Origin: Podospora anserina
Taxonomy: Eukaryota
Assembly: GCA_017654855.1 (NCBI GenBank)
Contig: CM030337.1
Span: 1,674,001 to 1,738,000 of the forward strand
Direction of reading: 5' to 3'
Length of the DNA stretch: 64,000 nt
Shown here: positions 1 to 64,000 of the stretch, piece by piece
Layout of the letters: each line of letters starts with the position of its first letter
Numbering within the stretch: the stretch's first letter is position 1
Made by a program: the position numbers and the translations under genes
Notes under the pieces: model-generated
The model's input: the letters and a program-made list of their open reading frames with translations, nothing else
The model's database searches: none
Told to the model about the DNA's origin: nothing

Positions 1-2
1 CT

Positions 3-674
3 TTTGTCAGGCAGAGGAGTTACTCGGCCGGTTCGATACTGGAGACTAAAGTCCCTGATATCAAACCTGTCGTCGACGCCAACACGTTGGGTAGTGACAG
101 GGCGACGCTTCGTTATTTGGTTCACTTGCATATTTGCTGCCCGGCAAAGGGGAGGTATTATTTGTATAAATCGATCAGGGTGGTGTTTGCCAATAGGGTT
201 CCCGATGGGAAGGAGAAGCTCAGGAATGAGATTACGCATCCTGATCCGAGGTTCTCGCCTTATAAGCCGGTGAGGGTGATGGGTCCTTCTCCGGTGGTGG
301 GTGGGGGTCAGGGTGAGAGGAGGAGGAGTGTTGGGTTTGCTTTGCAGCAGCAGCGACAACAACAACAACAAGATCAACCGCGGGTGGCTTTCGGTGCTTC
401 TGGGAGTCTGCCGAGGGGGTTTCAGCAGCCATTGCAGCAAACACCGGAGAGGGGGGGTGATAATACGGAGGAGGGTGTATCGCCTATGTCGGGGGTGCAA
501 ATGACTGGTTTGGCTGCGGCGAGTTATGATAAACTCAGCAAGGGAGATGTTGGTTATGGCGGGAACACCACTGTGGGAAGCACACCGTCGGCGGGACTGC
601 TGTCTCAAAGGCTGAGGTCGCTCGGGGAGCAAGATAGACGGCCGTTTCAGCAGCCGGATTCGGAGTTGGCATGA
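3..674 (+). CDS. 3' end of Atos/FAM214-like (DUF4210 + Chromosome_seg domain) protein, truncated by window start
   Basis: Open frame from position 3: FVRQRSYS...LRYLVHLHICCPAKGRYYLYKSIRVVFANRVPDGKEKL, typical of the C-terminal domain of this family. Confidence 0.75.
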   Translation, partial: FVRQRSYSAGSILETKVPDIKPVVDANTLGSDRATLRYLVHLHICCPAKGRYYLYKSIRVVFANRVPDGKEKLRNEITHPDPRFSPYKPVRVMGPSPVVGGGQGERRRSVGFALQQQRQQQQQDQPRVAFGASGSLPRGFQQPLQQTPERGGDNTEEGVSPMSGVQMTGLAAASYDKLSKGDVGYGGNTTVGSTPSAGLLSQRLRSLGEQDRRPFQQPDSELA

Positions 675-946
675 GGGAGGGAGAGATGTGACATTTGGTA
701 CTAGTTAGACTACCCTCTTGTTAGAAGCTGTCAGGATCAGGACTTTTCCATCATGTAGGAGTAATTTGGAACTGTCTGGGCCGGTAGATAGAGACGACAA
801 AGGTCATATCTTGTTGAATTCATAAAAATCACACAAATCACATTAGGGCTTACATATGCTTCCAAATCAAAATTGCATTGGCTCTTCAAGGATATATTCT
901 TTCAAGATTGGTTATATACCTAGTCCACCCACAAAACCTACATCAT

Positions 947-2230
947 TCACCTCCCATACAGCAACTTCTCCACCCTCTCCCCAATAGCCAAACAACTCGT
1001 CAGACCCGGGCTCTCAATCCCCAACAAATTCACCCACCCCTCCCACCCCTTCTCCCTCTCAATATAAAAATCCACAAACCCTTTCCCATGCGCGACGGCG
1101 CTCGCCCTCCCCAGCTTCGGCCTAATCCCCGCGTAATCCGGCACGAGTTGCCCCTCGTCCAGACCAGGCAAATACCTCTTGACCTCCCTGATCGTCTCCC
1201 CCAGCCTAGCCTGATTAACCTCCAAATCACCCGGACCATCAACCCACTCCACATCCGGCCCAAATTTAATCCTGCCCGCAAGATCCATGGTCAGATGCGT
1301 CCCCAGCCCTCCATGGCCAGGCTCAGGGGCGGGGTAGATCAACGTGTTAACCTTGGGCTGGGGGGCAGGGTAAGAAAAGTAATTCCCCTTCGCATAGTAC
1401 AGTTTCTTGTGTTGATCCTCCGGAACGATGAGATTGTTGATCTCAACCGCGCCCAATCCAGCAGCGTTGATGAGAGTTTCCGTTGTAATGGCGGAGGTTT
1501 CACCGCTGGGATCAGAGACGACGAGTTCCCAGCCTGAGGAGCCCTTGTTCCCTAGCGGGGTAATACCTTTCACATCGGAGGATAACGCGAGAGTACCGCC
1601 CGCTTCTTCAAACAGACCCAACAGGGTGAGCATCAGCGCGTGGGAGTCGATAATTCCCGTTGTTGGCGACTCCAAAATGGCTTTCTCTGCCCTGACGGCT
1701 GGTTCCCTTTCTTTGGCGGTTTCTAAAGAGACCCACTCAATAGGGACGTGCAGTTCATTCTTGCAAAAGTTGTGGATTTGCTCGAGGGCCGCGAGTTGGA
1801 GGTCGTTTTGGGCTACGATCCATTTCCCTGTGCGGCGGTGGGGGATGTCATGCTTCGCACAGAGGGAGTAGAGCAGTTCCTTGCCTCTGAGGCAGAGGGA
1901 AGTTTTGAGGGAGTCAGCACCGTAGTATATGCCTGCGTGGATCACCTCGCTGTTGCGGGACGAGGTTTCTGTTCCGATGGCATTGTGGCGCTCGAGGAGG
2001 AGCGTTGATGAGGAAGGATGGTTCCTGGCCAAAGATTGCGCAATCGCTAAACCAACTACGCCGCCGCCAATTACGGCGTGGGTAAAATCTGCATTGCGCC
2101 GGGCTGTGTTGGAAAATAGCCTCCTGAAAGCATATGACGTCGTTGGTGCTGATGTCAACAGTGTTGGTGAAGCTGAAGATAGCGATAAGGCTTTGATAAG
2201 GGGGCGCAAAGGGGCCTTGCGCACAGGCAT
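947..2230 (-). CDS. L-2-hydroxyglutarate dehydrogenase-like FAD-dependent oxidoreductase, mitochondrial
   Basis: GGGVVG Rossmann motif, ETSSRNSEVIHAGIYY and GIESPGLTS motifs; Arg/Ser-rich N-terminal presequence; single exon. Confidence 0.9.
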   Translation of the reverse strand: MPVRKAPLRPLIKALSLSSASPTLLTSAPTTSYAFRRLFSNTARRNADFTHAVIGGGVVGLAIAQSLARNHPSSSTLLLERHNAIGTETSSRNSEVIHAGIYYGADSLKTSLCLRGKELLYSLCAKHDIPHRRTGKWIVAQNDLQLAALEQIHNFCKNELHVPIEWVSLETAKEREPAVRAEKAILESPTTGIIDSHALMLTLLGLFEEAGGTLALSSDVKGITPLGNKGSSGWELVVSDPSGETSAITTETLINAAGLGAVEINNLIVPEDQHKKLYYAKGNYFSYPAPQPKVNTLIYPAPEPGHGGLGTHLTMDLAGRIKFGPDVEWVDGPGDLEVNQARLGETIREVKRYLPGLDEGQLVPDYAGIRPKLGRASAVAHGKGFVDFYIEREKGWEGWVNLLGIESPGLTSCLAIGERVEKLLYGR

Positions 2231-3391
2231 TTCTTTTTACGTGCGGGCGCCGTCACGGGTATCGAAGGCTTAGTCTTGAGTGGACCAACTTATTGCTAAA
2301 AGAATTGACTTTCTCACTGTCGAGTTTCTCCCTTTGGAACAGTGGTTGAGATCTCAAGATGGTGAGGCGGATCTGGACTCGGTGCCTTCGGTGCTTGTTC
2401 GCTCTTCGGGCGGGCCTGGGTTAGTGGGCTGCAAGCTTGATGGATGCCCTCAACGACCTCTGCTGCACCGCTGCCGGAGCAGGGTCGAGGTGCCGCGTGA
2501 TTGTCCAATGACACATTCTGGCCTCTTTGAGGGTCTGAGATAAGCTTCAGTACACGCTTCAAACAGCAGATTTCAATATTGAAGTGGTAAAAGTGGCCTG
2601 TTGAAAGCCAAACAGAGTTTATTTATTTGTCCTCGCCATCCCAAGTGTTGATGTCGTCCAAGGAAGCCAAAGTCTGTTTCCGGGGGTGGCCTTGGCATCA
2701 CGTTAGTCAGGCGTTCTTGCGGTGGAACATCAGATGCTGTTTATGAATCATTCGGGACAAGAGCAGAGTAGTATACCCAAGGTAGGTAGGTACTCCGTAG
2801 TCATAGATAACAAGACGTGGCTGAGGGAAAATGACAGATATCAGACGGTGAGGAAGGTGAGAGAGAGCCGTCTTTAGCAAATAGGATGGCATCTTGTGGT
2901 CAGGTGTGAAGTCTCGCCGGCTTCAGGAAGGCACAAGGTTCTTCCACGGGCGGGTCCGATGGGAAAAACGGCCTGTGAAAGATCGTCATGCGTCACTCGG
3001 CAGGCAGGAGCAAGGGGCATCTGGTGGGGCTTCACCCCACCATCCAGCGCACGTCCACCTTGTTCCGGACCTGTCCAGACCACTTCCAGCAACATCCCCA
3101 AAAGCGTCATGCCTTGACTGCTTCGGAGTCTCAGAGTCTCCCCACTGGTTCTCTTGCTCCGACAAAACAACTCAACAATATTGCCGCCTCACGGACCTGA
3201 AGCGGAACACGAAGAAAAGCACCACATCCGAAGACGCAGCTGGTCACGGGAGCTGTGGCCAACAGAATCGACATCAACAACCACCAGATATCTTTGGTCA
3301 AAAGCCTTCCTATTCCTGAACTTATCAAACACACTTATCGTACCTAAAGATACAAAACCCACAATTCGCATACAGAACAACCGCGCAGAAC

Positions 3392-4593
3392 ATGGCATCC
3401 GCCATTCCGGAACCAACCAACAAGTCCATCAACGGAGACGGCGCTGTCTCGCCCTCTCCGGGAGGGAGGCACCCCTCCATCTCACTCCAAGCTACTGCGA
3501 CCCTGAACGCCCAGCTGCAGCGGGAGTCACCCTCCAGACGTAAGTGTCATCTGTCCTACCCCAGGCACGCCTAGACACAAATCCACAACACTCTTTCGTA
3601 GTCGACTTGGACGATTCAGAGGCATTATTGTCACCTCGCAACTGAATTCGCAGTCCTGGTTGAGCTATCCGCGGAGTGCTGCTGGCTGCGTAAACCACGG
3701 CTCTGTGCTAACAATATCAAAAGGCTCATCTGGTAGCCCTTTGTCTCCCAGCCGAGCTTCCCCCATCAACGGCCGTCGTCTCTCTCAAGTCATTACCAAC
3801 TTGCAACTCGCAGACCCATCAGTGCCAGCACCAGGAGAGATGCTTTCCGACTCGCAAACCAACAGGCCAGGGAGTTTCCGAGCCATGAGCCCCCACCGAC
3901 TGTCCGTCACCGGATCCCCTCGATTGATCGCCACTGGAGAGCCCCGTCACAACCGAGCACCATCTCTTGGGGAAATACACCAGGAGTTGGAGACTGAGCA
4001 GGAGTTCCAAGTCAATAGGCTCCTTGGCGAAATTCGCCGCCTCCAGGAACAGGTCGATAGCTACAGGCGCCAGCAGTCTGGCTCTGCCGCCGGCAGCGAA
4101 GATCCTGCCGAGCGAACCACGACCCCGATTCCCACTTCGATCCCGCAGGTCCCAGCCGGAGCTAGCTCCGGATCCCTGCCGCGGTCCCCAGTCTTTGCTC
4201 ATCCGCGCAGCTCGTTCGACGTAGCTCGCGCCGATCTACGTCGCCGGTCTAGAACCCCCAGTAGAGGAGCGTCGCCTAGGTTGCGGTCGACCTCGATCAG
4301 TGGGGACAGCGGCGAACAGTGGCATCTAGGCTGCCGTGACGAGAGTGCTTTCTACCAAGCCGAGACTCAAATGTTGATTCGTGAGAATCAGATGCTGAAG
4401 CACCGTATCAAGGAGCTTGGTAAGTTGCCAAATTGTCAGACAGTGGGATTCGATTGATTGCTAATATCACGCAGAGCGTCAGTTGACCGATTCGACCGGA
4501 AGCAATGCATCCATCACCCACGAGCCGTCTCATCCTTCACATCTCACCCACTCAACATCTGTTTCTGAAGAGGAATCGTCCAAGCCAGTCTAG
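3392..4593 (+). CDS. Hypothetical Ser/Pro/Arg-rich coiled-coil protein (3 exons)
   Basis: Exons 3392-3539, 3724-4419 and 4475-4593 join in frame through GTAAGT...AG introns; conserved-looking motifs LGEIHQELETEQEFQVNRLL and ESAFYQAETQMLIRENQMLKHRIKELE. Confidence 0.75.
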
Positions 4594-7500
4594 AGAATGG
4601 CTCTCAAGCAAGCTTCGGATGAAACTTCGCCAGCTGTGCCAGATGAGCAGTACAGCTGTCTTTAGATGAAGTTTTTTCTCTCCTTGAAGAGCAGGGTGCA
4701 CTTGGGCACTCGTCTCTTTTTGACGAGATTCACTTGGTCTTACGATTTCATTGTTGTCATGGCGTTTTATTGGGGGCATTGGCTTTATTAAAGAGTGAGT
4801 TTCGCAGCAAGAGCTGTTCTCTGGCGGTTATGCATCTCTTATGGTATCAATGGCGATTCATGGTTTCATCATACTAGCATTGTAATGCATACTGGAGTCT
4901 ATCCAGGGTGCCATCTCATTCATTGAATTGGACGTTAGGACAAGCTTTGAAGGTCGGGTAGCCATAGGAACAGGCGTTGTAATTTTCTCGTCTTGCTTTT
5001 GATTGTTGCTTTATACTGTTTTCATATGCTCATTAATGGAGCTTATTAGTTTTATGGTATCAATCAAACCTCGAGATGTGTTTACGTTGGCGATGGTGTT
5101 TGATATCTTGAGATGCGTGAAGGCTACTTGGGATAACATGAGTGCCAAACCTTTCATCCGAAAATAGGTATAGGTAGTGACGTTGATGTGATGGAGATTG
5201 GACCATAGATTCTAGGAAGGGGACGCTAATGCAGGAACAAATCATCTCCACAACCTCAGATTATAAAGCTGAAACTAGTACTAGGGTTTGTGATGGACGG
5301 TATTCTGAAGGGCGAATGGAGATGGAGGTTTGAGTTGGCTGGTATACGCTCGTTTTGTGAGGACGTTGACAACACATACATAGGTACATACATACCTATA
5401 TTTGGGTTGACCGAGGTAAGAGACCTACCCACATAAATGTTGTGCAACGGGAAAACCATTGCTTTTTTGCGGTGAGTACCTTATGTATGTTTGTCGGTCA
5501 GCCATTGACGATATTTTGTCTTGGGTTATTTTTATATCTGTTGCTTTCTCTTTTCGCTCTTTGCAGAGGGTGGCTTACGGGGTATCTAGGTGGCTTATGT
5601 TGCTTTTTTTTTTTTTTGGTATGTATGATTATGCCCATGCTGACTAGAGACATGCAGGAGGTGTATGTCTTTCCTAAGCATGGCACTGAGAGAATTCGAG
5701 TTGTCCGAGAAGTCCGATGGGGGTGGTACGAAGTGATGATGAATTTGTGGAACTGGCAAACGTGGGGGGTAAGGGAACAGAGGGAGGGTTGGTTTGTGAG
5801 ATGTTGTGTTAGGGTTTGGGAGCTGGGTATTTTATGTTGTGGTGGGTTTGACGGGCCACGCGATGTGGGTGAGTGGTGGGACAGCAGAGAGGGGTGGTTG
5901 AGGTGGGAAGGACAGATCCAGGGGAAAGACAAACTAGAGGTGAGGTTATTTCGAAAAGGGTGTTTGTGTTGTAGGTTGGATGTTGAAGTGGATGTTGAAG
6001 GATGATCTGAGACGATGTTCACAATGACGGGGAGACGACCGACTGATCAGACCAAGGAAAAATGAAAGGAGGGGGAGATGACAGGAGGCTTGTTCTACAA
6101 TACTAGGAGATGTTGTGCGAGCATGTGAAGTCAATATTCAAAGGGCTCGTGTGACGACGGTGTGGTTCGAAAAGGAAGCTGAGAGAGGGTATGTACGCAG
6201 TGGAATAAAAAGGCGAGTTGCATATTCCCAGCTTCCAATGCTGTTCTCTTACGACGCCAAGAAGTCAATAGAGGAACGCAAAGATGCATAATTATGTATG
6301 CGGGCGGCCGGGATACGATTTCAATATTTGAAGAAGTCATCAGCATCATCATCGGATATATTCGAAGGGGACAAGGTGGATTTGGAGGTGTGGAAAAGGT
6401 ATGTTTCAAGACATCCTTGAAGGGCCCCTTGAAGCTCCACGACGATGATGGCGCCGGCAGTCTCAAGGCTGAAGGACGTCTCAGACTTGGGAAGCCGAGC
6501 CCACTTTTGGACCCCACATAGCGGAGCGGGAATGGCCGGCCGAAGCTTGGATCGATCTGGTTTGTTGGGGGGCTGGGATTTCTAGGACCGGCTCCCTGAA
6601 GATGTGCCGAGCTTGGTCCGGAACGGAGTATGCAGAGGAACGTCATGATTTTTGGTTGTTTTGTGAGGTGAGGGTTTTCATTGTTTAGGAAGTCGTGATG
6701 CTTCTAGTCTGTTGATATCAATTGATCCCCCACACCTCCCAAGATCTCTCATTCATCAGTTTGTGATGACAGTTGGTGCTGTGGCCTCTCATAGGGCAGT
6801 TGGGAAAAAAGACGTGTGGATCCTGGTCCCTGCGGATTTTTGAGTTTGGTTCGGAACCGCGCACCCCTAAATTGAGAACCACGACGGACATGGGAGGGCC
6901 CCTCGCGGGTTTGGCTCCAATTCGACCAGCCCTCGACTTCAGCAGGGATGGACTCCAGCAACGAAACCTCACAATTTGCTTCTTTCATCACACGCAGCTT
7001 GACGCATGTCCCAGAGATGCTGATAGGTGGTGGTGGTCAGCAAGAAGCAAATAAAAAATAAAAAATAAGACTCGCTCGGAGTCTTTGCCAATCCTTTGGG
7101 AATTGGGATAGCGCTGCCGCCGCTGCGCTACCACCTAGGTAGATTGGGTAGGCGCCCAAACATCACCACTCCCGGCAGCCGACGAGCCCACCACAGAAAC
7201 AACTGAAAGCGCTCAAAATCGAGCGCACGAGACACAGTTACACGGCTGTGTCTTACTTGGATGAGGTTCCCGTCCGATGTGAAGCCGAGCCCCAAGCGCC
7301 AGCTTTCCCAGCGAAGAGGAAAACAGGAAACACGGCTGGCGCATCAAGTGACTCGAGACCAGGCCCTGCCGACCCCCCCCCCAGTCCCATCCAGTCCCAT
7401 CCAAGTCCTTGCACGGTTGTTGCTGTCTGTGTTCCCGCTTTCGCTTTCCCCCGATCATCCCCCCCGTCAACCCCCCCCCCGGGCGTCATGTCCATCCATT

Positions 7501-8087
7501 CCACATTTCCACATGTCGTTTATATAGGAAAACGTTCTTCCCACTCCCCTGGCTGTGAGACCCCTTCCCCCCTCCCCTCCGTGGGTTTCCCTCGTTTATT
7601 CAGTTCCCCCCCCCTCCCCTCCACCTCCATATCATCTCATTCATCAATATATACAACCCGTCCAGTGCATTGGGCCAAAAACTTGAACGCGGCACAGTTT
7701 GAGCTCTGACGTATATTCGGCAAAGCTGTTGTGATAATCTCTGGTTCGACCACTCTCGTTGCGACCTCGGGACCACCTGTCCCGTCTGCAGCTCGGAGCT
7801 TTGGGGAACACGCGCGCCCTGCCTTATTTTGTTGCTCCTCCTTCCTTATTCGAGCCTCGACCATCTGTCGGCTCACGCGTTCGACACCTGCAGGATTCTA
7901 TCCCTTCCTTTCATTGTTTTGTTTTGGATTGCGACTCGGCCAGGAAGGGATTTGTTTACAAAACTCGACGACTGGCGGTCTATCTTCCCATGTATTGCGA
8001 TCACCAATCATCTCGACGACAAAGCTGGCGCCAGATCCATAGCAGCATTCTAGCCCATTGGCCAGATCTGAGTAGACGACAAGAGGC

Positions 8088-10454
8088 ATGACGGGGCAAC
8101 AAGGGGATCCGGCACCTACTGCAGCCGGGCTTGAAGCGTTGCAGAATTCGTTAGGGAGGAGGTCACGACCGCCGCCACTGGGGGATTGGAATGCGGAGGC
8201 GGGAAAGATACCGCTGCGCGACGACGACAAGCTACGCCGGAGAGAGTCAAGGCTGGGATTGAGGAGTATATTCGGCCGGAACAAGAGCACATCGGTAACG
8301 GCGGCACCGGCCTCGCCACGAGAGGCGCAACGGAGTAGCGGGATACGCGCCTCACTAACGAACTGGCCCTATCAGTTTCATCATCAGCGCTCTGAGAGCA
8401 CACTTGCTTCACAAGCAGGGCAGAATCTCAAACATGAGAAATCAACAGGAGGGCAACCATCGCCAGAAGGGATTGTGCCATGGAGCCCACCGCCATTGTT
8501 TCAAGCTTACCCCCAAGCGATCAAACACGCCCATCTACCAGCATGCACCGCCTCTACCGAATCGGTACTACGACTCAACATCAAGACCAGCTTCTCCATT
8601 GGAGGCGGCTCAAATCCGGCGACACCAGTAGTTGAGAAGTTTGACGAGGCCATTGGCGAGAAGACAGAGAAACCGAAGAGGAGACATCGGAGGAATACGT
8701 CGGGACTTGGGGGGGAGTTCAAGTGGACAACAAAGATGTTTGTTTTGGTTACGGCCGGGTACCTGCTTCAGTATTCAGGTGAGGGATCGTACGACCGACT
8801 GCCGGAAAAGATCCTTCACTTGGGGAAGGACTCGGCGGCATTTGCCAGTGATGCCATCCCGGGACGGCATTGGGTCCTACAAATATCAGCAGTAGCCGAG
8901 TCGGATCGTGTTCCGAGCTCCCATGGCTCTTCCTTGCTGGCACGCCTGCCCTTCATGGGGCAAGAGAGGGGCCGTTCTCCGCATTTCCTGATGGTGTTCG
9001 AGAGTGCTGAGGAAATGGATGCCTGGATTGCAGTATTAAGGCGTGAAATTGAGGCACTGGGTGGCAGGAAGGTTTTGTCTGAGACTGGCAAACCAAAGAC
9101 GGCTGATGAAGACTCGCAGCTGAAAAGCCAGACAAGTCAGCGGACGTTGGTCGTCAGAGACCCAGAGCGCTTTTCACGGATCTGGGACCATAGCTCCTTG
9201 AACCCGGATATCCAACTCGATGCTGCGGACGAGGATGTACGCGAGCAGTCATTTGACGATACGTCCTCGGCGAGTGTTATTTCCCATGACGGGCGGCAAC
9301 TGGATGCGCTCAGGGATAGCACGAATCGGTTTTCTTATGTCTCATCGGGCCAGCGAACCATGATCACATCTGCTGGTTCATCGCCTGCTTGCTCTCCTAT
9401 TCGGGACACCTTTGCGGAACACGAGTCCATGACACCGGACATGCCGCCCCTGGACGAGCACTGGTTGCCAAAGATGAGGCCCAATGCTGCGGCGATCAAC
9501 GACCGGAGACAGTCGCTTCAGGCAGGGAACCATGTGCTCGAGATGCATCTTTCAACAGCACAGACTCTTCGTCCTAGGTCGACTGAAATGGTGCCTCCGT
9601 TTTCGCCTGGCTCGCACCCAGGGTCTAATTTCAGCATTCCCCAAGGCATTAGCAAGCGATTTCCGGTAAAAGGGGTTGATTTCACCCCTGGTTCTTTCTC
9701 AACATTGCCATCTCGATTTGGCTCGCGAAGGCCACCTCCGTCTGCCTTATCTATCAACTCCCGTCCGCTGTCCCTGGTTCTTGATCAACCCTCGCCAGCA
9801 TCCTCGCCAATGAGCCACGCAAGGAAGAACAGCGCCCAGAGCACATTATCGAGCACACCAGAAGCTCTATCGACCTCTCCACCATCACATTTGTGGATCG
9901 AAAGCGACAAGTCAGACGAAGAGCTCAACTCCCCTGTCCAGCCCTCACATCCATCAATCGAGAACAGCCCACCAAAGTCCAAGCTGAACCCACCGCCACG
10001 ACCTCGACGTCCCTCCGCTTGTTCAGACATCATGGAGGACGAGAGCAGTCTCATCTCTTCACAGTCCCACCTCACAGCCCATCTCCGCGAGGGACCTCGA
10101 TCATCCTCCTCGTTGGGCACATACGGGGGAGGGCTAAGCAGACTATCCGAAACCCTCGAGCCTCGGGCTAGAAGATCGAGCTTCTCCGCCCAAGCAGGAA
10201 CCTCACTGCCACTAAGCCCGAGATACCTCTCCCAACGCCCACTCAAATCAATTGCGAGATCATCACAACATTTGAGAATCGACTCCCTCGTTAGCCCGCA
10301 GTTCCTGAACTTGAGCAGGAGTATGTCCATGCTTGCAGAGGGACCACCACCAGCACCACCACCAACGAGGGCTTTGCCGCCAATCCCTAAAAGGACATCC
10401 ACTGGGGGTGGCAGGAGTAGTTATGTGGCGGCCGCACCGCCGGGGTTCATATAA
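8088..10454 (+). CDS. PH-domain-containing protein with long Ser/Pro-rich C-terminus
   Basis: 788-aa ORF; WTTKMFVLV-GYLLQY...LMVFESAEEMDAWIAVLRREI matches PH-domain architecture. Confidence 0.8.
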   Translation: MTGQQGDPAPTAAGLEALQNSLGRRSRPPPLGDWNAEAGKIPLRDDDKLRRRESRLGLRSIFGRNKSTSVTAAPASPREAQRSSGIRASLTNWPYQFHHQRSESTLASQAGQNLKHEKSTGGQPSPEGIVPWSPPPLFQAYPQAIKHAHLPACTASTESVLRLNIKTSFSIGGGSNPATPVVEKFDEAIGEKTEKPKRRHRRNTSGLGGEFKWTTKMFVLVTAGYLLQYSGEGSYDRLPEKILHLGKDSAAFASDAIPGRHWVLQISAVAESDRVPSSHGSSLLARLPFMGQERGRSPHFLMVFESAEEMDAWIAVLRREIEALGGRKVLSETGKPKTADEDSQLKSQTSQRTLVVRDPERFSRIWDHSSLNPDIQLDAADEDVREQSFDDTSSASVISHDGRQLDALRDSTNRFSYVSSGQRTMITSAGSSPACSPIRDTFAEHESMTPDMPPLDEHWLPKMRPNAAAINDRRQSLQAGNHVLEMHLSTAQTLRPRSTEMVPPFSPGSHPGSNFSIPQGISKRFPVKGVDFTPGSFSTLPSRFGSRRPPPSALSINSRPLSLVLDQPSPASSPMSHARKNSAQSTLSSTPEALSTSPPSHLWIESDKSDEELNSPVQPSHPSIENSPPKSKLNPPPRPRRPSACSDIMEDESSLISSQSHLTAHLREGPRSSSSLGTYGGGLSRLSETLEPRARRSSFSAQAGTSLPLSPRYLSQRPLKSIARSSQHLRIDSLVSPQFLNLSRSMSMLAEGPPPAPPPTRALPPIPKRTSTGGGRSSYVAAAPPGFI

Positions 10455-11310
10455 TCCCCAGATTTTATCTCATTCACTTCTATAGGGCAGTTGATCTGCC
10501 ATTTTCAAAGGAAGGTTAATCATCAAAAGGATGGAGGGGGAGAAGAGGGGAAGGTATATGATGATCAGGAATATGGAAAGGATTCATCAAGGATTTTATA
10601 CCCAGAGAAAGCAGAGAAGAACACGACGTCTGACGACATTTTCTATTATAAATAAATATATATTACTTCTTGGTTGGTTAGAGGGTTAGGGTGTTCTGTT
10701 GCTTTCGTATCGGGCATGGTTAGTTAGCGGTAGTGGTCTGGGAAGGGATGGGTAGGGGAGATTAAATGAATTGAATACAAAGGTTGAGAACAATCTTAAC
10801 GGGGTGTCTTTGTGTGATGACTGTGGTGACAGATGCGGCTTTGGGGGAGGGATGAGTTGATTTGAAGGGGTTAGGGTTGACGGTTGAGTTACGGTGTAGG
10901 GTTGGGCGAGGGCAGATGAAGTCGGTGTGTTGAAGTCGACCTGCCATTAAAAGCCTTTTTTTTATATATATAAAAATGGAGGCATCTAAAACAGGTGACT
11001 GCCTATTTTCTCTTCATCTGAAAACTGCACCAAAGCCACAACAACGTTGAGGTCACCGTTGCAAAAACCACAACTCGCTGAAGTGAGGGGCGGCGATTTC
11101 CTGTCCAATTTTCAGCCCCACACTTTTGAATATCCCAAAAATTTGGTCAAGCGAACCTTCCTGTCCTTCCACACCCCACCACTTGTCAACCGTCCACCAC
11201 CACGAAAACAACGCGTGCAACCGGCGAAACCGACCTGGGACGACCGACTTTTTCTCGAATTTATCACACTTCCGATCTCCCTCTTCCAGCAGATCGCAAA
11301 ATCAGTCAAA

Positions 11311-12940
11311 ATGGCCGCGCAAGCTAAGTGAGTCTTACCACACCCCACAACCACACCCACCACTTGTGTGCCCTTTCCCCTGGGGTCCTCACTAACTCCC
11401 ACCACCAACCAGGCACGACTGGGCCGACGACGACGACCTCGACGAGCTCACCACCGCCGACCTTCCCCCCCCCCAGAAAATCCAAAACAAGGACGGCTCC
11501 ACCACCATCATCGAGTACCGCTACAACGACCAGAACCAAAAAGTCAAGACGACCCGCCGCATTCGCTACATCACCCACCGCGAGGTCGTCAACCCGCGCG
11601 TTGCCGAGCGCAAGGCCTGGGTCAAGTTTGGGCAGTCGGCCAAGGACGGGGCCGGGCCGGCGCCCGACACGACGAGCGTGGGGGAGAATATCATCTTCCG
11701 GCCGAGTATTAATTGGAGGAAGGATGCGAAGGATGAGAGCAAGGATCCGAATGCGCAGGCTATGAAGGATAAGTTGAAGGATAAGAAGGTTAAGGTATGT
11801 GAATGGGTGGTGGTGATTTTGTGGTGTTTTTGGGGGGAGAGGAGGGAAGGGGGCGTCAGGGCGAGTGTCCGGCGGTGTGGGAGTGACTCTACTGTTTGCC
11901 AGCTGGTTGAGGTGACTGGTTAACTTGGCCATGAGCTCTTATCGATCTTCGCGATGAGTGGCTGTGGTTAAGTCTGTTCAGAGTCGCCTCGCTGGCTGGC
12001 GTGACGGAGCTTCTTCCTGTTGGGACTGAACGCAGGAACTGGTGGATGGCGGCGTTTACCCCTTTCTCCCCCCTTTTTCAGGGACTGGTGGAAGCCAGTT
12101 ACCTCCCGCCCCCCTCCCTTTTCCCCTTTCCCCTTCTCCCCTTTCCCCTTCTCCTCTTTCTTCAGGCACTTGTGGATGCTGCTTTCCTCGTCTCCCTTTT
12201 TCTTGGCATCGATGGATAAGTTTGATGATCCTGTCAAGGGGAGAGAGGGGAACATATCGACATCTGCAATGGCGAGCAGGAGACGCCTGGAAGTAGTCTT
12301 TCCACTTCAAGAAACGTCAGACGAGCTCATGATTATGGATTTTGCGAGACTAATTTGCTCGGTAGTGTCGTATTTGCAACGGAGAGCATTTCACGGCGAG
12401 ATGTCCTTACAAGGATACGATGGCCCCTATCGGCGAGGCTGCTGGCGCTGATGTGGCGGCTGGGATGGGAGACGATGCTGGGGCTGGGGGGGCCGGTCCT
12501 GGGGGTGCTGGGGCGCCCGGGGCGGGGAAGAAGGGAAGCTATGTACCGCCTGCGTTGCGTGGTGCTGGGGGTGCTGCCGGGGCGGGAGCGGGCGAGAGAA
12601 TGGGTGGGAAGTATGGCGAGAGGGACGACTTGGCCACGCTCAGAGTCACCAACGTAAGTTTACTGTTAACGTGGGAAACCAGAAGCGGAGTATCTGCTGA
12701 CACAGGCAATGATAGGTCTCCGAGATGGCGGAAGAGAACGAGCTGCGCGATATGTTCGAGCGCTTCGGTCGGGTTACTCGCGTCTTCTTGGCCAAAGATC
12801 GCGACACTGGTCTGGCCAAGGGCTTTGCCTTCATCAGTTTCGCGGACCGTGGTGACGCTGTTAAGGCTTGTGCCAAGATGGACGGTTTCGGTTTCAGGCA
12901 CTTGATTCTCAGAGTCGAGTTTGCGAAGAAGGCTGCGTAA
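11311..12940 (+). CDS. TIF35: Eukaryotic translation initiation factor 3 subunit G (4 exons)
   Basis: Exons 11311-11327, 11413-11794, 12366-12653, 12716-12940; HDWADDDD N-terminus, [15 protein letters not shown] zinc knuckle, C-terminal RRM (KGFAFISF). Confidence 0.95.
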
Positions 12941-13613
12941 AGTGGTTAACCAACTGGTATCGACTTTTGGGAGGGTGTAAGAGGGTGTTTACTCTGGGAT
13001 GGGCTTGGTAGCATGGGGAAAATAGACTGAGGATTTGTCCTATGGGCATAATTTATGTTTTGTTATGCTAAAAGCCTTTTGTGAATTCATCAAGCGTTAG
13101 GTATACTTGAAAGCACGGAATGGAAATGCAGTGTGGTGTGTACATCGATCGTGGGTATCAGATGTGTCTTCCATTATGACTATCAGGTCTCCATCTTGAA
13201 CGGGCAGGCAATTTCATCTTCTGTGCCTTCATTGTCTCAACGGGTGTCTGGCAAAGACACAAAGGGACCAGCTTTTTGAGCGCCAACAAGAAGCACCTTT
13301 CATACAGCATTCATAGCCCCCGTTTAGACTCCCATGCAGGTATCCTTCGCTGTTTCCAAACAAACCTAGTAACAGGTCTCCGTCTTACTTTGTTCCTTGC
13401 GGTGCCCTCTTTTGCTGGTTCTTGTTCGTGTCTCATCCGTCATTAATTGTGTAATGTTGATAGGGGTGTCAAGGAAATAGCAGTGAATGTCTGCCGCTTC
13501 TCTGCGGAGTTGGAAGTGTGGTGTATGTAAGCAAAGGGAAATAAATAGAAGAGAGTGTTGTGCAATGTGTCGCCGGTCCATCTCGAATGATGAATCCTGT
13601 TCTGTCCAGGGCT

Positions 13614-14444
13614 TTACTGCCTCCCCTTCCCCTTTGCCCGTCCCTTCCCCTTCCACCGCTTCGTCTGAACCCTCTCCTCATCAATCGTGTCCTCCTCCTT
13701 TGGCGTAGGGAGCTCCTTTTCCACCATCACCTCTGTCTGCTTTTCCCCGTCACCAATCTCGACCTCGTTGTCACTGATGACGTCTTCCTCTTGCCTGTAT
13801 CCTTGGTCGTCACCCTCTGCTGTGCGCGCCCTTTCCAAGCGGTCGCTGTCGACTGGACTCCTTTCTACCCTCCCCTCTTTTTCTGTTCTCTCTTCCAGCT
13901 TCCTCTGTTTTTCTTGCTCCTTTGCAGCTTTTTTCTCCTCTCTGCCAGCCTGCCACTCATATTTCTTTTCTTTGGCCACGTAGGCGGATGACTTTACAAC
14001 ACCTAACATGAGTCGGATCCCAAGACCGAAATGAAGCCAGGCTTGTCTGAGATGGTCTTTCGACTCGGCGTAGTTGGCGCGGGCGGCGGCTGCTCGTTTG
14101 CGGGTGCGGTAGGCTTTTTCGGTGCGGGAGGCTTGTCTGAGTTGGGCGGAGATCTGGCGGGTTTGGAGGGCTAGGGCGGCCTCAGTGCCGGAGGTTCCGG
14201 CTGTCCCGGGGCGTTGACGGGTTTTGGGGATGTTGAGGGGGGGAGATGGGGGGAGGGTGGAGGGGATGCCGGCGGGGAGGGGGAGGGAGAGGGGTTTGGA
14301 TTGGTAGTTTGGGGGTTTGGGAGGGGGAGGGGAGCGGGATTGGGGGGTGAGGAAGGGGAGGGAGGGAGAAGGAGAACGGGAGGAGAGGGAGGAGGGGGGG
14401 ATGGGGTTTATTGTTGAGGGAGGTGGTTGGCGTCTGCGGAACAT
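13614..14444 (-). CDS. Hypothetical protein (Pro-rich N-terminus, charged coiled-coil C-terminus)
   Basis: Long ORF from ATG 14444 (MFRRRQ) with coding-like composition; no recognised domain. Confidence 0.6.
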   Translation of the reverse strand: MFRRRQPPPSTINPIPPSSLSSRSPSPSLPFLTPQSRSPPPPKPPNYQSKPLSLPLPAGIPSTLPPSPPLNIPKTRQRPGTAGTSGTEAALALQTRQISAQLRQASRTEKAYRTRKRAAAARANYAESKDHLRQAWLHFGLGIRLMLGVVKSSAYVAKEKKYEWQAGREEKKAAKEQEKQRKLEERTEKEGRVERSPVDSDRLERARTAEGDDQGYRQEEDVISDNEVEIGDGEKQTEVMVEKELPTPKEEDTIDEERVQTKRWKGKGRAKGKGRQ

Positions 14445-15843
14445 GGTGGTGGTGATGTGAGGTGCTGGTGCAAGTCGAGTAGGTTCCAGGGATGATGGCA
14501 ACCTGGTTGGACGGAGCGATGAGAGCAGGATGATCTGCGAACTATGTGTTGATTTATATGATCACTTGGAACAGAAGAAGCAAGGAGGGACCAAAAGGCT
14601 GATGGGAAACACTGTGGCGCTTGATTTATATCTTCATTGTCCACCACATATGTCGTGCCTCTGACATCGCGGTGACACCGAAAACGACCCTGCTAACCAC
14701 ACAACGCTAGACACGTCTGTCAATCCTCCGATAGTTCATCCCATCATGAACGCCCAAGGAAACCCTAGAGGGATCGAATTCATGCGGTTCGTCATGCTGA
14801 CCCCTGGCGGTTAACCTCGTCGTCGTCAGTTTCAGCTGCCCGCCGGGTGCCGCCAGGTGTAACACTGGCAGAGCATGAGAATCCAATCAAATCAATGGCA
14901 CCTCACAACCCGGTACTTGCAGCCCTCATCAGGCCAACGAGGATGGAATTAGCAGAAGTTGTGCAACGTCAAAACGACCGGTTCCTGCCTTGCCACACCC
15001 ACCCTCCAAGAGAAAAAAGAACCCGGAAATCTGGAAAGGGGTGCGTGATATGGAACCGTCATCAGCGGGTAGAAAGCCGTGGTGGTCCCCAGAAACCGTT
15101 GGAAACAAAACAAAAAAAATAGATGCCAGATGGTGTCAAAACAGATTCAACCCCACGTTGGGCCGGGGTTTATTTTCTAGTATCGATAATCGCCAACGAT
15201 AAACCAATTGGAAAAAGCCGTTCGTCCCTATCTGCGGGTACGCTGAAGTGTCCGCTCGCTGCCGACTGGTCCAGCAGAATCGTCAAAGGTCCCCTACAAA
15301 CCCGCGAGCCCACAAAGCTCAAGCAGAGCCAGAGGGAAGTGCATGTGAAATAAAAGCAGGAACCCCAGACTTTGAAGCGACGGGGCGGATCTATCTCCAA
15401 GACCATCATCTCCAAAACAGCAACTGCCGGCGACAACCTGGGATTTCTGTGACATCAGACTGCAAAACCTGTTCCCCAGCAAAAGACCAAACACAAAGCC
15501 GATAGGCCAGACCCTCGGGGATACCACCGGCATAGCCTGGAACAGAAAACTGTCTACCACACCGCGTGCAGACACGGCACAGCAACACCCAAACCTAAAT
15601 TGTTCTTGGCGCGGGAACGTGGGCGGTTTGGTTTGTCTTTGCCATCACACGACCAACCCGTTGCTTCGAACTCGCTCTCTTTTTGCCCCTCCCTCCCTCT
15701 TCCTCACCTATAACCTCGAACCCCCATCTCAACCCTCACACCACAAACTCGGTGATGGTCTCGGGGCCAGGAAAGCTCAACCTTGGTCTCTGCTTGTAAA
15801 TCGGTCTTCAACACCGACGACAAAACGCCGAGAGAAATCAGTC

Positions 15844-18800
15844 ATGAGTACAACTACTGCCATTGATGACCCTGCGGGGCTCAAAACCACACGCCAACGC
15901 AACAACCAACCCCAACAGTCCGAGATCCCCTTGCCCTCGCCGTCCATTAGTGATGTCGACTCCGATTCGAACAAGGGCGATGACCACCGAGACGCCCATG
16001 TGAAAAAGGCATACGGCCGAACTCCAGATGGAACGGGTATGCACACTCTACTCTCTCCGTCCCAAGTCTTTCTCTCCCAGGAGGCCCAACTCCTGGACCC
16101 CTCTTCCCCTAACCTGCCCTACTGCAAGGTGCTGTAAGCTGTAAAAAAATAAAAATAGGATGCAAGTGCTAATCATGACGACCATCCGTAGTCTTCGTCG
16201 TGCCCGAGACCCATGACATGGTCTCCCAATTATTAGACCCTCGCGAACCCAAGAACCTGTCCGATTACATTGTCCTCGGTGTTCTCGCCCTGCATATTTG
16301 GCTCGCTTGGGCTGTGCCAGCGCCCTATAACAAGTACCTGCTCGGATTTGCGTTTACCTTCTGGAGACTTGCATACAATGCTGGGATCGGCTATCTGTTG
16401 ACTGTTCAGTCAAAATACACTCTCCTTGTCACCTGGGCTCGTCGGTTAAGGGCTTTTGAACAACCCGCCACCAACCCGCGGCCATGGCTTTACAACCTCC
16501 TCAAGACGGAGCTCGAGACCAAGATCCCCAAGGACTACAAGATGGATGAGGCTCCGATCGAGTACAACACCTGGCTTGCTTTCCGTCGCATTGTCGATCT
16601 GATCCTGATGTGCGACTTTGTGTCGTACTGCCTGTTCGCCATTGTCTGTGCCCACACGCCTGAGGATGAGGGGTTGGGCATGCTTCTTGGCCGTTGGGTC
16701 GGGGGTATTGCGCTTGTTGGCTTCAACCTTTGGGTCAAGCTGGATGCGCACAGAGTGGTGAAGGACTATGCCTGGTACTGGGGCGGTAAGTGAACTTGCG
16801 CTTGGAAATGAGGGTTGCAGTTGGTTGCTGACTGCCTTCTAGACTTCTTCTATCTGATCGAGCAGGAACTGACTTTCGATGGCGTCTTCGAGATGGCCCC
16901 CCATCCCATGTACTCCATTGGCTACGCTGGATACTACGGCATCTCGATGATGGCTGCTAGCTACGATGTTCTCTTCATCTCTATCGCTGCCCACGCTCTC
17001 CAGTTTGTCTTCTTGGCCTTTGTCGAGAATCCTCACATCGAAAAGACCTACAACCCGCCACCCCCACGTCTCCGGGCCGAATCCGAGATTGGCAGCCAGA
17101 CCGAGGCCGATGCTTTGGTCACCAAGGAGCTTAACGGGAACTCTGATATCCCCCAGCCTGTTCACAACATGATTGGAAGCTTCGATCTCTTCAGAGTGAC
17201 CGACGCTTCCTCCCTCATCATTGTTGCCTGCTTCATCGCCTTGACGGTTGTCACTCCCACCACCCGCACTTACCAGACTCTGGCTGTTGTGAACGCTATC
17301 TTCTGGCGTCTCTGGTACTCTGTTGGTTTGGGCTACATCTTGAAGAAGCAATCCGAAAAGAAGATGTATACCAGGCACTTCCTCAAGTTTGGCGAGAGCA
17401 CCGGCGAGGCCTGGAGACAGTGGAAGGGCCTGTACCACATCAGCATGATTCTCTGCCACGTCTCGTTCTTGACCGCCTGCTGGAAGATGTACACCTACCC
17501 TGAGGATTGGAGCTACGGTTCTGTTCTCCTGAAGCATGTGATTGGTGTCAGTCTGATTGCTCTTCAGCTTTGGACATCCTCTAGCATCTACGAGTCTCTT
17601 GGCGAGTTTGGCTGGTTCTATGGTGATTTCTTCTTCGAGAGCCCCCGCCCACCCACGTACAACTCAATCTACCGTTTCCTCAACAACCCGGAGCGTGTGC
17701 TTGGTGCTGCTGGTTTCTGGGGCTTGGCTCTCATTACCTGGAGCAAGGCTGTTTTCGTCATGGCGCTTGTCAGCCAGCTTTTGATGCTGGGATTCATTTC
17801 GTTTGTCGAGAAGCCTCACATGCAAAAGATCTACGGCCAGAACCTCCGCAAGGAGGCCGGTCTTACCAAGTTTGTCAAGAAGTCACTTCCCGCCCCTGTC
17901 AAGAGATGGCAACAGGGTGTCGACAAGGTCCTCGATGAGACCAAGCACTTTGCTGAGGACTTCATTGATGCCGCCCTTACCAGACTTTCTGCCGGCTCTT
18001 CCAACTTCGTCAAGGACACCACCGCTCTCTTCCACAAGCCCCTCCGTCTCTCTATCAACCGTATCGACCGCGATCTTGCTGGATATGACCCCAAGCACTA
18101 CAAGCTTTCCGTGGAGGGCGAGCAGCTGATTGCTCCTGATGAGAAGGCTACCCGGAAGGAAAGTGCCGATGCTCGCGTCCCCAAGGATGTCAAAACCAAG
18201 GTTTTCCAGTATGGCGCTCCCATTCGTGTCAAGTGGACAGCTCCTGCCAACCACAGCAAGAAGGACTGGGTTGGTCTCTACTTGGTCACCGACAACCGCA
18301 ACAGGGATTTCACTGAAGTGCCATCCCTCGGCCGCTGGATCCCCACGTGCCGCGGCCAGTACGACACCACCACTGACGAAGGCATTGTTTCGTATGATGA
18401 AAAGGTCAAGTCGGAAGGTGTTGAGGGCCCTCTTGTACAGGGCGAGATGGTATTCGAGGGTGACAAGCTTTGGTGGACACAGGGCGTGTACGAGTTCAGA
18501 TACCACCACCACGGCAAGCACAACGTCATGTCGATCTCGGAGCCGTTCGAGGTCCGCATTCCGTTGGTTGTGAAGGAGGGTACCGAGCTCACCATTGAGG
18601 AAGCCGAGAACGCCCTGCTGCCTATTGTACGGAACTGCCTTGACCGCGACCCAGAAATCGCGCCAGAGACTGTTGACGAGCCATGGGGTGCTCATGTTGA
18701 ACGGGATGGCAAGTATGCCGAGAGAGTGGTGTATGCCATTCGTGAGATGTTTGCCATTGAGTTCTCGCCGGCGGTGGTGCCAGCAGATGGGAACGTCAAG

Positions 18801-18964
18801 AAGTTGGCGTGGAGGGTGGTTAACGGAAGAATTGCTCTTGTAAGCTTCTTTTCTTCAATTGGTCAAGCAGTGCCAGCTTGCTAACGACACTTCAACAGGC
18901 GCCATATAGTATGTCATTACAATCAAGAAGACCGCCAACACCCGTTGCCGACAGTTACAAATAA
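15844..18964 (+). CDS. CHO2: Phosphatidylethanolamine N-methyltransferase (4 exons)
   Basis: Exons 15844-16036, 16192-16785, 16843-18839, 18899-18964; [48 protein letters not shown] and second PEMT repeat [13 protein letters not shown]. Confidence 0.95.
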
Positions 18965-19419
18965 ACGGGATGTTATGGTGGGAGCAGAGGATGAAACGGG
19001 TTGCACATGATGGACTTTTCTCTCTCTTCATTTTGCATGACTGGAAGAAGGGGGTTGTGATTAGACAAATTACTATCTAGATGCATGAGATACCACGGGT
19101 GTTGGGCGGTTGTTTGCACCAAAAATTGGCGTTGTTTTTGGGCTTGGGGGGGCGTGTGAAGATAGTCATGGCAGGTTACGTAAAGCTGCTCATGAATGCA
19201 GAGGAGGATGAGGGGAGAGTGAGATGAATATGCGAGATTGGATTCGGAAGGGAAATTATTAGGTAGAGCGTGGAAAACAATATGGTAGATTTGCCAGCAA
19301 CGGTGTACCTTATATCATCACAATATTGCGATGGCATTTGAGGGGCTTTGTAACTCACGGTTCTGGCCAGAACCGTTGGTTTAGAGATGAGGCCTTGTGG
19401 TGATGAATACTGCTAGCAA

Positions 19420-19683
19420 TTATGGCCAGTCAAGAACAAGTTTCATGGGCTGAACAGGAACCCACTCATTGAACGGAACGATTGCCTCCAAGCGATCCAA
19501 CTTTGGGGGTGGTGTATGGATGGTAGGTATGTATATCTTACCGATCTGGTAAGTTGTCTTTCCAGTGTTTGTAAAGATGACATCCCTTTTGACTTGATCC
19601 GTTCTTTCTTGGTACGGGTATGGAGCCAAAGTTCTGTGCGTTAATGATACTCTCCAAGCTTCCCCATAAAAACCCACAGACAT
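19420..19683 (-). CDS. Small hypothetical protein (87 aa)
   Basis: ATG-initiated ORF with globular-looking composition; TATAAATA on the minus strand at about 19943-19950. Confidence 0.3.
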   Translation of the reverse strand: MSVGFYGEAWRVSLTHRTLAPYPYQERTDQVKRDVIFTNTGKTTYQIGKIYIPTIHTPPPKLDRLEAIVPFNEWVPVQPMKLVLDWP

Positions 19684-21761
19684 TCTTTTACGGGAAGATC
19701 AGGATCTGGGGGTTGTGGAATGCTACGTGATGATGATGGACCCTGAAAGATATGGACCCTGAAGATCGTTGATTGACAGACATGTTCTGTACCTCCCTTG
19801 CTTCACATTTTGACGGAATTATAGATCTGCAGAGAACTTTCGGCTAGAGGGTTGAAACGGACATGGTGAGATTATGGAGTGTGCGGGTATGCATGTTGTG
19901 CAGGTGAGGCGAGACGGCTCGCCTAGAGGGAGGTATGGGGCTTATTTATAGAGTGAAGTTGAGGGGCAGAAGGGCATACATGAGATTTGGGGGCTTCAAC
20001 CGGTTGTTGTGGTGATTCGTTGATGCACCATGAAAGGTGTCGCAGCAACTCGAGGGTTCAGAATTGTTGATTGGGTGAGTGATGAGTAACTGGTAACAGC
20101 ACCCTCACATCCCCAAATCTACTCACGTCCCTGCAATCTTATGCCCATGTTGTAGATATCGCATGTACCTGATGCTCACATTGTAGCCCACAAGACGACG
20201 TCCTCGAGGCTGAGACTATGATCGTATCAAGATCACCACAAAGGTGCGTTAGTACATGCCCCTGGGCAAATAAATGCGGGGGAAAAAGGGCCAGGAACTA
20301 GGTCCGGGGGTGTACGGGTAGTCAATGTTTCACAAACGGCTCACGTCTCATGTAATTTCCGCATATAGTGTTATACATAAATAGTCTTGCAAATTGACCA
20401 AACCATCGACAATAGAACGTCCCGCTATTTTGGTGTTTATGTGGTTCTATCATATGCGAATGACTGATCTCGGGGTTGAAAGTCGTCCCTTTTTCGTTGC
20501 TCAAGTGGGGAAACAATGCAGGGACAGGGGTTGAGATTCTGAAACGCCAAGGAACCAACGGGATGTAATGGTTTCTGGGGGTGGGATTTCAAGATCAATC
20601 GCATATCGAGCTGGTTTGCAGATCTTCAGGGTTGCTAGTGCGAAAGTTGTAACCAAAACACTACGACGACGAGATATTATGATGGATGGGGAGATCACAC
20701 CGAAAGGAAGGATATGAAGGAACGTCCAGGGACCTTCTTACTGTGATTAGAGGCTCGCTCATCGACTTGAAACATGCATCGTGGTGGAAGCGGCAGCGAA
20801 TGTGTAACCCGTGCCCTATTTTGTGTCGGTACCTTGATTCGGCGAATTACACCAGGGCGGCAGTTCCATCTTTGGCCAGACGATATTGGCTGTATCCGAA
20901 TGTTTGTATGGTGCGGTAAGTAAGGATGACGACGTGGTGTGTGTGTGCGAGGTGAGCCGGACGTTGAGCGTGGTGAGCGGATTGGTCTGCTGGGTGTTGT
21001 GCAACGTCCGAAGAAGCCTGCGTTGCTGTTTATATATCTCAAGATGGGATGTCGTTGCTGATCCCAGCCGACAGCAGCCGCCGACAAGCAACCGCGCCGC
21101 CGACCATCAGACGTTTAATTCTCGTTCTTAGTTTGTCGGTGTGGTATCGCAATGGAAATGCTGGCCAGAGGCACAATCCATCAGATGGGAAACACACTGT
21201 TCACCCAGGCCCGCCGTCGTCGTCTATTGATCCCACTGGACAAGCAACCTAGACATGGTCAGCAAATGTGGCTGAATAGAACGCAGTGCTGGAACATGGA
21301 AGCGTTGCAGTCAAGGCGGCTGGCTCGGGCCCCATATGCAAATATCCTTCTTGCAGGCCATCTGCCGGTGCCGCCAACAGCGTTGCCAGCAACAAAAGCA
21401 CCAGGACTTGCTGTCCGTCAGCCCTCCCAGGAACTCGGGTGTGCAACATCACGTCTGCGTGCTCGTGGCACGGCATCAAGCACATCCAGTAAACTAGATG
21501 TCTTCATCACCGGTCAACCCCAGCCTGGCCCTATTGTCGGCGGGTACGGTGTTGTATGCTGTAAACCATGGCTGTCGATTCGTCCAAAGCTGTGAGGAGA
21601 AAACAGCCTGGCCACTGACATAAAACCTTTCGGAAAGGATTCGGGCTGCTCTGCCGAAGTCGCGAGAGGTGAGGGTTGGACAAACAAGCTCAGATGGCGG
21701 GGCAAGGATGGAAGAACAGTGATTAGCTACGCAGAAAGCCGAAATGAATACATATGCATGT

Positions 21762-21766
<5 letters not shown>

Positions 21767-21792
<26 letters not shown>
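21767..21792. repeat. (GA)13 microsatellite
   Basis: Perfect GA dinucleotide run. Confidence 0.95.
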
Positions 21793-22790
21793 TGTTCTTG
21801 ACATAGGTACTAGATATGGTGAAGTCGGATGGATTGTAGCCAAGACGTAATTGGTTCCCATATGACCCCTGTAGGCTGCCCCTGACCTCCACTAAACCCT
21901 CCCACTAAACCCCTGGGGCTTGGCCCGTTCTCAACAGGGTCATCACTTTCCATCACAACTGCTGCCATTTCCTTGAGCTCTCCCTCTCCCATTTCCAGCT
22001 GCTGGAGCATGCCCTGGCCGGCGGTTGCGACAATTGTGTCCAGTTTGTGCTTCGTGCTCACCCCCCTCCTCTCACCGCGCTTTTGCTCGCTCAGACGCTC
22101 TCTATCATCGCAGCCATCCCACAGCCAGCCATTTCTCAGCTGTCCTGCACCTCACCTGCACCCATCTGCAAACTGCCAGACCTACCAATTGCTCCACTTC
22201 CCCTGCAACGGGCGCACTTGTCCAGGACCTGGCGACTCTCCGTGCCCGCACTTCTCCGCCGAGAGCGACAAGTCAGCCCGACGCTCCCATCTTTCCATCG
22301 CCGTCGCCCCTCTCCGAGCCTCTCTGGACTCGTCCGTTCTTGTCTAAGTAATCCTTCTCTCCACCGACCGACTGTTGCCTGTCGCCGGTGCCATCCTCGG
22401 CATTGACACTGTGCCCTCGGTCTGCCGGCACGAACCGTCGATCCTCACGTCCAACAAATAATTCTCAACGCTCGACGACCCTTTCACGGCGGTCTACGAA
22501 TATATACTCACGAACGAACAACGGGCCGGCCTTTGCCTTTGTTGACCCCTCCACACTCCCGCCTCGGCCGTTGCAAGAAAACACCATCGGACAGATACTC
22601 CTTTTTTCTTCTTTCTTTTTTGATTTGTTTTTTGGATTGTGACAAGTGATCCTGTTTATGCGATACTAGGGTGCTGTTGGCTGCCATCCCACCGCTCTGC
22701 CTTGATCGTACTTGATGCTGGATCCTCCATCACCTCGGGCCACCACCGAGAGAACGCAACAAAACAAGAGAAACCATATATAACATAGCC

Positions 22791-25700
22791 ATGGATGACT
22801 ACCTGGATAGCCCCATGGAGACGGAGGATGTCTTCCCCTGCAAAGGGTGCGGAGAGGTAGGTTTCGCCTCCGCCTTGAAATCAGAGTCTTGGCCACGTCT
22901 AATACATGATAGATCCTCGAGGAGGGCAAAGCCTTTGAATTGGGTATGATGTTCCAACTCTATAAAGGGGCTCGGATGGTGCTGACACTTTGCGCTACAG
23001 CTGGAAACCGATGGCATCTTGACTGCTTTCGTTGCAACACATGTAACACGCTACTCGACTCGGATGCGAACCTGCTCCTGCTTGGAGATGGTTCCCTCAT
23101 CTGCAACAACTGCACCTACAGCTGCAGCGCTTGCAATAATAAGATTGAAGACCTTGCCATCCTAACCGGAGACCAGGCCTTTTGTGCAAGCTGCTTCCGC
23201 TGCAGGAACTGCAAGAGGAAGATCGAGAACCTGCGATATGCCCGCACATCACACGGCATCTTTTGCATGAACTGCCACGAGTCCCTCATGGCAAGACGAC
23301 GCAAGAAATCAAAAGCAGCAGCTCAAGCAAAACAACGAGAAAAGGATGCGTCGCCCATGATCACAGACAAGTCCCTGCCCGCCTTGCCGCCAAACGCCGT
23401 CCCTCCTATAGCGTTCTCGGGCGATAGGGCAACCCCCGACTCCGACACGCCTACCGAGTTGTCGCCGCGTCCTCGCAATGCATATGGCGGCATCAACGAG
23501 TCGTCTTCGCGCAGCGTCTCGAGGAACGAGCTTTCTCCCGAACGAACCCAAGACTCTTCGAAAGAGCCATCGCTTGCGCCACCTCAGCAAAACTATCGGA
23601 ACAACCGAAACTCGACCATTCTTTCTGGCGATATGAACATCGGAGATGGCGAAGGATTCTTCATCCCGGTAGCGCTGGATCCCAGCCCTGCCCCTTCACT
23701 GACGCCACAGTCCATGTCCGATACTTTTACCGACTCGAGCAGGAGGAAACAGGAGAGAGATTACTTCAGTGCACCGAAGCCAAGTCCATCCCAGGACAAG
23801 AGATCGGAATCCGCAGCATCCACGCCCCATATCGCTTTCCAAGAAAAAGGCAGACAACCGTCGTCCGACTATGAAGTACCACAATACGAAAGACCAGCGA
23901 GGAAGCTTTCGAAGCGGAACGGCAAACCCCAGACATCGCCAGGAATTGGCGAGGAAAGGAGGCCTTCGAATGGGAGGACACCCACAAACGATGAGTTCAA
24001 ACTGCAGGACGCCCCCAAGAGCAAAAAGCTTGTCAACTCCAGGAGTAATTCTTTGTCGGGTGGTTCTATCGACGCTTCAGCTCCTACAAGACCACCGCCA
24101 GCACCGTCCAGAAACAAGGAACCGCTTTCAAACACTGCCAGCAACAACTCGCCGTCTCCTTCGAATTTGTCCGAAAGAGTTACGCCTCCCCGAGCTTCTC
24201 AGGACTCCCGGTTGAGGGACGAAGATGCTATCCGGCCATCGATAGATTCACTGTCCAACAGGTCGGATCTTTCTGGGCCCAAGCCGGTAGCGCGCAAAGA
24301 AGTACCACAGCCACCACCTCGGAATGGCGAGCTACAAGTTCGTCCAGCGGCTCCCGAACAAAAACTAAGCGACACCTACATGCAACCACGGGCAGCTCCA
24401 CCGCCGCCGCCGTCACAGGCTGGGCAACGAACACCTAGGGGATCTGTGAGCTCAGTGAATGAGGAAGGGAAGGTATCACCCAAGTTGCCGCGGTGGAGTG
24501 CTGGTGGCGACTTCAGCATGGATGAGGACATGGCTAGAATTCTTGGTACCGACGAGGGCTCTTCATCTATACTGCGCCGTGTGTCCAATGCCGTTCGTCA
24601 CGGGCGACATAATAGTGCCGAAACCGCTACCCACCAGACGAGGGTCGGTCACAGCAGGAGCGTCAGCGAGACGACTCGAGGCACCACTTCGCCCCGTTGG
24701 CCTAGAACGCCAATTGCTGAAGACCCAACGAACGGTGGCCATGTTCCCGACATCAGCAGCCCGATCTCGCTCTCCGGAGCTGCCCATGATGATCCAATGT
24801 TCCTGAAGCGGCAGCTCAGAAACTCGGAGCAGCGCGTTGCAGAACTCGAGCGACAGTTCAACACCGAGAAGGATCTCAAGAACTTAAACAAGAAACTTGT
24901 GGAAAAGAGAAAGACTGTGTCTGTCCTTGATACCCAGACAGAGATTATGATCCGGCAGCTTGAGGTTTTGGCCGGTTATGTGGAGCGGGCAAAGAAGACG
25001 AGCGAACCCCTGGATCCCCGGGAGCTGGAGGAGTCTGCCATCAAAGACTTTGTGCAAAAGCTGGAGAAGGTCAAGCAAAACATGACGGCAGCGATCGAGC
25101 AACTCCACGCTGAGCGGGATGACCTGCTCGAGGAAAGGAATCAAGCCATTGCCGACCGCGACCGCGCCCTTCTCGAGTTTGAGCAGCTTTCGTCCAAGAA
25201 TGCGCAGTTGGCTGATCTGAACAACGATCTTACACACCAAATACAAGAGAGGTTCAAGCAGCAGATCAATAATGGTGATCTCAAGATGCCTCCAAATGGT
25301 CTTGGCATCTACAGCCATTCCAAGGGCTCGTCCTCGGTCAACTTGGATACCGCCAGCATGCAGACTGGAACCACCCTCATGGGCACTGATGCTGAAGAGC
25401 CCATCCTCGAGGGCCCAACAGTGGTGAATATTCGCAAGGGTCAAGTCAAAAAGTTCAACTGGAAAAAGGGGTCAAGCAAGGTTGCGCACAACATCACGAA
25501 GGGCATCAACCGTGCGGCAGGTGCCTTCCAGGCACAAGAAGGCAATCCTCGCATTGGCGCCCCTCAGACGCTGAACAGCGACAGCATTGGCATCCCGTAC
25601 AACATGACGGTCGCTCAGGTCGAGTCACCAGTCACCACGATCCCACCTCCACCGCCACCTATGGGCGTGAACAGAGTCAACACCGACCAGCGTCAAGGTT

Positions 25701-26497
25701 TTGGCTTCTTTGGCAAGAAGCAGCAACAGCAGGCAATGACCAAGTCCCAGTCCATGAACAATGTCCCAGCACCGGCAGCAGCCGAAGCACCAAGCACGTT
25801 GTTCGGATCGGAACTGGTCGAGAGGGCGGATTATGAACGCCGTCAGATACCCAACGTCGTCACGCGCTGCATTGAGGAGGTGGAGCTGCGGGGTATGGAC
25901 ATTGAGGGTATCTACCGGAAAACGGGCGGCAACTCGCAGGTCAAGATGATACAGGAAGGGTTTGACAAGAATGGGGACTTTGACATTTCGGATCCCGACT
26001 TGGACATTACGGCTGTGACGAGCGTGCTGAAACAGTATTTCCGGAAGTTGCCGACGCCGCTGTTGACGTTTGATGTTTATGAGAGGATTTTGGAGAGCAA
26101 CAGTAAGTTTTTTCTTGGGCTCCTTACAGGGAGAGGTAAATGTTGACAGTGGGGAAAGCAATCCAAGACGAGAGCGAGAGGTGCGCGCACATGAGGAGGA
26201 CGATTAATACGCTGCCGCCAAAGCATCGGGACTGTCTGGAGTTTTTGATGTTTCATCTTGCTAGGGTGGCCAGTAGGGAGAGGGAGAATTTGGTATGTCA
26301 TTATTCTTGGTTTGTTTGCTTGAATGTGATGGCTGACGGAGAATGTGTAGATGTCCCCCAAGAACTTGGCCGTGGTGTTTGCGCCGACGATTATGAGGGA
26401 TCACAGTTTGGAGAAGGAGATGACGGACATGCATGTCAAGAATTTGGCGGTGCAGTTTTTGATTGAGAATAGTCATGTTATTTTTGGAGAGGCTTGA
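22791..26497 (+). CDS. LIM-domain Rho GTPase-activating protein (Rga1/Rga2-like; 5 exons)
   Basis: Exons 22791-22856, 22913-22943, 23001-26102, 26159-26292, 26351-26497; two N-terminal LIM domains, coiled coil, RhoGAP domain (EGIYRKTG arginine finger, NLMSPKNLAVVFAPTI). Confidence 0.92.
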
Positions 26498-27633
26498 GTG
26501 GGTGGGTGGTGAGAGGGGAAAAGGGAGAGGTGGTGGTGGGTTTGTTCTTATTTAGCGACAAGGGAAGGAAGGGTGTTTGAAGTAGTGTTGTTACTATTGA
26601 TTTTTATTTTTTTTACTTGATCCTACAGAGCCCCCCAGAAAAGGGGGGGGGAGTGTTATGAGGAGTTTGTACATAAGCCGGCCCCTGCTTTGAGTCTGAG
26701 GGAAAGACGGGGTGGGGGGTGTTTCTTTCAATTTTTCTTGAGTCTTTTTTTATTCTAGGACGTTTTTTTTAATGAGTTTCTCAGCCGGCATGGCGAGCAG
26801 CACTACTTGATTAGCAGGCATGAGCATTGCGAGAGGCGTGGTTTGGGGTATCTAGGGGAGGGAAATATCACGTTAAATTTCATGGTCAACATGATCGTAT
26901 CTCGAGAGTGACTTTGTCAACGTGCTCATGAATGCTGAGCGATATCAAATGGAATCAATAAACCATATATATATAACTACACACTTTCCCCCTCCAAGAA
27001 AGGGGCTTCGGTACAACAAAGGGGGTAGACATTCAAAGCAAACATGTAAAAATAAAATAAAATTCTCCTCCCCCTTCGCCTTTTCCCTCTCTCAGCCTTG
27101 CTAATAATATTGTCCCCCTCCCTCATCACAATGTGTGTAGGTGGCCAATCTTGTTGAGCCCCTCCAATTCATTCCCCCTCCCTTCCTCCCTCATACAAGT
27201 TCAAATTCTTAGGTAAACAATAGTCCATTAATGCAGGAACTTTTTGTGTCCTCTCCCTTCCCCCCCAGTCACTCCCTCCCATTTTCGGAAAACAGGCTTG
27301 TAGGTGAACAGGTTCTAGAAAAGTTCGTGCGTAGGTGTTTGTGAGTAGCGCGTCCGTGTCGTGTCGTTATAATAGCCTATTTCGCTCCTGGCTCAAGTAG
27401 AATGTTGCCCAAGTCCCTCAGAAAATCCCAGACGCGATTGAAAGTGAAGAAAAAGAAAATGAAATCGCGATAACGCCGTCGAAAAGATCATATATGCAGC
27501 CTTTGCGTTCCTCATAACAAGCGAAAAACCCAAGCCAGAGAAAACATCAATTAAGTGAAATTAGAAGGTGTCCTGTCCTTGCCGAAAGAAACTGGGGACA
27601 AAGCTGTAAGATGACACACTGGGTCGTCGAGAC

Positions 27634-30145
27634 CTAGCGGAATTCCATGCTTGGGAAAAGCTTCCGACTCAGCTTGTTGATGTGGAATTCGTACACGCCA
27701 CTCTCGGCGCCGACGAACCTGTTGACAGACAGTCAGCATGAAGCCATAACAAGACACCCGAAAAGCACAACTTACAAGACCTCACCGTCCTCGCTCCACG
27801 ACAAGCCAGCTGTGTCATAGGGTTCCGGTCGGATATGGGACGGCACAATGGACCCAAACATGCGCCTCGTCGGGCTCTCCTCCAGCTCTCGCATCAGGTA
27901 CGCTGCTCTAATACGCCGTTGCAGGTCAGTAAACGGGGCATCCTCAGAAGAGCTTGTGGTAGGGACATCCGCTGCGGTGAGCAGAGAAACAACAAGTTGG
28001 GGTGAGGGGCCGCCGTACAATGCCTCCACGTTGTCCCATCTGCTCGCAGAGGAAGCCGGGCTCGCGTTGGCCATCAGCCGCGCCACCAGCGCCCGCCGAT
28101 CCGAAGTATCAATTCGAGAACCTGAAACAGGAGGACGCGACGAAAGGGGTGCTGCATACCGCCGTCTCTCTGCAATAAAGCTGCCGCCGGTGGCAGCAGC
28201 AGCAGTGTTGCTGGTACTGCTGTAACCTTCCCGCGCCGTGCGTGTCTGTTCCTCGCGCATGCGCAGGTTGTCGCGAAGCCGTTCCCTCTGGTCGCGAACG
28301 TTCCCAAGGAGATCGTCAACGGCACGAGAAACGCTCGCGCTACGGTCTCGTGTTCTCGCGGCACCAGGAGTCAAGGATGATCGTGAGCCTCGCTCAGCCC
28401 ATGGGGATCTGCTGGTACCCGCTCCGTTTCCCGCTCCGCTCCCAGCACCAGTACCAGTCCCCGTCCCCGTCCCCGATCCGCTACCGGTACCGCTTTCGTT
28501 GGCACCGCCGCTGTTCGATGTTGCCCTCGGAAAACTGGTCGACGACCCCCACCGTTCAGAGGCCCGCCGGCCACCCTCCACTGCTTCTAGGGCCACCATC
28601 TCACGCCTTCGGCTACCTTGAATGGCTTCCAGAACAACCGTCTCTTCAGGTGTTAGTGGTATGTTGTATCTCTCCAATGCTTCTCGTACATCTGGTCTCC
28701 GGCCCTGCCGCTCGCCAGCCAAGTCCAGGGTGCTGGAAAAGTTAGAAAGGATGTCACCTCTCTCACGCCGGAATTCCTCAATCAGACGAGGGTCAATAGT
28801 GTCTCGGTCCACCACCGGCAAGTGCTCAAAGTCATCGTCCTGGTCCAGGTACAGAATCTGCCTCTTGTCAAACCCGGTACGAATGTCTGCGATGCCTACC
28901 CTGCCCCGGTCCTCGGTCCAAGCCAGCAGATCGATAGGGCCTGGCGCAAAGGCCATATCACGCACGGCACCAAAGTCCTGGTTTGGTCGTGACGTGGTAA
29001 AAACAGCGCATACGGGATCGGCGGTTGCTACGTCGAGTGCCGCCACATCGAATACTGAGATGGTTCCGTACTGGGTTCCCACCGCAAGGTATCTACCAGT
29101 ACTCGAGAAACACAGCGCAAAACTGCCCCTGTTGTTCTGTTAGTACACACTCAAAGGCTCATGAATAAGGTTGGGTCTCGACCTGTTGTCTGATCGGTCA
29201 TCCTTGCTCTGGCTCTCCAACTGGATCTTTCTACATGGTGTCCACTCGTACAGCGGCTGGCCCGAAATGGAGAAGGAGATGCCTGCGGCTTGTGACTTCT
29301 TCAACCTCCTCTTGTGGATATAAAGATAGGGGTCGTCGCTAATGGCACACAGAAGCTGTCCGTCCGGGGAAATGACGGCGCGGTTCATAAAGTCGGGGTA
29401 CTTGATTTCGTCGAGTGTCTCCATGTTACACAGACTGGCAACAATAACGGTGCTATCGTTGTTGGCCAGAACGGCAACGCCCTCGTCGTAAGCCCCCTTG
29501 CATGGCTTTTGCAATGTAGGTGTGAACCATAGAGTGATGCAGTTCACCCTATCTTTGCCACAATGCCTGCTCCGAGCCACTGAATTTTTGCCAGCATTCG
29601 CTCGGGTTGATCGGGACATGTCCAGCGGCATCCCAGCAGCTCGGTCGCGCAGATGTAGTTCGAGGAGTGTTTCGATATCGTCTTCGGCGCAAGGCTCGTC
29701 GACCCGGAAGGCACTGAAGGCGCCCTTCTCGCCTCCACAGCAGATCCAGCCATTGCGCGCTACCAGACACCTAGGTGGGAACGACAACCGTTTGACCGTC
29801 TCGGATTCGCCAGTCGTGGTGTTTAATCGTTGAACTGTTATGTGCCGCTCCCCCGCCACCAGCGGAAAGAAGACGGCATCTTGACCATGGACTCCAATGA
29901 GGGATCGCAATTGCCAATGCCTAGGATGTGCACAGTTGTATTAGACAGGTAGGACAAGGGCTGCTTGGAAAAAGACATTTGACATACTGCCACCGAACTG
30001 CAGTTCGATAGTGTCGTCGGGGCTTTGCTTGGATAAGATGCTCGGTGGAGTTGTAACTGCGGTTGCAGCCATCAGGTTAGCCATCGTCAAGCGCATTGTA
30101 GGTGTGTATTGGAGTTTGCCCTTACCCGTCGCGAGTGACAGCCAT
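27634..30145 (-). CDS. DUF2415 / WD40-repeat protein (multi-exon)
   Basis: Splicing gives MAVTRDGYNSTEHLIQAKPRRHYRTAVRWQHWQLRSLI, then MNRAVISPDG, GAVRDMAFAPGPIDLLAWTEDRGR and TAGLSWSEDGEVLFVGAESGVYEF. Confidence 0.85.
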
Positions 30146-31404
30146 GGTTGCCGATGTCTTGGCGAGGATGTGCTACGGTGATGCGAACCATCAAATGGGG
30201 TGGTGGGCGATTTGGAAAAGCAAAGCAAAAGCAAGTGTCGCTGGCGATAATGGACAAGGTTGGGAGAGGCCTCTCAGACGACAGTCGTCATTGTCGAGAA
30301 GGCGGAGTAATTGCTTGGGTACGAGGTGGCTCGAGTGGTAAAAAGGCAAAGTTGAGAGGTCGAGGTCTGAACTGCTTGCAAGCTTAATGTTGCGTGCCGC
30401 TTGCTGCTGGTGCTGCTGCTTGTGCCTGTTGCTGCGTCGCGTAAAGTATAAAGGCCCCTCGCCACAATAGGTACAACTGACTGGAAGAAAGGCAAGCCCC
30501 ACAAAGATGAGGGACGGCTGGCTGGGCTGGTCTTGGAGGACAGACAATAGGTATTAATAATAATGATGAGAAGAAGATATACAACTATGGCTTCTTCAAA
30601 TACAGAGTACTAATATTCTTTGGTTGCTGGCAAAAGCCCGCAATCACCGTTCACAGGGCCAAGTACAACTGTGACGCAATCACCACCTTGGATGGTCTCC
30701 AACTGAAACGCTGCCGACAAAACAATTGATTGCGGGCTCGGACCAACAGCAGACGAAACCTCGGGGCTGCGATTGATTCTCCACCGTTCTCCCGACTGCC
30801 GTGGACAAGGCTCCATTGCGGGTGAGCGGCTTCGGAAGGTGGCCCCAGTCAGCCCGGCCCTGATCGTGAAAAGCGAGCGCCGTGCCGAAAAACAGATGGG
30901 TATCACCGGTATCACCGGACCTTGTCCGCAACAGCTTGCTTCTCCTCCACACTGAAACTGAGAAAGTGAGAGGGTAATCTCCAGCACCGGGATGGCAATC
31001 ACGGCAGTTTCATATACCAACGAAAACAAAAAAAAACAAAAAAAAAGTTCTGCGTCAAATGACTTGAAGAATAATTACACAATGGCTCGTCACGTGTCTC
31101 GCCGCCTGGTCCTCGTCTCCCCGGCTTTACGCGGGGGCATTTTCTCTGGAAATGGTCCGTGCTTTGTGGGTCCACCCGCTAGGCCGTGGGCGCTCTGCGA
31201 AATTTCCAACGCCTTCCAAGGTTCGATGACCGTGCTGCTCGAATTTTTTTGCCCAGTACAAAAGACCTTGCCTTGCCTTGCCGTCTTTTTTCCCTCCTCC
31301 TTGTTCCCCATCACCAATCCATACCCTCCCCCGCCGTCTGGTTTTTGCTTTCTGTTTCCTTCCCATCCCGTTCTCACAGGTTGTTTTGAATTGGATTCCT
31401 CAAG

Positions 31405-33599
31405 ATGATGTCCACTCGTCTTTCCCGCGCTGTAAGTAACCCCGCATCATCCGGATATCTGCTCATCGCAAAGCTCCAAACTGCTTCCCAAGAGCTCGAA
31501 CCGCCCGCGCCAGACCACGAATTGTGCTGACCAGCCATGAATACAGCTTCCCAGAGCTTCCACAGTAGCTGCCCGTGCGGGTATGCTCAGGAGGACACCC
31601 GCCTTTGCCCAGAGGCGGTACGAGTCCACAGAGGAGAAGGTCAAGGGTGCCGTCATCGGTATCGATCTTGGTGAGTTTTTTCTCCTCCCCGACGGCTACG
31701 TCAGCAAACGGTCATGGATGCTAACAATGCGACTCTCTAGGCACAACAAACTCTGCTGTCGCCATCATGGAGGGCAAGACCCCCAAGATCATTGAGAACT
31801 CAGAAGGTGCCCGCACCACCCCATCAGTCGTTGCCTTCGCCGAGGATGGCGAGCGCCTCGTTGGTGTGGCGGCCAAGCGCCAGGCCGTTGTCAACCCAGA
31901 GAACACCCTCTTCGCCACCAAGCGGTTAATTGGTCGCAAGTTCACCGACGCCGAGGTTCAGAGAGATATTAAGGAGGTCCCATACAAGATCGTCCAGCAC
32001 ACCAACGGTGACGCCTGGGTTGAGGCTCGTGGCCAGAAGTACTCGCCATCTCAGATTGGTGGCTTTGTCCTCAACAAGATGAAGGAAACCGCCGAGGCCT
32101 ACCTCAGCAAGCCCGTCAAGAACGCCGTTGTTACCGTCCCCGCTTACTTCAACGACTCCCAGCGTCAGGCCACCAAGGATGCTGGTCAGATTGCCGGCCT
32201 CAACGTTCTCCGTGTCGTCAACGAGCCCACTGCCGCTGCTCTCGCCTACGGTCTTGAGAAGGAGGCTGACCGCGTTGTCGCTGTCTACGATCTTGGCGGT
32301 GGTACTTTCGATATCTCCGTTCTCGAGATCCAGAACGGTGTCTTCGAGGTCAAGTCCACCAACGGTGACACCCATCTTGGTGGTGAGGATTTTGATATCT
32401 CTCTCGTCCGCCACATCGTTCAACAGTTCAAGAAGGACTCCAACATTGATCTCACCGGTGACCGCATGGCCATCCAGAGAATCCGCGAGGCCGCTGAGAA
32501 GGCCAAGATCGAGCTTTCTTCTTCCCTCCAGACCGACATCAACCTTCCCTTCATCACTGCTGATGCCTCCGGTCCCAAGCACATCAACATCAAGCTTTCC
32601 CGTGCTCAGCTCGAGTCCATGATGGATCCCCTTATCAAGCGCACCGTTGAGCCTGTCCGCAAGGCTCTCAAGGATGCCAACCTCCAGGCCAAGGACATCC
32701 AGGAGGTTATCCTCGTCGGTGGTATGACCCGCATGCCCAAGGTTGCCGAGTCCGTCAAGAGCATCTTCGGCCGTGACCCTGCCAAGTCCGTCAACCCCGA
32801 TGAGGCTGTCGCCATTGGTGCCGCCGTCCAGGGTGCCGTTCTCTCCGGTGAGGTCAAGGACCTCCTCCTTCTCGATGTCACTCCCCTCTCCCTCGGTATC
32901 GAGACCCTCGGCGGTGTCTTCACCCGTTTGATCAACCGCAACACCACCATCCCCACCAAGAAGTCTCAGGTCTTCTCCACTGCCGCTGATTTCCAGACTG
33001 CCGTCGAGATCAAGGTCTACCAGGGTGAGCGTGAGCTTGTCCGTGACAACAAGCTCCTCGGCAACTTCCAGCTTGTCGGCATCCCCCCTGCCCACCGTGG
33101 TGTCCCCCAGATCGAGGTTACCTTCGACATTGACGCCGACTCCATCGTCCACGTCCACGCCAAGGACAAGTCCACCAACAAGGACCAGTCCATCACCATT
33201 GCCTCCGGCTCTGGTCTCTCCGACTCTGAGATTCAGCAGATGGTTGAGGAGTCTGAGAAGTACGCTGAGCAGGACAAGGAGCGCAAGGCCGTCATTGAGA
33301 CTGCCAACCGTGCCGACTCCGTCCTCACCGATACCGAGAAGGCTCTCAACGAGTATGCCGACAAGCTCGACAAGACCGAGGCCGACCAGATCCGTGAGAA
33401 GATCACCTCTCTCCGTGAGTTCGTCACCAAGACTCAGTCTGGTGAGAGCACCGCCACCGCCGCTGAGATCAAGGAGAAGACCGATGAGCTCCAGATGGCT
33501 TCCCTTAACCTCTTTGACAAGATGCACAAGGCCCGCAACGAGGCTGGCGAGTCCACCTCCAGCACCGAGGGCGAGAAGAAGGATGAGCCCAAGGCCTAA
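31405..33599 (+). CDS. SSC1: Mitochondrial Hsp70 (3 exons)
   Basis: Exons 31405-31431, 31547-31670, 31741-33599; presequence, [18 protein letters not shown], DnaK-like core, no EEVD; strong codon bias. Confidence 0.97.
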
Positions 33600-34101
33600 G
33601 CGTCTTCTGTCTCTTAATCACTATACCCCACAACATATTTTCCTTTCTTCACATGTCTGATTAGGTTGGAGAGGCTACTCCAGTGTATTCTTGTACTCAT
33701 ATATCTCGGTTTTTCGGAGGCTCGCGAGGCTTATCCGGTGTGTTTATTCATGCAGACGGCGGATGGCGTTTTGAGCATCAAAAAACTTTGGCCTGCTTTT
33801 GATTTTTTCACTTGGGGGCAGGAATCATCTTACGAATTCTGACGACTAAGATGGGGTCGGGGAATGGGATGGGAAATTGAGGGAAGGGGTTTTCCCTCTC
33901 GGATCACAAAACAAAGAGGGTCGCATTGTGTGTATTTGTATATACACGGTCCACACACGATACCATCAAAATATAATTGGGAAATCCCCCCTCATGTGTA
34001 CATTAGTTGTTATGGTTTGGAAATGAATGAAGAGAGTTTTCGAATACCAAGTTTTCCACGCGCGAGTTTTGTGTGTTGTCTGTCATGTCGTCTTGGTGTG
34101 T

Positions 34102-36402
34102 CTACCTGTAATCGGAGCAAAAGCTTCTGGAGAGTTGTTTGGTGGATGGGTTCATGTCGTGGACGAGGTGCTTTAGGTCGTCGGGGCGTTCGAGGAAGGT
34201 GAGGAGCATGCCTGCTTCCATGTGCCTGTTTGTAAAAAGAAGGGGTTAATGAGGTGTGTGTGTGTAAGGGGGAGTTGGATAGGTAGGTAGGTATGTATGT
34301 ACCAAGCTACGTGGCAGTGAAGAGCCCAGATACCGGGGTTGTCGGCCAGGAAGCGGATCACGACGTGGGAGAGGCCTGGGATGGTGAGGGTGTCGCGGCG
34401 CATGGGGTTGGGGAGGTTCCATGTTGTGTTGGGGTTTGTGCCACCGGAGAACTCGCCTGGGCCCCAGGCTACGATTTGGAAGGTGTGCCCGCTGTTTTTT
34501 GGGGTTAGTGATTTTGGTGTTTGGGCTGGGGGGAGGAAGGGGGGAAGTACTGGAGATGGAAAGGGTGCTCCATTATGTCGCGGCTGTTGATTGCTATCTG
34601 GACTGTCTTGTTTGGGTCGGGGAGGAGGAGGACTTGTTGGTTGAGGGGGAAGTTGTAGTTGTTGTAGCTGCCGGGGTCGGAGTCGGAGTCAAGGGTCTGG
34701 GGGAGGGATAGCCAGAGTTGGGCGCTGTGGGGGAGGGGGGAGTAGGAGGTCTGATATTGCGTAGGTAGGTACCCGGTTAGTCGTCCGTGAGCACTGGAGA
34801 AAAACGATGGAAGGGGGGACAACACACCCTGTTGATAAAGATCCTATTCACTGGCCCGGCTTGCTGAAACTGAAAGTTGATCTCGTGGGTGTTTTTCGAG
34901 GGGTGTGCCGTGTCTGGTGGGAAGGCGGCCATTTTGCGGATTGGGACGGGGAGGTTGAATGGGAGGTTGGTGCAGTTCTGTGGGATGTCCACCACCGGCT
35001 TTATGTTTTGGGGGAGGGATGAGTTGGGGTTTGGGGAGTAGGATAAGAGGGCTGTGCCTTGGTGGTTGACGCTTTCGAGTATTTCGCTCGTGTATGGGAC
35101 ATAAGGGAGGAAACACGATTTTGGTATGGTGGCTCTCATGACGAAAGATCCGGTGGTGGTGGAGTGAATTGGGGAGACGAGGACGGAGTACCGCTGGCCG
35201 ATGTTGAGATGAATTCCTGGAACGGTGATCGGCTCGACTTCTACCCCGTCGATCTCGATGATGGTCAGGTAAGGGTGGGAGTCAATTGTGAAGTAGAGGG
35301 ATATGAAGGAGGAGTGGTTGATTAAGCGGAGGCGGGTGGTGGTGTTGGGCATGGGGGTGGCGAACTGCCTGCTGGAGGGTTCACAGATCGGGGGCATGAA
35401 TGATAGCCAGGTTGACGAGGTGAGGTTGCAGTTTGTGAAGGCGGCGAGGCCGTTGATGAGGATGACGTCGGGAAGGGGTTCGACGCCTGGCATTGACGGG
35501 GACCATGCTGAGGAGGGCTGGAGGTAGCTTTCCAACAGGTCCTCCCCGTAGGCGTGGAAGCTGCCTCCCATGAAGACTATTCTTTCTGCCGCGATGTCGA
35601 CGTCAGGGGGCAGTCTCTCGTCTGGGTCGTGGACTACGATCGGTCCGTAGAGGCCGTCGGTGTATTGAACTTTGGAATGAGCGTGATACCAGAACGTGCC
35701 TCGCTGGTCGATGATCTCAAACTCGTATGTGAAGCTCTTGCCGGGTGGTATCGCACACTGAGATATCCCTGCCACGCCATCCATCCAAGTGGTGTTTCGT
35801 TGATGGATCCCATGCCAGTGTATGGTCGTGCTTTCGTCCCAAATGAGATTGTTGACCTTGACTCTCACAATATCACCCGTGTTGACCTCGATAAGCGGCC
35901 CTGGACTTTGCCCATTGACGAGCACCATCTTCTTCCACACCCCTGACGGAGCCCCCCGCCTGCGAGTGACATCAAACTCATATTCCCTCAGCCTCTGCTT
36001 CCCAGACTCGACCTTGAAACCGGTTTGCAAATTGAGCTCAGTGGTGTTCACCAGTTTATCCAGTGGTATAGAGCTTGATAGCTTCCACGCTGCCATGATG
36101 AATGCCATGATGAATGTCAGTAAGAAGACTAGAAATGCCCATACCAATACCCATCCAACCCCTAACAGGATTCTCCGACAAATAAGTAGCCACGTCGCCG
36201 CTGCTGGTTGTTCCTCTCTCGATGTCGATAGTTCATGGCCGGGTGTTTGCAGCTTCGAGTACTCATCGGCATCATGTTTCTCGTCCTCCACTGAAGAAAT
36301 CGAGTCCCTGCCGGCATAGTTTAAATCGCGGTCCTTTTCACTGTCGAAAATGATGTTGGAAGCGGAAGGGCGCAAAAGACTTTGAGCATCGTTTCCCGAC
36401 AT
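34102..36402 (-). CDS. Multicopper oxidase (laccase/ascorbate oxidase-like) with N-terminal membrane anchor (4 exons)
   Basis: All four copper motifs present after splicing: HWHG, WYHAH, HPFHLHGH, HCHVAWHMEAGM. Confidence 0.9.
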
Positions 36403-36616
36403 GTTGAAACCAATCACCGGAGATCATAGCATTCACGAAAAACGGCTTGTCAACTGGAAAGAAATGCCTTCTCAATTTCTCTTGAAGAGACACATGGTCA
36501 TGGTATTGTCATCATCTACCATCCCTAGGTCAGCGAGCGCGACGCGAGGAATGCGCTCCCGCCCTGTTTGGCGTTATCGTTCTATCAAAATCGCTAGGCC
36601 ATGCATGTTCCTTAAA

Positions 36617-36717
36617 TCACCTTCCAAAACCAAACCAGCCCCTCTTCTGCGGCTTTGCTTCTGGTTCTGGCTCCTTCTCGGTCCCCTTGCTCTTATCCTG
36701 AACAGCAGCCGCTGGGC

Positions 36718-36748
<31 letters not shown>

Positions 36749-38627
36749 GGCGGGATACTCGATGTAGTTCCACGCAACATCCAAAAACAGGGGCTTGACA
36801 GGGATAGGCTCAAGTTGAGGAGGATAAGTGACAATGTTGTTCAGATCGACACCGCCTGTTGGGTAGTTGAAGAGCCGGGAAGACAGCGGTTTACCAGCGC
36901 CGCCGGTCTGCGAAGCACTCGCCGACTTGTTCAAGCTGTGAATCTCAACCAGAGCGCGGGACCGTTGAAGCTCCCCACCGAGAATGTCTCGGAGCAACCC
37001 AGCGTGTTGGTTCGTGACTTGAATGTTCCTTGGCGCTGGCTTGCCATCATCACTGCCAGACAGAGCTGGAAGGGCGGCGGTACACTGATCAAGCGCATGC
37101 TTGACCAAGGCAAGTGCGTTGACGGTATTTCCAGCAATGGCATGAGATCTGGATATTGCGAGGCACCTTTGGGTTATGTTAGCTTTCATTGAAAAATTGA
37201 ACCGGCACTGGATACTCACTTAAGAGCGGTAAAGTATTGCGATGTGGCCTCGAGCTGAGCGGAAAGCTCCTGGTCGTTTGCAACACCAGGCAGCTCCTTG
37301 ATAGACTCGACACTCTGAAGGATACCGTCGTACAACACGACCTTCTCCTTCAACTTGGCAATCTGTCTGCCAGGGGTGAGATCTCTGCCCTTTTGCTCGA
37401 GAGCCTCCTCGGCTTGCTCTTGCTTTTGCTCTTGCTTCTTCTTTTTCTTGCTAGGGGCACTAAAGTCCAGCCACGCTCCATCGTCCTGACCAATCAAGGC
37501 ACGGTTGCGTCCAATGCGCCAGCTGATCATTTCGTAATTGACAGCAGTCCTGGTGATCTGGAGGCTCTGCATGCGAGAATCGCTCTGTGGGACACCCTCA
37601 GACTTGAGCTCATCAATGGCCTGCTTGGTAGCATCGACAGCATCCTGGCTTGTCACCAAGATATCATCATATGCCCCAGCTAGCTCTCTGGGAGCCAAGG
37701 ACCCGGCTGACGACAGCTTGTCAGCCAGCTTTGCCTTTTCCGCACCCACCGCAGCCCAAGCAATAGCGATTGCAGCGTCCTCAATCTTGACGTCACGTCC
37801 ACGCCAGGTGAGCGTTGCAGGAGCGCCTCCAGCTCCCTGCTTCGCATCCGCATCACCGTGTTGCAAAACGGCGGGATTCTGTTTCTCAATGTGCGCCGCG
37901 AGCTCTGGGCCAGCATGTTGGAAGTACTTTAGCGCAATTTCGGCAATGGGCTGCGTCCGTGGGATCTGGGCTTGGTAGGCAGCATACCGAATCGACGGGT
38001 CGATGGTTTCGGACAGGAGGTCTTTGAAGATGTCGTTTTTGGCCGAGGTAGAAAGCGCACTGTAGATGATACGGGCGACGGAGTAGCTCTTCAGGCAAGG
38101 CTCCCAGTGCTGTTTCTCAAATAGCGCAGCACCCCTGAGCAAAGCAGCATATGCGCGGGCCTCGAGGATGTCGACAGAGCTCGCGCCGCTCGCGGTTTGG
38201 GTGAGGACTTCGGCCAGCTGTTTGGCAGTTCGAGCTCCCTTTTCCAGACGAGAAACAATATGCGACCGGGTCTTTCCACCAATGCCCTTCGTCTCAACCG
38301 AGTGCGCCGCCTTGACGGCCATGGCATCGGCCCATGTTCGTTCGGCTGTCAGAAGCTGGAGGTGGATATAGCTGACAGGCAGTGGGAAGTTAGCAATGTA
38401 ATGATCGCAGTTCAACATGGAGAGTCAATGGCATACTCATGGTCCTCGGCAACCTGTTCAGCAGTGACCTGGTTCCTGGGGTGAAATGTGCCCCGTTTTT
38501 TGGTCGCAATGTTCAGCTTCTTGCGGCAGTTGAGTATCTTTTTGGAGAGCGAGGTATGGTAGGTAGAGTAGTCGCCGTAGAGAAGGGCCTTCTCCCGGTG
38601 GGAAACGACAAACTTGGTGATATCCAT
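36617..38627 (-). CDS. SRP68: Signal recognition particle subunit SRP68 (3 exons)
   Basis: MDITKFVVSHREKALLYGDY, LLTAERTWA, IDPSIRYAAYQ, PQLEPIPVKPLFLDVAWNYIEYP, GWFGFGR end. Confidence 0.93.
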
Positions 38628-39273
38628 CCCGGCTGTCCCTGTCGTCGATGTCGCCGTTGTTGTGACTTGTGTTGAGGCTCTGGCCCAGGAGGTAACGGGT
38701 AACGGTGTTAGCACCGACACAGGAGTGGGGCTATTTTTGACATCGACTTGGGCTCCCACGCTGTGGATTTTAGTTTGTGCCCCGCAGTGTGTGGTCCAAG
38801 CTCCCAATGGTAACAGCCCCCGTACCGTACCGTATTTCGGGTGCTCCCCCACTAGAAGCTTGCGCCGAACATCAGCCCAGTGAGCTGCTGCGTGCTCCAC
38901 CCCAGTTCAAGATGGTTGACAGCGCCATCCAAATTTTTTGACGACTTTTTTGGAGAACGACGCCACATTCAAACACCCACCGTCCGTCCCTACCTCGATT
39001 CCAGCACCAGCCCTCTGTGCTGCGACCTCCCCGGCCCTCCAATTTGCAATTTTTCTTAGGACCAGTCCTGGGGATACGCCCTTCTCAACATGACGTATCG
39101 CGCAGGAGCGCAGTTTCTTCCTCACCACCACGAAGTATAGATACAACTGGTTTCGGCTTCGATTAACCCCCGACGAGCCCCGACAAGACGAACTGTTTGG
39201 TTGTAGGGCTGTGGATGATGTGCTCAGACCCTCGTGGGGTTTTGGATCCGAGACAGAGTTGACACCTGCGACG

Positions 39274-42200
39274 ATGCTAGAGAGGGCGGCGACTACCCTC
39301 GAGCCGTGCAGCAGCCTCCAACGAATTCTCCCCTCCGCCAGACATTGCTTGCAGACCCGCCGCCAGCTCCATACGGCATTTTGGCAGCATGGAGCCTACG
39401 ACTTTGAGCTTTTCGATGCGTGCCAGGCCATCCTGCGCGCTCCTCGGTCCGAACCTGCCCCGACCCGACCTTCGTCCAGAAACAAGCAAACTCCGGAGCC
39501 CATGATGGCTTCGGTATTCTTGCTCGACTTCCTGTACCCGAGGGGTGCCGTGGCTATGCTACGGAGGATGTATCCGGTCTTGCCGAAACGACTCGAACCA
39601 ATAGCAAAGGTCCACCAGCCATTTTCTCGGCTGTTCATGTCTTCATATCAGGACCGAAATCAAGGGCCACCAAGCTCCCAGGTAGGCGCCCGAGGGCCGC
39701 CAAACCAGACGCAGACGGAGTATTACGAGGAGGATGGGGAGGCAGAGTTTCAGGCGCCGAGCTGGGAGGAAAATGATGCAGAGGTCTGGACTTTGGAAGA
39801 CTACAAACGACTCCCAGCTGTCGAGCGACTGGAAGTTTTCATTGACAACAAAACATTTCGCGGAAACTATGAGAGAATTTGGGAGACTTTCGCTGAGCTG
39901 AGTCCGGAGGTGCAGATGCACTTTCGACCAAAAGTCATTCGCGCATTGGCAACCTCGGCCCGCCCCTTGGAAGCGTGGAGGGTTCAGGAGTTGTTTGCGG
40001 TGTATGATGTAGAGGAGTGGACAGAGGAGAATGTTTTGGCCCAGATACGAGCAGACCTCGTTACTGGAAACCTGACCTCGGCTCTTGCGGTTTTCAAGGC
40101 TGGGTTGGAGCTGCATGGCTATGGTCAACCTCTCGACTTGCTCGTTGCGTATGGCATCTCGGCCAATAACTGGGACTTGGTGATGAAGGCTTGGAGAATG
40201 TACACTGAAGTTTTCACAACTGGTGTTGATGTGCCTGTTGCCTGGTTATCGCTGCCAGCCGAGCCCGCCATGAGTGGTGGAACCCAGGTCAACCGCTCAG
40301 GCGAGTTTTCTGCCGATCTACTAGCTGAAGCTCCCACAAATACGGTTCATCAGGGTGGTGATGTTCCCGCCTCAATGAGACCGGGCAGTGGGCTGTGGAA
40401 CTACGTTTCTACACCCGCCGTGAAGTATACCCAGCTATCCACGATATCAGACCTGCCTGCTCGAATTCGACACCATTTTGCAAAGCTCTCCAAGGCACAT
40501 CAAAAACTGCCCAAAGAACAACGGCCTTTGAGAGGGCTATTCCGGCATGTGGCGAGGAACTCATTGCATCTATTTCAGCCTACAGTTGCCGAGTTGATTC
40601 TGGATCATGCTGCGGATTCAGCGTCCTACGAAGCGTACATCGTCCATCTCGCAGAGCAAGGCCGGGTGAAAGAGGCCGAGCAGCAGTACATGAGATATAG
40701 ATCTCTGAAAGATTTGAAACCACGGGCCGCCGTCTTGCATGCCATAGTGCCCGCCTATTACCCCGACCATGTGCAAGGCATGGAACGTTTGCGCGAGGAT
40801 TGGTACCGGGGCTATCCACACCCAGATGAAGTGGCATACAAAAAGTTCCTCACATACTACGCCAAGAGGGGCGATCTAAGGTCTTTTATGAACATGACCA
40901 AGGAATATGAGGAGCACTACGATCCCAATCTCCAAAAAGACCCCATGTATGTTCGAACACTCATGCATGCCCATGCGGTACGTGGAGACCCCGATTCTGC
41001 TCGGCTCGTCATGGAGGATGCTGCCGAGACTTTGGGCTACCAGCCTGGTCGCATGGAGCAGAATATCTTGTTGAAGGCTTACTACAATGAGGGTGACTAC
41101 GATGCCGCTCTCGATCTCTTCTCACGCATGTGGGAGATGAACAATGTGGATCAGTACGCTCTGACGACAGTGATGAAGAACGCCGGCTGGAGAGGTGATC
41201 TTTCCTTCGTTCTCGAGCTTTTCGCAATGGCCAAGGAACGCAACATCCCCTTCTCGCTTACCATGATGACCTGCTTGGTTGAGGCCTATTGTAAAAACGA
41301 TCGTTATAGCGAGGCCGAAAATCTTGCTATCGACATCACAAAGGAGAACAAGCTCGAAGGGGACTATGTTCACATGTGGAACTTGCTCATCCGTTTCAAC
41401 GCCAAACGTCGAGATTTGTCGGCCGTCAACCGCCTTTTGGGGGCCATGTCACAGCGAAATGTCACGTACAACCAAGACACATACAGCGGCCTTCTCCTGA
41501 CTCTTCTCTACTGCCGCCAAGCACACCACGCCATGCATCTGCTCCACGTTGCCCGGACGCAGAGTGGCTTCGAACCGACTGCTCACCACTACACGCTTCT
41601 CATTGCCGCCTTCATGTACAGTGGCGAACCGATCATGGCGCAAAAGATTCTCAAGATGATGAAGGACATGAACTTTCCCCAGTCAGCCAAGCTCATGGCG
41701 ACTGCCATCAGCGTCCTCAGCAGATACGAGGATATCCCACCAGCCTTGAGACACGAGAATGATGCCCGTGGCTATCTCAGAAGAGCACTGAATTACTTCT
41801 ACCAGGTCCTCGACCTGGAGAGAAAGGGCTCTCCCGACGCGCGGCGTGACATGATCAACATCTACTCCAAGATGACCTTTGTCCTGACCCAAATGCGGCG
41901 GTTCACCACCATCAAGGACATCATCGCCCTTCACAATGCGCGATGGCCGCGGCAGTCGACCTTGCAGAAAGTCCCGCTCAAGCTGCTCCACGACATCATG
42001 CTGGCAGACTTTCACGAGGGGAACTATGACCGACTGCAAGAGACGTGGGATATCATCCTTGAGCGCACGGTCAAGCGCGGCATGTCGGTCATGGCTCAGG
42101 CGGGTCCGATGTCTCAGGAGGATCAAAAGGTCATGGTGGCGCAAAAGTATAGGTTGTGCGACCCCCTCAAGACGATGCAGAGGTTTTATCTCGAGAGTGA

Positions 42201-42906
42201 GGATGCTGATGGGCTTATCAACCTCATTGACACTGTCAGGGCGAAGGGGTTTGAGCTCGACAGCAAAAACTGGAATTACTACGTCCAGGGTCTTGCCAGG
42301 CTGAAGCGGTGGCGATTAGCCTTTTCGATTTGCGAGGATAGGTTGATGGGTCAGTGGCTTGGCTGGCAGACGGACAGGGCGGCGAATATGGAGATGTGGA
42401 AGCTACCTGTGGAGGTGAGGCGGTTGGCTAGCGATCCGAAGAGGCCGAGGCCGATTGCGCACACGCTGTTTATTCTTGCGAAGGAGTATATGGACCTGGA
42501 GAAGATCACGCCCTGGTCGAATGATGCGTTGAGGGAGTTTAGGTTGATCAAGAAGAGCGCGCCGAGGGTGGTGCAGGCTATCACGAACATTGCGGCGGGG
42601 CATCCGTTGGAGAGGGAGATTTTTGGGGATGATGAGGGGTATAGGAGCCGGTTGAAGTATGTGCCTCCGCCGCTGGAGAGGAGGAGGAGGAGGAGGAGGG
42701 AGTTGGTCGGGGAGGAGGGGGAGGAGGAGATGAGGGAGAGGAAAGCGGAGGCGCAGAAGGCTGCGCTGGCGAGGCAGCAGGCCATGATTAGGAGGATGGC
42801 GGAACGGATTGCTGCTGAGCAGGTTGCTAAAGAGCAGGCTGGGGAGGTTGAGTGGGAGGAAAGAAATGGGGAGGAGGAGGAGGAGGAGGGGGAGGATGAG
42901 TACTAA
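39274..42906 (+). CDS. cya-5: Mitochondrial PPR protein, COX1 translation factor CYA-5/Pet309-like
   Basis: MLERAATTLE...RRQLHTAFWQHGA and FLLDFLYP N-terminus plus multiple degenerate 35-aa PPR repeats. Confidence 0.8.
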   Translation: MLERAATTLEPCSSLQRILPSARHCLQTRRQLHTAFWQHGAYDFELFDACQAILRAPRSEPAPTRPSSRNKQTPEPMMASVFLLDFLYPRGAVAMLRRMYPVLPKRLEPIAKVHQPFSRLFMSSYQDRNQGPPSSQVGARGPPNQTQTEYYEEDGEAEFQAPSWEENDAEVWTLEDYKRLPAVERLEVFIDNKTFRGNYERIWETFAELSPEVQMHFRPKVIRALATSARPLEAWRVQELFAVYDVEEWTEENVLAQIRADLVTGNLTSALAVFKAGLELHGYGQPLDLLVAYGISANNWDLVMKAWRMYTEVFTTGVDVPVAWLSLPAEPAMSGGTQVNRSGEFSADLLAEAPTNTVHQGGDVPASMRPGSGLWNYVSTPAVKYTQLSTISDLPARIRHHFAKLSKAHQKLPKEQRPLRGLFRHVARNSLHLFQPTVAELILDHAADSASYEAYIVHLAEQGRVKEAEQQYMRYRSLKDLKPRAAVLHAIVPAYYPDHVQGMERLREDWYRGYPHPDEVAYKKFLTYYAKRGDLRSFMNMTKEYEEHYDPNLQKDPMYVRTLMHAHAVRGDPDSARLVMEDAAETLGYQPGRMEQNILLKAYYNEGDYDAALDLFSRMWEMNNVDQYALTTVMKNAGWRGDLSFVLELFAMAKERNIPFSLTMMTCLVEAYCKNDRYSEAENLAIDITKENKLEGDYVHMWNLLIRFNAKRRDLSAVNRLLGAMSQRNVTYNQDTYSGLLLTLLYCRQAHHAMHLLHVARTQSGFEPTAHHYTLLIAAFMYSGEPIMAQKILKMMKDMNFPQSAKLMATAISVLSRYEDIPPALRHENDARGYLRRALNYFYQVLDLERKGSPDARRDMINIYSKMTFVLTQMRRFTTIKDIIALHNARWPRQSTLQKVPLKLLHDIMLADFHEGNYDRLQETWDIILERTVKRGMSVMAQAGPMSQEDQKVMVAQKYRLCDPLKTMQRFYLESEDADGLINLIDTVRAKGFELDSKNWNYYVQGLARLKRWRLAFSICEDRLMGQWLGWQTDRAANMEMWKLPVEVRRLASDPKRPRPIAHTLFILAKEYMDLEKITPWSNDALREFRLIKKSAPRVVQAITNIAAGHPLEREIFGDDEGYRSRLKYVPPPLERRRRRRRELVGEEGEEEMRERKAEAQKAALARQQAMIRRMAERIAAEQVAKEQAGEVEWEERNGEEEEEEGEDEY

Positions 42907-43391
42907 AATGGGTGGTGTATGATATGGATGGGAGGGGAGAGGTCTGTATACTATGTGTATATCTTGCATTTTGTACATATCCAAGAGAGGGCGGTGGGGC
43001 GTCTGCATGATGTTTATGGTTTTTTGAAGGTCGGTATATTCTTTTTTTGGTTATGATGGTGGGCTGGTACATGATGACTCTACTCGAAGAAGCTCTTGAA
43101 CATGTAGACAAGTCTCATAGAAGGAGGATAGGTAGGTACATGGGCAGGTGAAAAATTAGACTTGAACATAGTAGTGGTGTAATTACCTGTATAAGCGTTT
43201 ACTGCATATTTGCCTGCCGGAATTATCCGGACTTTTTTGCAGAGTGGGTCATCACTTTATGCCACATTCAACCTGCTTTCTCTTCCCTGTCCGACCGCGT
43301 GCGTGGTTGACTGATGGCTGCGACTCGACGCGACAAGTGGTTGCTTGCCAAAAAAAGAAAAAGTAATTTGCTGGAGGGACATCGAACATTG

Positions 43392-43421
43392 ACAACGACA
43401 ACGACAACAACAACAACAACA
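43392..43421. repeat. Imperfect ACA/ACG trinucleotide microsatellite
   Basis: acaacgacaacgacaacaacaacaacaaca upstream of the RBM26-like gene. Confidence 0.8.
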
Positions 43422-43635
43422 AGAGCGCAAGCATTTTACCCAACTCTGAACGGAGTGACTTTTCGGTCAGATTTTCGATTGAGCAAAAAAATTAAAAGCA
43501 TACACTTTTTTCCCCCCGGAATACCTGGGCAAACTATTCTCAGAACCAGAGCAAACAACCAACTACCACCACCACTTGCGTAAAACCGAACCAGCAACAC
43601 CACACCCACGGCGCAAACTGGGGATAGGAGACACG

Positions 43636-46159
43636 ATGTTGTTCCCCGAAGAACACGAAAACGACCTCAAACTCTTCCTCGTCCAAAAGATCGAAAAGAC
43701 GCCCGACGCTGACGAGGTCGACGCGGAGGTGCTCGCGGATTATGTCCTTGCTTTGCTGAAGCATGATGGGGATGTGGAGAGTGTGAGGCAGACTTGCGTG
43801 GCTAGTTTGCCTGATTTTCTTGGGGAAGGTTTGTTTCTTTTTTTTTTTCCTTTTTTTTTTTTTGGCTCAGGGAATGTATGGCGGGAACTGACAAAGTTTG
43901 GATGACAGGCACGCAGCAGTTTGTCGACGGGATTTTAGAGGCGATTACGTTCAAGACTTATCTTCCGAATGCGCTTCCGCCACCACCACCACCGCCGCCG
44001 ATGACGGGGTTGTTGTACGATGATGATCAGGCTGGGAATGGGTATCTACGACAGGCGCAAGCGGCGGGACAACAGAATAATGGGTTTGGGGGAGGGGGAG
44101 GGGGGAACAGGAAGAGGGGGTATAATGATCTGGATAGCCCTGCGACTGGGGCGGAGGCTTATCATGCCCGGGCTTTTAAGCAGCCCAGACGGGGGAGTGC
44201 TGGGAGGGGGTTTGAGCAGTCGCTGCCGGGGTCGAGTGGTGGTGGATTCTTGGATCCGGAGTATGCGGCCAAGTTTATGTTTAATGTGTTGAATCAGCCC
44301 GAGTTTATGGCCGCTGCTGCGCAGAATGGAGGTGGAGGTGGGAGTGGGGGGAGGAACAAGAAGAAGAAGAGGGCGCCAAAGTGTAGGGATTATGTCAACA
44401 AGGGGGTTTGTCCCAGGGGGTTCAACTGCAGGTTTGATCACTCGAGTGATGATCCGGCGGGTTTTGGTGGGGGTGGGGGGTTTGGGCAGGTAGAAGGTAT
44501 GTTGAACGGGGCAGTAGGGCAAAGAGTTGTGGGAAGGTTGCTAACTTTGTGATAGAATACGATCCAGCTAATGCCCTCATGACAAACATGTTTCCGCAGC
44601 CGGGTGCTGGCCTTCCAGGGATGCCTTCTTTCGGCGAAATGTTTGCTCAGAGCCAGCCGAAACAGCACAACAACTCCCACCGGTCTAAGGGGCAGGGTGG
44701 GAACCGCGGCGGTCGCCAAAAGCGAGGTGGTGGGGACAGATCAACTTTCTCAGCAGAGGGACCAGTAAGTGATCGGACCAAGTCGACCATCGTGGTGGAG
44801 AGCATCCCAGAGGAAAACTTTGACGAGGATCAAGTTAGAGACTTTTTCAGCCAGTTTGGGAACATCCTCGAAGTGAAGATGTATCCATATAAGAGACTGG
44901 CCGTGGTCAAGTTTGACTGCTGGGAGGCTGCCAATGCGGCGTACAAGTCGCCAAAGGTCATCTTTGAGAACCGATTTGTGAAGGTGTTCTGGTTTAAGGA
45001 CGAGGAACAAATTGCGCCACCTCCTGGGAAACAGGGTGGTGGTGTGAATGGGGGTGCCTCTGGGCAAGGGGGAGAGGCACCACCGGAGAATGTGCCGCTG
45101 ACCGAGGAGCAGTTGGAGGAGATTAGGAAACGGCAGGAGGAAGCGCAGAAGGTATTTGAGGAGAAGATGAGGAAGAGGGAGGAGTTAGAAAGAAAGCAGA
45201 AGGACATTGATGAGCGGCAGAAGGAGCTTCTTGCTGCCCAGGAGGAATTGAAGGCGAAGCTGGCGAAGAAAGGGGAGGGTGTGGGGGATGGGGAAGGTGA
45301 GGGTTCGACGTCAAAGCAGCCTATGACGCAGTCAGAAGCTCTGAGGGCTCAATTGGCTCGGTTGGAGGAGGAAGCTAGGCAGATCGGGCTCGATCCCCAT
45401 GCCGAAATGGATGCGGAGGAAGGGTTAGAGGCTAGCTGGGGTGCTCCGAGAGGGGGTTACTATGGCCGTGGAAGGGGGGCTCCGTGGCGAGGAGGCTTTG
45501 TTCCTCGGGCTCGCGGATTTGCGTCGAGAGGGTTCCGGGGGGGTTTTCGTGGGAGAGCCGACGTTCACGCGGCTTATGCGGCTTATTCGCTTGATAACAG
45601 ACCAAAGAGGGTGGTGGTTTCGGGTGTGGATTTCACAGAGGGCCAAAGGGACGAGGTGCTTCGGCAGTATCTCTTTGTGAGTTTTTACCTCTTCTCATCT
45701 GTCTGTCATCTTATTAACATGACAATCCAGGGCGTTGGCGAATTCACCCACATCAACCACAGCTCCAGCCCCCCAACAACCGAAATAACCTTCAAGGACC
45801 GCAAGACAGCCGAGAAGTTCTACAACAGCGTCAGCCTCAACGATTACACCATCCCCGAGATCGAAGGGCAGGTCGAGTTGTCATGGGCTAGTGCCTCATC
45901 CTCTTCGACGGCACTGTCGACGCCTACGGCAAGCGGGTTCAGCCACGTCAATGGTGTCGTTACGAATAAGTCCACCGGGGTCACCGCTCAGAACGGTGAT
46001 GAGGACGGACATGATCAGGATCATGATGGGGAGAGTGTCGATGACGATAGGGACGTCAGGATACTGCTTGACCATCAGCCGGAGCAAGAGAAGGATAAGG
46101 ACAGGGAGCAGAATGAGATGGATTATGAGGTTGCTGATGATGCGGATCAGTGGTATTAG
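43636..46159 (+). CDS. RBM26/27 (Rmn1)-like PWI + CCCH zinc finger + RRM protein (4 exons)
   Basis: Exons 43636-43828, 43909-44496, 44556-45676, 45731-46159; DAEVLADYVLALLKH (PWI), CRDYVNKGVCPRGFNCRFDH, RRM ending VIFENRFVKVFW, RGG tract, second RRM. Confidence 0.9.
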
Positions 46160-46971
46160 CACTACCACCGTTCTGGAAGATAGGCGGGTGTCTCATTGGG
46201 GGTGGCAGAGGGGGATAAGGGGGCTGAGGGTGTTGTGAATTCATGTATATATTATTGGGGTAGGGTTGTTGGATCATTGCTTGGTATGCATGATGGGCTT
46301 GGTGTGGGTTTCCTCCGTTGCTGGCTGCTCTGAATGGAGGATAATCGGTGGGCATATTCATCGGAGGGATGGGGGTAGGATGGATACACTGGGAAAATGT
46401 ATGGATATGGGTGGCTGTTGTCTTGTGTATGGTTTACGCCTTGGACATTTTGGCCTGGGTGATAGCGATGGCTTTCCCTGCTGGATGAAAAGTCCTATCA
46501 GGCAATCTTGAACGGAAAAGAGTTTGATCACAACTGTCTGAGCCCATGCCAAGTAGAGTTCGTATCACAACAAACATGCTTCAAAAGCTTCATAGGCAGA
46601 AAGGCCGTCGTCACTTCACAATTTGTCGACAAAGACCCCGTCCTCCCACGAAATGCCAAGTAATTGACCTTGAAATTCCATTTATAATGCCACAACCTCG
46701 CCTACTCTTTCACATACGACCATAGCCAGCTGAAAGCTCGGGATCCCGTCCGCTCTCCCATCGATAAGCAGCTGAGAGTTATTTTATCTTTGGGGGTGTT
46801 AGAAACGGTGGTTTCACTGTTAGTGCTTATTTTATGCTAAGAGTAAATTCTTTGCCGTATTCTCCGTTTGTTTCAAAACGGTACCTCCTTCGCCGCTCCT
46901 TACTTCATTTGATTATTCTTATGTAAAAGATTTCTAGTCCCCTCCTCTTTCCTTACACCACCTCCCTCTCC

Positions 46972-47070
46972 CTCCGCCTCCCTCCGCCTCCGCCTCCCCC
47001 CTCCCCCCACCCCTATCCCTCTGCCCATCTCCCTCCGCCCTATCTCCCTCTACTTCCTTCCCTCTATAAA
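46972..47070 (+). promoter_or_regulatory. CTCCGC array (46972, 46982, 46988, 47033) plus TATAAA (47065)
   Basis: Seen directly; followed by a 5'UTR intron at 47098-47144 and ATG 47172. Confidence 0.6.
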
Positions 47071-47171
47071 GATCATAGGCGCCACACTTTCCACACTGTA
47101 AGTTGATGCAAATCGTCGATAGTTTGTTAAAACTATTCCTACAGCTTTAAACAGTCCTCACAAACTTAGCC

Positions 47172-47513
47172 ATGGAGCTTCCTCATCAAACAAGATCATA
47201 CTCTCCCCAGGATCCGATGGAGTATGATATTCCCGCATTCCCACCTCCGCCGTATACTCCCTTACATATCACCCGCTCACCTTACACCACTCCTTCCCCG
47301 AGCATCATTTCTGAACCATACACCACTCCTCCCCGAAGCATCGCAGCAGCCGCCTCTAAATGGTCCAAACTCAAGAAATGGTTTTCTTGTAGCGAGCTGG
47401 AAGTAGACGAAAGCACGAAACACTGCTTGTACAAGCTTTGTTGTTGTTGTTGTCCTGTATGTGGGCCGATCTGTGTTAGTATATGGGTACTTGATGACAT
47501 CATGTTACAATAA
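47172..47513 (+). CDS. CYSTM-like small protein (PPPY motif, Cys-rich hydrophobic C-terminus)
   Basis: Pro/Tyr-rich N-terminus, CLYKLCCCCCPVCGPICVSIWVL tail, TATA box and 5'UTR intron. Confidence 0.65.
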   Translation: MELPHQTRSYSPQDPMEYDIPAFPPPPYTPLHITRSPYTTPSPSIISEPYTTPPRSIAAAASKWSKLKKWFSCSELEVDESTKHCLYKLCCCCCPVCGPICVSIWVLDDIMLQ

Positions 47514-47947
47514 ACGGGCGTCTATATCATCAAAGCGTGTTTAAGGATAGAGATAGATTCAGTACTATATAGCTTATAATTAAGAAGCTGGTTCCCGCTC
47601 GGTTACGTTCTAGACGTGGTGCCCGTATCCCAGTTCTCCTGACATTTAAGTTACCCGGTTACAATTTGTATCCCATGACTGATAGACTAAGGACGGTGAC
47701 TCTTTTGGCATGACTTCTGGAGGCGCCCATGCGCCGCTTCAAGCCGGGACGGCCGTTGGAGGTAGACGCAGTCGCGAAACCCTGAGGGCCTAACACTCAT
47801 CCAGCGGCACTGCTATAGGACGGCACGGTTCAAACACGGGGCTATGTCTGAACTTGGTGGCACAGTTGACCATGAAAGCATAGCTAAAAGCGGCCTATCC
47901 TGTCTCTTTTCCCCTTTCTTCTCTAGTTATCGCACTGCTCCCTCCAC

Positions 47948-47983
47948 CTCCGCCCTCCCTCCGCCCTCCCTCCGCCCTCCGCC
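47948..47983 (+). promoter_or_regulatory. CTCCGC array (47948, 47959, 47970, 47977)
   Basis: 11-bp period CTCCGCCCTCC upstream of ATG 48114. Confidence 0.55.
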
Positions 47984-48113
47984 TCTATTCTCCTTTTGTC
48001 TCTCCTTCCATCCTTTCATCATTCAACTTTCTTCCACTCCTTCCCCTCTTCTATTAAATCAAACTTACCATCATCTATTTCCCTTAAACTATACTCTTGT
48101 ATATACTTTAACA

Positions 48114-48496
48114 ATGCATCCAAACTCACGAAAGTGGCGTTGCCTTCATAATTTTGCCAAAATTCCAAAGCGAAAACGTCTAACGAAAATCGAAAGTCTG
48201 GTTGCTATACAAAGATTACGGAAGTCGGATGGGGTTCGCTACATCAAGCGATCCTTACTATGGAGATTGGATGACTCTATATATTGGAGTGTAGTAGATC
48301 GATTATCTTCGAGCAAGCCGTTGAGGAGTGTTTCCCATAACGAGTTCATATACGGTTCGTTCACATCCGTATAAAACACTATCATCAGTTATATATTAAC
48401 CCCTCTTTAGAAGATAATAAGTATGCGAATGAAGAGGGAAAGAAGGGGAAACGTCGCCGGCTTATTCAGTTTACCTCGAAATACCAGATTGCATGA
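48114..48496 (+). CDS. Small basic hypothetical protein (2 exons)
   Basis: Exons 48114-48354 and 48411-48496 joined by a GTTCGT...TTAAC...TAG intron; Lys/Arg-rich. Confidence 0.45.
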
Positions 48497-48975
48497 TATC
48501 TTCTTTGGTTACCAGCACCCTTGATGTTCCGTGTGTGAGAATTAGCCACTTCGTGAGATCATGATGCAACTCTTGTCGTGGTCCTCTCCTTCTTACTCTT
48601 CCTATCTTTCTACCCTTTCTTTTTCACCCACTGTCCTCTCCACACCTCTCCATACCTCAGTACCCAGGAGGCCGTGTAAAATTCAGCCGGCGTGGCCCCT
48701 AAATTAGACCTATGACCTGGTTCTGACCCCCCAGATTAACGCGGACGGCACAGGTTGCGCCGAGCGGCACTGTCACTGACCTGGTGTAATGTCCAACCGT
48801 GGCCCAGTCGCCCAGGATCTTTTGTTACAGTCCTTGCTCAAGGCTCAAAGGTATCGACTGCGCACTCAGGGGAAATGGCATATCTAGGCCAACATCTAGC
48901 TGTAAATAAGTTTGGGCCTTTACCTTCCCTCTACTTTCACTTGCGCCCATTATATCAACAAGTGCAACTTTGAAG

Positions 48976-49698
48976 ATGAAGCAAAAGCATGCTCTGGACA
49001 AGCCAAAAACAACTTGCACGCGATGCCATGGCTCTCGCATATCGAAAAACAGCCATAAAACACTCAAAGGTCACTTCACCAGCGAACTTCTTGCAGGTGT
49101 TGCCTTGGGCGCTATGGACAATCAAAGCGCCCTCTTAACTACACACCCACAACCGCTGCGGATTACACCGGTCCCGGAAGATACCCAAACACTTACTTCA
49201 ACATTTCAAGCGCGTGTAACGAACAGCCAGAAGCTCTCGCGTATTGAGCCACCTGCTTGTCCCAGAGATGGTGGGTTAGAAAACGACAATTCTGCTCTTA
49301 CCGCTCACCCTCCGACCACAGCATCGGCGCCTTTGTCAACGTCGTCAGCCAATGTCTCTCAAATTCTACAACCTCGGTCTATCGCAGAAAAGGCCTTCAT
49401 TAACCCACTTCAATTTCAAGCAATGCTTTTGGACTGGGAATCCTTCGAGTATCCAGTGGAGCTTCCGAGCGACCATCAAGAATGGAATGAGCCAGGGTTG
49501 GTGTATATAGATACTTTTGACTGGATTGTGGCGTCTAGGACCATAGGAGTAGCTTGGAGTTCGGACGTGGTGGAACATGACTGGACTTTGAGCACTGAGC
49601 TTTCGGATCTTCCATGGTACAGGGATAAAGAATGGGATGAGATTAGTGTATCAGAGCTGGTCAACCTCACAAATTTTCAGCTATATGAAGCGTTATAG
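48976..49698 (+). CDS. Hypothetical protein with acidic Trp-rich C-terminal domain (start may be ATG 49114)
   Basis: About 240-codon ORF; C-terminal LLDWESFEYP...FDWIV...LPWYRDKEWDE. Confidence 0.55.
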   Translation: MKQKHALDKPKTTCTRCHGSRISKNSHKTLKGHFTSELLAGVALGAMDNQSALLTTHPQPLRITPVPEDTQTLTSTFQARVTNSQKLSRIEPPACPRDGGLENDNSALTAHPPTTASAPLSTSSANVSQILQPRSIAEKAFINPLQFQAMLLDWESFEYPVELPSDHQEWNEPGLVYIDTFDWIVASRTIGVAWSSDVVEHDWTLSTELSDLPWYRDKEWDEISVSELVNLTNFQLYEAL

Positions 49699-49863
49699 TT
49701 GAATTAAACACATACTTTCTCAAACAATTTACACTTACTCAACTTTGTTCCGGTACACTTATGAGTCAGTTCATCTACAGGAGGGAGTGAAACAATTGTG
49801 TATCACGTAATTACTCTAGAGAGAGGGGCTGGAGGGAATGGAGGGAGCCAGGGGCAGAGCAGG

Positions 49864-50001
49864 GCGGAGGGAGCGGAGGGAGCGGAGGGAGCGGAGGGAG
49901 CGGAGGGAGCGGAGGGAGTAATGAGCAACAGGTTCAAACATAGAAGCACAGCGGCCGACGAGGCTAACTCGTCGTGACCCGCAATCTAAAATCTCTATAT
50001 A
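49864..50001 (+). promoter_or_regulatory. (GCGGAGGGA)6 array plus TATATA (49996)
   Basis: Six perfect 9-bp repeats at 49864-49917, the reverse complement of the CTCCGC motif, upstream of ATG 50093. Confidence 0.6.
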
Positions 50002-50092
50002 TGAGCCGTCTGCCCGTGGCTTTCCCTGTACACTTCGTCTCATATACTCTCCAATTTTGCAAACACACCAAAGTCCACAAGTATCTCGCAAC

Positions 50093-51160
50093 ATGTATCC
50101 CTTGAACACCAATCCGAGCAGCATGCAGCACCTCGCTGCGGCACAAACGAGCGTATCAACAAAACTGCCTTGCGAGCGGTAAGTCTGACAACCGATTCAC
50201 TCTGATCATATCTAACGACTCTTTAGCAATCTTCCCTATCACTACCCTCGCGAATAGTTATCTATCCAGAGGCAGTTGCAAGATCTTGAACAACGTCTCA
50301 AGCGTGACATCGACTTTTCTATGCGACTCTATTCTGCTCAGCTAAGTCAAGCGCTTGTTTCAATGACGAAGGTAGCGGGAAAAGGTCTGGTTGACCGGGA
50401 GAGATTTCCTCTTCAAACTTACCAAGGAGGTCGTTATCACTCGCCTATGGACTCAGTCTCAGCCTACCACCAACAACGCCCAGGTTCTTTTGCGCCTGGT
50501 CCCCCGATCTCCGCGCACAACAACTTAGATCAGTTTCACACCAGTCTCCAGTCTCCGCCTAGTCCCCCGATCCGCACTCAGAATCACTTGAATCAGTCTT
50601 ACACCAGTCCCCAATCTCTTCTTCATTCTTGGACGTGTGGTCAAAACCACGCTGTTCCTCAAATTCCAGTCCAGTTTCATGAAAGTCATCATACACGGAA
50701 TGACAGAATATTTCGACAAGCCTCCACAACAAATGTTTCCGGCTCAACGCGATTTATTCCGCACAACAAGCCAGCTGACTCTTTCAACCACTATGACGCC
50801 GCCAACTGTCTACAGAGCCTGGCTACAGCCGCTGTACTTCAACCTGCAGGTACAAAATCTAAACGGAAAAGCTTGGAAGGACTTGAGTCTCAAAGTAAGC
50901 GTCAACGGACGGTATTACATCAGACATCACCAGCTGAAGAAAAGAGATCGGTTGAGGAGATTACGCTAGCTGAGGACGAGACATCGGTTGAAGAGGATAA
51001 GCTAGCTGAGGACGAGACGTCGGTTCAAGAGGATAAGCCAGCTGAGGAAGAGACAGCTCAGACGCCAGATAAAGAAGAGAAACCGGTCGAAGAGCCGATT
51101 AAGGACGAGATTGTGTGCGCCTCAAGGACAGTCATTAGTATCGCAGGCTTCACTCGTTAA
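50093..51160 (+). pseudogene. Two-exon orphan gene with one in-frame TAG at codon 39 (pseudogene or editing-dependent)
   Basis: Exon 1 50093-50178, intron GTAAGT...CTAAC...TAG, exon 2 50227-51160 in frame except TAG 50255-50257; NLS-like KSKRKS...KRQR; acidic tail. Confidence 0.6.
50948..51055. repeat. 36-bp coding tandem repeat x3 (SVEEDKLAEDET-like)
   Basis: Units start at 50948, 50984, 51020. Confidence 0.85.
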
Positions 51161-51374
51161 ATACGGGTCTGGGGATTCATTTAATTTCTTTAAGTCATGA
51201 CTACCATTGAACAGCGACTGATGTATCAAAACCAAGACACCACTTCCTTCGGACCTTCCGCAGATTCTGCTGTTGTTCAACGCCCACCGTTTTGCTGCAC
51301 AAACTCCATAGCACGGCGAACGACTGTGCTAGGACTATCCTCCCTAGTATCAGTAAAGTAGGTAAATCAGGATT

Positions 51375-51890
51375 CTAGGTCTCTGGGAACACACCTCTGC
51401 TGTCGATTTGACGAATAGTTTGATGAAACCATTCGTTTTTCAAAATGTCTCCCCTTGCATGGAAGTCATCAGACCCTCCCCAGTAGCTATCCGGTCCAAA
51501 AAGACTCATACTGAGATGAAGAACACACTGGGAGCCGATTTGTCGAATTGGCGGGGAAGAAAACACTACACTTGACCACGGTATCCTCGGTAAGATATGA
51601 AGTTTTGCTGTGCCCGTATTCGTTGTGTGATCTGGAGGAGACGAGGGGCGGCAGGAGATTGAGGGGGGCAGACCGGGGAAAAGGGGAGCCGGGGGTGAGC
51701 CGGGGGTGGGGTTAGCCGGGGGGCCGGGGGCGGGGGGGCCGGGACCGGGGTACCGGGGGTGGATTGGCAAAAGCCAGAGGGAGACCGGGGAGAGACCAGG
51801 GGGTACAGGGGAAGGGGGTTCTTGTTGCTGGGGTGTCCAAATTCCTGAGTTTGGATGGCCGAGGAAGGCAGGCCCGCCATATACCTGCAT
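51375..51890 (-). CDS. Proline-rich hypothetical protein (exon structure uncertain)
   Basis: 171-aa ORF over a G-run tract; a possible intron near the 3' end would extend it. Confidence 0.3.
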   Translation of the reverse strand: MQVYGGPAFLGHPNSGIWTPQQQEPPSPVPPGLSPVSLWLLPIHPRYPGPGPPAPGPPANPTPGSPPAPLFPGLPPSISCRPSSPPDHTTNTGTAKLHILPRIPWSSVVFSSPPIRQIGSQCVLHLSMSLFGPDSYWGGSDDFHARGDILKNEWFHQTIRQIDSRGVFPET

Positions 51891-52702
51891 GCATGACCTG
51901 GAACATTGACCAGAGGCCTAGCTGCTGCAGGTTATCCCATGATAAAAGACCAGGCATCTTGTGTCCTATCAAATACTAGCCCCGACGGCAGATAATTCCT
52001 TCAATCCATACACTGCACCTAACCGATGAGGTACCGTAGGTACCACTGACGTTCCATCACAGCTTTTCTCCCAGTTCAATGGGCGGGTGATGATGACAGG
52101 ATGTTTCACTGTGCTTGCTCTCATGAATAATGTGTAGGTACCTGGCAGTTTTCATTACCAAAGCTTTTACAGTGCGGAGATAGGCACAAAAGATTCCGGG
52201 AATCCGAGGGAGATTCTTGCAACAACCTACAACAGTGACCCTTTCGGCATGTAGCTCGACACCTACAGGGCTGTTACCGAGGGAACATACCCCGCCGAAT
52301 GAATTCGGTGCAACTCATATCCGACACCGGTGATCCGATGGTGACCTGAATGGCGTTGGTCTTCATGATCACAGGGAAGAAGAAAGTACGGGAACAAAGT
52401 CCCCTGTTATGAACCAAGCTTCAAGAACGCAAACAGATGAAGAGAACACTGGTACTTTCTAGATAAGGCGGAACATCTTGATGAAGCCAAAAAAGCCACC
52501 ACTTCGTGCCAGTTGCTCTTGTTGGGAAGCTAGTGGAAGTTGTGCACCATAAGGTACCCTACATGAGCAGCTATCGTCTTGTATTCGTTTGTGGTGTGAT
52601 CTTTACCAGCAGAATATTAAGTTGCTTGCTTGCCTGATTCTTGATGTAACAGCAGACACATATTGGAAAGTCGAAACCTGCTTACCTACTTGGACCTGCC
52701 TC

Positions 52703-53874
52703 ATGGACACAGCACCTCCCCGCTGCACTAACTGCACTTCGCAGCAGCTTTTTTGTACCGATATCACTCAAGAAGACATTCAGTGTAATGTACTGGCTTC
52801 ACATCTCTATAGACCGTTCTAACACTTTCTGCAGGCGATGAGTGCAAGAGCCAAAACCGCCGGTGTTTCCCGCCGCCTCCAATCACGCTCTCCGAGCTCT
52901 CCGTTTCCGACGAGGACAGACAGAACGACGAAGCGCTCTGGATCTATCACTACATATTCTTCTTGAAACTTACGCCCCCCGGTCCTGAACAACAAACATT
53001 GCTTGCTACCATCTACCGTGGTTGCCAGAGTTCACCCACCATTCTCTGCGCCATATTATCATTATGTCCACACTCCGATAATGTGGACCTGGCTCGGAGA
53101 AGTGATCTTCTCCATGACCGGGCTCAATTGGGCAGTGATGCTGAAGGGGCCATATGGGTTCCGTTTTCCGGCCTTGTTCGGTCACTCCTGGGAGGAACTA
53201 GTCCGATACAGCATCTCAAGACTCTATGGCACAAGATGCGTCATGCAGAGCACATACCTCCGTATATCTTTGACTTTACGTTGCATTATGTGCGCGTCTG
53301 TAGCTTCCTTTCAGGCGAAACTATAGACGTCAATTATTCCAACTTCCGCAGCCCCCAGTCGGCCTCTGATCTTGACAGAGAATGCATGCAGTTTCTCCCA
53401 GTCGTGTCTGGAATTCAGCAGGGACCCCCTGATGAAGGACGATATTATATATGGAGGGAGAATTGTCGCTCACGGCCGAAACTTAACGCAAGCCCCCAAG
53501 TTCAACTATACTGTGCGACACTCGACTTGTATATTGCAGGGTTATGTAAAAAGGAGTTCCGCCTCAATTTGCCATCTACGTTGGAGTTGCTAAAAAAGCT
53601 GACTTCCGAACCCAACGAAAACTTCTTTGTTCTACTTTTCCCAAGTTTCCTTCTTGGTTTAGTATGCAAGACGAAGTCCGACCGAGATTCAATCACAACG
53701 GCCATCCTGAGTATCAAGGAACACACACAGCTTATAAGTCCTGCAATTATGTTGCAATTCTTGGAGGGAATCTGGGCTCTGGATCTTGAGGAACACTGGC
53801 TTCCGTATTGGCTAAACAATTGGCCTAGGCACTGGAGACTCACGAATGGCAACCTTGAGTTTTTGCCGACCTAG
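52703..53874 (+). CDS. Zn(II)2Cys6 transcription factor with Fungal_trans_2-like C-terminal domain (2 exons)
   Basis: Removing intron 52785-52834 gives CTNCTSQQLFCTDITQEDIQCDECKSQNRRC (C-x2-C-x6-C-x9-C-x2-C-x6-C) in frame with ORF 52963-53874; LLFPSFLLG...LEGIW end. Confidence 0.8.
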
Positions 53875-53953
53875 ACAGCCAAAACATACCTATCTCTTGA
53901 TTCTTCCAACTATCGCAATTACAGTTTCTTTAAGATCATCTGAACGGTTTATA

Positions 53954-54400
53954 TTACACATTTCTAGTGTTTGTTATAAAATCTAGCGGCAGCAGAACCA
54001 AGCAGTCAACCTTCCATAAACAACCTATTCTCCAAAAGACCTTTCCAATACTTTGAACCCCTTCACCGCCTGCAAAGTATATGCAGCCTACGAGCCATGC
54101 TGGCTCTAATTTGCCTGAATGGGAAGCAGACGATATGCGACAGTTTGGGCTTTGTGCTGGCCACCGAGATAACCCCAGATTCTGGAGAGTAGGGGATGGA
54201 CTGAACGCTGGGGAAAGAGACCAGAGATCTGACAATAGGTAAGCTAAAGTCAATCTTTCCAGGTGCTCTTCTGGAAAAGAGAGGTACATACTGGTCGTTA
54301 TGCATGATGCCGAGGCCAGCCATAGCTGAGTGATGATGTCGTTGAAGAAGCTTGATGTGGTGGGGGGACAGATGATCTCCAGTCTACCTGGCAGAAGCAT
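53954..54400 (-). CDS. Hypothetical protein (structure uncertain)
   Basis: 148-aa ATG ORF downstream of TATATATA (54564-54571); splice-like signals nearby not resolved. Confidence 0.35.
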   Translation of the reverse strand: MLLPGRLEIICPPTTSSFFNDIITQLWLASASCITTSMYLSFPEEHLERLTLAYLLSDLWSLSPAFSPSPTLQNLGLSRWPAQSPNCRISSASHSGKLEPAWLVGCIYFAGGEGVQSIGKVFWRIGCLWKVDCLVLLPLDFITNTRNV

Positions 54401-54732
54401 CTAAATCCACGTAGGCGACGTGCGTGTTAAATAGTCTGAGGTACCTACAGTCAACATTAGAATGTGTGATATTTGTGCTCAGTGCGCAGTAACTGTGCCC
54501 TGTGCATGGTTGTCCCGCCTCAGTGCGTGGTGCATGTGTTCTGTCGTCCAACTTCTCCAGCGCTATATATAGCACTTCTTCAAATGAACGAGGTTCATCT
54601 TATAGGAAGAAGGGTCGATTTCGTTTCTTCATCGAAATGTGATGTGTTTTGAGAAGGTGTTGTCAAGGGCTGCTGACATAAACAAAAAACAACTCACCGC
54701 CCATCGAGTCCCAGGTCACTCCCCACCCCCTG

Positions 54733-54849
54733 CTCCGCCTTCGCTCCGCTCCGCCCGCCGCTCCGCCCGCCGCCACGCCAATCACTTTATGTTCAGCACC
54801 ACTTTGCGACTTGGTATGCTTAGCCGCTTTGGCTACCGCTCTTATAAAA
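54733..54849. promoter_or_regulatory. CTCCGC array (54733, 54744, 54749, 54761) in a divergent promoter between two TATA boxes
   Basis: TATATATA at 54564 and TATAAAA at 54843 flank the array. Confidence 0.55.
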
Positions 54850-55223
54850 CAAAAGCTCTTCCCCATGTTCCATTCCATCATTCTTTGTCGGATAATGGCC
54901 GACTTCCTTATCACCTGCACCCTTCAGATAGCTTTGCTTGGAGGCGACATTTACCCTAGCAATGCTGGGCGCGCCTCTACCATATTTCCCGAGAAGTACA
55001 TAAGGTATCAATTCTTTTTGCAATAGTTGACCAGATGGCCACAAGGACTTCCTCTGTTTTCAAGCCGTCGGAGCCGACCCCAGTTGCAGCAACAAGGCTG
55101 GCAGGCAACTTTGCGGCTCAAGTACGCGGATGTTCGCGCCGCACCGGTAAAACACCCCACTGTGGGGCCCAGATATTGGAGCCCTCTTCTCGGCCCAGCC
55201 CAGTTCTACAGAAATTCAGGACA

Positions 55224-56140
55224 ATGTCGGCACCAACTCAGGATGGGATTCGGATCGCCTGTACGCCTTGCCATCGCAAGAAAATAACTTGCAATAAGGA
55301 GTTACCATGCGCCAGATGCACTCGCCTGAAGTTGGCATGTGATGAACGGTATTCCGGCAGATACAAAGCCCGCTCAACCCCCCACACCAGGTCTCCTGAA
55401 GCCGCGTCAAGGACCGAAATTTCCCTGCGCAGTGCTCAGTCGCAAAGCGCTACCCCGGGTGACGACGAAGGAGCTACCTCAGTGTCCAACGATCGAGCAG
55501 CAGATCCGCCTACACCCAGCGAGGATTTGGAGCCGCGCCCACATAAACGAAGGCTGGTAGGACTGCGCGACTTGCTCAACGGTAAGAAACGTGTCATCAT
55601 TCTTGGATCGTGTTGTTCTGACTTTATGTTGTAGTCGACGAAACCCTCCCTACTTTCGACGCTGTACCCCCATTAGTTCACGAACCCTGGAATCCCAGGT
55701 TCTATCGGTTCTGGTATCCCTGGAGGAAGCTTGCTAGTTATCTCGAAATGTCGGCCCCCGAAGTGCTCGAATTTACATACAATGGAGGGTACTTGACGTC
55801 AAACTCCGTACTCCATGTCGGGCTGCAGCTTCAGATCCGTTCCGAGCGATACCCAGACGCATCCAAGGTCTGGATCGAACGGCCGAAACTCCTCACTTCA
55901 ATAACGCAACATCTAGAGGTTTCAGGAACTTGGAACTGTGGTTTGATTGGCGCCGATTCCTCACCAAAAGGTGTCATGGTATCGTGTGTCGCAGTGCTTC
56001 CAGGGATTGACGGTGTGGTTCTGCCAGCAACTCTCGGAGAGATAGTGATAAGGTGGCAGCAGCTATCAAGTCTTCTTTTGTTCCGTCAGTGGGGGGGCTT
56101 CTATAGCACGAGGCTAGGACCGGCGATGACCGCTTTATAA
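55224..56140 (+). CDS. Compact Zn(II)2Cys6 transcription factor with unknown C-terminal domain (2 exons)
   Basis: ACTPCHRKKITCNKELPCARCTRLKLAC; intron 55582-55634 joins in frame to ORF 55748-56140. Confidence 0.85.
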
Positions 56141-56487
56141 CCCAGCTTTTGCACTATAAATCCACCACACGCTCGGGAACTCGCCCATTACATAAACCTC
56201 AGAAGTAACATAGAGATATTTCCCAGATTGTGTCTTACTCCGACCGGTCACATAGAAATTTCCATCCACGGCCACAATACCATCCGGTCCATCGAAGTCG
56301 ACAATCGCAGCAACGCAATCACGCTCGTTCGTATCTATGCGTAGCTCCCCTACACCGCAAAGCACGTCAGCAAGTCAGCAAAACAGCAAGGTAGAGGAGC
56401 AGAGTAAAACCTACCTAGCCCAAGCTGCTTCTGAACCTCATCCAGAACCTCATCCTCACTCCTCCCACACACTTTTTTGCCGGTCAT
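56135..56487 (-). CDS. Small spliced orphan protein (MTGKKVCGRSEDEV...WWIYSAKAGL)
   Basis: ATG 56487, 65-nt intron 56350-56414 (GTAGGT...GCTGAC...TAG), open frame to TAA 56135. Confidence 0.5.
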
Positions 56488-56758
56488 ACCGGTCACTGGA
56501 CTGGTCACATAGAAATTTCCATCCACGGCCACAATACCATCCGATCCATCGAAGTCGACAATCGCAGCAACGTAATCACGCTCGTTCGTATCTATGCGTA
56601 GCTCCCCTACACCGCAAAGCACGTCAGCAAGTCAGCAAAACAGCAAGGTAAAGGGGCAGAGTAAAACTTACCTAGCCCAAGCGGCTTCTGAACCTCATCC
56701 AGAACCTTGTCCTTACTCCTCCCACACACTTTTTTGCCGGTTATACCGGTCACTGGAC
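56245..56758. repeat. 257-bp direct tandem duplication (about 56245-56501 and 56502-56758)
   Basis: Near-identical copies; differences are mostly transitions, several CpA/TpA. Confidence 0.95.
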
Positions 56759-57557
56759 GAAGGGGAAGTGTCGTTGTTGTCGAAAGGGTTGGTTGTGACA
56801 GAGGCTTTGTCGCGCGGATTTGTGGGGGTGGCCGGGCTATCACGTGAAATGTTGACTGATCGCAGTGCGACCGCTGCCTGCACGTGTCCTGGGTGCCACC
56901 TCTTCAGTCCAAACCAGCCAATCGACACGAGTAACCAGTTACAACACTGGACCAAATGCTGATACTGCGACGAAACGAAAATGCATATACAGATTGCAAT
57001 AACTATCCCAAGAACTGAAACTAACGACAACAGAAGACCCTTGTTGAGGTTTGGTCGGCTTCTATACTTGGTGGAATGAGCCTTGATCCAAATGATCAAG
57101 ACTACAAAGTAGGCGTGAAAAATAGCAGGCGAAAGCCATTCGAACTCGTAGACGTTTCTCTTGTAAATCTGCCAAAATCCAAAAGCAGATAGGATCATCT
57201 CGCAAACAATAATCCCGATTAGGAAGCCGTCGTTGTAAGCCCCCGGTCCTGTAAGAAGCTGCACACAAGTCAGCGTAAAGCATACAGAGCGAACATGCGA
57301 GAGAGTACCTGAAAGACGGGGTAGACCAGAAATGTGACGGCTTTCCAGGCAAGAAGGTATGGATAGCTTCTCCAAATAATGAATGGAATACCAGGTATAA
57401 ACGTAGCAACAAGGCAGGCCCACGCAGCAACAGCAAGCCAACGGGACTTGCTCTTCTGAAGCCAAAGATCAATGCTGGAGACAACGAGGAACACCACGGT
57501 GACGATATATGCTGCAATGGCAGCATAGAATTCGGGGGCTGCTACCGGGGGCTGCAT
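56713..57557 (-). CDS. Seven-transmembrane (GPCR-like topology) orphan protein, 264 aa (2 exons)
   Basis: Exons 57557-57309 and 57258-56713, 50-nt intron with GCTGAC branch; seven hydrophobic segments and a Ser/Thr-rich tail. Confidence 0.7.
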
Positions 57558-58354
57558 CTTTTCGAATCTCGCAGAGACAATCGAGACAAGGCAAAAATAA
57601 GGCAACTAAAGTGGCTTGCAGGACTTGAAAGTGCAGTTTTCAGGGGGCGGGGGGAGGGAATGGGTCGCGTCCCAGGCTTATATGTTCAGCATCGTTTCCA
57701 GGCAAGCGGGCGGACGGACGGATCGACTGGATTGCGCTCCCACAATCAAATTGTGTGATCGTCCACCCATCCTTGCATGATAAGCTCCTACTCCACAGGC
57801 GACATGAGGGCAACGGAGAAAGAAGCAATGCGTTGTATATGTCAACGCCTCTCTTGCATCCGACCAGCACCCTCCGAGGCGTGCATCTGGGGAAGGGGTT
57901 GTGGGGGGGGGGGTAGCGGAAGAACAGGGATTGGGAGGGGATTTGCCATGATCAGACAGCTGGTCTTGACATGGGGGCTTGTATGTCCCAGGATGTGGGT
58001 GCCACTCAGCAGTTCAGTATCTCGCCACCGACGAAGCTCGAAAGAACGTCGAAAGTAACAGAATGTTTCTTTAATCATTTCGTATAGTATAATCAGTGAC
58101 AAAGCCGGAAAGAAGCCAATGTGTGAAAGTATGAAGATGTGTAGGGTGATGAATAGATCTATCTGAACGTGGGAAGCCAAGTGGGCAGAAATACATAAAG
58201 GCCATAAAGCCGGTGATAAGAAAGCATCATAAAGGCGTGAAGGAAACCAAAGCAGATGGCCTAGCGAAGAGCGCAAAGACCTGTGAAAAAGCTGAAAAGT
58301 AAAATAAGATCTCAGGGGGAACTCTGCTAGGCATTCGAATCTGAGTAAGGCCAC

Positions 58355-59038
58355 TTAGAGAGACGGTGGGATATCGTCCTCTATGGTGGACGAAAAGCTG
58401 CAAGTGGCTGACGTGGTTGGCGATCCGGGAAGGTTTGGCGAACTGTTATTGCTCTGCGATACATAGCTCGTTGAAGGGCGAGAACTGCCAGGTTGACTTC
58501 GTGGCTCCGAGCCTTCAATAAGAAGACGCCATTCGTTCTTATCGTTTCTTTGTGCTGAAAACTCAACTGTTGCAACCAAAAATCGGTCACCGCAGTTAAG
58601 CATAGACATGGTTAGATTCAGTTTCTGGCTCCGAGCCCATTCCTGCAGAGCAGCCTGGACGCCACGGGGACTGTTGTATGTGTCGGAAAAAAGATCACCA
58701 GTGGGGGGAGTTGCCGGGCTTGCTTGAAATCCCTCGTTTGATGGTATGGATGGCTGTGAATGGGATTCAGTTTGGCTCTGGCTTGCGGTCTTTGCCCGTT
58801 TCGTCTGAGACTGTGATGCTAGTTTTGCCTGTCCTGCCCCTCGTTTCTTGCGCTGCTGCAAACTGTCTGGCGTCTGCTCAAGTGGCTCAAAATCTTTCAG
58901 TACTAAGCTTGTATTGTTGGAGCTCTCCGCTTTAGTACAGCTCGCTGTGGGTGTTGAGAGGTTGCTTGTGGCTTGTGTTAAAGGGAGACAAGAGCTGCTT
59001 GGAGTTGGCCGTTCCGGCTGTGAGGATACCGATGTCAT
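58355..59038 (-). CDS. Hypothetical nuclear protein with degenerate FAR1/AFT(MULE)-like segment
   Basis: ATG 59038; NLS-like RKKR and KRAK; TYNSPRGVQAALQEWARSQKLNL...EWRLLI. Confidence 0.55.
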   Translation of the reverse strand: MTSVSSQPERPTPSSSCLPLTQATSNLSTPTASCTKAESSNNTSLVLKDFEPLEQTPDSLQQRKKRGAGQAKLASQSQTKRAKTASQSQTESHSQPSIPSNEGFQASPATPPTGDLFSDTYNSPRGVQAALQEWARSQKLNLTMSMLNCGDRFLVATVEFSAQRNDKNEWRLLIEGSEPRSQPGSSRPSTSYVSQSNNSSPNLPGSPTTSATCSFSSTIEDDIPPSL

Positions 59039-59199
59039 GACATAAAATGGGGAATGTCTGAAGCTAATGGCTGCTACCTTGTTAGTACATCTTAGGGAAC
59101 GGGGCACATAAATATACCACCTTTCTGGAGGGAGCCAGAGCAGAGGGCGGCCGAAGCGGCTAACCATTTTGCCTGTTCATACCTAATTGCGTGGATGAC

Positions 59200-59234
59200 C
59201 TCGCTCCGCCCGTAACTGCTCGCTCCGCCCGCCG
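59200..59234 (-). promoter_or_regulatory. Duplicated CTCGCTCCGCCCG motif upstream of the 59038 gene
   Basis: 13-mer at 59200 and 59219; TATATTTA on the minus strand at about 59110-59117. Confidence 0.5.
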
Positions 59235-59532
59235 ATTCTTGTTCGGTCAGCCCTGCACCCCCATTACTCCAAACAACATGGCTGTGAATTCACCACCCAT
59301 GCAAAAGTCTTGGTCTTGGTCAGAGAGTGAAAAGAGTTGATGCATGTAGCTATTTATTCGCCAATGCCCACTGATTGGCTATTTCCCATATCATGACCTC
59401 ATCCTGGGTGGGAATTGATGCCTACCTACCATCCCACCCACGCCCTTCCCTCAGAACAAACAGCGGCGCGGGGTACCGCTTGATGTGGTGTGAGCTGACA
59501 GACGTGATACCAGAAGGAGCAGGGCCAGCACT

Positions 59533-60935
59533 TTAGATGTCTTCCGTCCGGATAGTCGCATTGATTACCTCAATGTGAAGCCCCTTGGGTACCTCGGCCG
59601 ATGTTGGACAGTGACCAGTGGGTGTCCACACCCAGCATAGTTGCCGAGCGTTTCTCACGATAACCGCTTGGCCCTCAACAACTGTCACCCTTAGCGGTCG
59701 GGAAACGTGTATGACTTTTATGTAGAAGTAAACGTCCTTGTTATTTTCGAGCCTGCTGCTGTCCTAGAGTATCCGTCAGTGAGCGTCAGAAGCCACCGCG
59801 CGCAGAGTCATACCACAGTTATAGTTGATGACGTGGAAGACTCCTCAGAGGGCTCCGAAGTGCTTGCACTCAGGGTCGACTCTCCGGGCAAGATATGCGC
59901 ACAAGCATGGATCGGGATTCTGAACTTGCTTGCTATGTTCAATCCACGGGATCGCTCGACCTTGATCTTGAAGTCAATGTCACCCAGACAGTGCAAGTCG
60001 AGATCTGCACCAATGCAAACAGACATGCGCTTTCCCCCTTTCGACTCCGCTTGGAATGTCGAACTGTGTTCCCATGCACGCCACAGCTCGGTGTAAATCT
60101 CAAACAAGCTCCGGCGATCAATCCCAACATGGTCAGATTTTGCGAATTGAGAAAGGGTCAAATCACTCATTTGTCCAATCTCGATCTCTGCGTCCGGAAT
60201 TTCACGGATAAGTCTGGACCGTATTTGGGTGGCTGCATCGTCCCCAATCGAACAGTCGCACTTCTGTTGGCTGCCCACCCCGTCGCCTTGGTTTTCCGCT
60301 TCTCCTGCAGGTGACACTGACATGGGGCTCTCGGAGGCAGGGGTGGAGTGGCGTGCCTGTGGTGAAGGTTCGTGGATGCCTATGTCACACCGTTTGTTAG
60401 AGATGTATATTCCGTTTCTTAGGTAACGCTTTACTCACTCTCCTGGAAGCCTGTGGCTCGCAGAATCAACCCGTCTACATCGTCTCGCCACTTCAGCAAC
60501 GTAACATCTATAGGCCCAAGTCAGTACTTGGCGACCAGTTCAGCTATTAAACACTCGTGTCTTACCAAGTAGAAACTTGTTTGCAAGGGTCGTGTCTTTA
60601 CGAAGAAGAATATTGTAATAATGGTGCCAATATGCGTCCTTATCGAGGTCCGCCAAGTTAAGCCACTGAAATGCTGCTCTCTGTACCATCTCGTACCTCG
60701 AAATACTGCCCCATTCGGAGAACCGGCAGTACTTTGCTAGACGGACCATACCCGCTATCGTAATCTTAGGTGCATCAAAAGGACTTTCGTCGTCAGAGTA
60801 CCGACCTGAGGCGGTCAACCGGACAAGTGGCTCAGGATTGTGTTTGGTGGGGACGTTCGTTCGCTCCTGTACCGCCTGGAGTATTTCCCAAGCGACATTC
60901 TCTCCAGGTTGCGAGATAATATCCCGAAGCTCCAT
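59533..60935 (-). CDS. Four-exon 411-aa protein with a divergent HMG-box-like N-terminal region
   Basis: Exons 60935-60566, 60507-60439, 60379-59814, 59763-59533 join in frame through three canonical 50-59 nt introns; SRYEMVQRAAFQWLNLADLDKDAYW resembles HMG helices 2-3. Confidence 0.7.
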
Positions 60936-61648
60936 TCTGTACCTCAGCCGTCCTGGTATGTGTTGTGACCAGAGTCTATCAAGCGGCCGACGTTGAAGCC
61001 AAATTGCGGGGCTGCGGATAGGCGCTTGCTGCAGGCTAATCAGAACGCTCCATTGTCAATAAAATTAAGCCGCCTGGTGGACGGGCGAAGACCCTGGCTT
61101 GTTTTGTGCCAATGAGGGGGCCCCGTGCTATACCTAATGGGTGTGCGATTAGTCGGGTGCCCCGCAATGCGGCCCCCCCCTGGCTCTCTGTTTTCCCCAG
61201 CACTTGGCACGAGGATGGGATTTCAGGGTCTCAAGGAGTCCCCGGGCCTTCATGTTCCACCTTTCTTTACTTTCATTTTGGCGATACTCCCACATTCTAC
61301 CGGATCCCTTCGGCGTCTCAGCGACCAATTGAGGTATTAGGAGAAAACTGCTCCAATAAAGACTCGTGGGCTCGGGACAAGGTTATACAGGTGGTTTTAG
61401 AAGATACCTAGAGTCCTAGACCAGCGAGAAACAAGGCGGGATTCAGCTGTAATTTGGTCCGGGCTATATATCGAGGCAGGCTGATGTATAATGTCATCAA
61501 ACAGAAAAACAGAACTTCATTCTTTTTTGACCCCCCTAATAGTTGACGAAAAGGCGATTGGATTCGTCGGAAGGGTTAAAGCTGTAGCCTACCATAGAAG
61601 ACGGATCCAACACGCCTTGATAATGGAGGATCATATCCGTACTGTCCT

Positions 61649-61830
61649 GGAACTGATGCCAGTCTCCCAAAGAACCCCCTCCAACAGTATCGTCCCGGAA
61701 CTGATGCCAGTCTCCCAAAGAACCCCCTCCAACAGTATCGTCCCGGAACTGATGCCAGTCTCCCACAAAACCCCCTCCAACAGTATCGTCCCGGAACTGA
61801 TGCCAGTCTTCCACAAAACCCCCTCCAACA
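61649..61830. repeat. 48-bp coding tandem repeat, about 3.8 copies (GGGSLGDWHQFRDDTV)
   Basis: Units start at 61649, 61697, 61745, 61793. Confidence 0.95.
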
Positions 61831-61914
61831 TTGCCATTACCAATACCCTTCACATCGTGTACCGTCATATCACACATCCAAAAACTCGGATCGGTTGTCC
61901 AGATATCGCCCCCT

Positions 61915-62330
61915 ACGATGCCGTCTGCCAGAACATCGTTGTCCATATCGCGAATCCCAATAGCCTCCACACACTGTGCCACGCTACTCTCTGCTCCAAT
62001 GTGGCATATCTGTGTACCGTCTGCCGGAGCACCGTCGGCCACAACACCGTCGGCCAGAATGCCGTCTGCCAGAACACCGTTTTCCATATCGCGAATCCCA
62101 ATAGCCTCCACACACTGTGCCACGCTACTCTCTGCTCCAATGTGGCATATCTGTGTACCGTCTGCCGGAGCACCGTCGGCCACAACACCGTCGGCCACAA
62201 CACCGTCGGCCAGAACACCCTCTGCCAGAACACCGTTTGCCACGATGCCGTCTGCCAAATCGCAAATACCAATAACCTCCATACGCTGTCCCATGCTACT
62301 CTCTGCTGTAGTGTGGCATATCTGTGTGAT
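61915..62330. repeat. 141-bp coding repeat (2 close copies plus 1 diverged) with nested 15-bp GV(L/V)AD units
   Basis: Shared block at 61943 and 62084; diverged copy near 62258. Confidence 0.9.
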
Positions 62331-63258
62331 GTCTTGCCCCGCGTCAATATTTTCTTCCGTGTTGCCAGCTTTCCCCATCTTGATGTTGTCATTTGAATCG
62401 CCGCCTTTCTGTGTGCCATTGACCTTCTCAACGAGTGGTGGCTGGCCGTTTTTCGACAGATTGTACAGTTTACTTCTGACTTTGGTCTCAGGTATGCCGA
62501 GTGCCTCCGAAAGTTCTGGGAGAGAGCGCCCGGAATTGTGACGAAGATAATCCACCTCCATCGCCGTCCACACGTGTATGTTCCGTCGTGGAATGCTCAA
62601 GCCCTGACTGGCGCATGCCCTACGAATGCGCCTCAACTTTCCCTTAACTTTCTCAGAGGATCTTCCGAGTGAATCTCCTATTTCTCGATCAGTAAAAGTC
62701 AAGTTTTTAAGAATAAACTCTTCTTCAAGCTTCGTCCACGTCCCTTCCTTTGGGGGAGGTTTCAAACCCAGTTGCCTCCTTTTCCAGTTGATTGCATTGG
62801 AAGATCTGTTGAGTGCCTTTGATAATTGGTTGGCACGAAGAAAAGCCGCATTTTCAACAAGAAACTTCTCTTCATTTTCCGTCCATCGTGGCGTTGATTT
62901 GCTATCGGTTTGGATGGTATGTATTGCGCTTAATCTTCTGTGGATTGCCAGGGGAGATCTCTTGAGTGCCCTTGATAGCTAGGTGATAGTAAGAGAAGTC
63001 GAATTTTCAAGAAGAAACTTCTTTTCACCATCCGTCCATAGTCGATTTGCGGTTTGGACTTCCTCGGCGTGGGGCGTATTGTCGACGGCCCTTTCCGGGA
63101 AAGGAGAAATCGAATGTGCCATAGTGCGGACAACGAACAAAAAGATAATAAAAGCGCGCAGATTGTGGGGGATCTGTGGATTGAGAAGAAGTGTTCCTCT
63201 TATTGTTTTAAAATCATGAGTTGACTGCGATAATTGCATGTAATTGTAAACCGGAGGG

Positions 63259-63386
63259 GCGGGCGGAGAGAGAAATCCGCGGCGCGACAATCTGATCTTC
63301 GGTATCCTAGCCCCAATCGCGATTAGAGCCAATCTTGCTGTCGTCAGCTTCATGCTGGACAGGGGGTGGGCGGAGAAGCTCTCCGC
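63259..63386 (-). promoter_or_regulatory. GCGGGCGGAG and inverted GCGGAGA-N3-TCTCCGC motifs upstream of the Myb-like gene
   Basis: Seen at 63259-63268 and 63370-63386. Confidence 0.5.
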
Positions 63387-64000
63387 GGCATGTACTCCAA
63401 TAAATCACCTAATTTTACTAAGGTAACCAACAACCAGAAGCTTAGAACATCCCCGGCTCACTGATATTGTGATCTAACCCAGGTAGGCATTGCGAGACGA
63501 AATGGCGATCATCCAAGCGACCGAAAATGTGCTTGTGCGCGTTGCTCCTCTGCTCCATGTCTGGAAAGCCACTCACAGCCGCTCTCCAACTAGCACTCTA
63601 GGTACCTAGGTACCTATGCTCCTCCCCTTGAGTGGTAGTGTGCAGGTTTGGCGCTTTGCATGGCCGGTGGCCTTGCTCCCAACACTGTGTAATGCAAACA
63701 TCAGTTGGCCTGGATGCCTTTTATCTGACTTGTATAATATCTTCATCCACCATACACATTCTTTACATACCTATCTAGGTACCTACCTGCCTATCTTACT
63801 TGCTTATTGCCTTTATTTGACAGTACTGGGTCCGCTTTCACTACCTAAGTACCTTACTCGACCGACTCGACATGGCCGTTGGATTGGAGCCGTGGGTGTA
63901 TGTCCTCCGGGGTTGTTGTGCCATCGCCGTTTTCGTCGCCATCGTCTTCGCAATCCCTATTGTATCGTCATTCGGTACGGGGGATGCTAGAATCTACACA

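Follow-up and report, generated by a model that had tools for sequence, protein, structure and literature searches.

Orphan units beyond an RBM26-like gene in Podospora anserina: mobile cassette or ordinary chromosomal segment?

Are the small orphan genes that follow an RBM26-like gene in Podospora anserina the cargo of a mobile element, or an ordinary part of the chromosome? A preliminary description of this DNA favored the former, reading them as a mobile, co-regulated cassette of transcription factors and signalling proteins carried by a Starship. We analyzed the window (the whole stretch of 64,000 nucleotides) and in particular its part from 46.2 to 64 kb, the island. With a probability of roughly 0.55, the island is an ordinary chromosomal orphan-gene segment confined to the P. 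anserina species complex and lying past the RBM26-like gene, probably, as is the window, on chromosome 6. This reading draws on composition, transcription and splicing, domain content and missing relatives; function and a vertical rather than mobile origin are what we infer.

Composition and transcription of the island

The last exon of the RBM26-like zf-CCCH/RRM gene, probably Pa_6_2520 judging by locus-tag numbering, ends at 46159, and the switch that the preliminary description placed after this last core gene is evident as a change to Pfam-poor units of low GC3. The median GC3 is 0.65 for 10 core pieces and 0.53 for 18 island pieces (Mann-Whitney p = 3e-5, counting exons of one gene as separate pieces, which are not independent), overall GC is 0.533 vs 0.498, and codon scores range from 0.03 to 0.53 in core genes and from -0.33 to 0.25 in island units. 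Pfam families appear at E<=0.001 in seven of the ten large ORFs of 1-46 kb, whereas 2 of 18 island ORFs (at least 80 aa) pass a curated Pfam cut-off. A six-frame read-through Pfam scan of 46160-64000 returned Zn_clus and a sub-threshold Sigma70_r4 and nothing else, confirming that no enzyme domain is recognizable there. The island is compositionally distinct and holds few known domains. However, the abrupt switch and the GC3 drop would also fit a foreign insertion; RNA contigs from three studies show a loose end at 46866, its letters absent from the window, which may point to a structurally different left border; and a captain or repeat could lie at the right border, which is outside the window. 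All three count against the ordinary-region reading.

Ten spliced joints inside the island are present in RNA contigs, and GT..AG joints back seven of its units; for five of these (at 51.3, 54.2, 55.6, 56.3-56.7 kb, where both copies of a repeat are taken together, and 59.8-60.6 kb) they recur in at least three of four runs. Nine of the ten introns fall within the 50-65 nt described earlier (57, 60, 63, 53, 65, 65, 50, 59 and 58 nt), the remaining one being 112 nt. Two ORFs listed earlier as separate, 59808-60434 and 60540-61055, belong to a single gene of 411 aa, as two of its exons, so that the supposed 13 or so compact genes become about 12 units, several of doubtful coding status.

Table 1. 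Features of the island and its left flank (positions in the window).
Feature	Coordinates	Strand	Basis
RBM26-like core gene, left flank	43815..46159	+	Pfam zf-CCCH and RRM_1; spliced joints 44494/44554, 45676/45731
113-aa ORF, Pro/Tyr-rich N-terminus, Cys-rich hydrophobic C-terminal tail ("CYSTM-like")	47172..47513	+	ORF
Open frame, doubtful coding status	47805..48374	+	ORF list; low codon score; no Pfam match
240-aa single-exon orphan ORF	48976..49698	+	ORF list, gene model
279-aa ORF whose tandem repeats (63-nt and 36-nt) encode an acidic repeat tail	50321..51160	+	ORF list, repeat analysis; no Pfam match
Spliced transcript, Pro-rich frame, uncertain coding frame	51170..51917	-	Intron 51335-51394
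Degenerate Zn2Cys6/Fungal_trans_2 gene (52.7-kb gene)	52653..53874	+	Gene model; Fungal_trans_2
Spliced transcript	53947..54653	-	Intron 54229-54291; joint 54228/54292 in 4/4 runs
Zn2Cys6 transcription-factor gene (Zn55)	54777..56275	+	Zn_clus; RNA contigs cover 54777-56275
257-bp tandem duplication, 2 copies, 96% identical	56242..56758	-	Joints 56348/56414, 56605/56671
Multi-pass membrane ORF	56713..57557	-	Two predicted exons 57557-57309, 57258-56713; RNA contig covers 56671-57151
227-aa Ser/Thr/Gln-rich ORF (FAR-like ORF; "FAR1/AFT-like" candidate)	58355..59038	-	Joint 59070/59183 in 1/4 runs
Four-exon, 411-aa orphan gene	59533..60935	-	Joints 59762/59813, 60378/60438, 60507/60566 in 4/4 runs
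HTH-repeat ORF ("Myb" candidate), four ~42-aa units starting W-T-x-x-E	61536..63353	-	ORF list; repeat analysis

Candidate regulators and membrane proteins

Five DNA-binding proteins of four classes had been proposed; a solid Zn2Cys6 gene, a degenerate one and an HTH-repeat ORF stand, and the HMG and FAR1/AFT candidates do not. Likely DNA-binding proteins appear commoner here than rough family sizes would lead one to expect. Zn55 (coding exons 55035-55580 and 55634-56140; 350 aa, or 287 aa counted from the second Met) has a canonical binuclear cluster scoring 28.6 bits against a Zn_clus cut-off of 21, its joint 55580/55634 is present in all four runs with an intron that leaves the frame open, and its most likely role is sequence-specific regulation. 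Its C-terminal part (168 aa) has no Pfam or PDB match and no relative among 786 candidates longer than 295 aa, a length window that would miss a 287-aa annotation of Zn55. Of the two Zn2Cys6 genes described earlier, the 52.7-kb gene is a degenerate member: Fungal_trans_2 is marginal (22 and 21.7 bits, cut-off 21), Zn_clus does not match the unspliced exon, and the spacing C-X2-C-X6-C-X9-C-X2-C-X6-C is complete only once the predicted intron 52785-52834, which no RNA joint supports, is spliced out. Compared with fungal Zn2Cys6 factors (PF00172, PF11951), the canonical cluster above the Pfam cut-off in the 55-kb gene and the six-Cys spacing with marginal Fungal_trans_2 in the 52.7-kb gene are alike, but Zn55 is short and, where such factors usually carry a fungal TF domain, has a C-terminal part that is an orphan, and the 52.7-kb cluster, as read from the sequence, has no Lys or Arg between Cys2 and Cys3.

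The HTH-repeat ORF had been called fourfold Myb/HTH-like. Its four repeats are real and, by Sigma70_r4_2 (26.2 bits, cut-off 25.7), HTH-like, but no Pfam Myb family matches and an in-frame TAG (62979-62981) cuts repeat 1. The best PDB profile (E 0.079) is an AsnC/Lrp HTH, AF2 predicts a trio of helices (pLDDT 80-88) in repeat 4 alone, VIA Z values of 5-6.2 point to Tc3, GcrA, SANT, Myb and homeodomain folds, and the repeat region has no homologue among 843 candidates; tandem repeats of 48, 141 and 15 nt make up the C-terminal half. In Sordariomycetes, A-to-I editing of mRNA at the sexual stage can correct stop codons (PMC11156358; Uhera in PMC8092012), and the UAG here resembles such codons in interrupting an otherwise open repeat protein, in having U at -1 and in an A that opens the loop of a predicted hairpin. 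The predicted fold does no better than shuffled sequences (z = -1.0), and a plain nonsense mutation would explain the TAG equally well.

The remaining family labels fared less well. No HMG match was found in any ORF or frame, so the HMG-box-like call is unsupported, and the 411-aa gene gives no Pfam, PDB or Atlas lead. The FAR1/AFT-like assignment is likewise not borne out: the FAR-like ORF has no Pfam match and an AF2 pLDDT of 43, its short helix and three-strand core (residues 124-176) contains one Cys and no His, and AFT2 ranks 17th at Z 3.4 (best VIA Z 4.9). The supposed 7-TM protein keeps five strong and two weak hydrophobic segments but no family, its Pfam rows all being sub-threshold and its Atlas leads unusable. 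The CYSTM-like membrane protein has one hydrophobic segment and no Pfam match at E<=10, and the label is unsupported; its 5'-UTR intron (47098-47154) is supported by joint 47097/47155 in one of four runs, and the codon score does not set its frame apart from the others.

Coding status and relatives

Much of the island might be transcribed intergenic or decaying DNA, lncRNAs, pseudogenes and chance frames, with proteins made only from Zn55 and perhaps the 411-aa gene, a reading that we consider unlikely. Codon scores near zero or negative speak for it, three units scoring no better than other frames, as do the missing relatives, the stop in the HTH-repeat ORF, the truncated relative of the FAR-like ORF (see below), AF2 mean pLDDT values of 43 and 52 for two island ORFs, and Atlas "recognition" values of 1749 and 1498 for two island proteins, where 91 of 100 known-family proteins reach 2300. 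The transcript at 53947..54653, with the poorest codon score of the island (-0.33) and no Pfam match, may be non-coding; that at 51170..51917 has joint 51334/51395 (CT..AC) in three of four runs, ambiguous codon scores and no Pfam match; and the 240-aa ORF has no Pfam match and no PDB match below E 0.3. Against a mostly non-coding island, in most units the proposed frame outscores each of the five others by 0.1-0.4, and introns keep the frames open in Zn55 and the four-exon gene. In the 257-bp duplication, where each copy carries a 65-nt intron spliced on the minus strand, 257 minus 65 nt leaves 192 nt, a multiple of three, giving a spliced unit of 64 codons with an open frame and an in-frame codon score of 0.25.

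Searches with three island proteins, two of them by methods that rely on shared words and length windows, revealed no relatives beyond the P. anserina species complex, which supports a lineage-restricted stretch as far as these three proteins go. For the FAR-like ORF, a full HMMER search against 1.84 billion representatives gave two matches, one of them a real relative, P0037; it is 98-99% identical over a length of 176 aa, stops before the core and ends ahead of the Trp codon of the ORF in the window. As a control, a flanking PPR ORF was put through a word-based search whose library drew on about the same 15 billion proteins. It matched a P. pseudopauciseta protein tagged QC763_602530 (99% identical, in a cluster of 9), Cercophora samala (89%) and, at 80-81%, Triangularia and Apiosordaria. 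Among 24 listed sequencing runs, 14 from four studies hold 0.95-0.96 of the words of the stretch, and all 14 listed DNA holders carry it; because the list ranks holders first, strains without the stretch would be unlisted, and the 14 DNA runs may all trace back to a few strains.

Mobility and the origin of the segment

Inside the window, a mobile Starship-type cassette is unsupported. DUF3435, DUF3723, patatin, ferric reductase, NLR and transposase domains are found in no frame of 46160-64000; terminal inverted or direct repeats do not exceed chance within the window, the longest inverted match between left border and window end being 10 nt, a length reached by 70 of 200 shuffles; and there are no dispersed repeats, no paralogues within the window and no RIP signature, the composite RIP index being negative throughout. 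RGGTAG occurs in 46.1-47.2 kb only at 46258 and 46373, with no pairing partner. The one further Kirc homologue that passages of Vogan et al. 2021 report for the P. anserina reference, Pa_5_10116, lies on chromosome 5 (PMC8092012).

The segment resembles Starships, among them Enterprise and the Podospora Spok block (PMC9156397, PMC8092012), in that most of its genes are orphan or decayed, its RIP and TE load is low, the species group is shared and an HTH-repeat gene lies near one end. It is unlike them in the missing DUF3435 captain, auxiliary genes, target-site duplication and terminal repeats of the window, in showing no absence allele among listed DNA runs (holders ranked first), and in an HTH gene that falls outside Pfam Myb/SANT. 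The relic of an old insertion, a decayed Starship/Enterprise-like or otherwise horizontally acquired block fixed in the species complex with its captain lost or beyond the window, appears quite improbable to us. The HTH-repeat gene (61.5-63.4 kb, minus strand), which points inward, would then correspond to the MYB/SANT gene marking, in some Starships, the edge opposite the captain, in opposite sense according to passages of PMC12256816. The abrupt border, GC3 shift, orphan content and loose RNA end at 46866 (three runs) fit such a relic, as do the low RIP and TE load and many pseudogenes that passages of PMC8092012 also describe for Enterprise. By numbering, the right end should be near Pa_6_2440, the gene that is the closest paralogue in the genome to Chekof of Enterprise, which counts for a relic and against an ordinary region, and the neighboring oxidase Pa_6_2550 was presumed horizontally acquired. 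Against a relic stand the hallmark domains absent from every frame, the missing Pfam Myb match, terminal repeats not above chance, the unpaired RGGTAG sites, the Kirc homologue on chromosome 5 and a single detected relative that is as identical (98-99%) as the flank. These points also weigh on the co-regulated cassette of the preliminary description, which we regard as very improbable: two Zn2Cys6-type genes, the HTH-repeat ORF and the membrane ORF do lie within 17 kb, and several genes are transcribed in the same four runs, but the HMG and FAR1/AFT assignments are unsupported, one "factor", the HTH-repeat ORF, contains a stop codon, and RNA contig depth can neither rank genes nor show co-regulation.

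The ordinary orphan-gene segment that we prefer would comprise about 12 small units, each transcribed independently and with weak codon bias. The units would evolve fast, as shown by internal tandem duplications, the nonsense codon and the shortened orthologue of a close relative, and under weak constraint, given the GC3 drop, low codon scores, the in-frame TAG, the early-ending P0037 and five tandem-repeat arrays inside island ORFs. Zn55, the spliced 411-aa gene (59.5-60.9 kb) and the membrane ORF (56.7-57.6 kb) are likely working genes, the other units being likely young, decaying or non-coding. Lineage-specific orphan-gene clusters of filamentous ascomycetes share the short genes, narrow-clade distribution, weak codon bias, in-ORF tandem repeats, patchy transcription and conserved neighbors; unlike them, this stretch is tied to no particular trait, and its share of regulator-like genes appears higher than rough family sizes would suggest. 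The cluster of regulator-like genes would then reflect how quickly Zn2Cys6 and HTH genes turn over in regions of this kind rather than a self-contained mobile circuit.

Border and gene content of the orphan stretch

The window changes character right after its RBM26-like gene, the last core gene and the left flank of the stretch that we call the island (46.2-64 kb). GC drops from 0.533 in the core to 0.498 in the island, median GC3 drops from 0.65 to 0.53 (p = 3e-5), and from 46.2 kb onward 2 of the 18 ORFs of at least 80 aa pass the curated Pfam cut-off. The first 46 kb contain DAO, PEMT, RhoGAP-LIM, DUF2415, Hsp70, Cu-oxidase, and PPR genes, followed by the RBM26-like gene (zf-CCCH and RRM), with Pfam families in 7 of 10 large ORFs. 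Together with the searched island proteins, for which no relatives outside the P. anserina species complex were found, these data bear out both the real switch after the last core gene and the orphan content proposed in the preliminary description. Orphan-like genes also occur outside the last 17 kb, as indicated by the three large core ORFs that lack a Pfam family at E <= 0.001 (see table).

To place the region, we used a 1270-aa PPR ORF of the flank as a control protein. It is 99% identical to Podospora pseudopauciseta protein QC763_602530 (one of a nine-sequence cluster), 89% identical to a protein of Cercophora samala, 80-81% to those of Triangularia and Apiosordaria, and 52% to that of Podospora australis. 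These identities place the window in the P. anserina species complex. The QC763_602530 tag, together with the published multicopper oxidase Pa_6_2550, suggests a position on chromosome 6, where gene numbers would fall along the + strand. In the literature, main-text mentions between Pa_6_242x and Pa_6_259x were found for Pa_6_2550 and Pa_6_2440 alone. According to the cited part of a 2011 study (PMC3129052), Pa_6_2550 is presumed to be horizontally acquired, its closest relative being in Glomerella; given this presumed foreign gene, the neighbourhood may be mosaic even ahead of the orphan stretch.

Relatives of the island proteins were sought in large protein collections. The HTH region of the repeat-bearing ORF at the right end had no relative among 843 candidates, and the 168-aa C-terminal part of the Zn2Cys6 gene at 55 kb had none among 786 proteins of more than 295 aa, a length limit under which an annotation of 287 aa, begun at the second Met, would be missed. 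A full HMMER search of 1.84 billion representatives with the 'FAR1/AFT-like' ORF returned two hits, one of low complexity and one a close relative, P0037. In PDB sequence searches, four island proteins had no match under E 0.3. The RBM26-like exon, scanned against metagenomes, yielded 72 pattern-stretch matches and no relatives. Because a word-based search, whose library derives from roughly the same set of 15 billion proteins, recovers relatives of the flanking PPR protein out to Triangularia, the searched island genes would be confined to the P. anserina complex or unannotated elsewhere. The reading that we favour, at roughly 55%, sees the island as an ordinary region of fast-evolving, lineage-restricted orphan genes, among them a few working regulators.

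Features of the window, with RNA joints where present
Feature	Position	Strand	RNA joints or remark
Large core ORF, Pfam-less	3507-4457		
Large core ORF, Pfam-less	8076-10454		
Large core ORF, Pfam-less	13614-14561		
Cu-oxidase (multicopper oxidase) ORF	34777-36423	-	probably Pa_6_2550
PPR ORF (control protein)	39094-42906		
RBM26-like gene	43815-46159	+	
113-aa Cys-tail ORF	47172-47513	+	5'-UTR intron, joint in 1 run
Pro-rich unit	51.2-51.9 kb	-	joint in 3 runs
Unit with poor coding score	53.9-54.7 kb	-	joint in 4 runs
Zn2Cys6 gene	54777-56275 (54.8-56.3 kb)	+	joint in 4 runs
257-bp tandem duplication	56242-56758 (56.2-56.8 kb)	-	two introns
Membrane ORF	56713-57557	-	
'FAR1/AFT-like' ORF	58355-59038	-	intron upstream of the ORF, 1 run
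411-aa gene	59.8-60.4 + 60.5-61.1 kb		three introns join the two ORFs, 4 runs
HTH-repeat ORF	61536-63353	-	

Transcript support and gene models

Among 24 listed public runs of one organism, 14 runs from four studies contain 0.95-0.96 of the words sampled from 44001-54000, and six further runs contain 0.19-0.31. Four of these six low-fraction runs, presumed to be RNA and none of them recorded as such, were mapped as contigs to 44001-64000; joints of the GT..AG or CT..AC type are present in all four, which indicates that the runs contain spliced RNA. Nine of the ten splice joints in the island skip 50-65 nt, the intron length that had been predicted. The two ORFs previously listed at 59.8-60.4 and 60.5-61.1 kb are one four-exon gene, whose first exon gave no usable match in the ESM Atlas. 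The tandem duplication consists of two copies of a 257-bp unit, 96% identical, each with a 65-nt intron that is spliced in the RNA contigs; after splicing, the unit has 64 codons in an open frame. Within the 20 kb mapped, summed contig depth peaks in this region (284-2873). Its transcript reaches ~57151 and converges with the Zn2Cys6 mRNA at the latter's 3' end. This transcript may form the tail of the membrane ORF, or it may make a product of its own.

Contig cover in the four runs is zero at 48003-50670, 52672-53338, 57341-58007, and 62010-64000 and almost nil at 58008-59341 and 61343-62009, which is uninformative on expression. Codon-usage scores in the island are weak, and the proposed frame still scores 0.1-0.4 above the other five in most units. 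A reading in which the units are mostly non-coding or pseudogenic is, in our judgement, unlikely.

The mapped runs also differ from the window in sequence. Strain-like differences were seen at 44250 (T>G, 3 runs) and 54050 (A>G, 4 runs), and in run X15 alone C>T and G>A changes cluster at 52122-52415 and 57085-57117. RNA contigs from three studies match the window only rightward of 46866, and the preceding letters (at least 255) are absent from the 64-kb window. The 46866 flank is not a splice site, and 30-mers from the loose ends at 46866, 54331, and 46710 have no match in the window at up to three mismatches. The loose end at 46866 may reflect chimeric contigs or a left border that differs in structure between strains.

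Candidate regulators and membrane proteins

Two Zn2Cys6 genes had been proposed; the assignment is firm for one of them and plausible for the other. The gene at 55 kb scores 28.6 bits with Zn_clus, where the cut-off is 21 (the frame scan gives 24.2 bits), and has the C-X2-C-X6-C-X5-12-C-X2-C-X6-8-C cluster, so that its membership of the Zn2Cys6 family (PF00172) is solid at the sequence level; its C-terminal part is unmatched in Pfam, in the PDB, and in the homologue search. The gene at 52.7 kb is plausibly a degenerate Zn2Cys6 gene. Its six-Cys spacing is correct only on removal of a predicted intron that lacks RNA support, it has no basic residues between Cys2 and Cys3, and its Fungal_trans_2 match is barely over the cut-off. 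A Zn_clus (PF00172) search of this gene, on the unspliced exon only, gave no match.

The ORF described as carrying four Myb/HTH-like units does have four repeats of ~42 aa, in which the first Trp alone is invariant. Its Pfam profile is led by Sigma70_r4_2 (26.2 bits; cut-off 25.7) with a run of sub-threshold HTH families. The repeat profile retrieved AsnC/Lrp HTH proteins from the PDB at E 0.08-0.14, and a PDB sequence search with the HTH region gave no match. Our AF2 models, run on single sequences since there were no relatives to align, are poor: the mean pLDDT of the HTH model is 52, with repeat 4 forming three helices at pLDDT 80-88, and Foldseek with this model reached a best E of 0.57. 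The repeat 4 model resembles Tc3, GcrA, SANT, Myb, AsnC, and homeodomain folds alike, at Z scores of 5-6.2 that the tool rates as middling. Together these results make the four repeats HTH-like, with low confidence; no Pfam Myb family matches at E <= 10, and the Myb label is at best tentative.

The HMG, FAR1/AFT, and CYSTM assignments, like the Myb one, proved over-read. No ORF and no frame matches the HMG box (PF00505). The 'FAR1/AFT-like' ORF has no Pfam match at E <= 10, and its core (residues ~118-190) contains one Cys and no His. FAR1 and AFT (WRKY-GCM1-type) DNA-binding domains require a set of Cys/His zinc ligands; with these missing from the core, the assignment fails at the sequence level. 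The AF2 model of this ORF has a pLDDT of 43, its best fold match has a Z of 4.9, and AFT2 (4lmg) ranks 17th with a Z of 3.4, surrounded by unrelated folds; as modelled, these fold matches are at noise level. The 113-aa ORF, taken for a CYSTM (PF12734) protein, matches no family at E <= 10, and its Cys-rich hydrophobic tail, in the absence of a profile match, resembles CYSTM in make-up only. The membrane ORF, described as 7-TM, has five segments above 1.6 on the Kyte-Doolittle scale and two weaker ones by eye, with a first exon that lacks RNA support. Its top Pfam rows are far under the cut-offs, and its best ESM Atlas matches (0.75-0.76, under lead level) are viral membrane proteins.

ORFs 62979-63404 and 61536-62978 share a frame and are split by a TAG at 62979-62981 (-) within repeat 1 of the HTH-repeat ORF, where repeat 2 has Gln. 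P0037 is 98-99% identical to the 'FAR1/AFT-like' ORF and stops just before the Trp codon at 58636-58638 (-) that opens the supposed DNA-binding core. Both would fit plain nonsense mutations or, in the sexual stage, UAG codons rescued by A-to-I editing. Sexual-stage editing of stop codons is described in the cited passages of PMC11156358 and, for Uhera, of PMC8092012. In the predicted local RNA fold the A of the TAG lies in a loop, and the fold is no better than those of shuffles.

Mobility and origin of the island

The preliminary description went further and envisaged a mobile cassette. Starship hallmarks, in the portion of PMC9156397 used here, are a DUF3435 (PF11917) captain at the 5' end, target-site duplications, and often terminal inverted repeats, with cargo that often includes DUF3723, ferric reductase, patatin, and NLR genes. 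Scanned with Pfam in six read-through frames, 46160-64000 showed no DUF3435, and DUF3723, ferric reductase, patatin-like, and NLR domains are absent from the 18 ORFs and from the six frames of this interval. The six-frame scan returned Zn_clus and a sub-threshold Sigma70_r4 alone, and, since it lost the 22-bit Fungal_trans_2 match, faint remnants could be missed. When 46100-47200 is compared with 63300-64000, inverted matches reach at most 10 nt and direct matches at most 9 nt, lengths that shuffles also give, for a window that ends before the right border. Enterprise duplicates RGGTAG on insertion (Vogan et al., PMC8092012, in the cited section); in the left-border region this motif occurs only at 46258 and 46373. 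For the reference genome, the same section gives one further homologue of Kirc, the Enterprise captain: Pa_5_10116, a chromosome 5 pseudogene. We found no Starship on Podospora chromosome 6 in the literature, and no listed DNA run has the flank without the island, in a list that favours holders. Without a captain, a cargo domain, or an above-chance end repeat in 46160-64000, the proposed mobile, co-regulated circuit is very improbable.

Other origins were considered. No dispersed or inverted repeats were found in the window. An origin by RIP was rejected, the composite index being negative in all 32 bins; TpA/ApT in the island, at 0.71-0.87, is only slightly raised. Local gene duplication was likewise rejected, as the island proteins give no pairwise match below E 0.003 and the weaker ones are of low complexity.

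A decayed, fixed insertion is unlikely in our view, and several observations point towards it: the sharp border with its GC3 shift, the position of the right border beyond the window, the loose RNA contig ends at 46866 in three studies, the closest paralogue of Chekof, Pa_6_2440, which is nearby by gene numbering, and the neighbouring oxidase of presumed foreign origin. In its most specific form, the island would be what is left, fixed and captain-less, of a Starship-like insertion through which the ancestor of the P. anserina complex gained a few regulators, and the HTH gene would be a decayed, edge-marking MYB/SANT gene, full-length only in sexual development through A-to-I editing of UAG to Trp. 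By the cited part of PMC12256816, roughly one quarter to one third of Starships have a MYB/SANT gene that marks the edge facing away from their captain. Compared with the MYB/SANT (IPR001005) signature, the HTH-repeat ORF has no Pfam Myb match, and its fold scores fit SANT and Myb no better than the other folds. We consider this form improbable.

As an ordinary orphan-gene region, the island would be a typical set of genes that are young or in decay, of use mainly for annotation. Its gene models are corrected here: a four-exon gene replaces two ORFs, the HTH-repeat ORF contains a stop, and an exon-intron unit is duplicated. The in-frame TAG offers a cheap test case for stop-codon editing in Podospora. 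If an empty site proved true, a large insertion would be dated to the root of this well-studied complex, with a view of what survives of such an element after loss of its recombinase.

What the first reader, a model, noticed from the sequence alone, without database searches (positions are those of the whole stretch)
46972..63386. One cis-motif (CTCCGCCC / GGGCGGAG) recurs upstream of most island genes
Seen: clusters at 46972-47038 (4 copies), 47948-47982 (4), 49864-49917 (6), 54733-54766 (4), 59204 and 59223 (2), 63259-63386 (3, including an inverted pair), plus GCGGGCGGA at 57706. They occur in both orientations, usually about 30-170 bp from a TATA box. The 14-mer CGCTCCGCCCGCCG is exact at 54747, 54759 and 59221. 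I saw no such arrays in the core promoters. Established: CGG triplets are Zn2Cys6 half-sites, and GCGGAG also fits the CreA/Mig1 SYGGRG site. Inference: an island-wide regulon, possibly driven by the island's own Zn2Cys6 factors.
Basis: partly seen in the sequence, partly recalled or inferred. Interest (0 to 1): 0.78.

Follow-up and report, generated by a model that had tools for sequence, protein, structure and literature searches.

The report
Repeated promoter motif in fungal Starship
A giant fungal transposon carries clusters of one short DNA word just upstream of about a third of its genes, almost all at one end, which suggests, without yet proving, that the element switches a block of its own genes with its own regulator.

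Summary
The motif clusters are real. The 'island' is the captain-distal third of a 58.6-kb Starship in a 5S rRNA gene of Podospora, very probably the catalogued Pans_Starship2 (Arwing family). All clusters lie where stated, but the shared word is CTCCGC(C): 11 of the 23 listed copies are the exact 8-mer. CTCCGC ranks first of 2,080 hexamers for clustering in the element; 6 of 22 genome-wide triple arrays lie in it (P about 4e-13) and 2 more in paralogous fragments. Flanks are unrelated and spacing varies (5-19 nt), as for independent sites of a monomeric factor. It is not element-wide: 8 of 14 rough gene starts in the window, 0 of 12 in the central 32 kb. Seven other CreA-site variants are not enriched. 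Lead binder: the expressed Zn2Cys6 gene at 55224 (canonical KK, no conserved dimer helix, own array); 52703 lacks the KK. Rival: a three-finger C2H2 factor (cargo or host). No binding is shown, and genes without arrays are transcribed too. My paper searches found no such Starship motif; the scan had not noted it on other DNA.

The parts
46710..46778 (+). 5' half of the 5S rRNA gene into which the Starship inserted; the 3' half follows at G000:C7:1779406
   Evidence: dozens of 5S copies match both halves; intact copy C1:5399652-5399819 aligns to 46667-46778 and to the other end with a 4-nt overlap (direct repeat GAGA-like)
46779..46930 (.). captain-distal terminus of the 58.6-kb Starship (C7:1720779-1779405); 10-nt inverted repeat TTTTATCTTT at 46782; three AACGG words
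46972..47038 (+). array A, 4 copies, spacings 10, 6, 45; 27 nt before TATAAA, 127 nt before ATG 47172
   Evidence: spliced contig 47097-47155 in 1 of 4 runs
47172..47513 (+). small Pro/Cys-rich ORF (113 aa) behind array A, no Pfam hit
47948..47982 (+). array B, 4 copies, spacings 11, 11, 7; 128 nt before a short unverified ORF at 48114
49862..49914 (-). array C, 6 copies, 9-nt unit; 173 nt before ATG 50093 (+), opposite orientation to that gene
52703..53874 (+). atypical Zn2Cys6-like gene with Fungal_trans_2 domain; no array; Q-Q in place of the K-K of Gal4
54733..54766 (+). array D, 4 copies, spacings 11, 5, 12; between a minus-strand spliced transcript (53969-54584) and the Zn2Cys6 gene
   Evidence: joints 54228-54292 and 55580-55634 in 4 of 4 runs
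55224..56140 (+). Zn2Cys6 gene (287 aa, = PODANS_6_2500), lead candidate reader of the arrays
   Evidence: Pfam Zn_clus; names and relatives; alignment; spliced RNA contigs
57706..57722 (-). single TCCGCCC with tandem TCCG units, about 25 nt before TATAAG of a membrane-protein gene (ATG 57557); kept in two diverged paralogous promoters on C1
59202..59234 (+). array E, 2 copies 19 nt apart; 162 nt before ATG 59038 (-)
   Evidence: intron 59070-59183 in 1 of 4 runs
61536..63122 (-). Myb/SANT-like four-repeat gene with an in-frame TAG at 62979-62981
63259..63386 (-). array F, two GGGCGGAG 107 nt apart plus one inverted CTCCGC; 133 nt before the Myb-like ATG

Best explanation
The arrays are homotypic clusters of a transcription-factor site, G-strand consensus (N)GGCGGAG(G/C), that define a sub-regulon of a Starship: the captain-distal module (both Myb/SANT-like genes, one Zn2Cys6 gene, several small unknown genes) and one promoter 5 kb inside the captain end. 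One or two ancestral sites per promoter were multiplied locally by slippage, which tunes their number. The most likely reader is the element's own Zn2Cys6 protein at 55224, binding each CGG-centred site as a monomer, so spacing and orientation are free, and also controlling its own promoter. Shown: enrichment, position, independence of flanks, retention in paralogues, expression and conservation of the candidate.
For: CTCCGC is first of 2,080 hexamers for clustering: 8 two-copy and 6 three-copy clusters in 58.5 kb against 1 and 0 in 204 kb of flanking core. Genome-wide, 26 of 44 triple matches (6 of 22 loci) are in the element, P=4e-13 given 16 loci elsewhere; 2 of those 16 are paralogues of the captain-side array; outside the element the counts (18 and 12) are near the reversed-pattern controls (10 and 10). 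In 119 kb of non-coding DNA outside the element CTCCGCC (13) is mid-rank among 42 permutations, so it is not a common host promoter word. 8 of 9 arrays end 127-192 nt before a candidate ATG (ATGs are my picks). Repeat units differ (9, 11, 12/13, 18 nt) and 34 of 36 flank pairs are no more alike than shuffles. In two diverged C1 paralogues of the 57557 promoter the TCCGCC word is kept next to the TATA while upstream DNA is not; C1 paralogues of the captain-side array have 3 copies against 14. The 55224 protein has the K-K that aligns with Gal4's CGG-reading loop, keeps the cluster and a basic tail almost unchanged in a relative that is 45% identical overall, and has no conserved stretch where Gal4 has its dimer helix; monomeric Zn2Cys6 factors with one CGG site are known (Pho7, AlcR; PMC6265462, passages). 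It is spliced in 4 of 4 runs and has array D upstream.
Against: No binding or reporter data. Spliced transcripts also come from genes with no array (51170-51625, 56242-56758, 59327-61400), so arrays are not needed for expression in the element. The C1 fragments that keep the motif gave no copy of the 55224 zinc cluster: the paralogue of its C-terminal domain there has another N-terminus. 23 further CTCCGC in the element are isolated and show no flank consensus. The word also fits C2H2 codes and SYGGRG. Four of the arrays are also canonical G-quadruplex patterns. No distant related element with DNA could be examined. Two flank pairs (D-E, C-E) narrowly beat all 60 shuffles, so some promoters may share ancestry.
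Confidence: 0.4

Rival explanations
1. The arrays are functional sites, but for a three-finger C2H2 factor: the element's own captured copy (C7:1763411, = PODANS_6_2450) or a host relative (C7:931077, Crz1 at C4:581219, C1:6146389). This would tie the module to a host programme such as calcineurin stress signalling.
For: Pfam zf-C2H2. Helices RRYNLSA / RKTDCER / RKDILSR give G-GCG-NAG by the recalled finger code, which fits 7 of the 8 conserved bases; G precedes GCGGAG in 17 of 19 distinct units against 43 of 106 isolated core copies. The host paralogue (54% identical fingers) and two more host factors share this helix layout. C2H2 proteins bind as monomers.
Against: The G expected three bases before GCG (Crz1 core GNGGCK, PMC9604740, passage) is in 7 of 19 units, no more than in core copies (43 of 106); instead G two bases before is enriched (13 of 19 against 18 of 106). 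The conserved 57708 site reads GGCGGAC, with CGGA repeats. The cargo gene lies in the array-free centre and has another repeat (TGGCGCTG x7) upstream. The database allele P0140 has lost zinc ligands in two fingers. No excess of the word in host non-coding DNA.
Confidence: 0.27
2. The arrays are structural or neutral: pyrimidine-rich promoter tracts expanded by slippage, possibly acting as G-quadruplexes or nucleosome-poor DNA, with no specific reader.
For: Arrays A, B, C and the captain-side array match the canonical G3 quadruplex pattern (4 of 14 such patterns in the element). Copy number differs 14 against 3 between paralogues. Most arrays are perfect tandem repeats.
Against: Quadruplex patterns are not enriched in the element (2.4 per 10 kb against 3.2 in flanking core) and arrays D, E, F are not such patterns. 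C/G-rich core tracts rarely hold the word (3 of 103). Of the 30 permutations of CTCCGC, those that do not overlap the motif give at most one triple cluster. Different units converge on one word, in both orientations.
Confidence: 0.17
3. CreA/Mig1 sites that put the module under carbon catabolite repression.
Against: The other 7 variants are at or below core density and form at most one triple cluster; no array gene looks like a carbon-use gene.
Confidence: 0.06
4. The arrays are binding sites for the Myb/SANT-like proteins and serve transposition (recruiting the captain), not transcription.
For: Array A is 190 nt from the left end; both Myb-like genes have arrays; a recruiting role for Starship MYB/SANT has been proposed (PMC12256816, passages).
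Against: The captain end has no array within 5 kb; arrays sit before ATGs; both ends instead share three AACGG words, a better Myb-type candidate.
Confidence: 0.05

Closest known systems
Pans_Starship2 of Podospora anserina (starfish benchmark, PMC11162782 Table S1; captain podans1_209680 in fam09 = Arwing family, Tables S3, S4 and Table 1)
   Same: Chromosome 6 (names), minus-strand captain ending about 2,926-2,929 nt from the element end, direct repeat TCTC/GAGA, about 60 kb.
   Different: 58.6 kb here against 60.2-60.4 kb listed; identity is by geometry and gene names, not by aligning the record. The table rows I saw say nothing on promoters or motifs.
FTF1/FTF2 and the aacTGCCGa motif on Fusarium oxysporum accessory chromosomes (PMC5140021, passages)
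   Same: An accessory-encoded Zn2Cys6 factor, a CGG-type half-site enriched in accessory promoters, several copies per promoter.
   Different: There binding and activation were shown and a core homologue has the same site; here the unit is one transposon, targets are its own regulatory/auxiliary genes, sites are tandem arrays, and binding is untested.
Monomeric Zn2Cys6 factors AlcR and Pho7 (PMC6265462, passages)
   Same: One asymmetric CGG site, no dimer coil; AlcR's pentamer (A/T)GCGG overlaps the GCGG core.
   Different: Core-genome metabolic regulators; the base before GCGG is G here; no homology beyond the zinc cluster was tested.
Starship MYB/SANT genes at the captain-distal edge (PMC12256816; 10.1101/2025.02.28.640899)
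   Same: Myb-like genes in the captain-distal part; the second one is opposite in sense to the captain.
   Different: Two genes, 15-22 kb from the end; one is in the captain's sense and has a premature stop; no promoter motif is mentioned in the passages seen.
VANDAL/VANC self-encoded motif-binding system of Arabidopsis (recalled; lead from earlier finding e1-7124770)
   Same: A transposon whose non-coding DNA accumulates tandem copies of a short word that an element-encoded protein may read.
   Different: VANC is an anti-silencing protein; here the arrays are promoter-proximal and the candidate is an ordinary transcription factor.

Membership tests
Starship | DUF3435 tyrosine-recombinase captain as first gene | tested here: met
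   PF11917 at C7:1777280-1778353 (-), E=1e-16; four exons without internal stops by my reading
Starship | Clean boundaries with short direct repeat and inverted repeat | tested here: met
   split 5S gene, 4-nt overlap, 10-nt inverted repeat
Starship | Empty site in another genome | not testable with these tools
   no relatives held; Table S1 of PMC11162782 lists an empty-site contig for Pans_Starship2
Arwing family | Captain falls in the family clade | not tested
   no tree built; taken from Table S4 for the matching published captain
Zn2Cys6 regulon with own factor (FTF1-like) | Motif enriched in promoters of the mobile region | tested here: met
Zn2Cys6 regulon with own factor (FTF1-like) | Factor binds the motif and changes target expression | not testable with these tools
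   needs DAP-seq/EMSA and mutants
Dimeric Zn2Cys6 site (Gal4 type) | Two CGG at fixed spacing and orientation | tested here: not met
   spacings 5, 6, 7, 9, 10, 11, 12, 13, 16, 18, 19, 45, 107
Crz1 response element | GNGGCK core | tested here: not met
   first G in 7 of 19 distinct units against 43 of 106 core copies
CreA/Mig1 sites | SYGGRG variants enriched together | tested here: not met
   1 of 8 variants enriched
G-quadruplex promoter tracts | Four G3 runs with short loops, enriched over background | tested here: inconclusive
   4 of 8 arrays match the pattern; no enrichment in the element; folding not tested

The most novel reading that the evidence does not exclude
A eukaryotic giant transposon carries a private transcriptional circuit: an element-encoded monomeric Zn2Cys6 factor reads a word the host hardly uses, controls itself and the Myb/SANT-like auxiliary genes, and site number is tuned by slippage; the Myb-like proteins in turn bind AACGG triplets at both termini. 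This would be a fungal counterpart of the master switches of bacterial integrative elements and would map which genes are the element's own backbone and which are passengers.
Probability: 0.3. Interest if true: 0.8.

Novelty: new variant of a known kind. Interest (0 to 1): 0.52.

Why it matters
How Starships control their own genes, and what their MYB/SANT genes do, is open in the papers I saw. This element is catalogued and has an apparently intact captain in a model fungus, so the motif gives a direct experiment: one candidate factor, eight arrays, one split between array-bearing and array-free genes. If true, motif scans could separate backbone from cargo in other Starships. If the host's Crz1-like factors read it, the element is wired to a host programme instead, which is also informative.

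Tried and rejected
Related loci in metagenome contigs: none, with the Zn2Cys6 alignment (71 pattern hits, 0 confirmed) or the captain exon (28 hits, 0 confirmed). Protein searches with the cargo C2H2 and the second Myb-like protein found only their own clusters. The AlphaFold model of the 55224 protein was unusable (pLDDT 33.5); no fold search was run. RNA: no listed holder is on record as RNA; the 4 runs laid are RNA by guess and contigs only; they left 47755-51009 and almost all of 61426-64000 (genes behind arrays B, C, F) without cover, which is not counted for or against. The loose end before 46866 in 3 of 4 runs was not found in 147 loci or the window, and 46790-47600 has no second copy in the genome. 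The 100 kb beside the C3 captain-end fragment and 60 kb around the broken C5 captain hold no arrays and no matching cargo. C1 paralogues of the 63872 gene, of the 52703 gene and two other C1 Zn2Cys6 genes have no arrays upstream. My first idea, that the cargo C2H2 is the better reader, was lowered. Rfam found only the C3 5S fragment; the split gene was shown by BLAST. Paper searches for a Starship promoter motif or for GGCGGAG in fungal promoters (listings only) showed none. Scan look-ups by words, relatives and sequence were empty. PMC3334620 and PMC10936905 (passages) added nothing decisive.
Full report
Setting. The window is G000:C7:1674001-1738000 of a 36-Mb fungal genome; protein names place it in the Podospora anserina complex. 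Below, 'ext' means window coordinates continued into the 200 kb fetched downstream; C7 = ext + 1,674,000.

Observation. All listed clusters exist when the word is CTCCGC; the exact 8-mer accounts for 11 of the 23 listed copies, and the 14-mer is exact at 54747, 54759 and 59221, with 2 other copies genome-wide. Against 300 dinucleotide shuffles in 200-nt blocks the interval has 29 CTCCGC (mean 8.1, max 17), 6 clusters (0.11, max 2) and 11 exact 8-mers (0.76, max 4). Strict TATAWA is within 170 nt of 6 of 10 arrays against 25% of random positions.

The island is a Starship. A DUF3435 captain lies at C7:1777280-1778353 on the minus strand, with stops only in apparent introns. A 5S rRNA gene is split: first half at 46710-46778, second half from ext 105406, with a 4-nt overlap against an intact copy and a 10-nt inverted repeat. 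The element is 58.6 kb; the window shows its captain-distal third. Table S1 of PMC11162782 lists Pans_Starship2 (60.2-60.4 kb, repeat TCTC, empty site known), and Tables S3/S4 put a minus-strand chromosome-6 captain at the same distance from the end into fam09, the Arwing family (supplement rows and passages). So the element is very probably known; I did not align the record. 5S targeting is known (PMC9156397, PMC11162782; passages).

Where the motif is. Beyond the window there are two more arrays: 8 copies (18-nt unit) at ext 68063-68194 before a second Myb-like gene, and 14 copies at ext 100388-100557. CTCCGCCC density is 8.4 per 10 kb in the distal 21.5 kb, 0.3 in the central 32 kb and 0.5 in core. 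By my rough list of 32 gene or transcript starts, 11 have 2 or more copies within 600 nt: 8 of 14 in the window, 3 of 18 beyond, 0 of 12 in the centre (JmjC, BTB, C2H2, kinase-like and others), none at the captain. Genome-wide, 26 of 44 triple matches (6 of 22 loci) are in the element (P=4e-13); 14 of 26 double 8-mer matches are too. Two outside loci are paralogues of the captain-side array in a region of C1 full of fragments related to this element. Of 13 outside triple loci checked, 8 overlap a frame of 150 codons or more; 3 were not checked. CTCCGC ranks first of 2,080 hexamers for clustering. C/G-rich tracts elsewhere rarely hold it (3 of 103 against 7 of 12), and it is mid-rank in host non-coding DNA.

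Anatomy. The 44 array copies tabulated reduce to 19 distinct units with consensus N-G-G-GCGGAG-G/C; spacings run from 5 to 19 nt plus 45 and 107. Eight of nine arrays end 127-192 nt before a candidate ATG (the H start was 4 nt off in the script; ORFs behind B and H are unverified). With arrays masked, 34 of 36 flank pairs are no more alike than shuffles; D-E and C-E share short blocks. Paralogous promoters keep the word: TCCGCC next to the TATA of the 57557 gene in two C1 copies, and 3 copies against 14 at the captain-side array. This pattern, one word in unrelated promoters, free spacing and orientation, local expansion, is what clustered sites of a monomeric factor look like (inference).

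Expression. Four runs guessed to be RNA, from 4 studies, contigs only, give spliced joints beside arrays A (1 of 4), D (both sides, 4 of 4) and E (1 of 4), and also for three array-free genes. Arrays are therefore not required for transcription in the element.

Who reads it. The 55224 protein (PODANS_6_2500) has a canonical cluster whose K-K aligns with Gal4's, a basic tail conserved in relatives from Triangularia and Cladorrhinum that are 45% and 36% identical overall, no conserved dimer helix, its own array and spliced RNA. Monomeric Zn2Cys6 binding to one CGG site is established for Pho7 and AlcR (PMC6265462, passages). The conserved 57708 site is a run of CGGA units, which fits a CGG reader. 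The 52703 protein has Q-Q there and no array. A cargo three-finger C2H2 gene, a shortened relative of a conserved host gene, predicts G-GCG-NAG by the recalled finger code and three host factors share the layout; but the Crz1-type first G is not enriched (7 of 19; PMC9604740, passage), the gene lies in the array-free centre, and one database allele has lost zinc ligands. CreA: 1 of 8 variants enriched. Quadruplex: 4 arrays match, no enrichment overall. Myb-like proteins: both termini carry three AACGG within 150 nt, the only 5-mer to do so; 111 of about 5,000 random window pairs share any such 5-mer; that this is a Myb core is recalled. Against the lead: no binding data, and the C1 fragments that keep the motif yielded no copy of this zinc cluster.

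Known and new. Self-regulated accessory DNA is known (FTF1; PMC5140021, passages), and MYB/SANT genes at the far edge of Starships are known with an open function (PMC12256816, 10.1101/2025.02.28.640899; passages). Passages of 10.1101/2024.06.28.601215, PMC8092012 and PMC10104507 mention no shared cargo promoter motif, and seven searches listed no paper on one; I read no paper whole, most subscription journals are missing, the one supplement searched was cut when stored, and preprint supplements were closed. Verdict: a real, element-specific promoter motif in a known Starship; probably functional (about 0.75 summed over readers), reader unproven. New variant of a known kind, interest 0.52.

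Noticed in passing
window 46804, 46864, 46877 and L010:1264, 1299, 1310: Three AACGG words within 150 nt of each Starship end, the only 5-mer with 3 copies at both; candidate sites for the Myb-like proteins.
   Followed up: partly
L008:5018-5109 (C7:1763018): A second array type, TGGCGCTG x7, about 300 nt before the cargo C2H2 gene; one more copy lies 150 nt inside the captain end.
   Followed up: no
window 46866: In 3 of 4 RNA-guess runs a contig joins other sequence to this position; not found in the window or 147 loci; may be an insertion in another allele (published allele is 1.6 kb longer).
   Followed up: partly
window 62979-62981: In-frame TAG in the first repeat of the Myb-like gene, in a context typical of repeat-induced point mutation.
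   Followed up: no
G000:C1:5870001-6070000 (L086-L105), also L173, L176: At least 200 kb of duplicated, shuffled fragments sharing many genes with this Starship; includes a second copy of a host Msn2/Seb1-like C2H2 gene (C1:5886793, same fingers as C1:4951607).
   Followed up: partly
L134 (G000:C3:3014850-3015219): 370-nt copy (94%) of the captain-side terminus joined to a 5S half, with no matching cargo in the next 90 kb: trace of an earlier insertion.
   Followed up: partly
window 56242-56758: 257-nt tandem duplication holding two spliced minus-strand units with very deep contigs in all 4 runs; paralogues on C1.
   Followed up: no
window 51169-51625 and 51640-51810: A spliced minus-strand transcript without a long ORF, right behind a 170-nt G-rich tract that lacks the motif.
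   Followed up: partly
window 54817-54843 and 59142-59167: Promoters D and E share a second block, TTAGCCGCTT, between array and TATA-like box, in the same sense as the gene.
   Followed up: no
window 48976-49698 and L009:7517-8224: Two ORFs with a basic N-terminus and an acidic, Trp/Phe-rich C-terminus like activation domains; no Pfam hit, no array.
   Followed up: no
L166 (G000:C4:892239): The only clean triple of GGGCGGAG seen outside the element family, about 2 kb before a host Zn2Cys6-like gene.
   Followed up: partly
window 52122-52415 and 57085-57117: Run X15 shows clustered C>T and G>A differences, as from a mutated allele.
   Followed up: no
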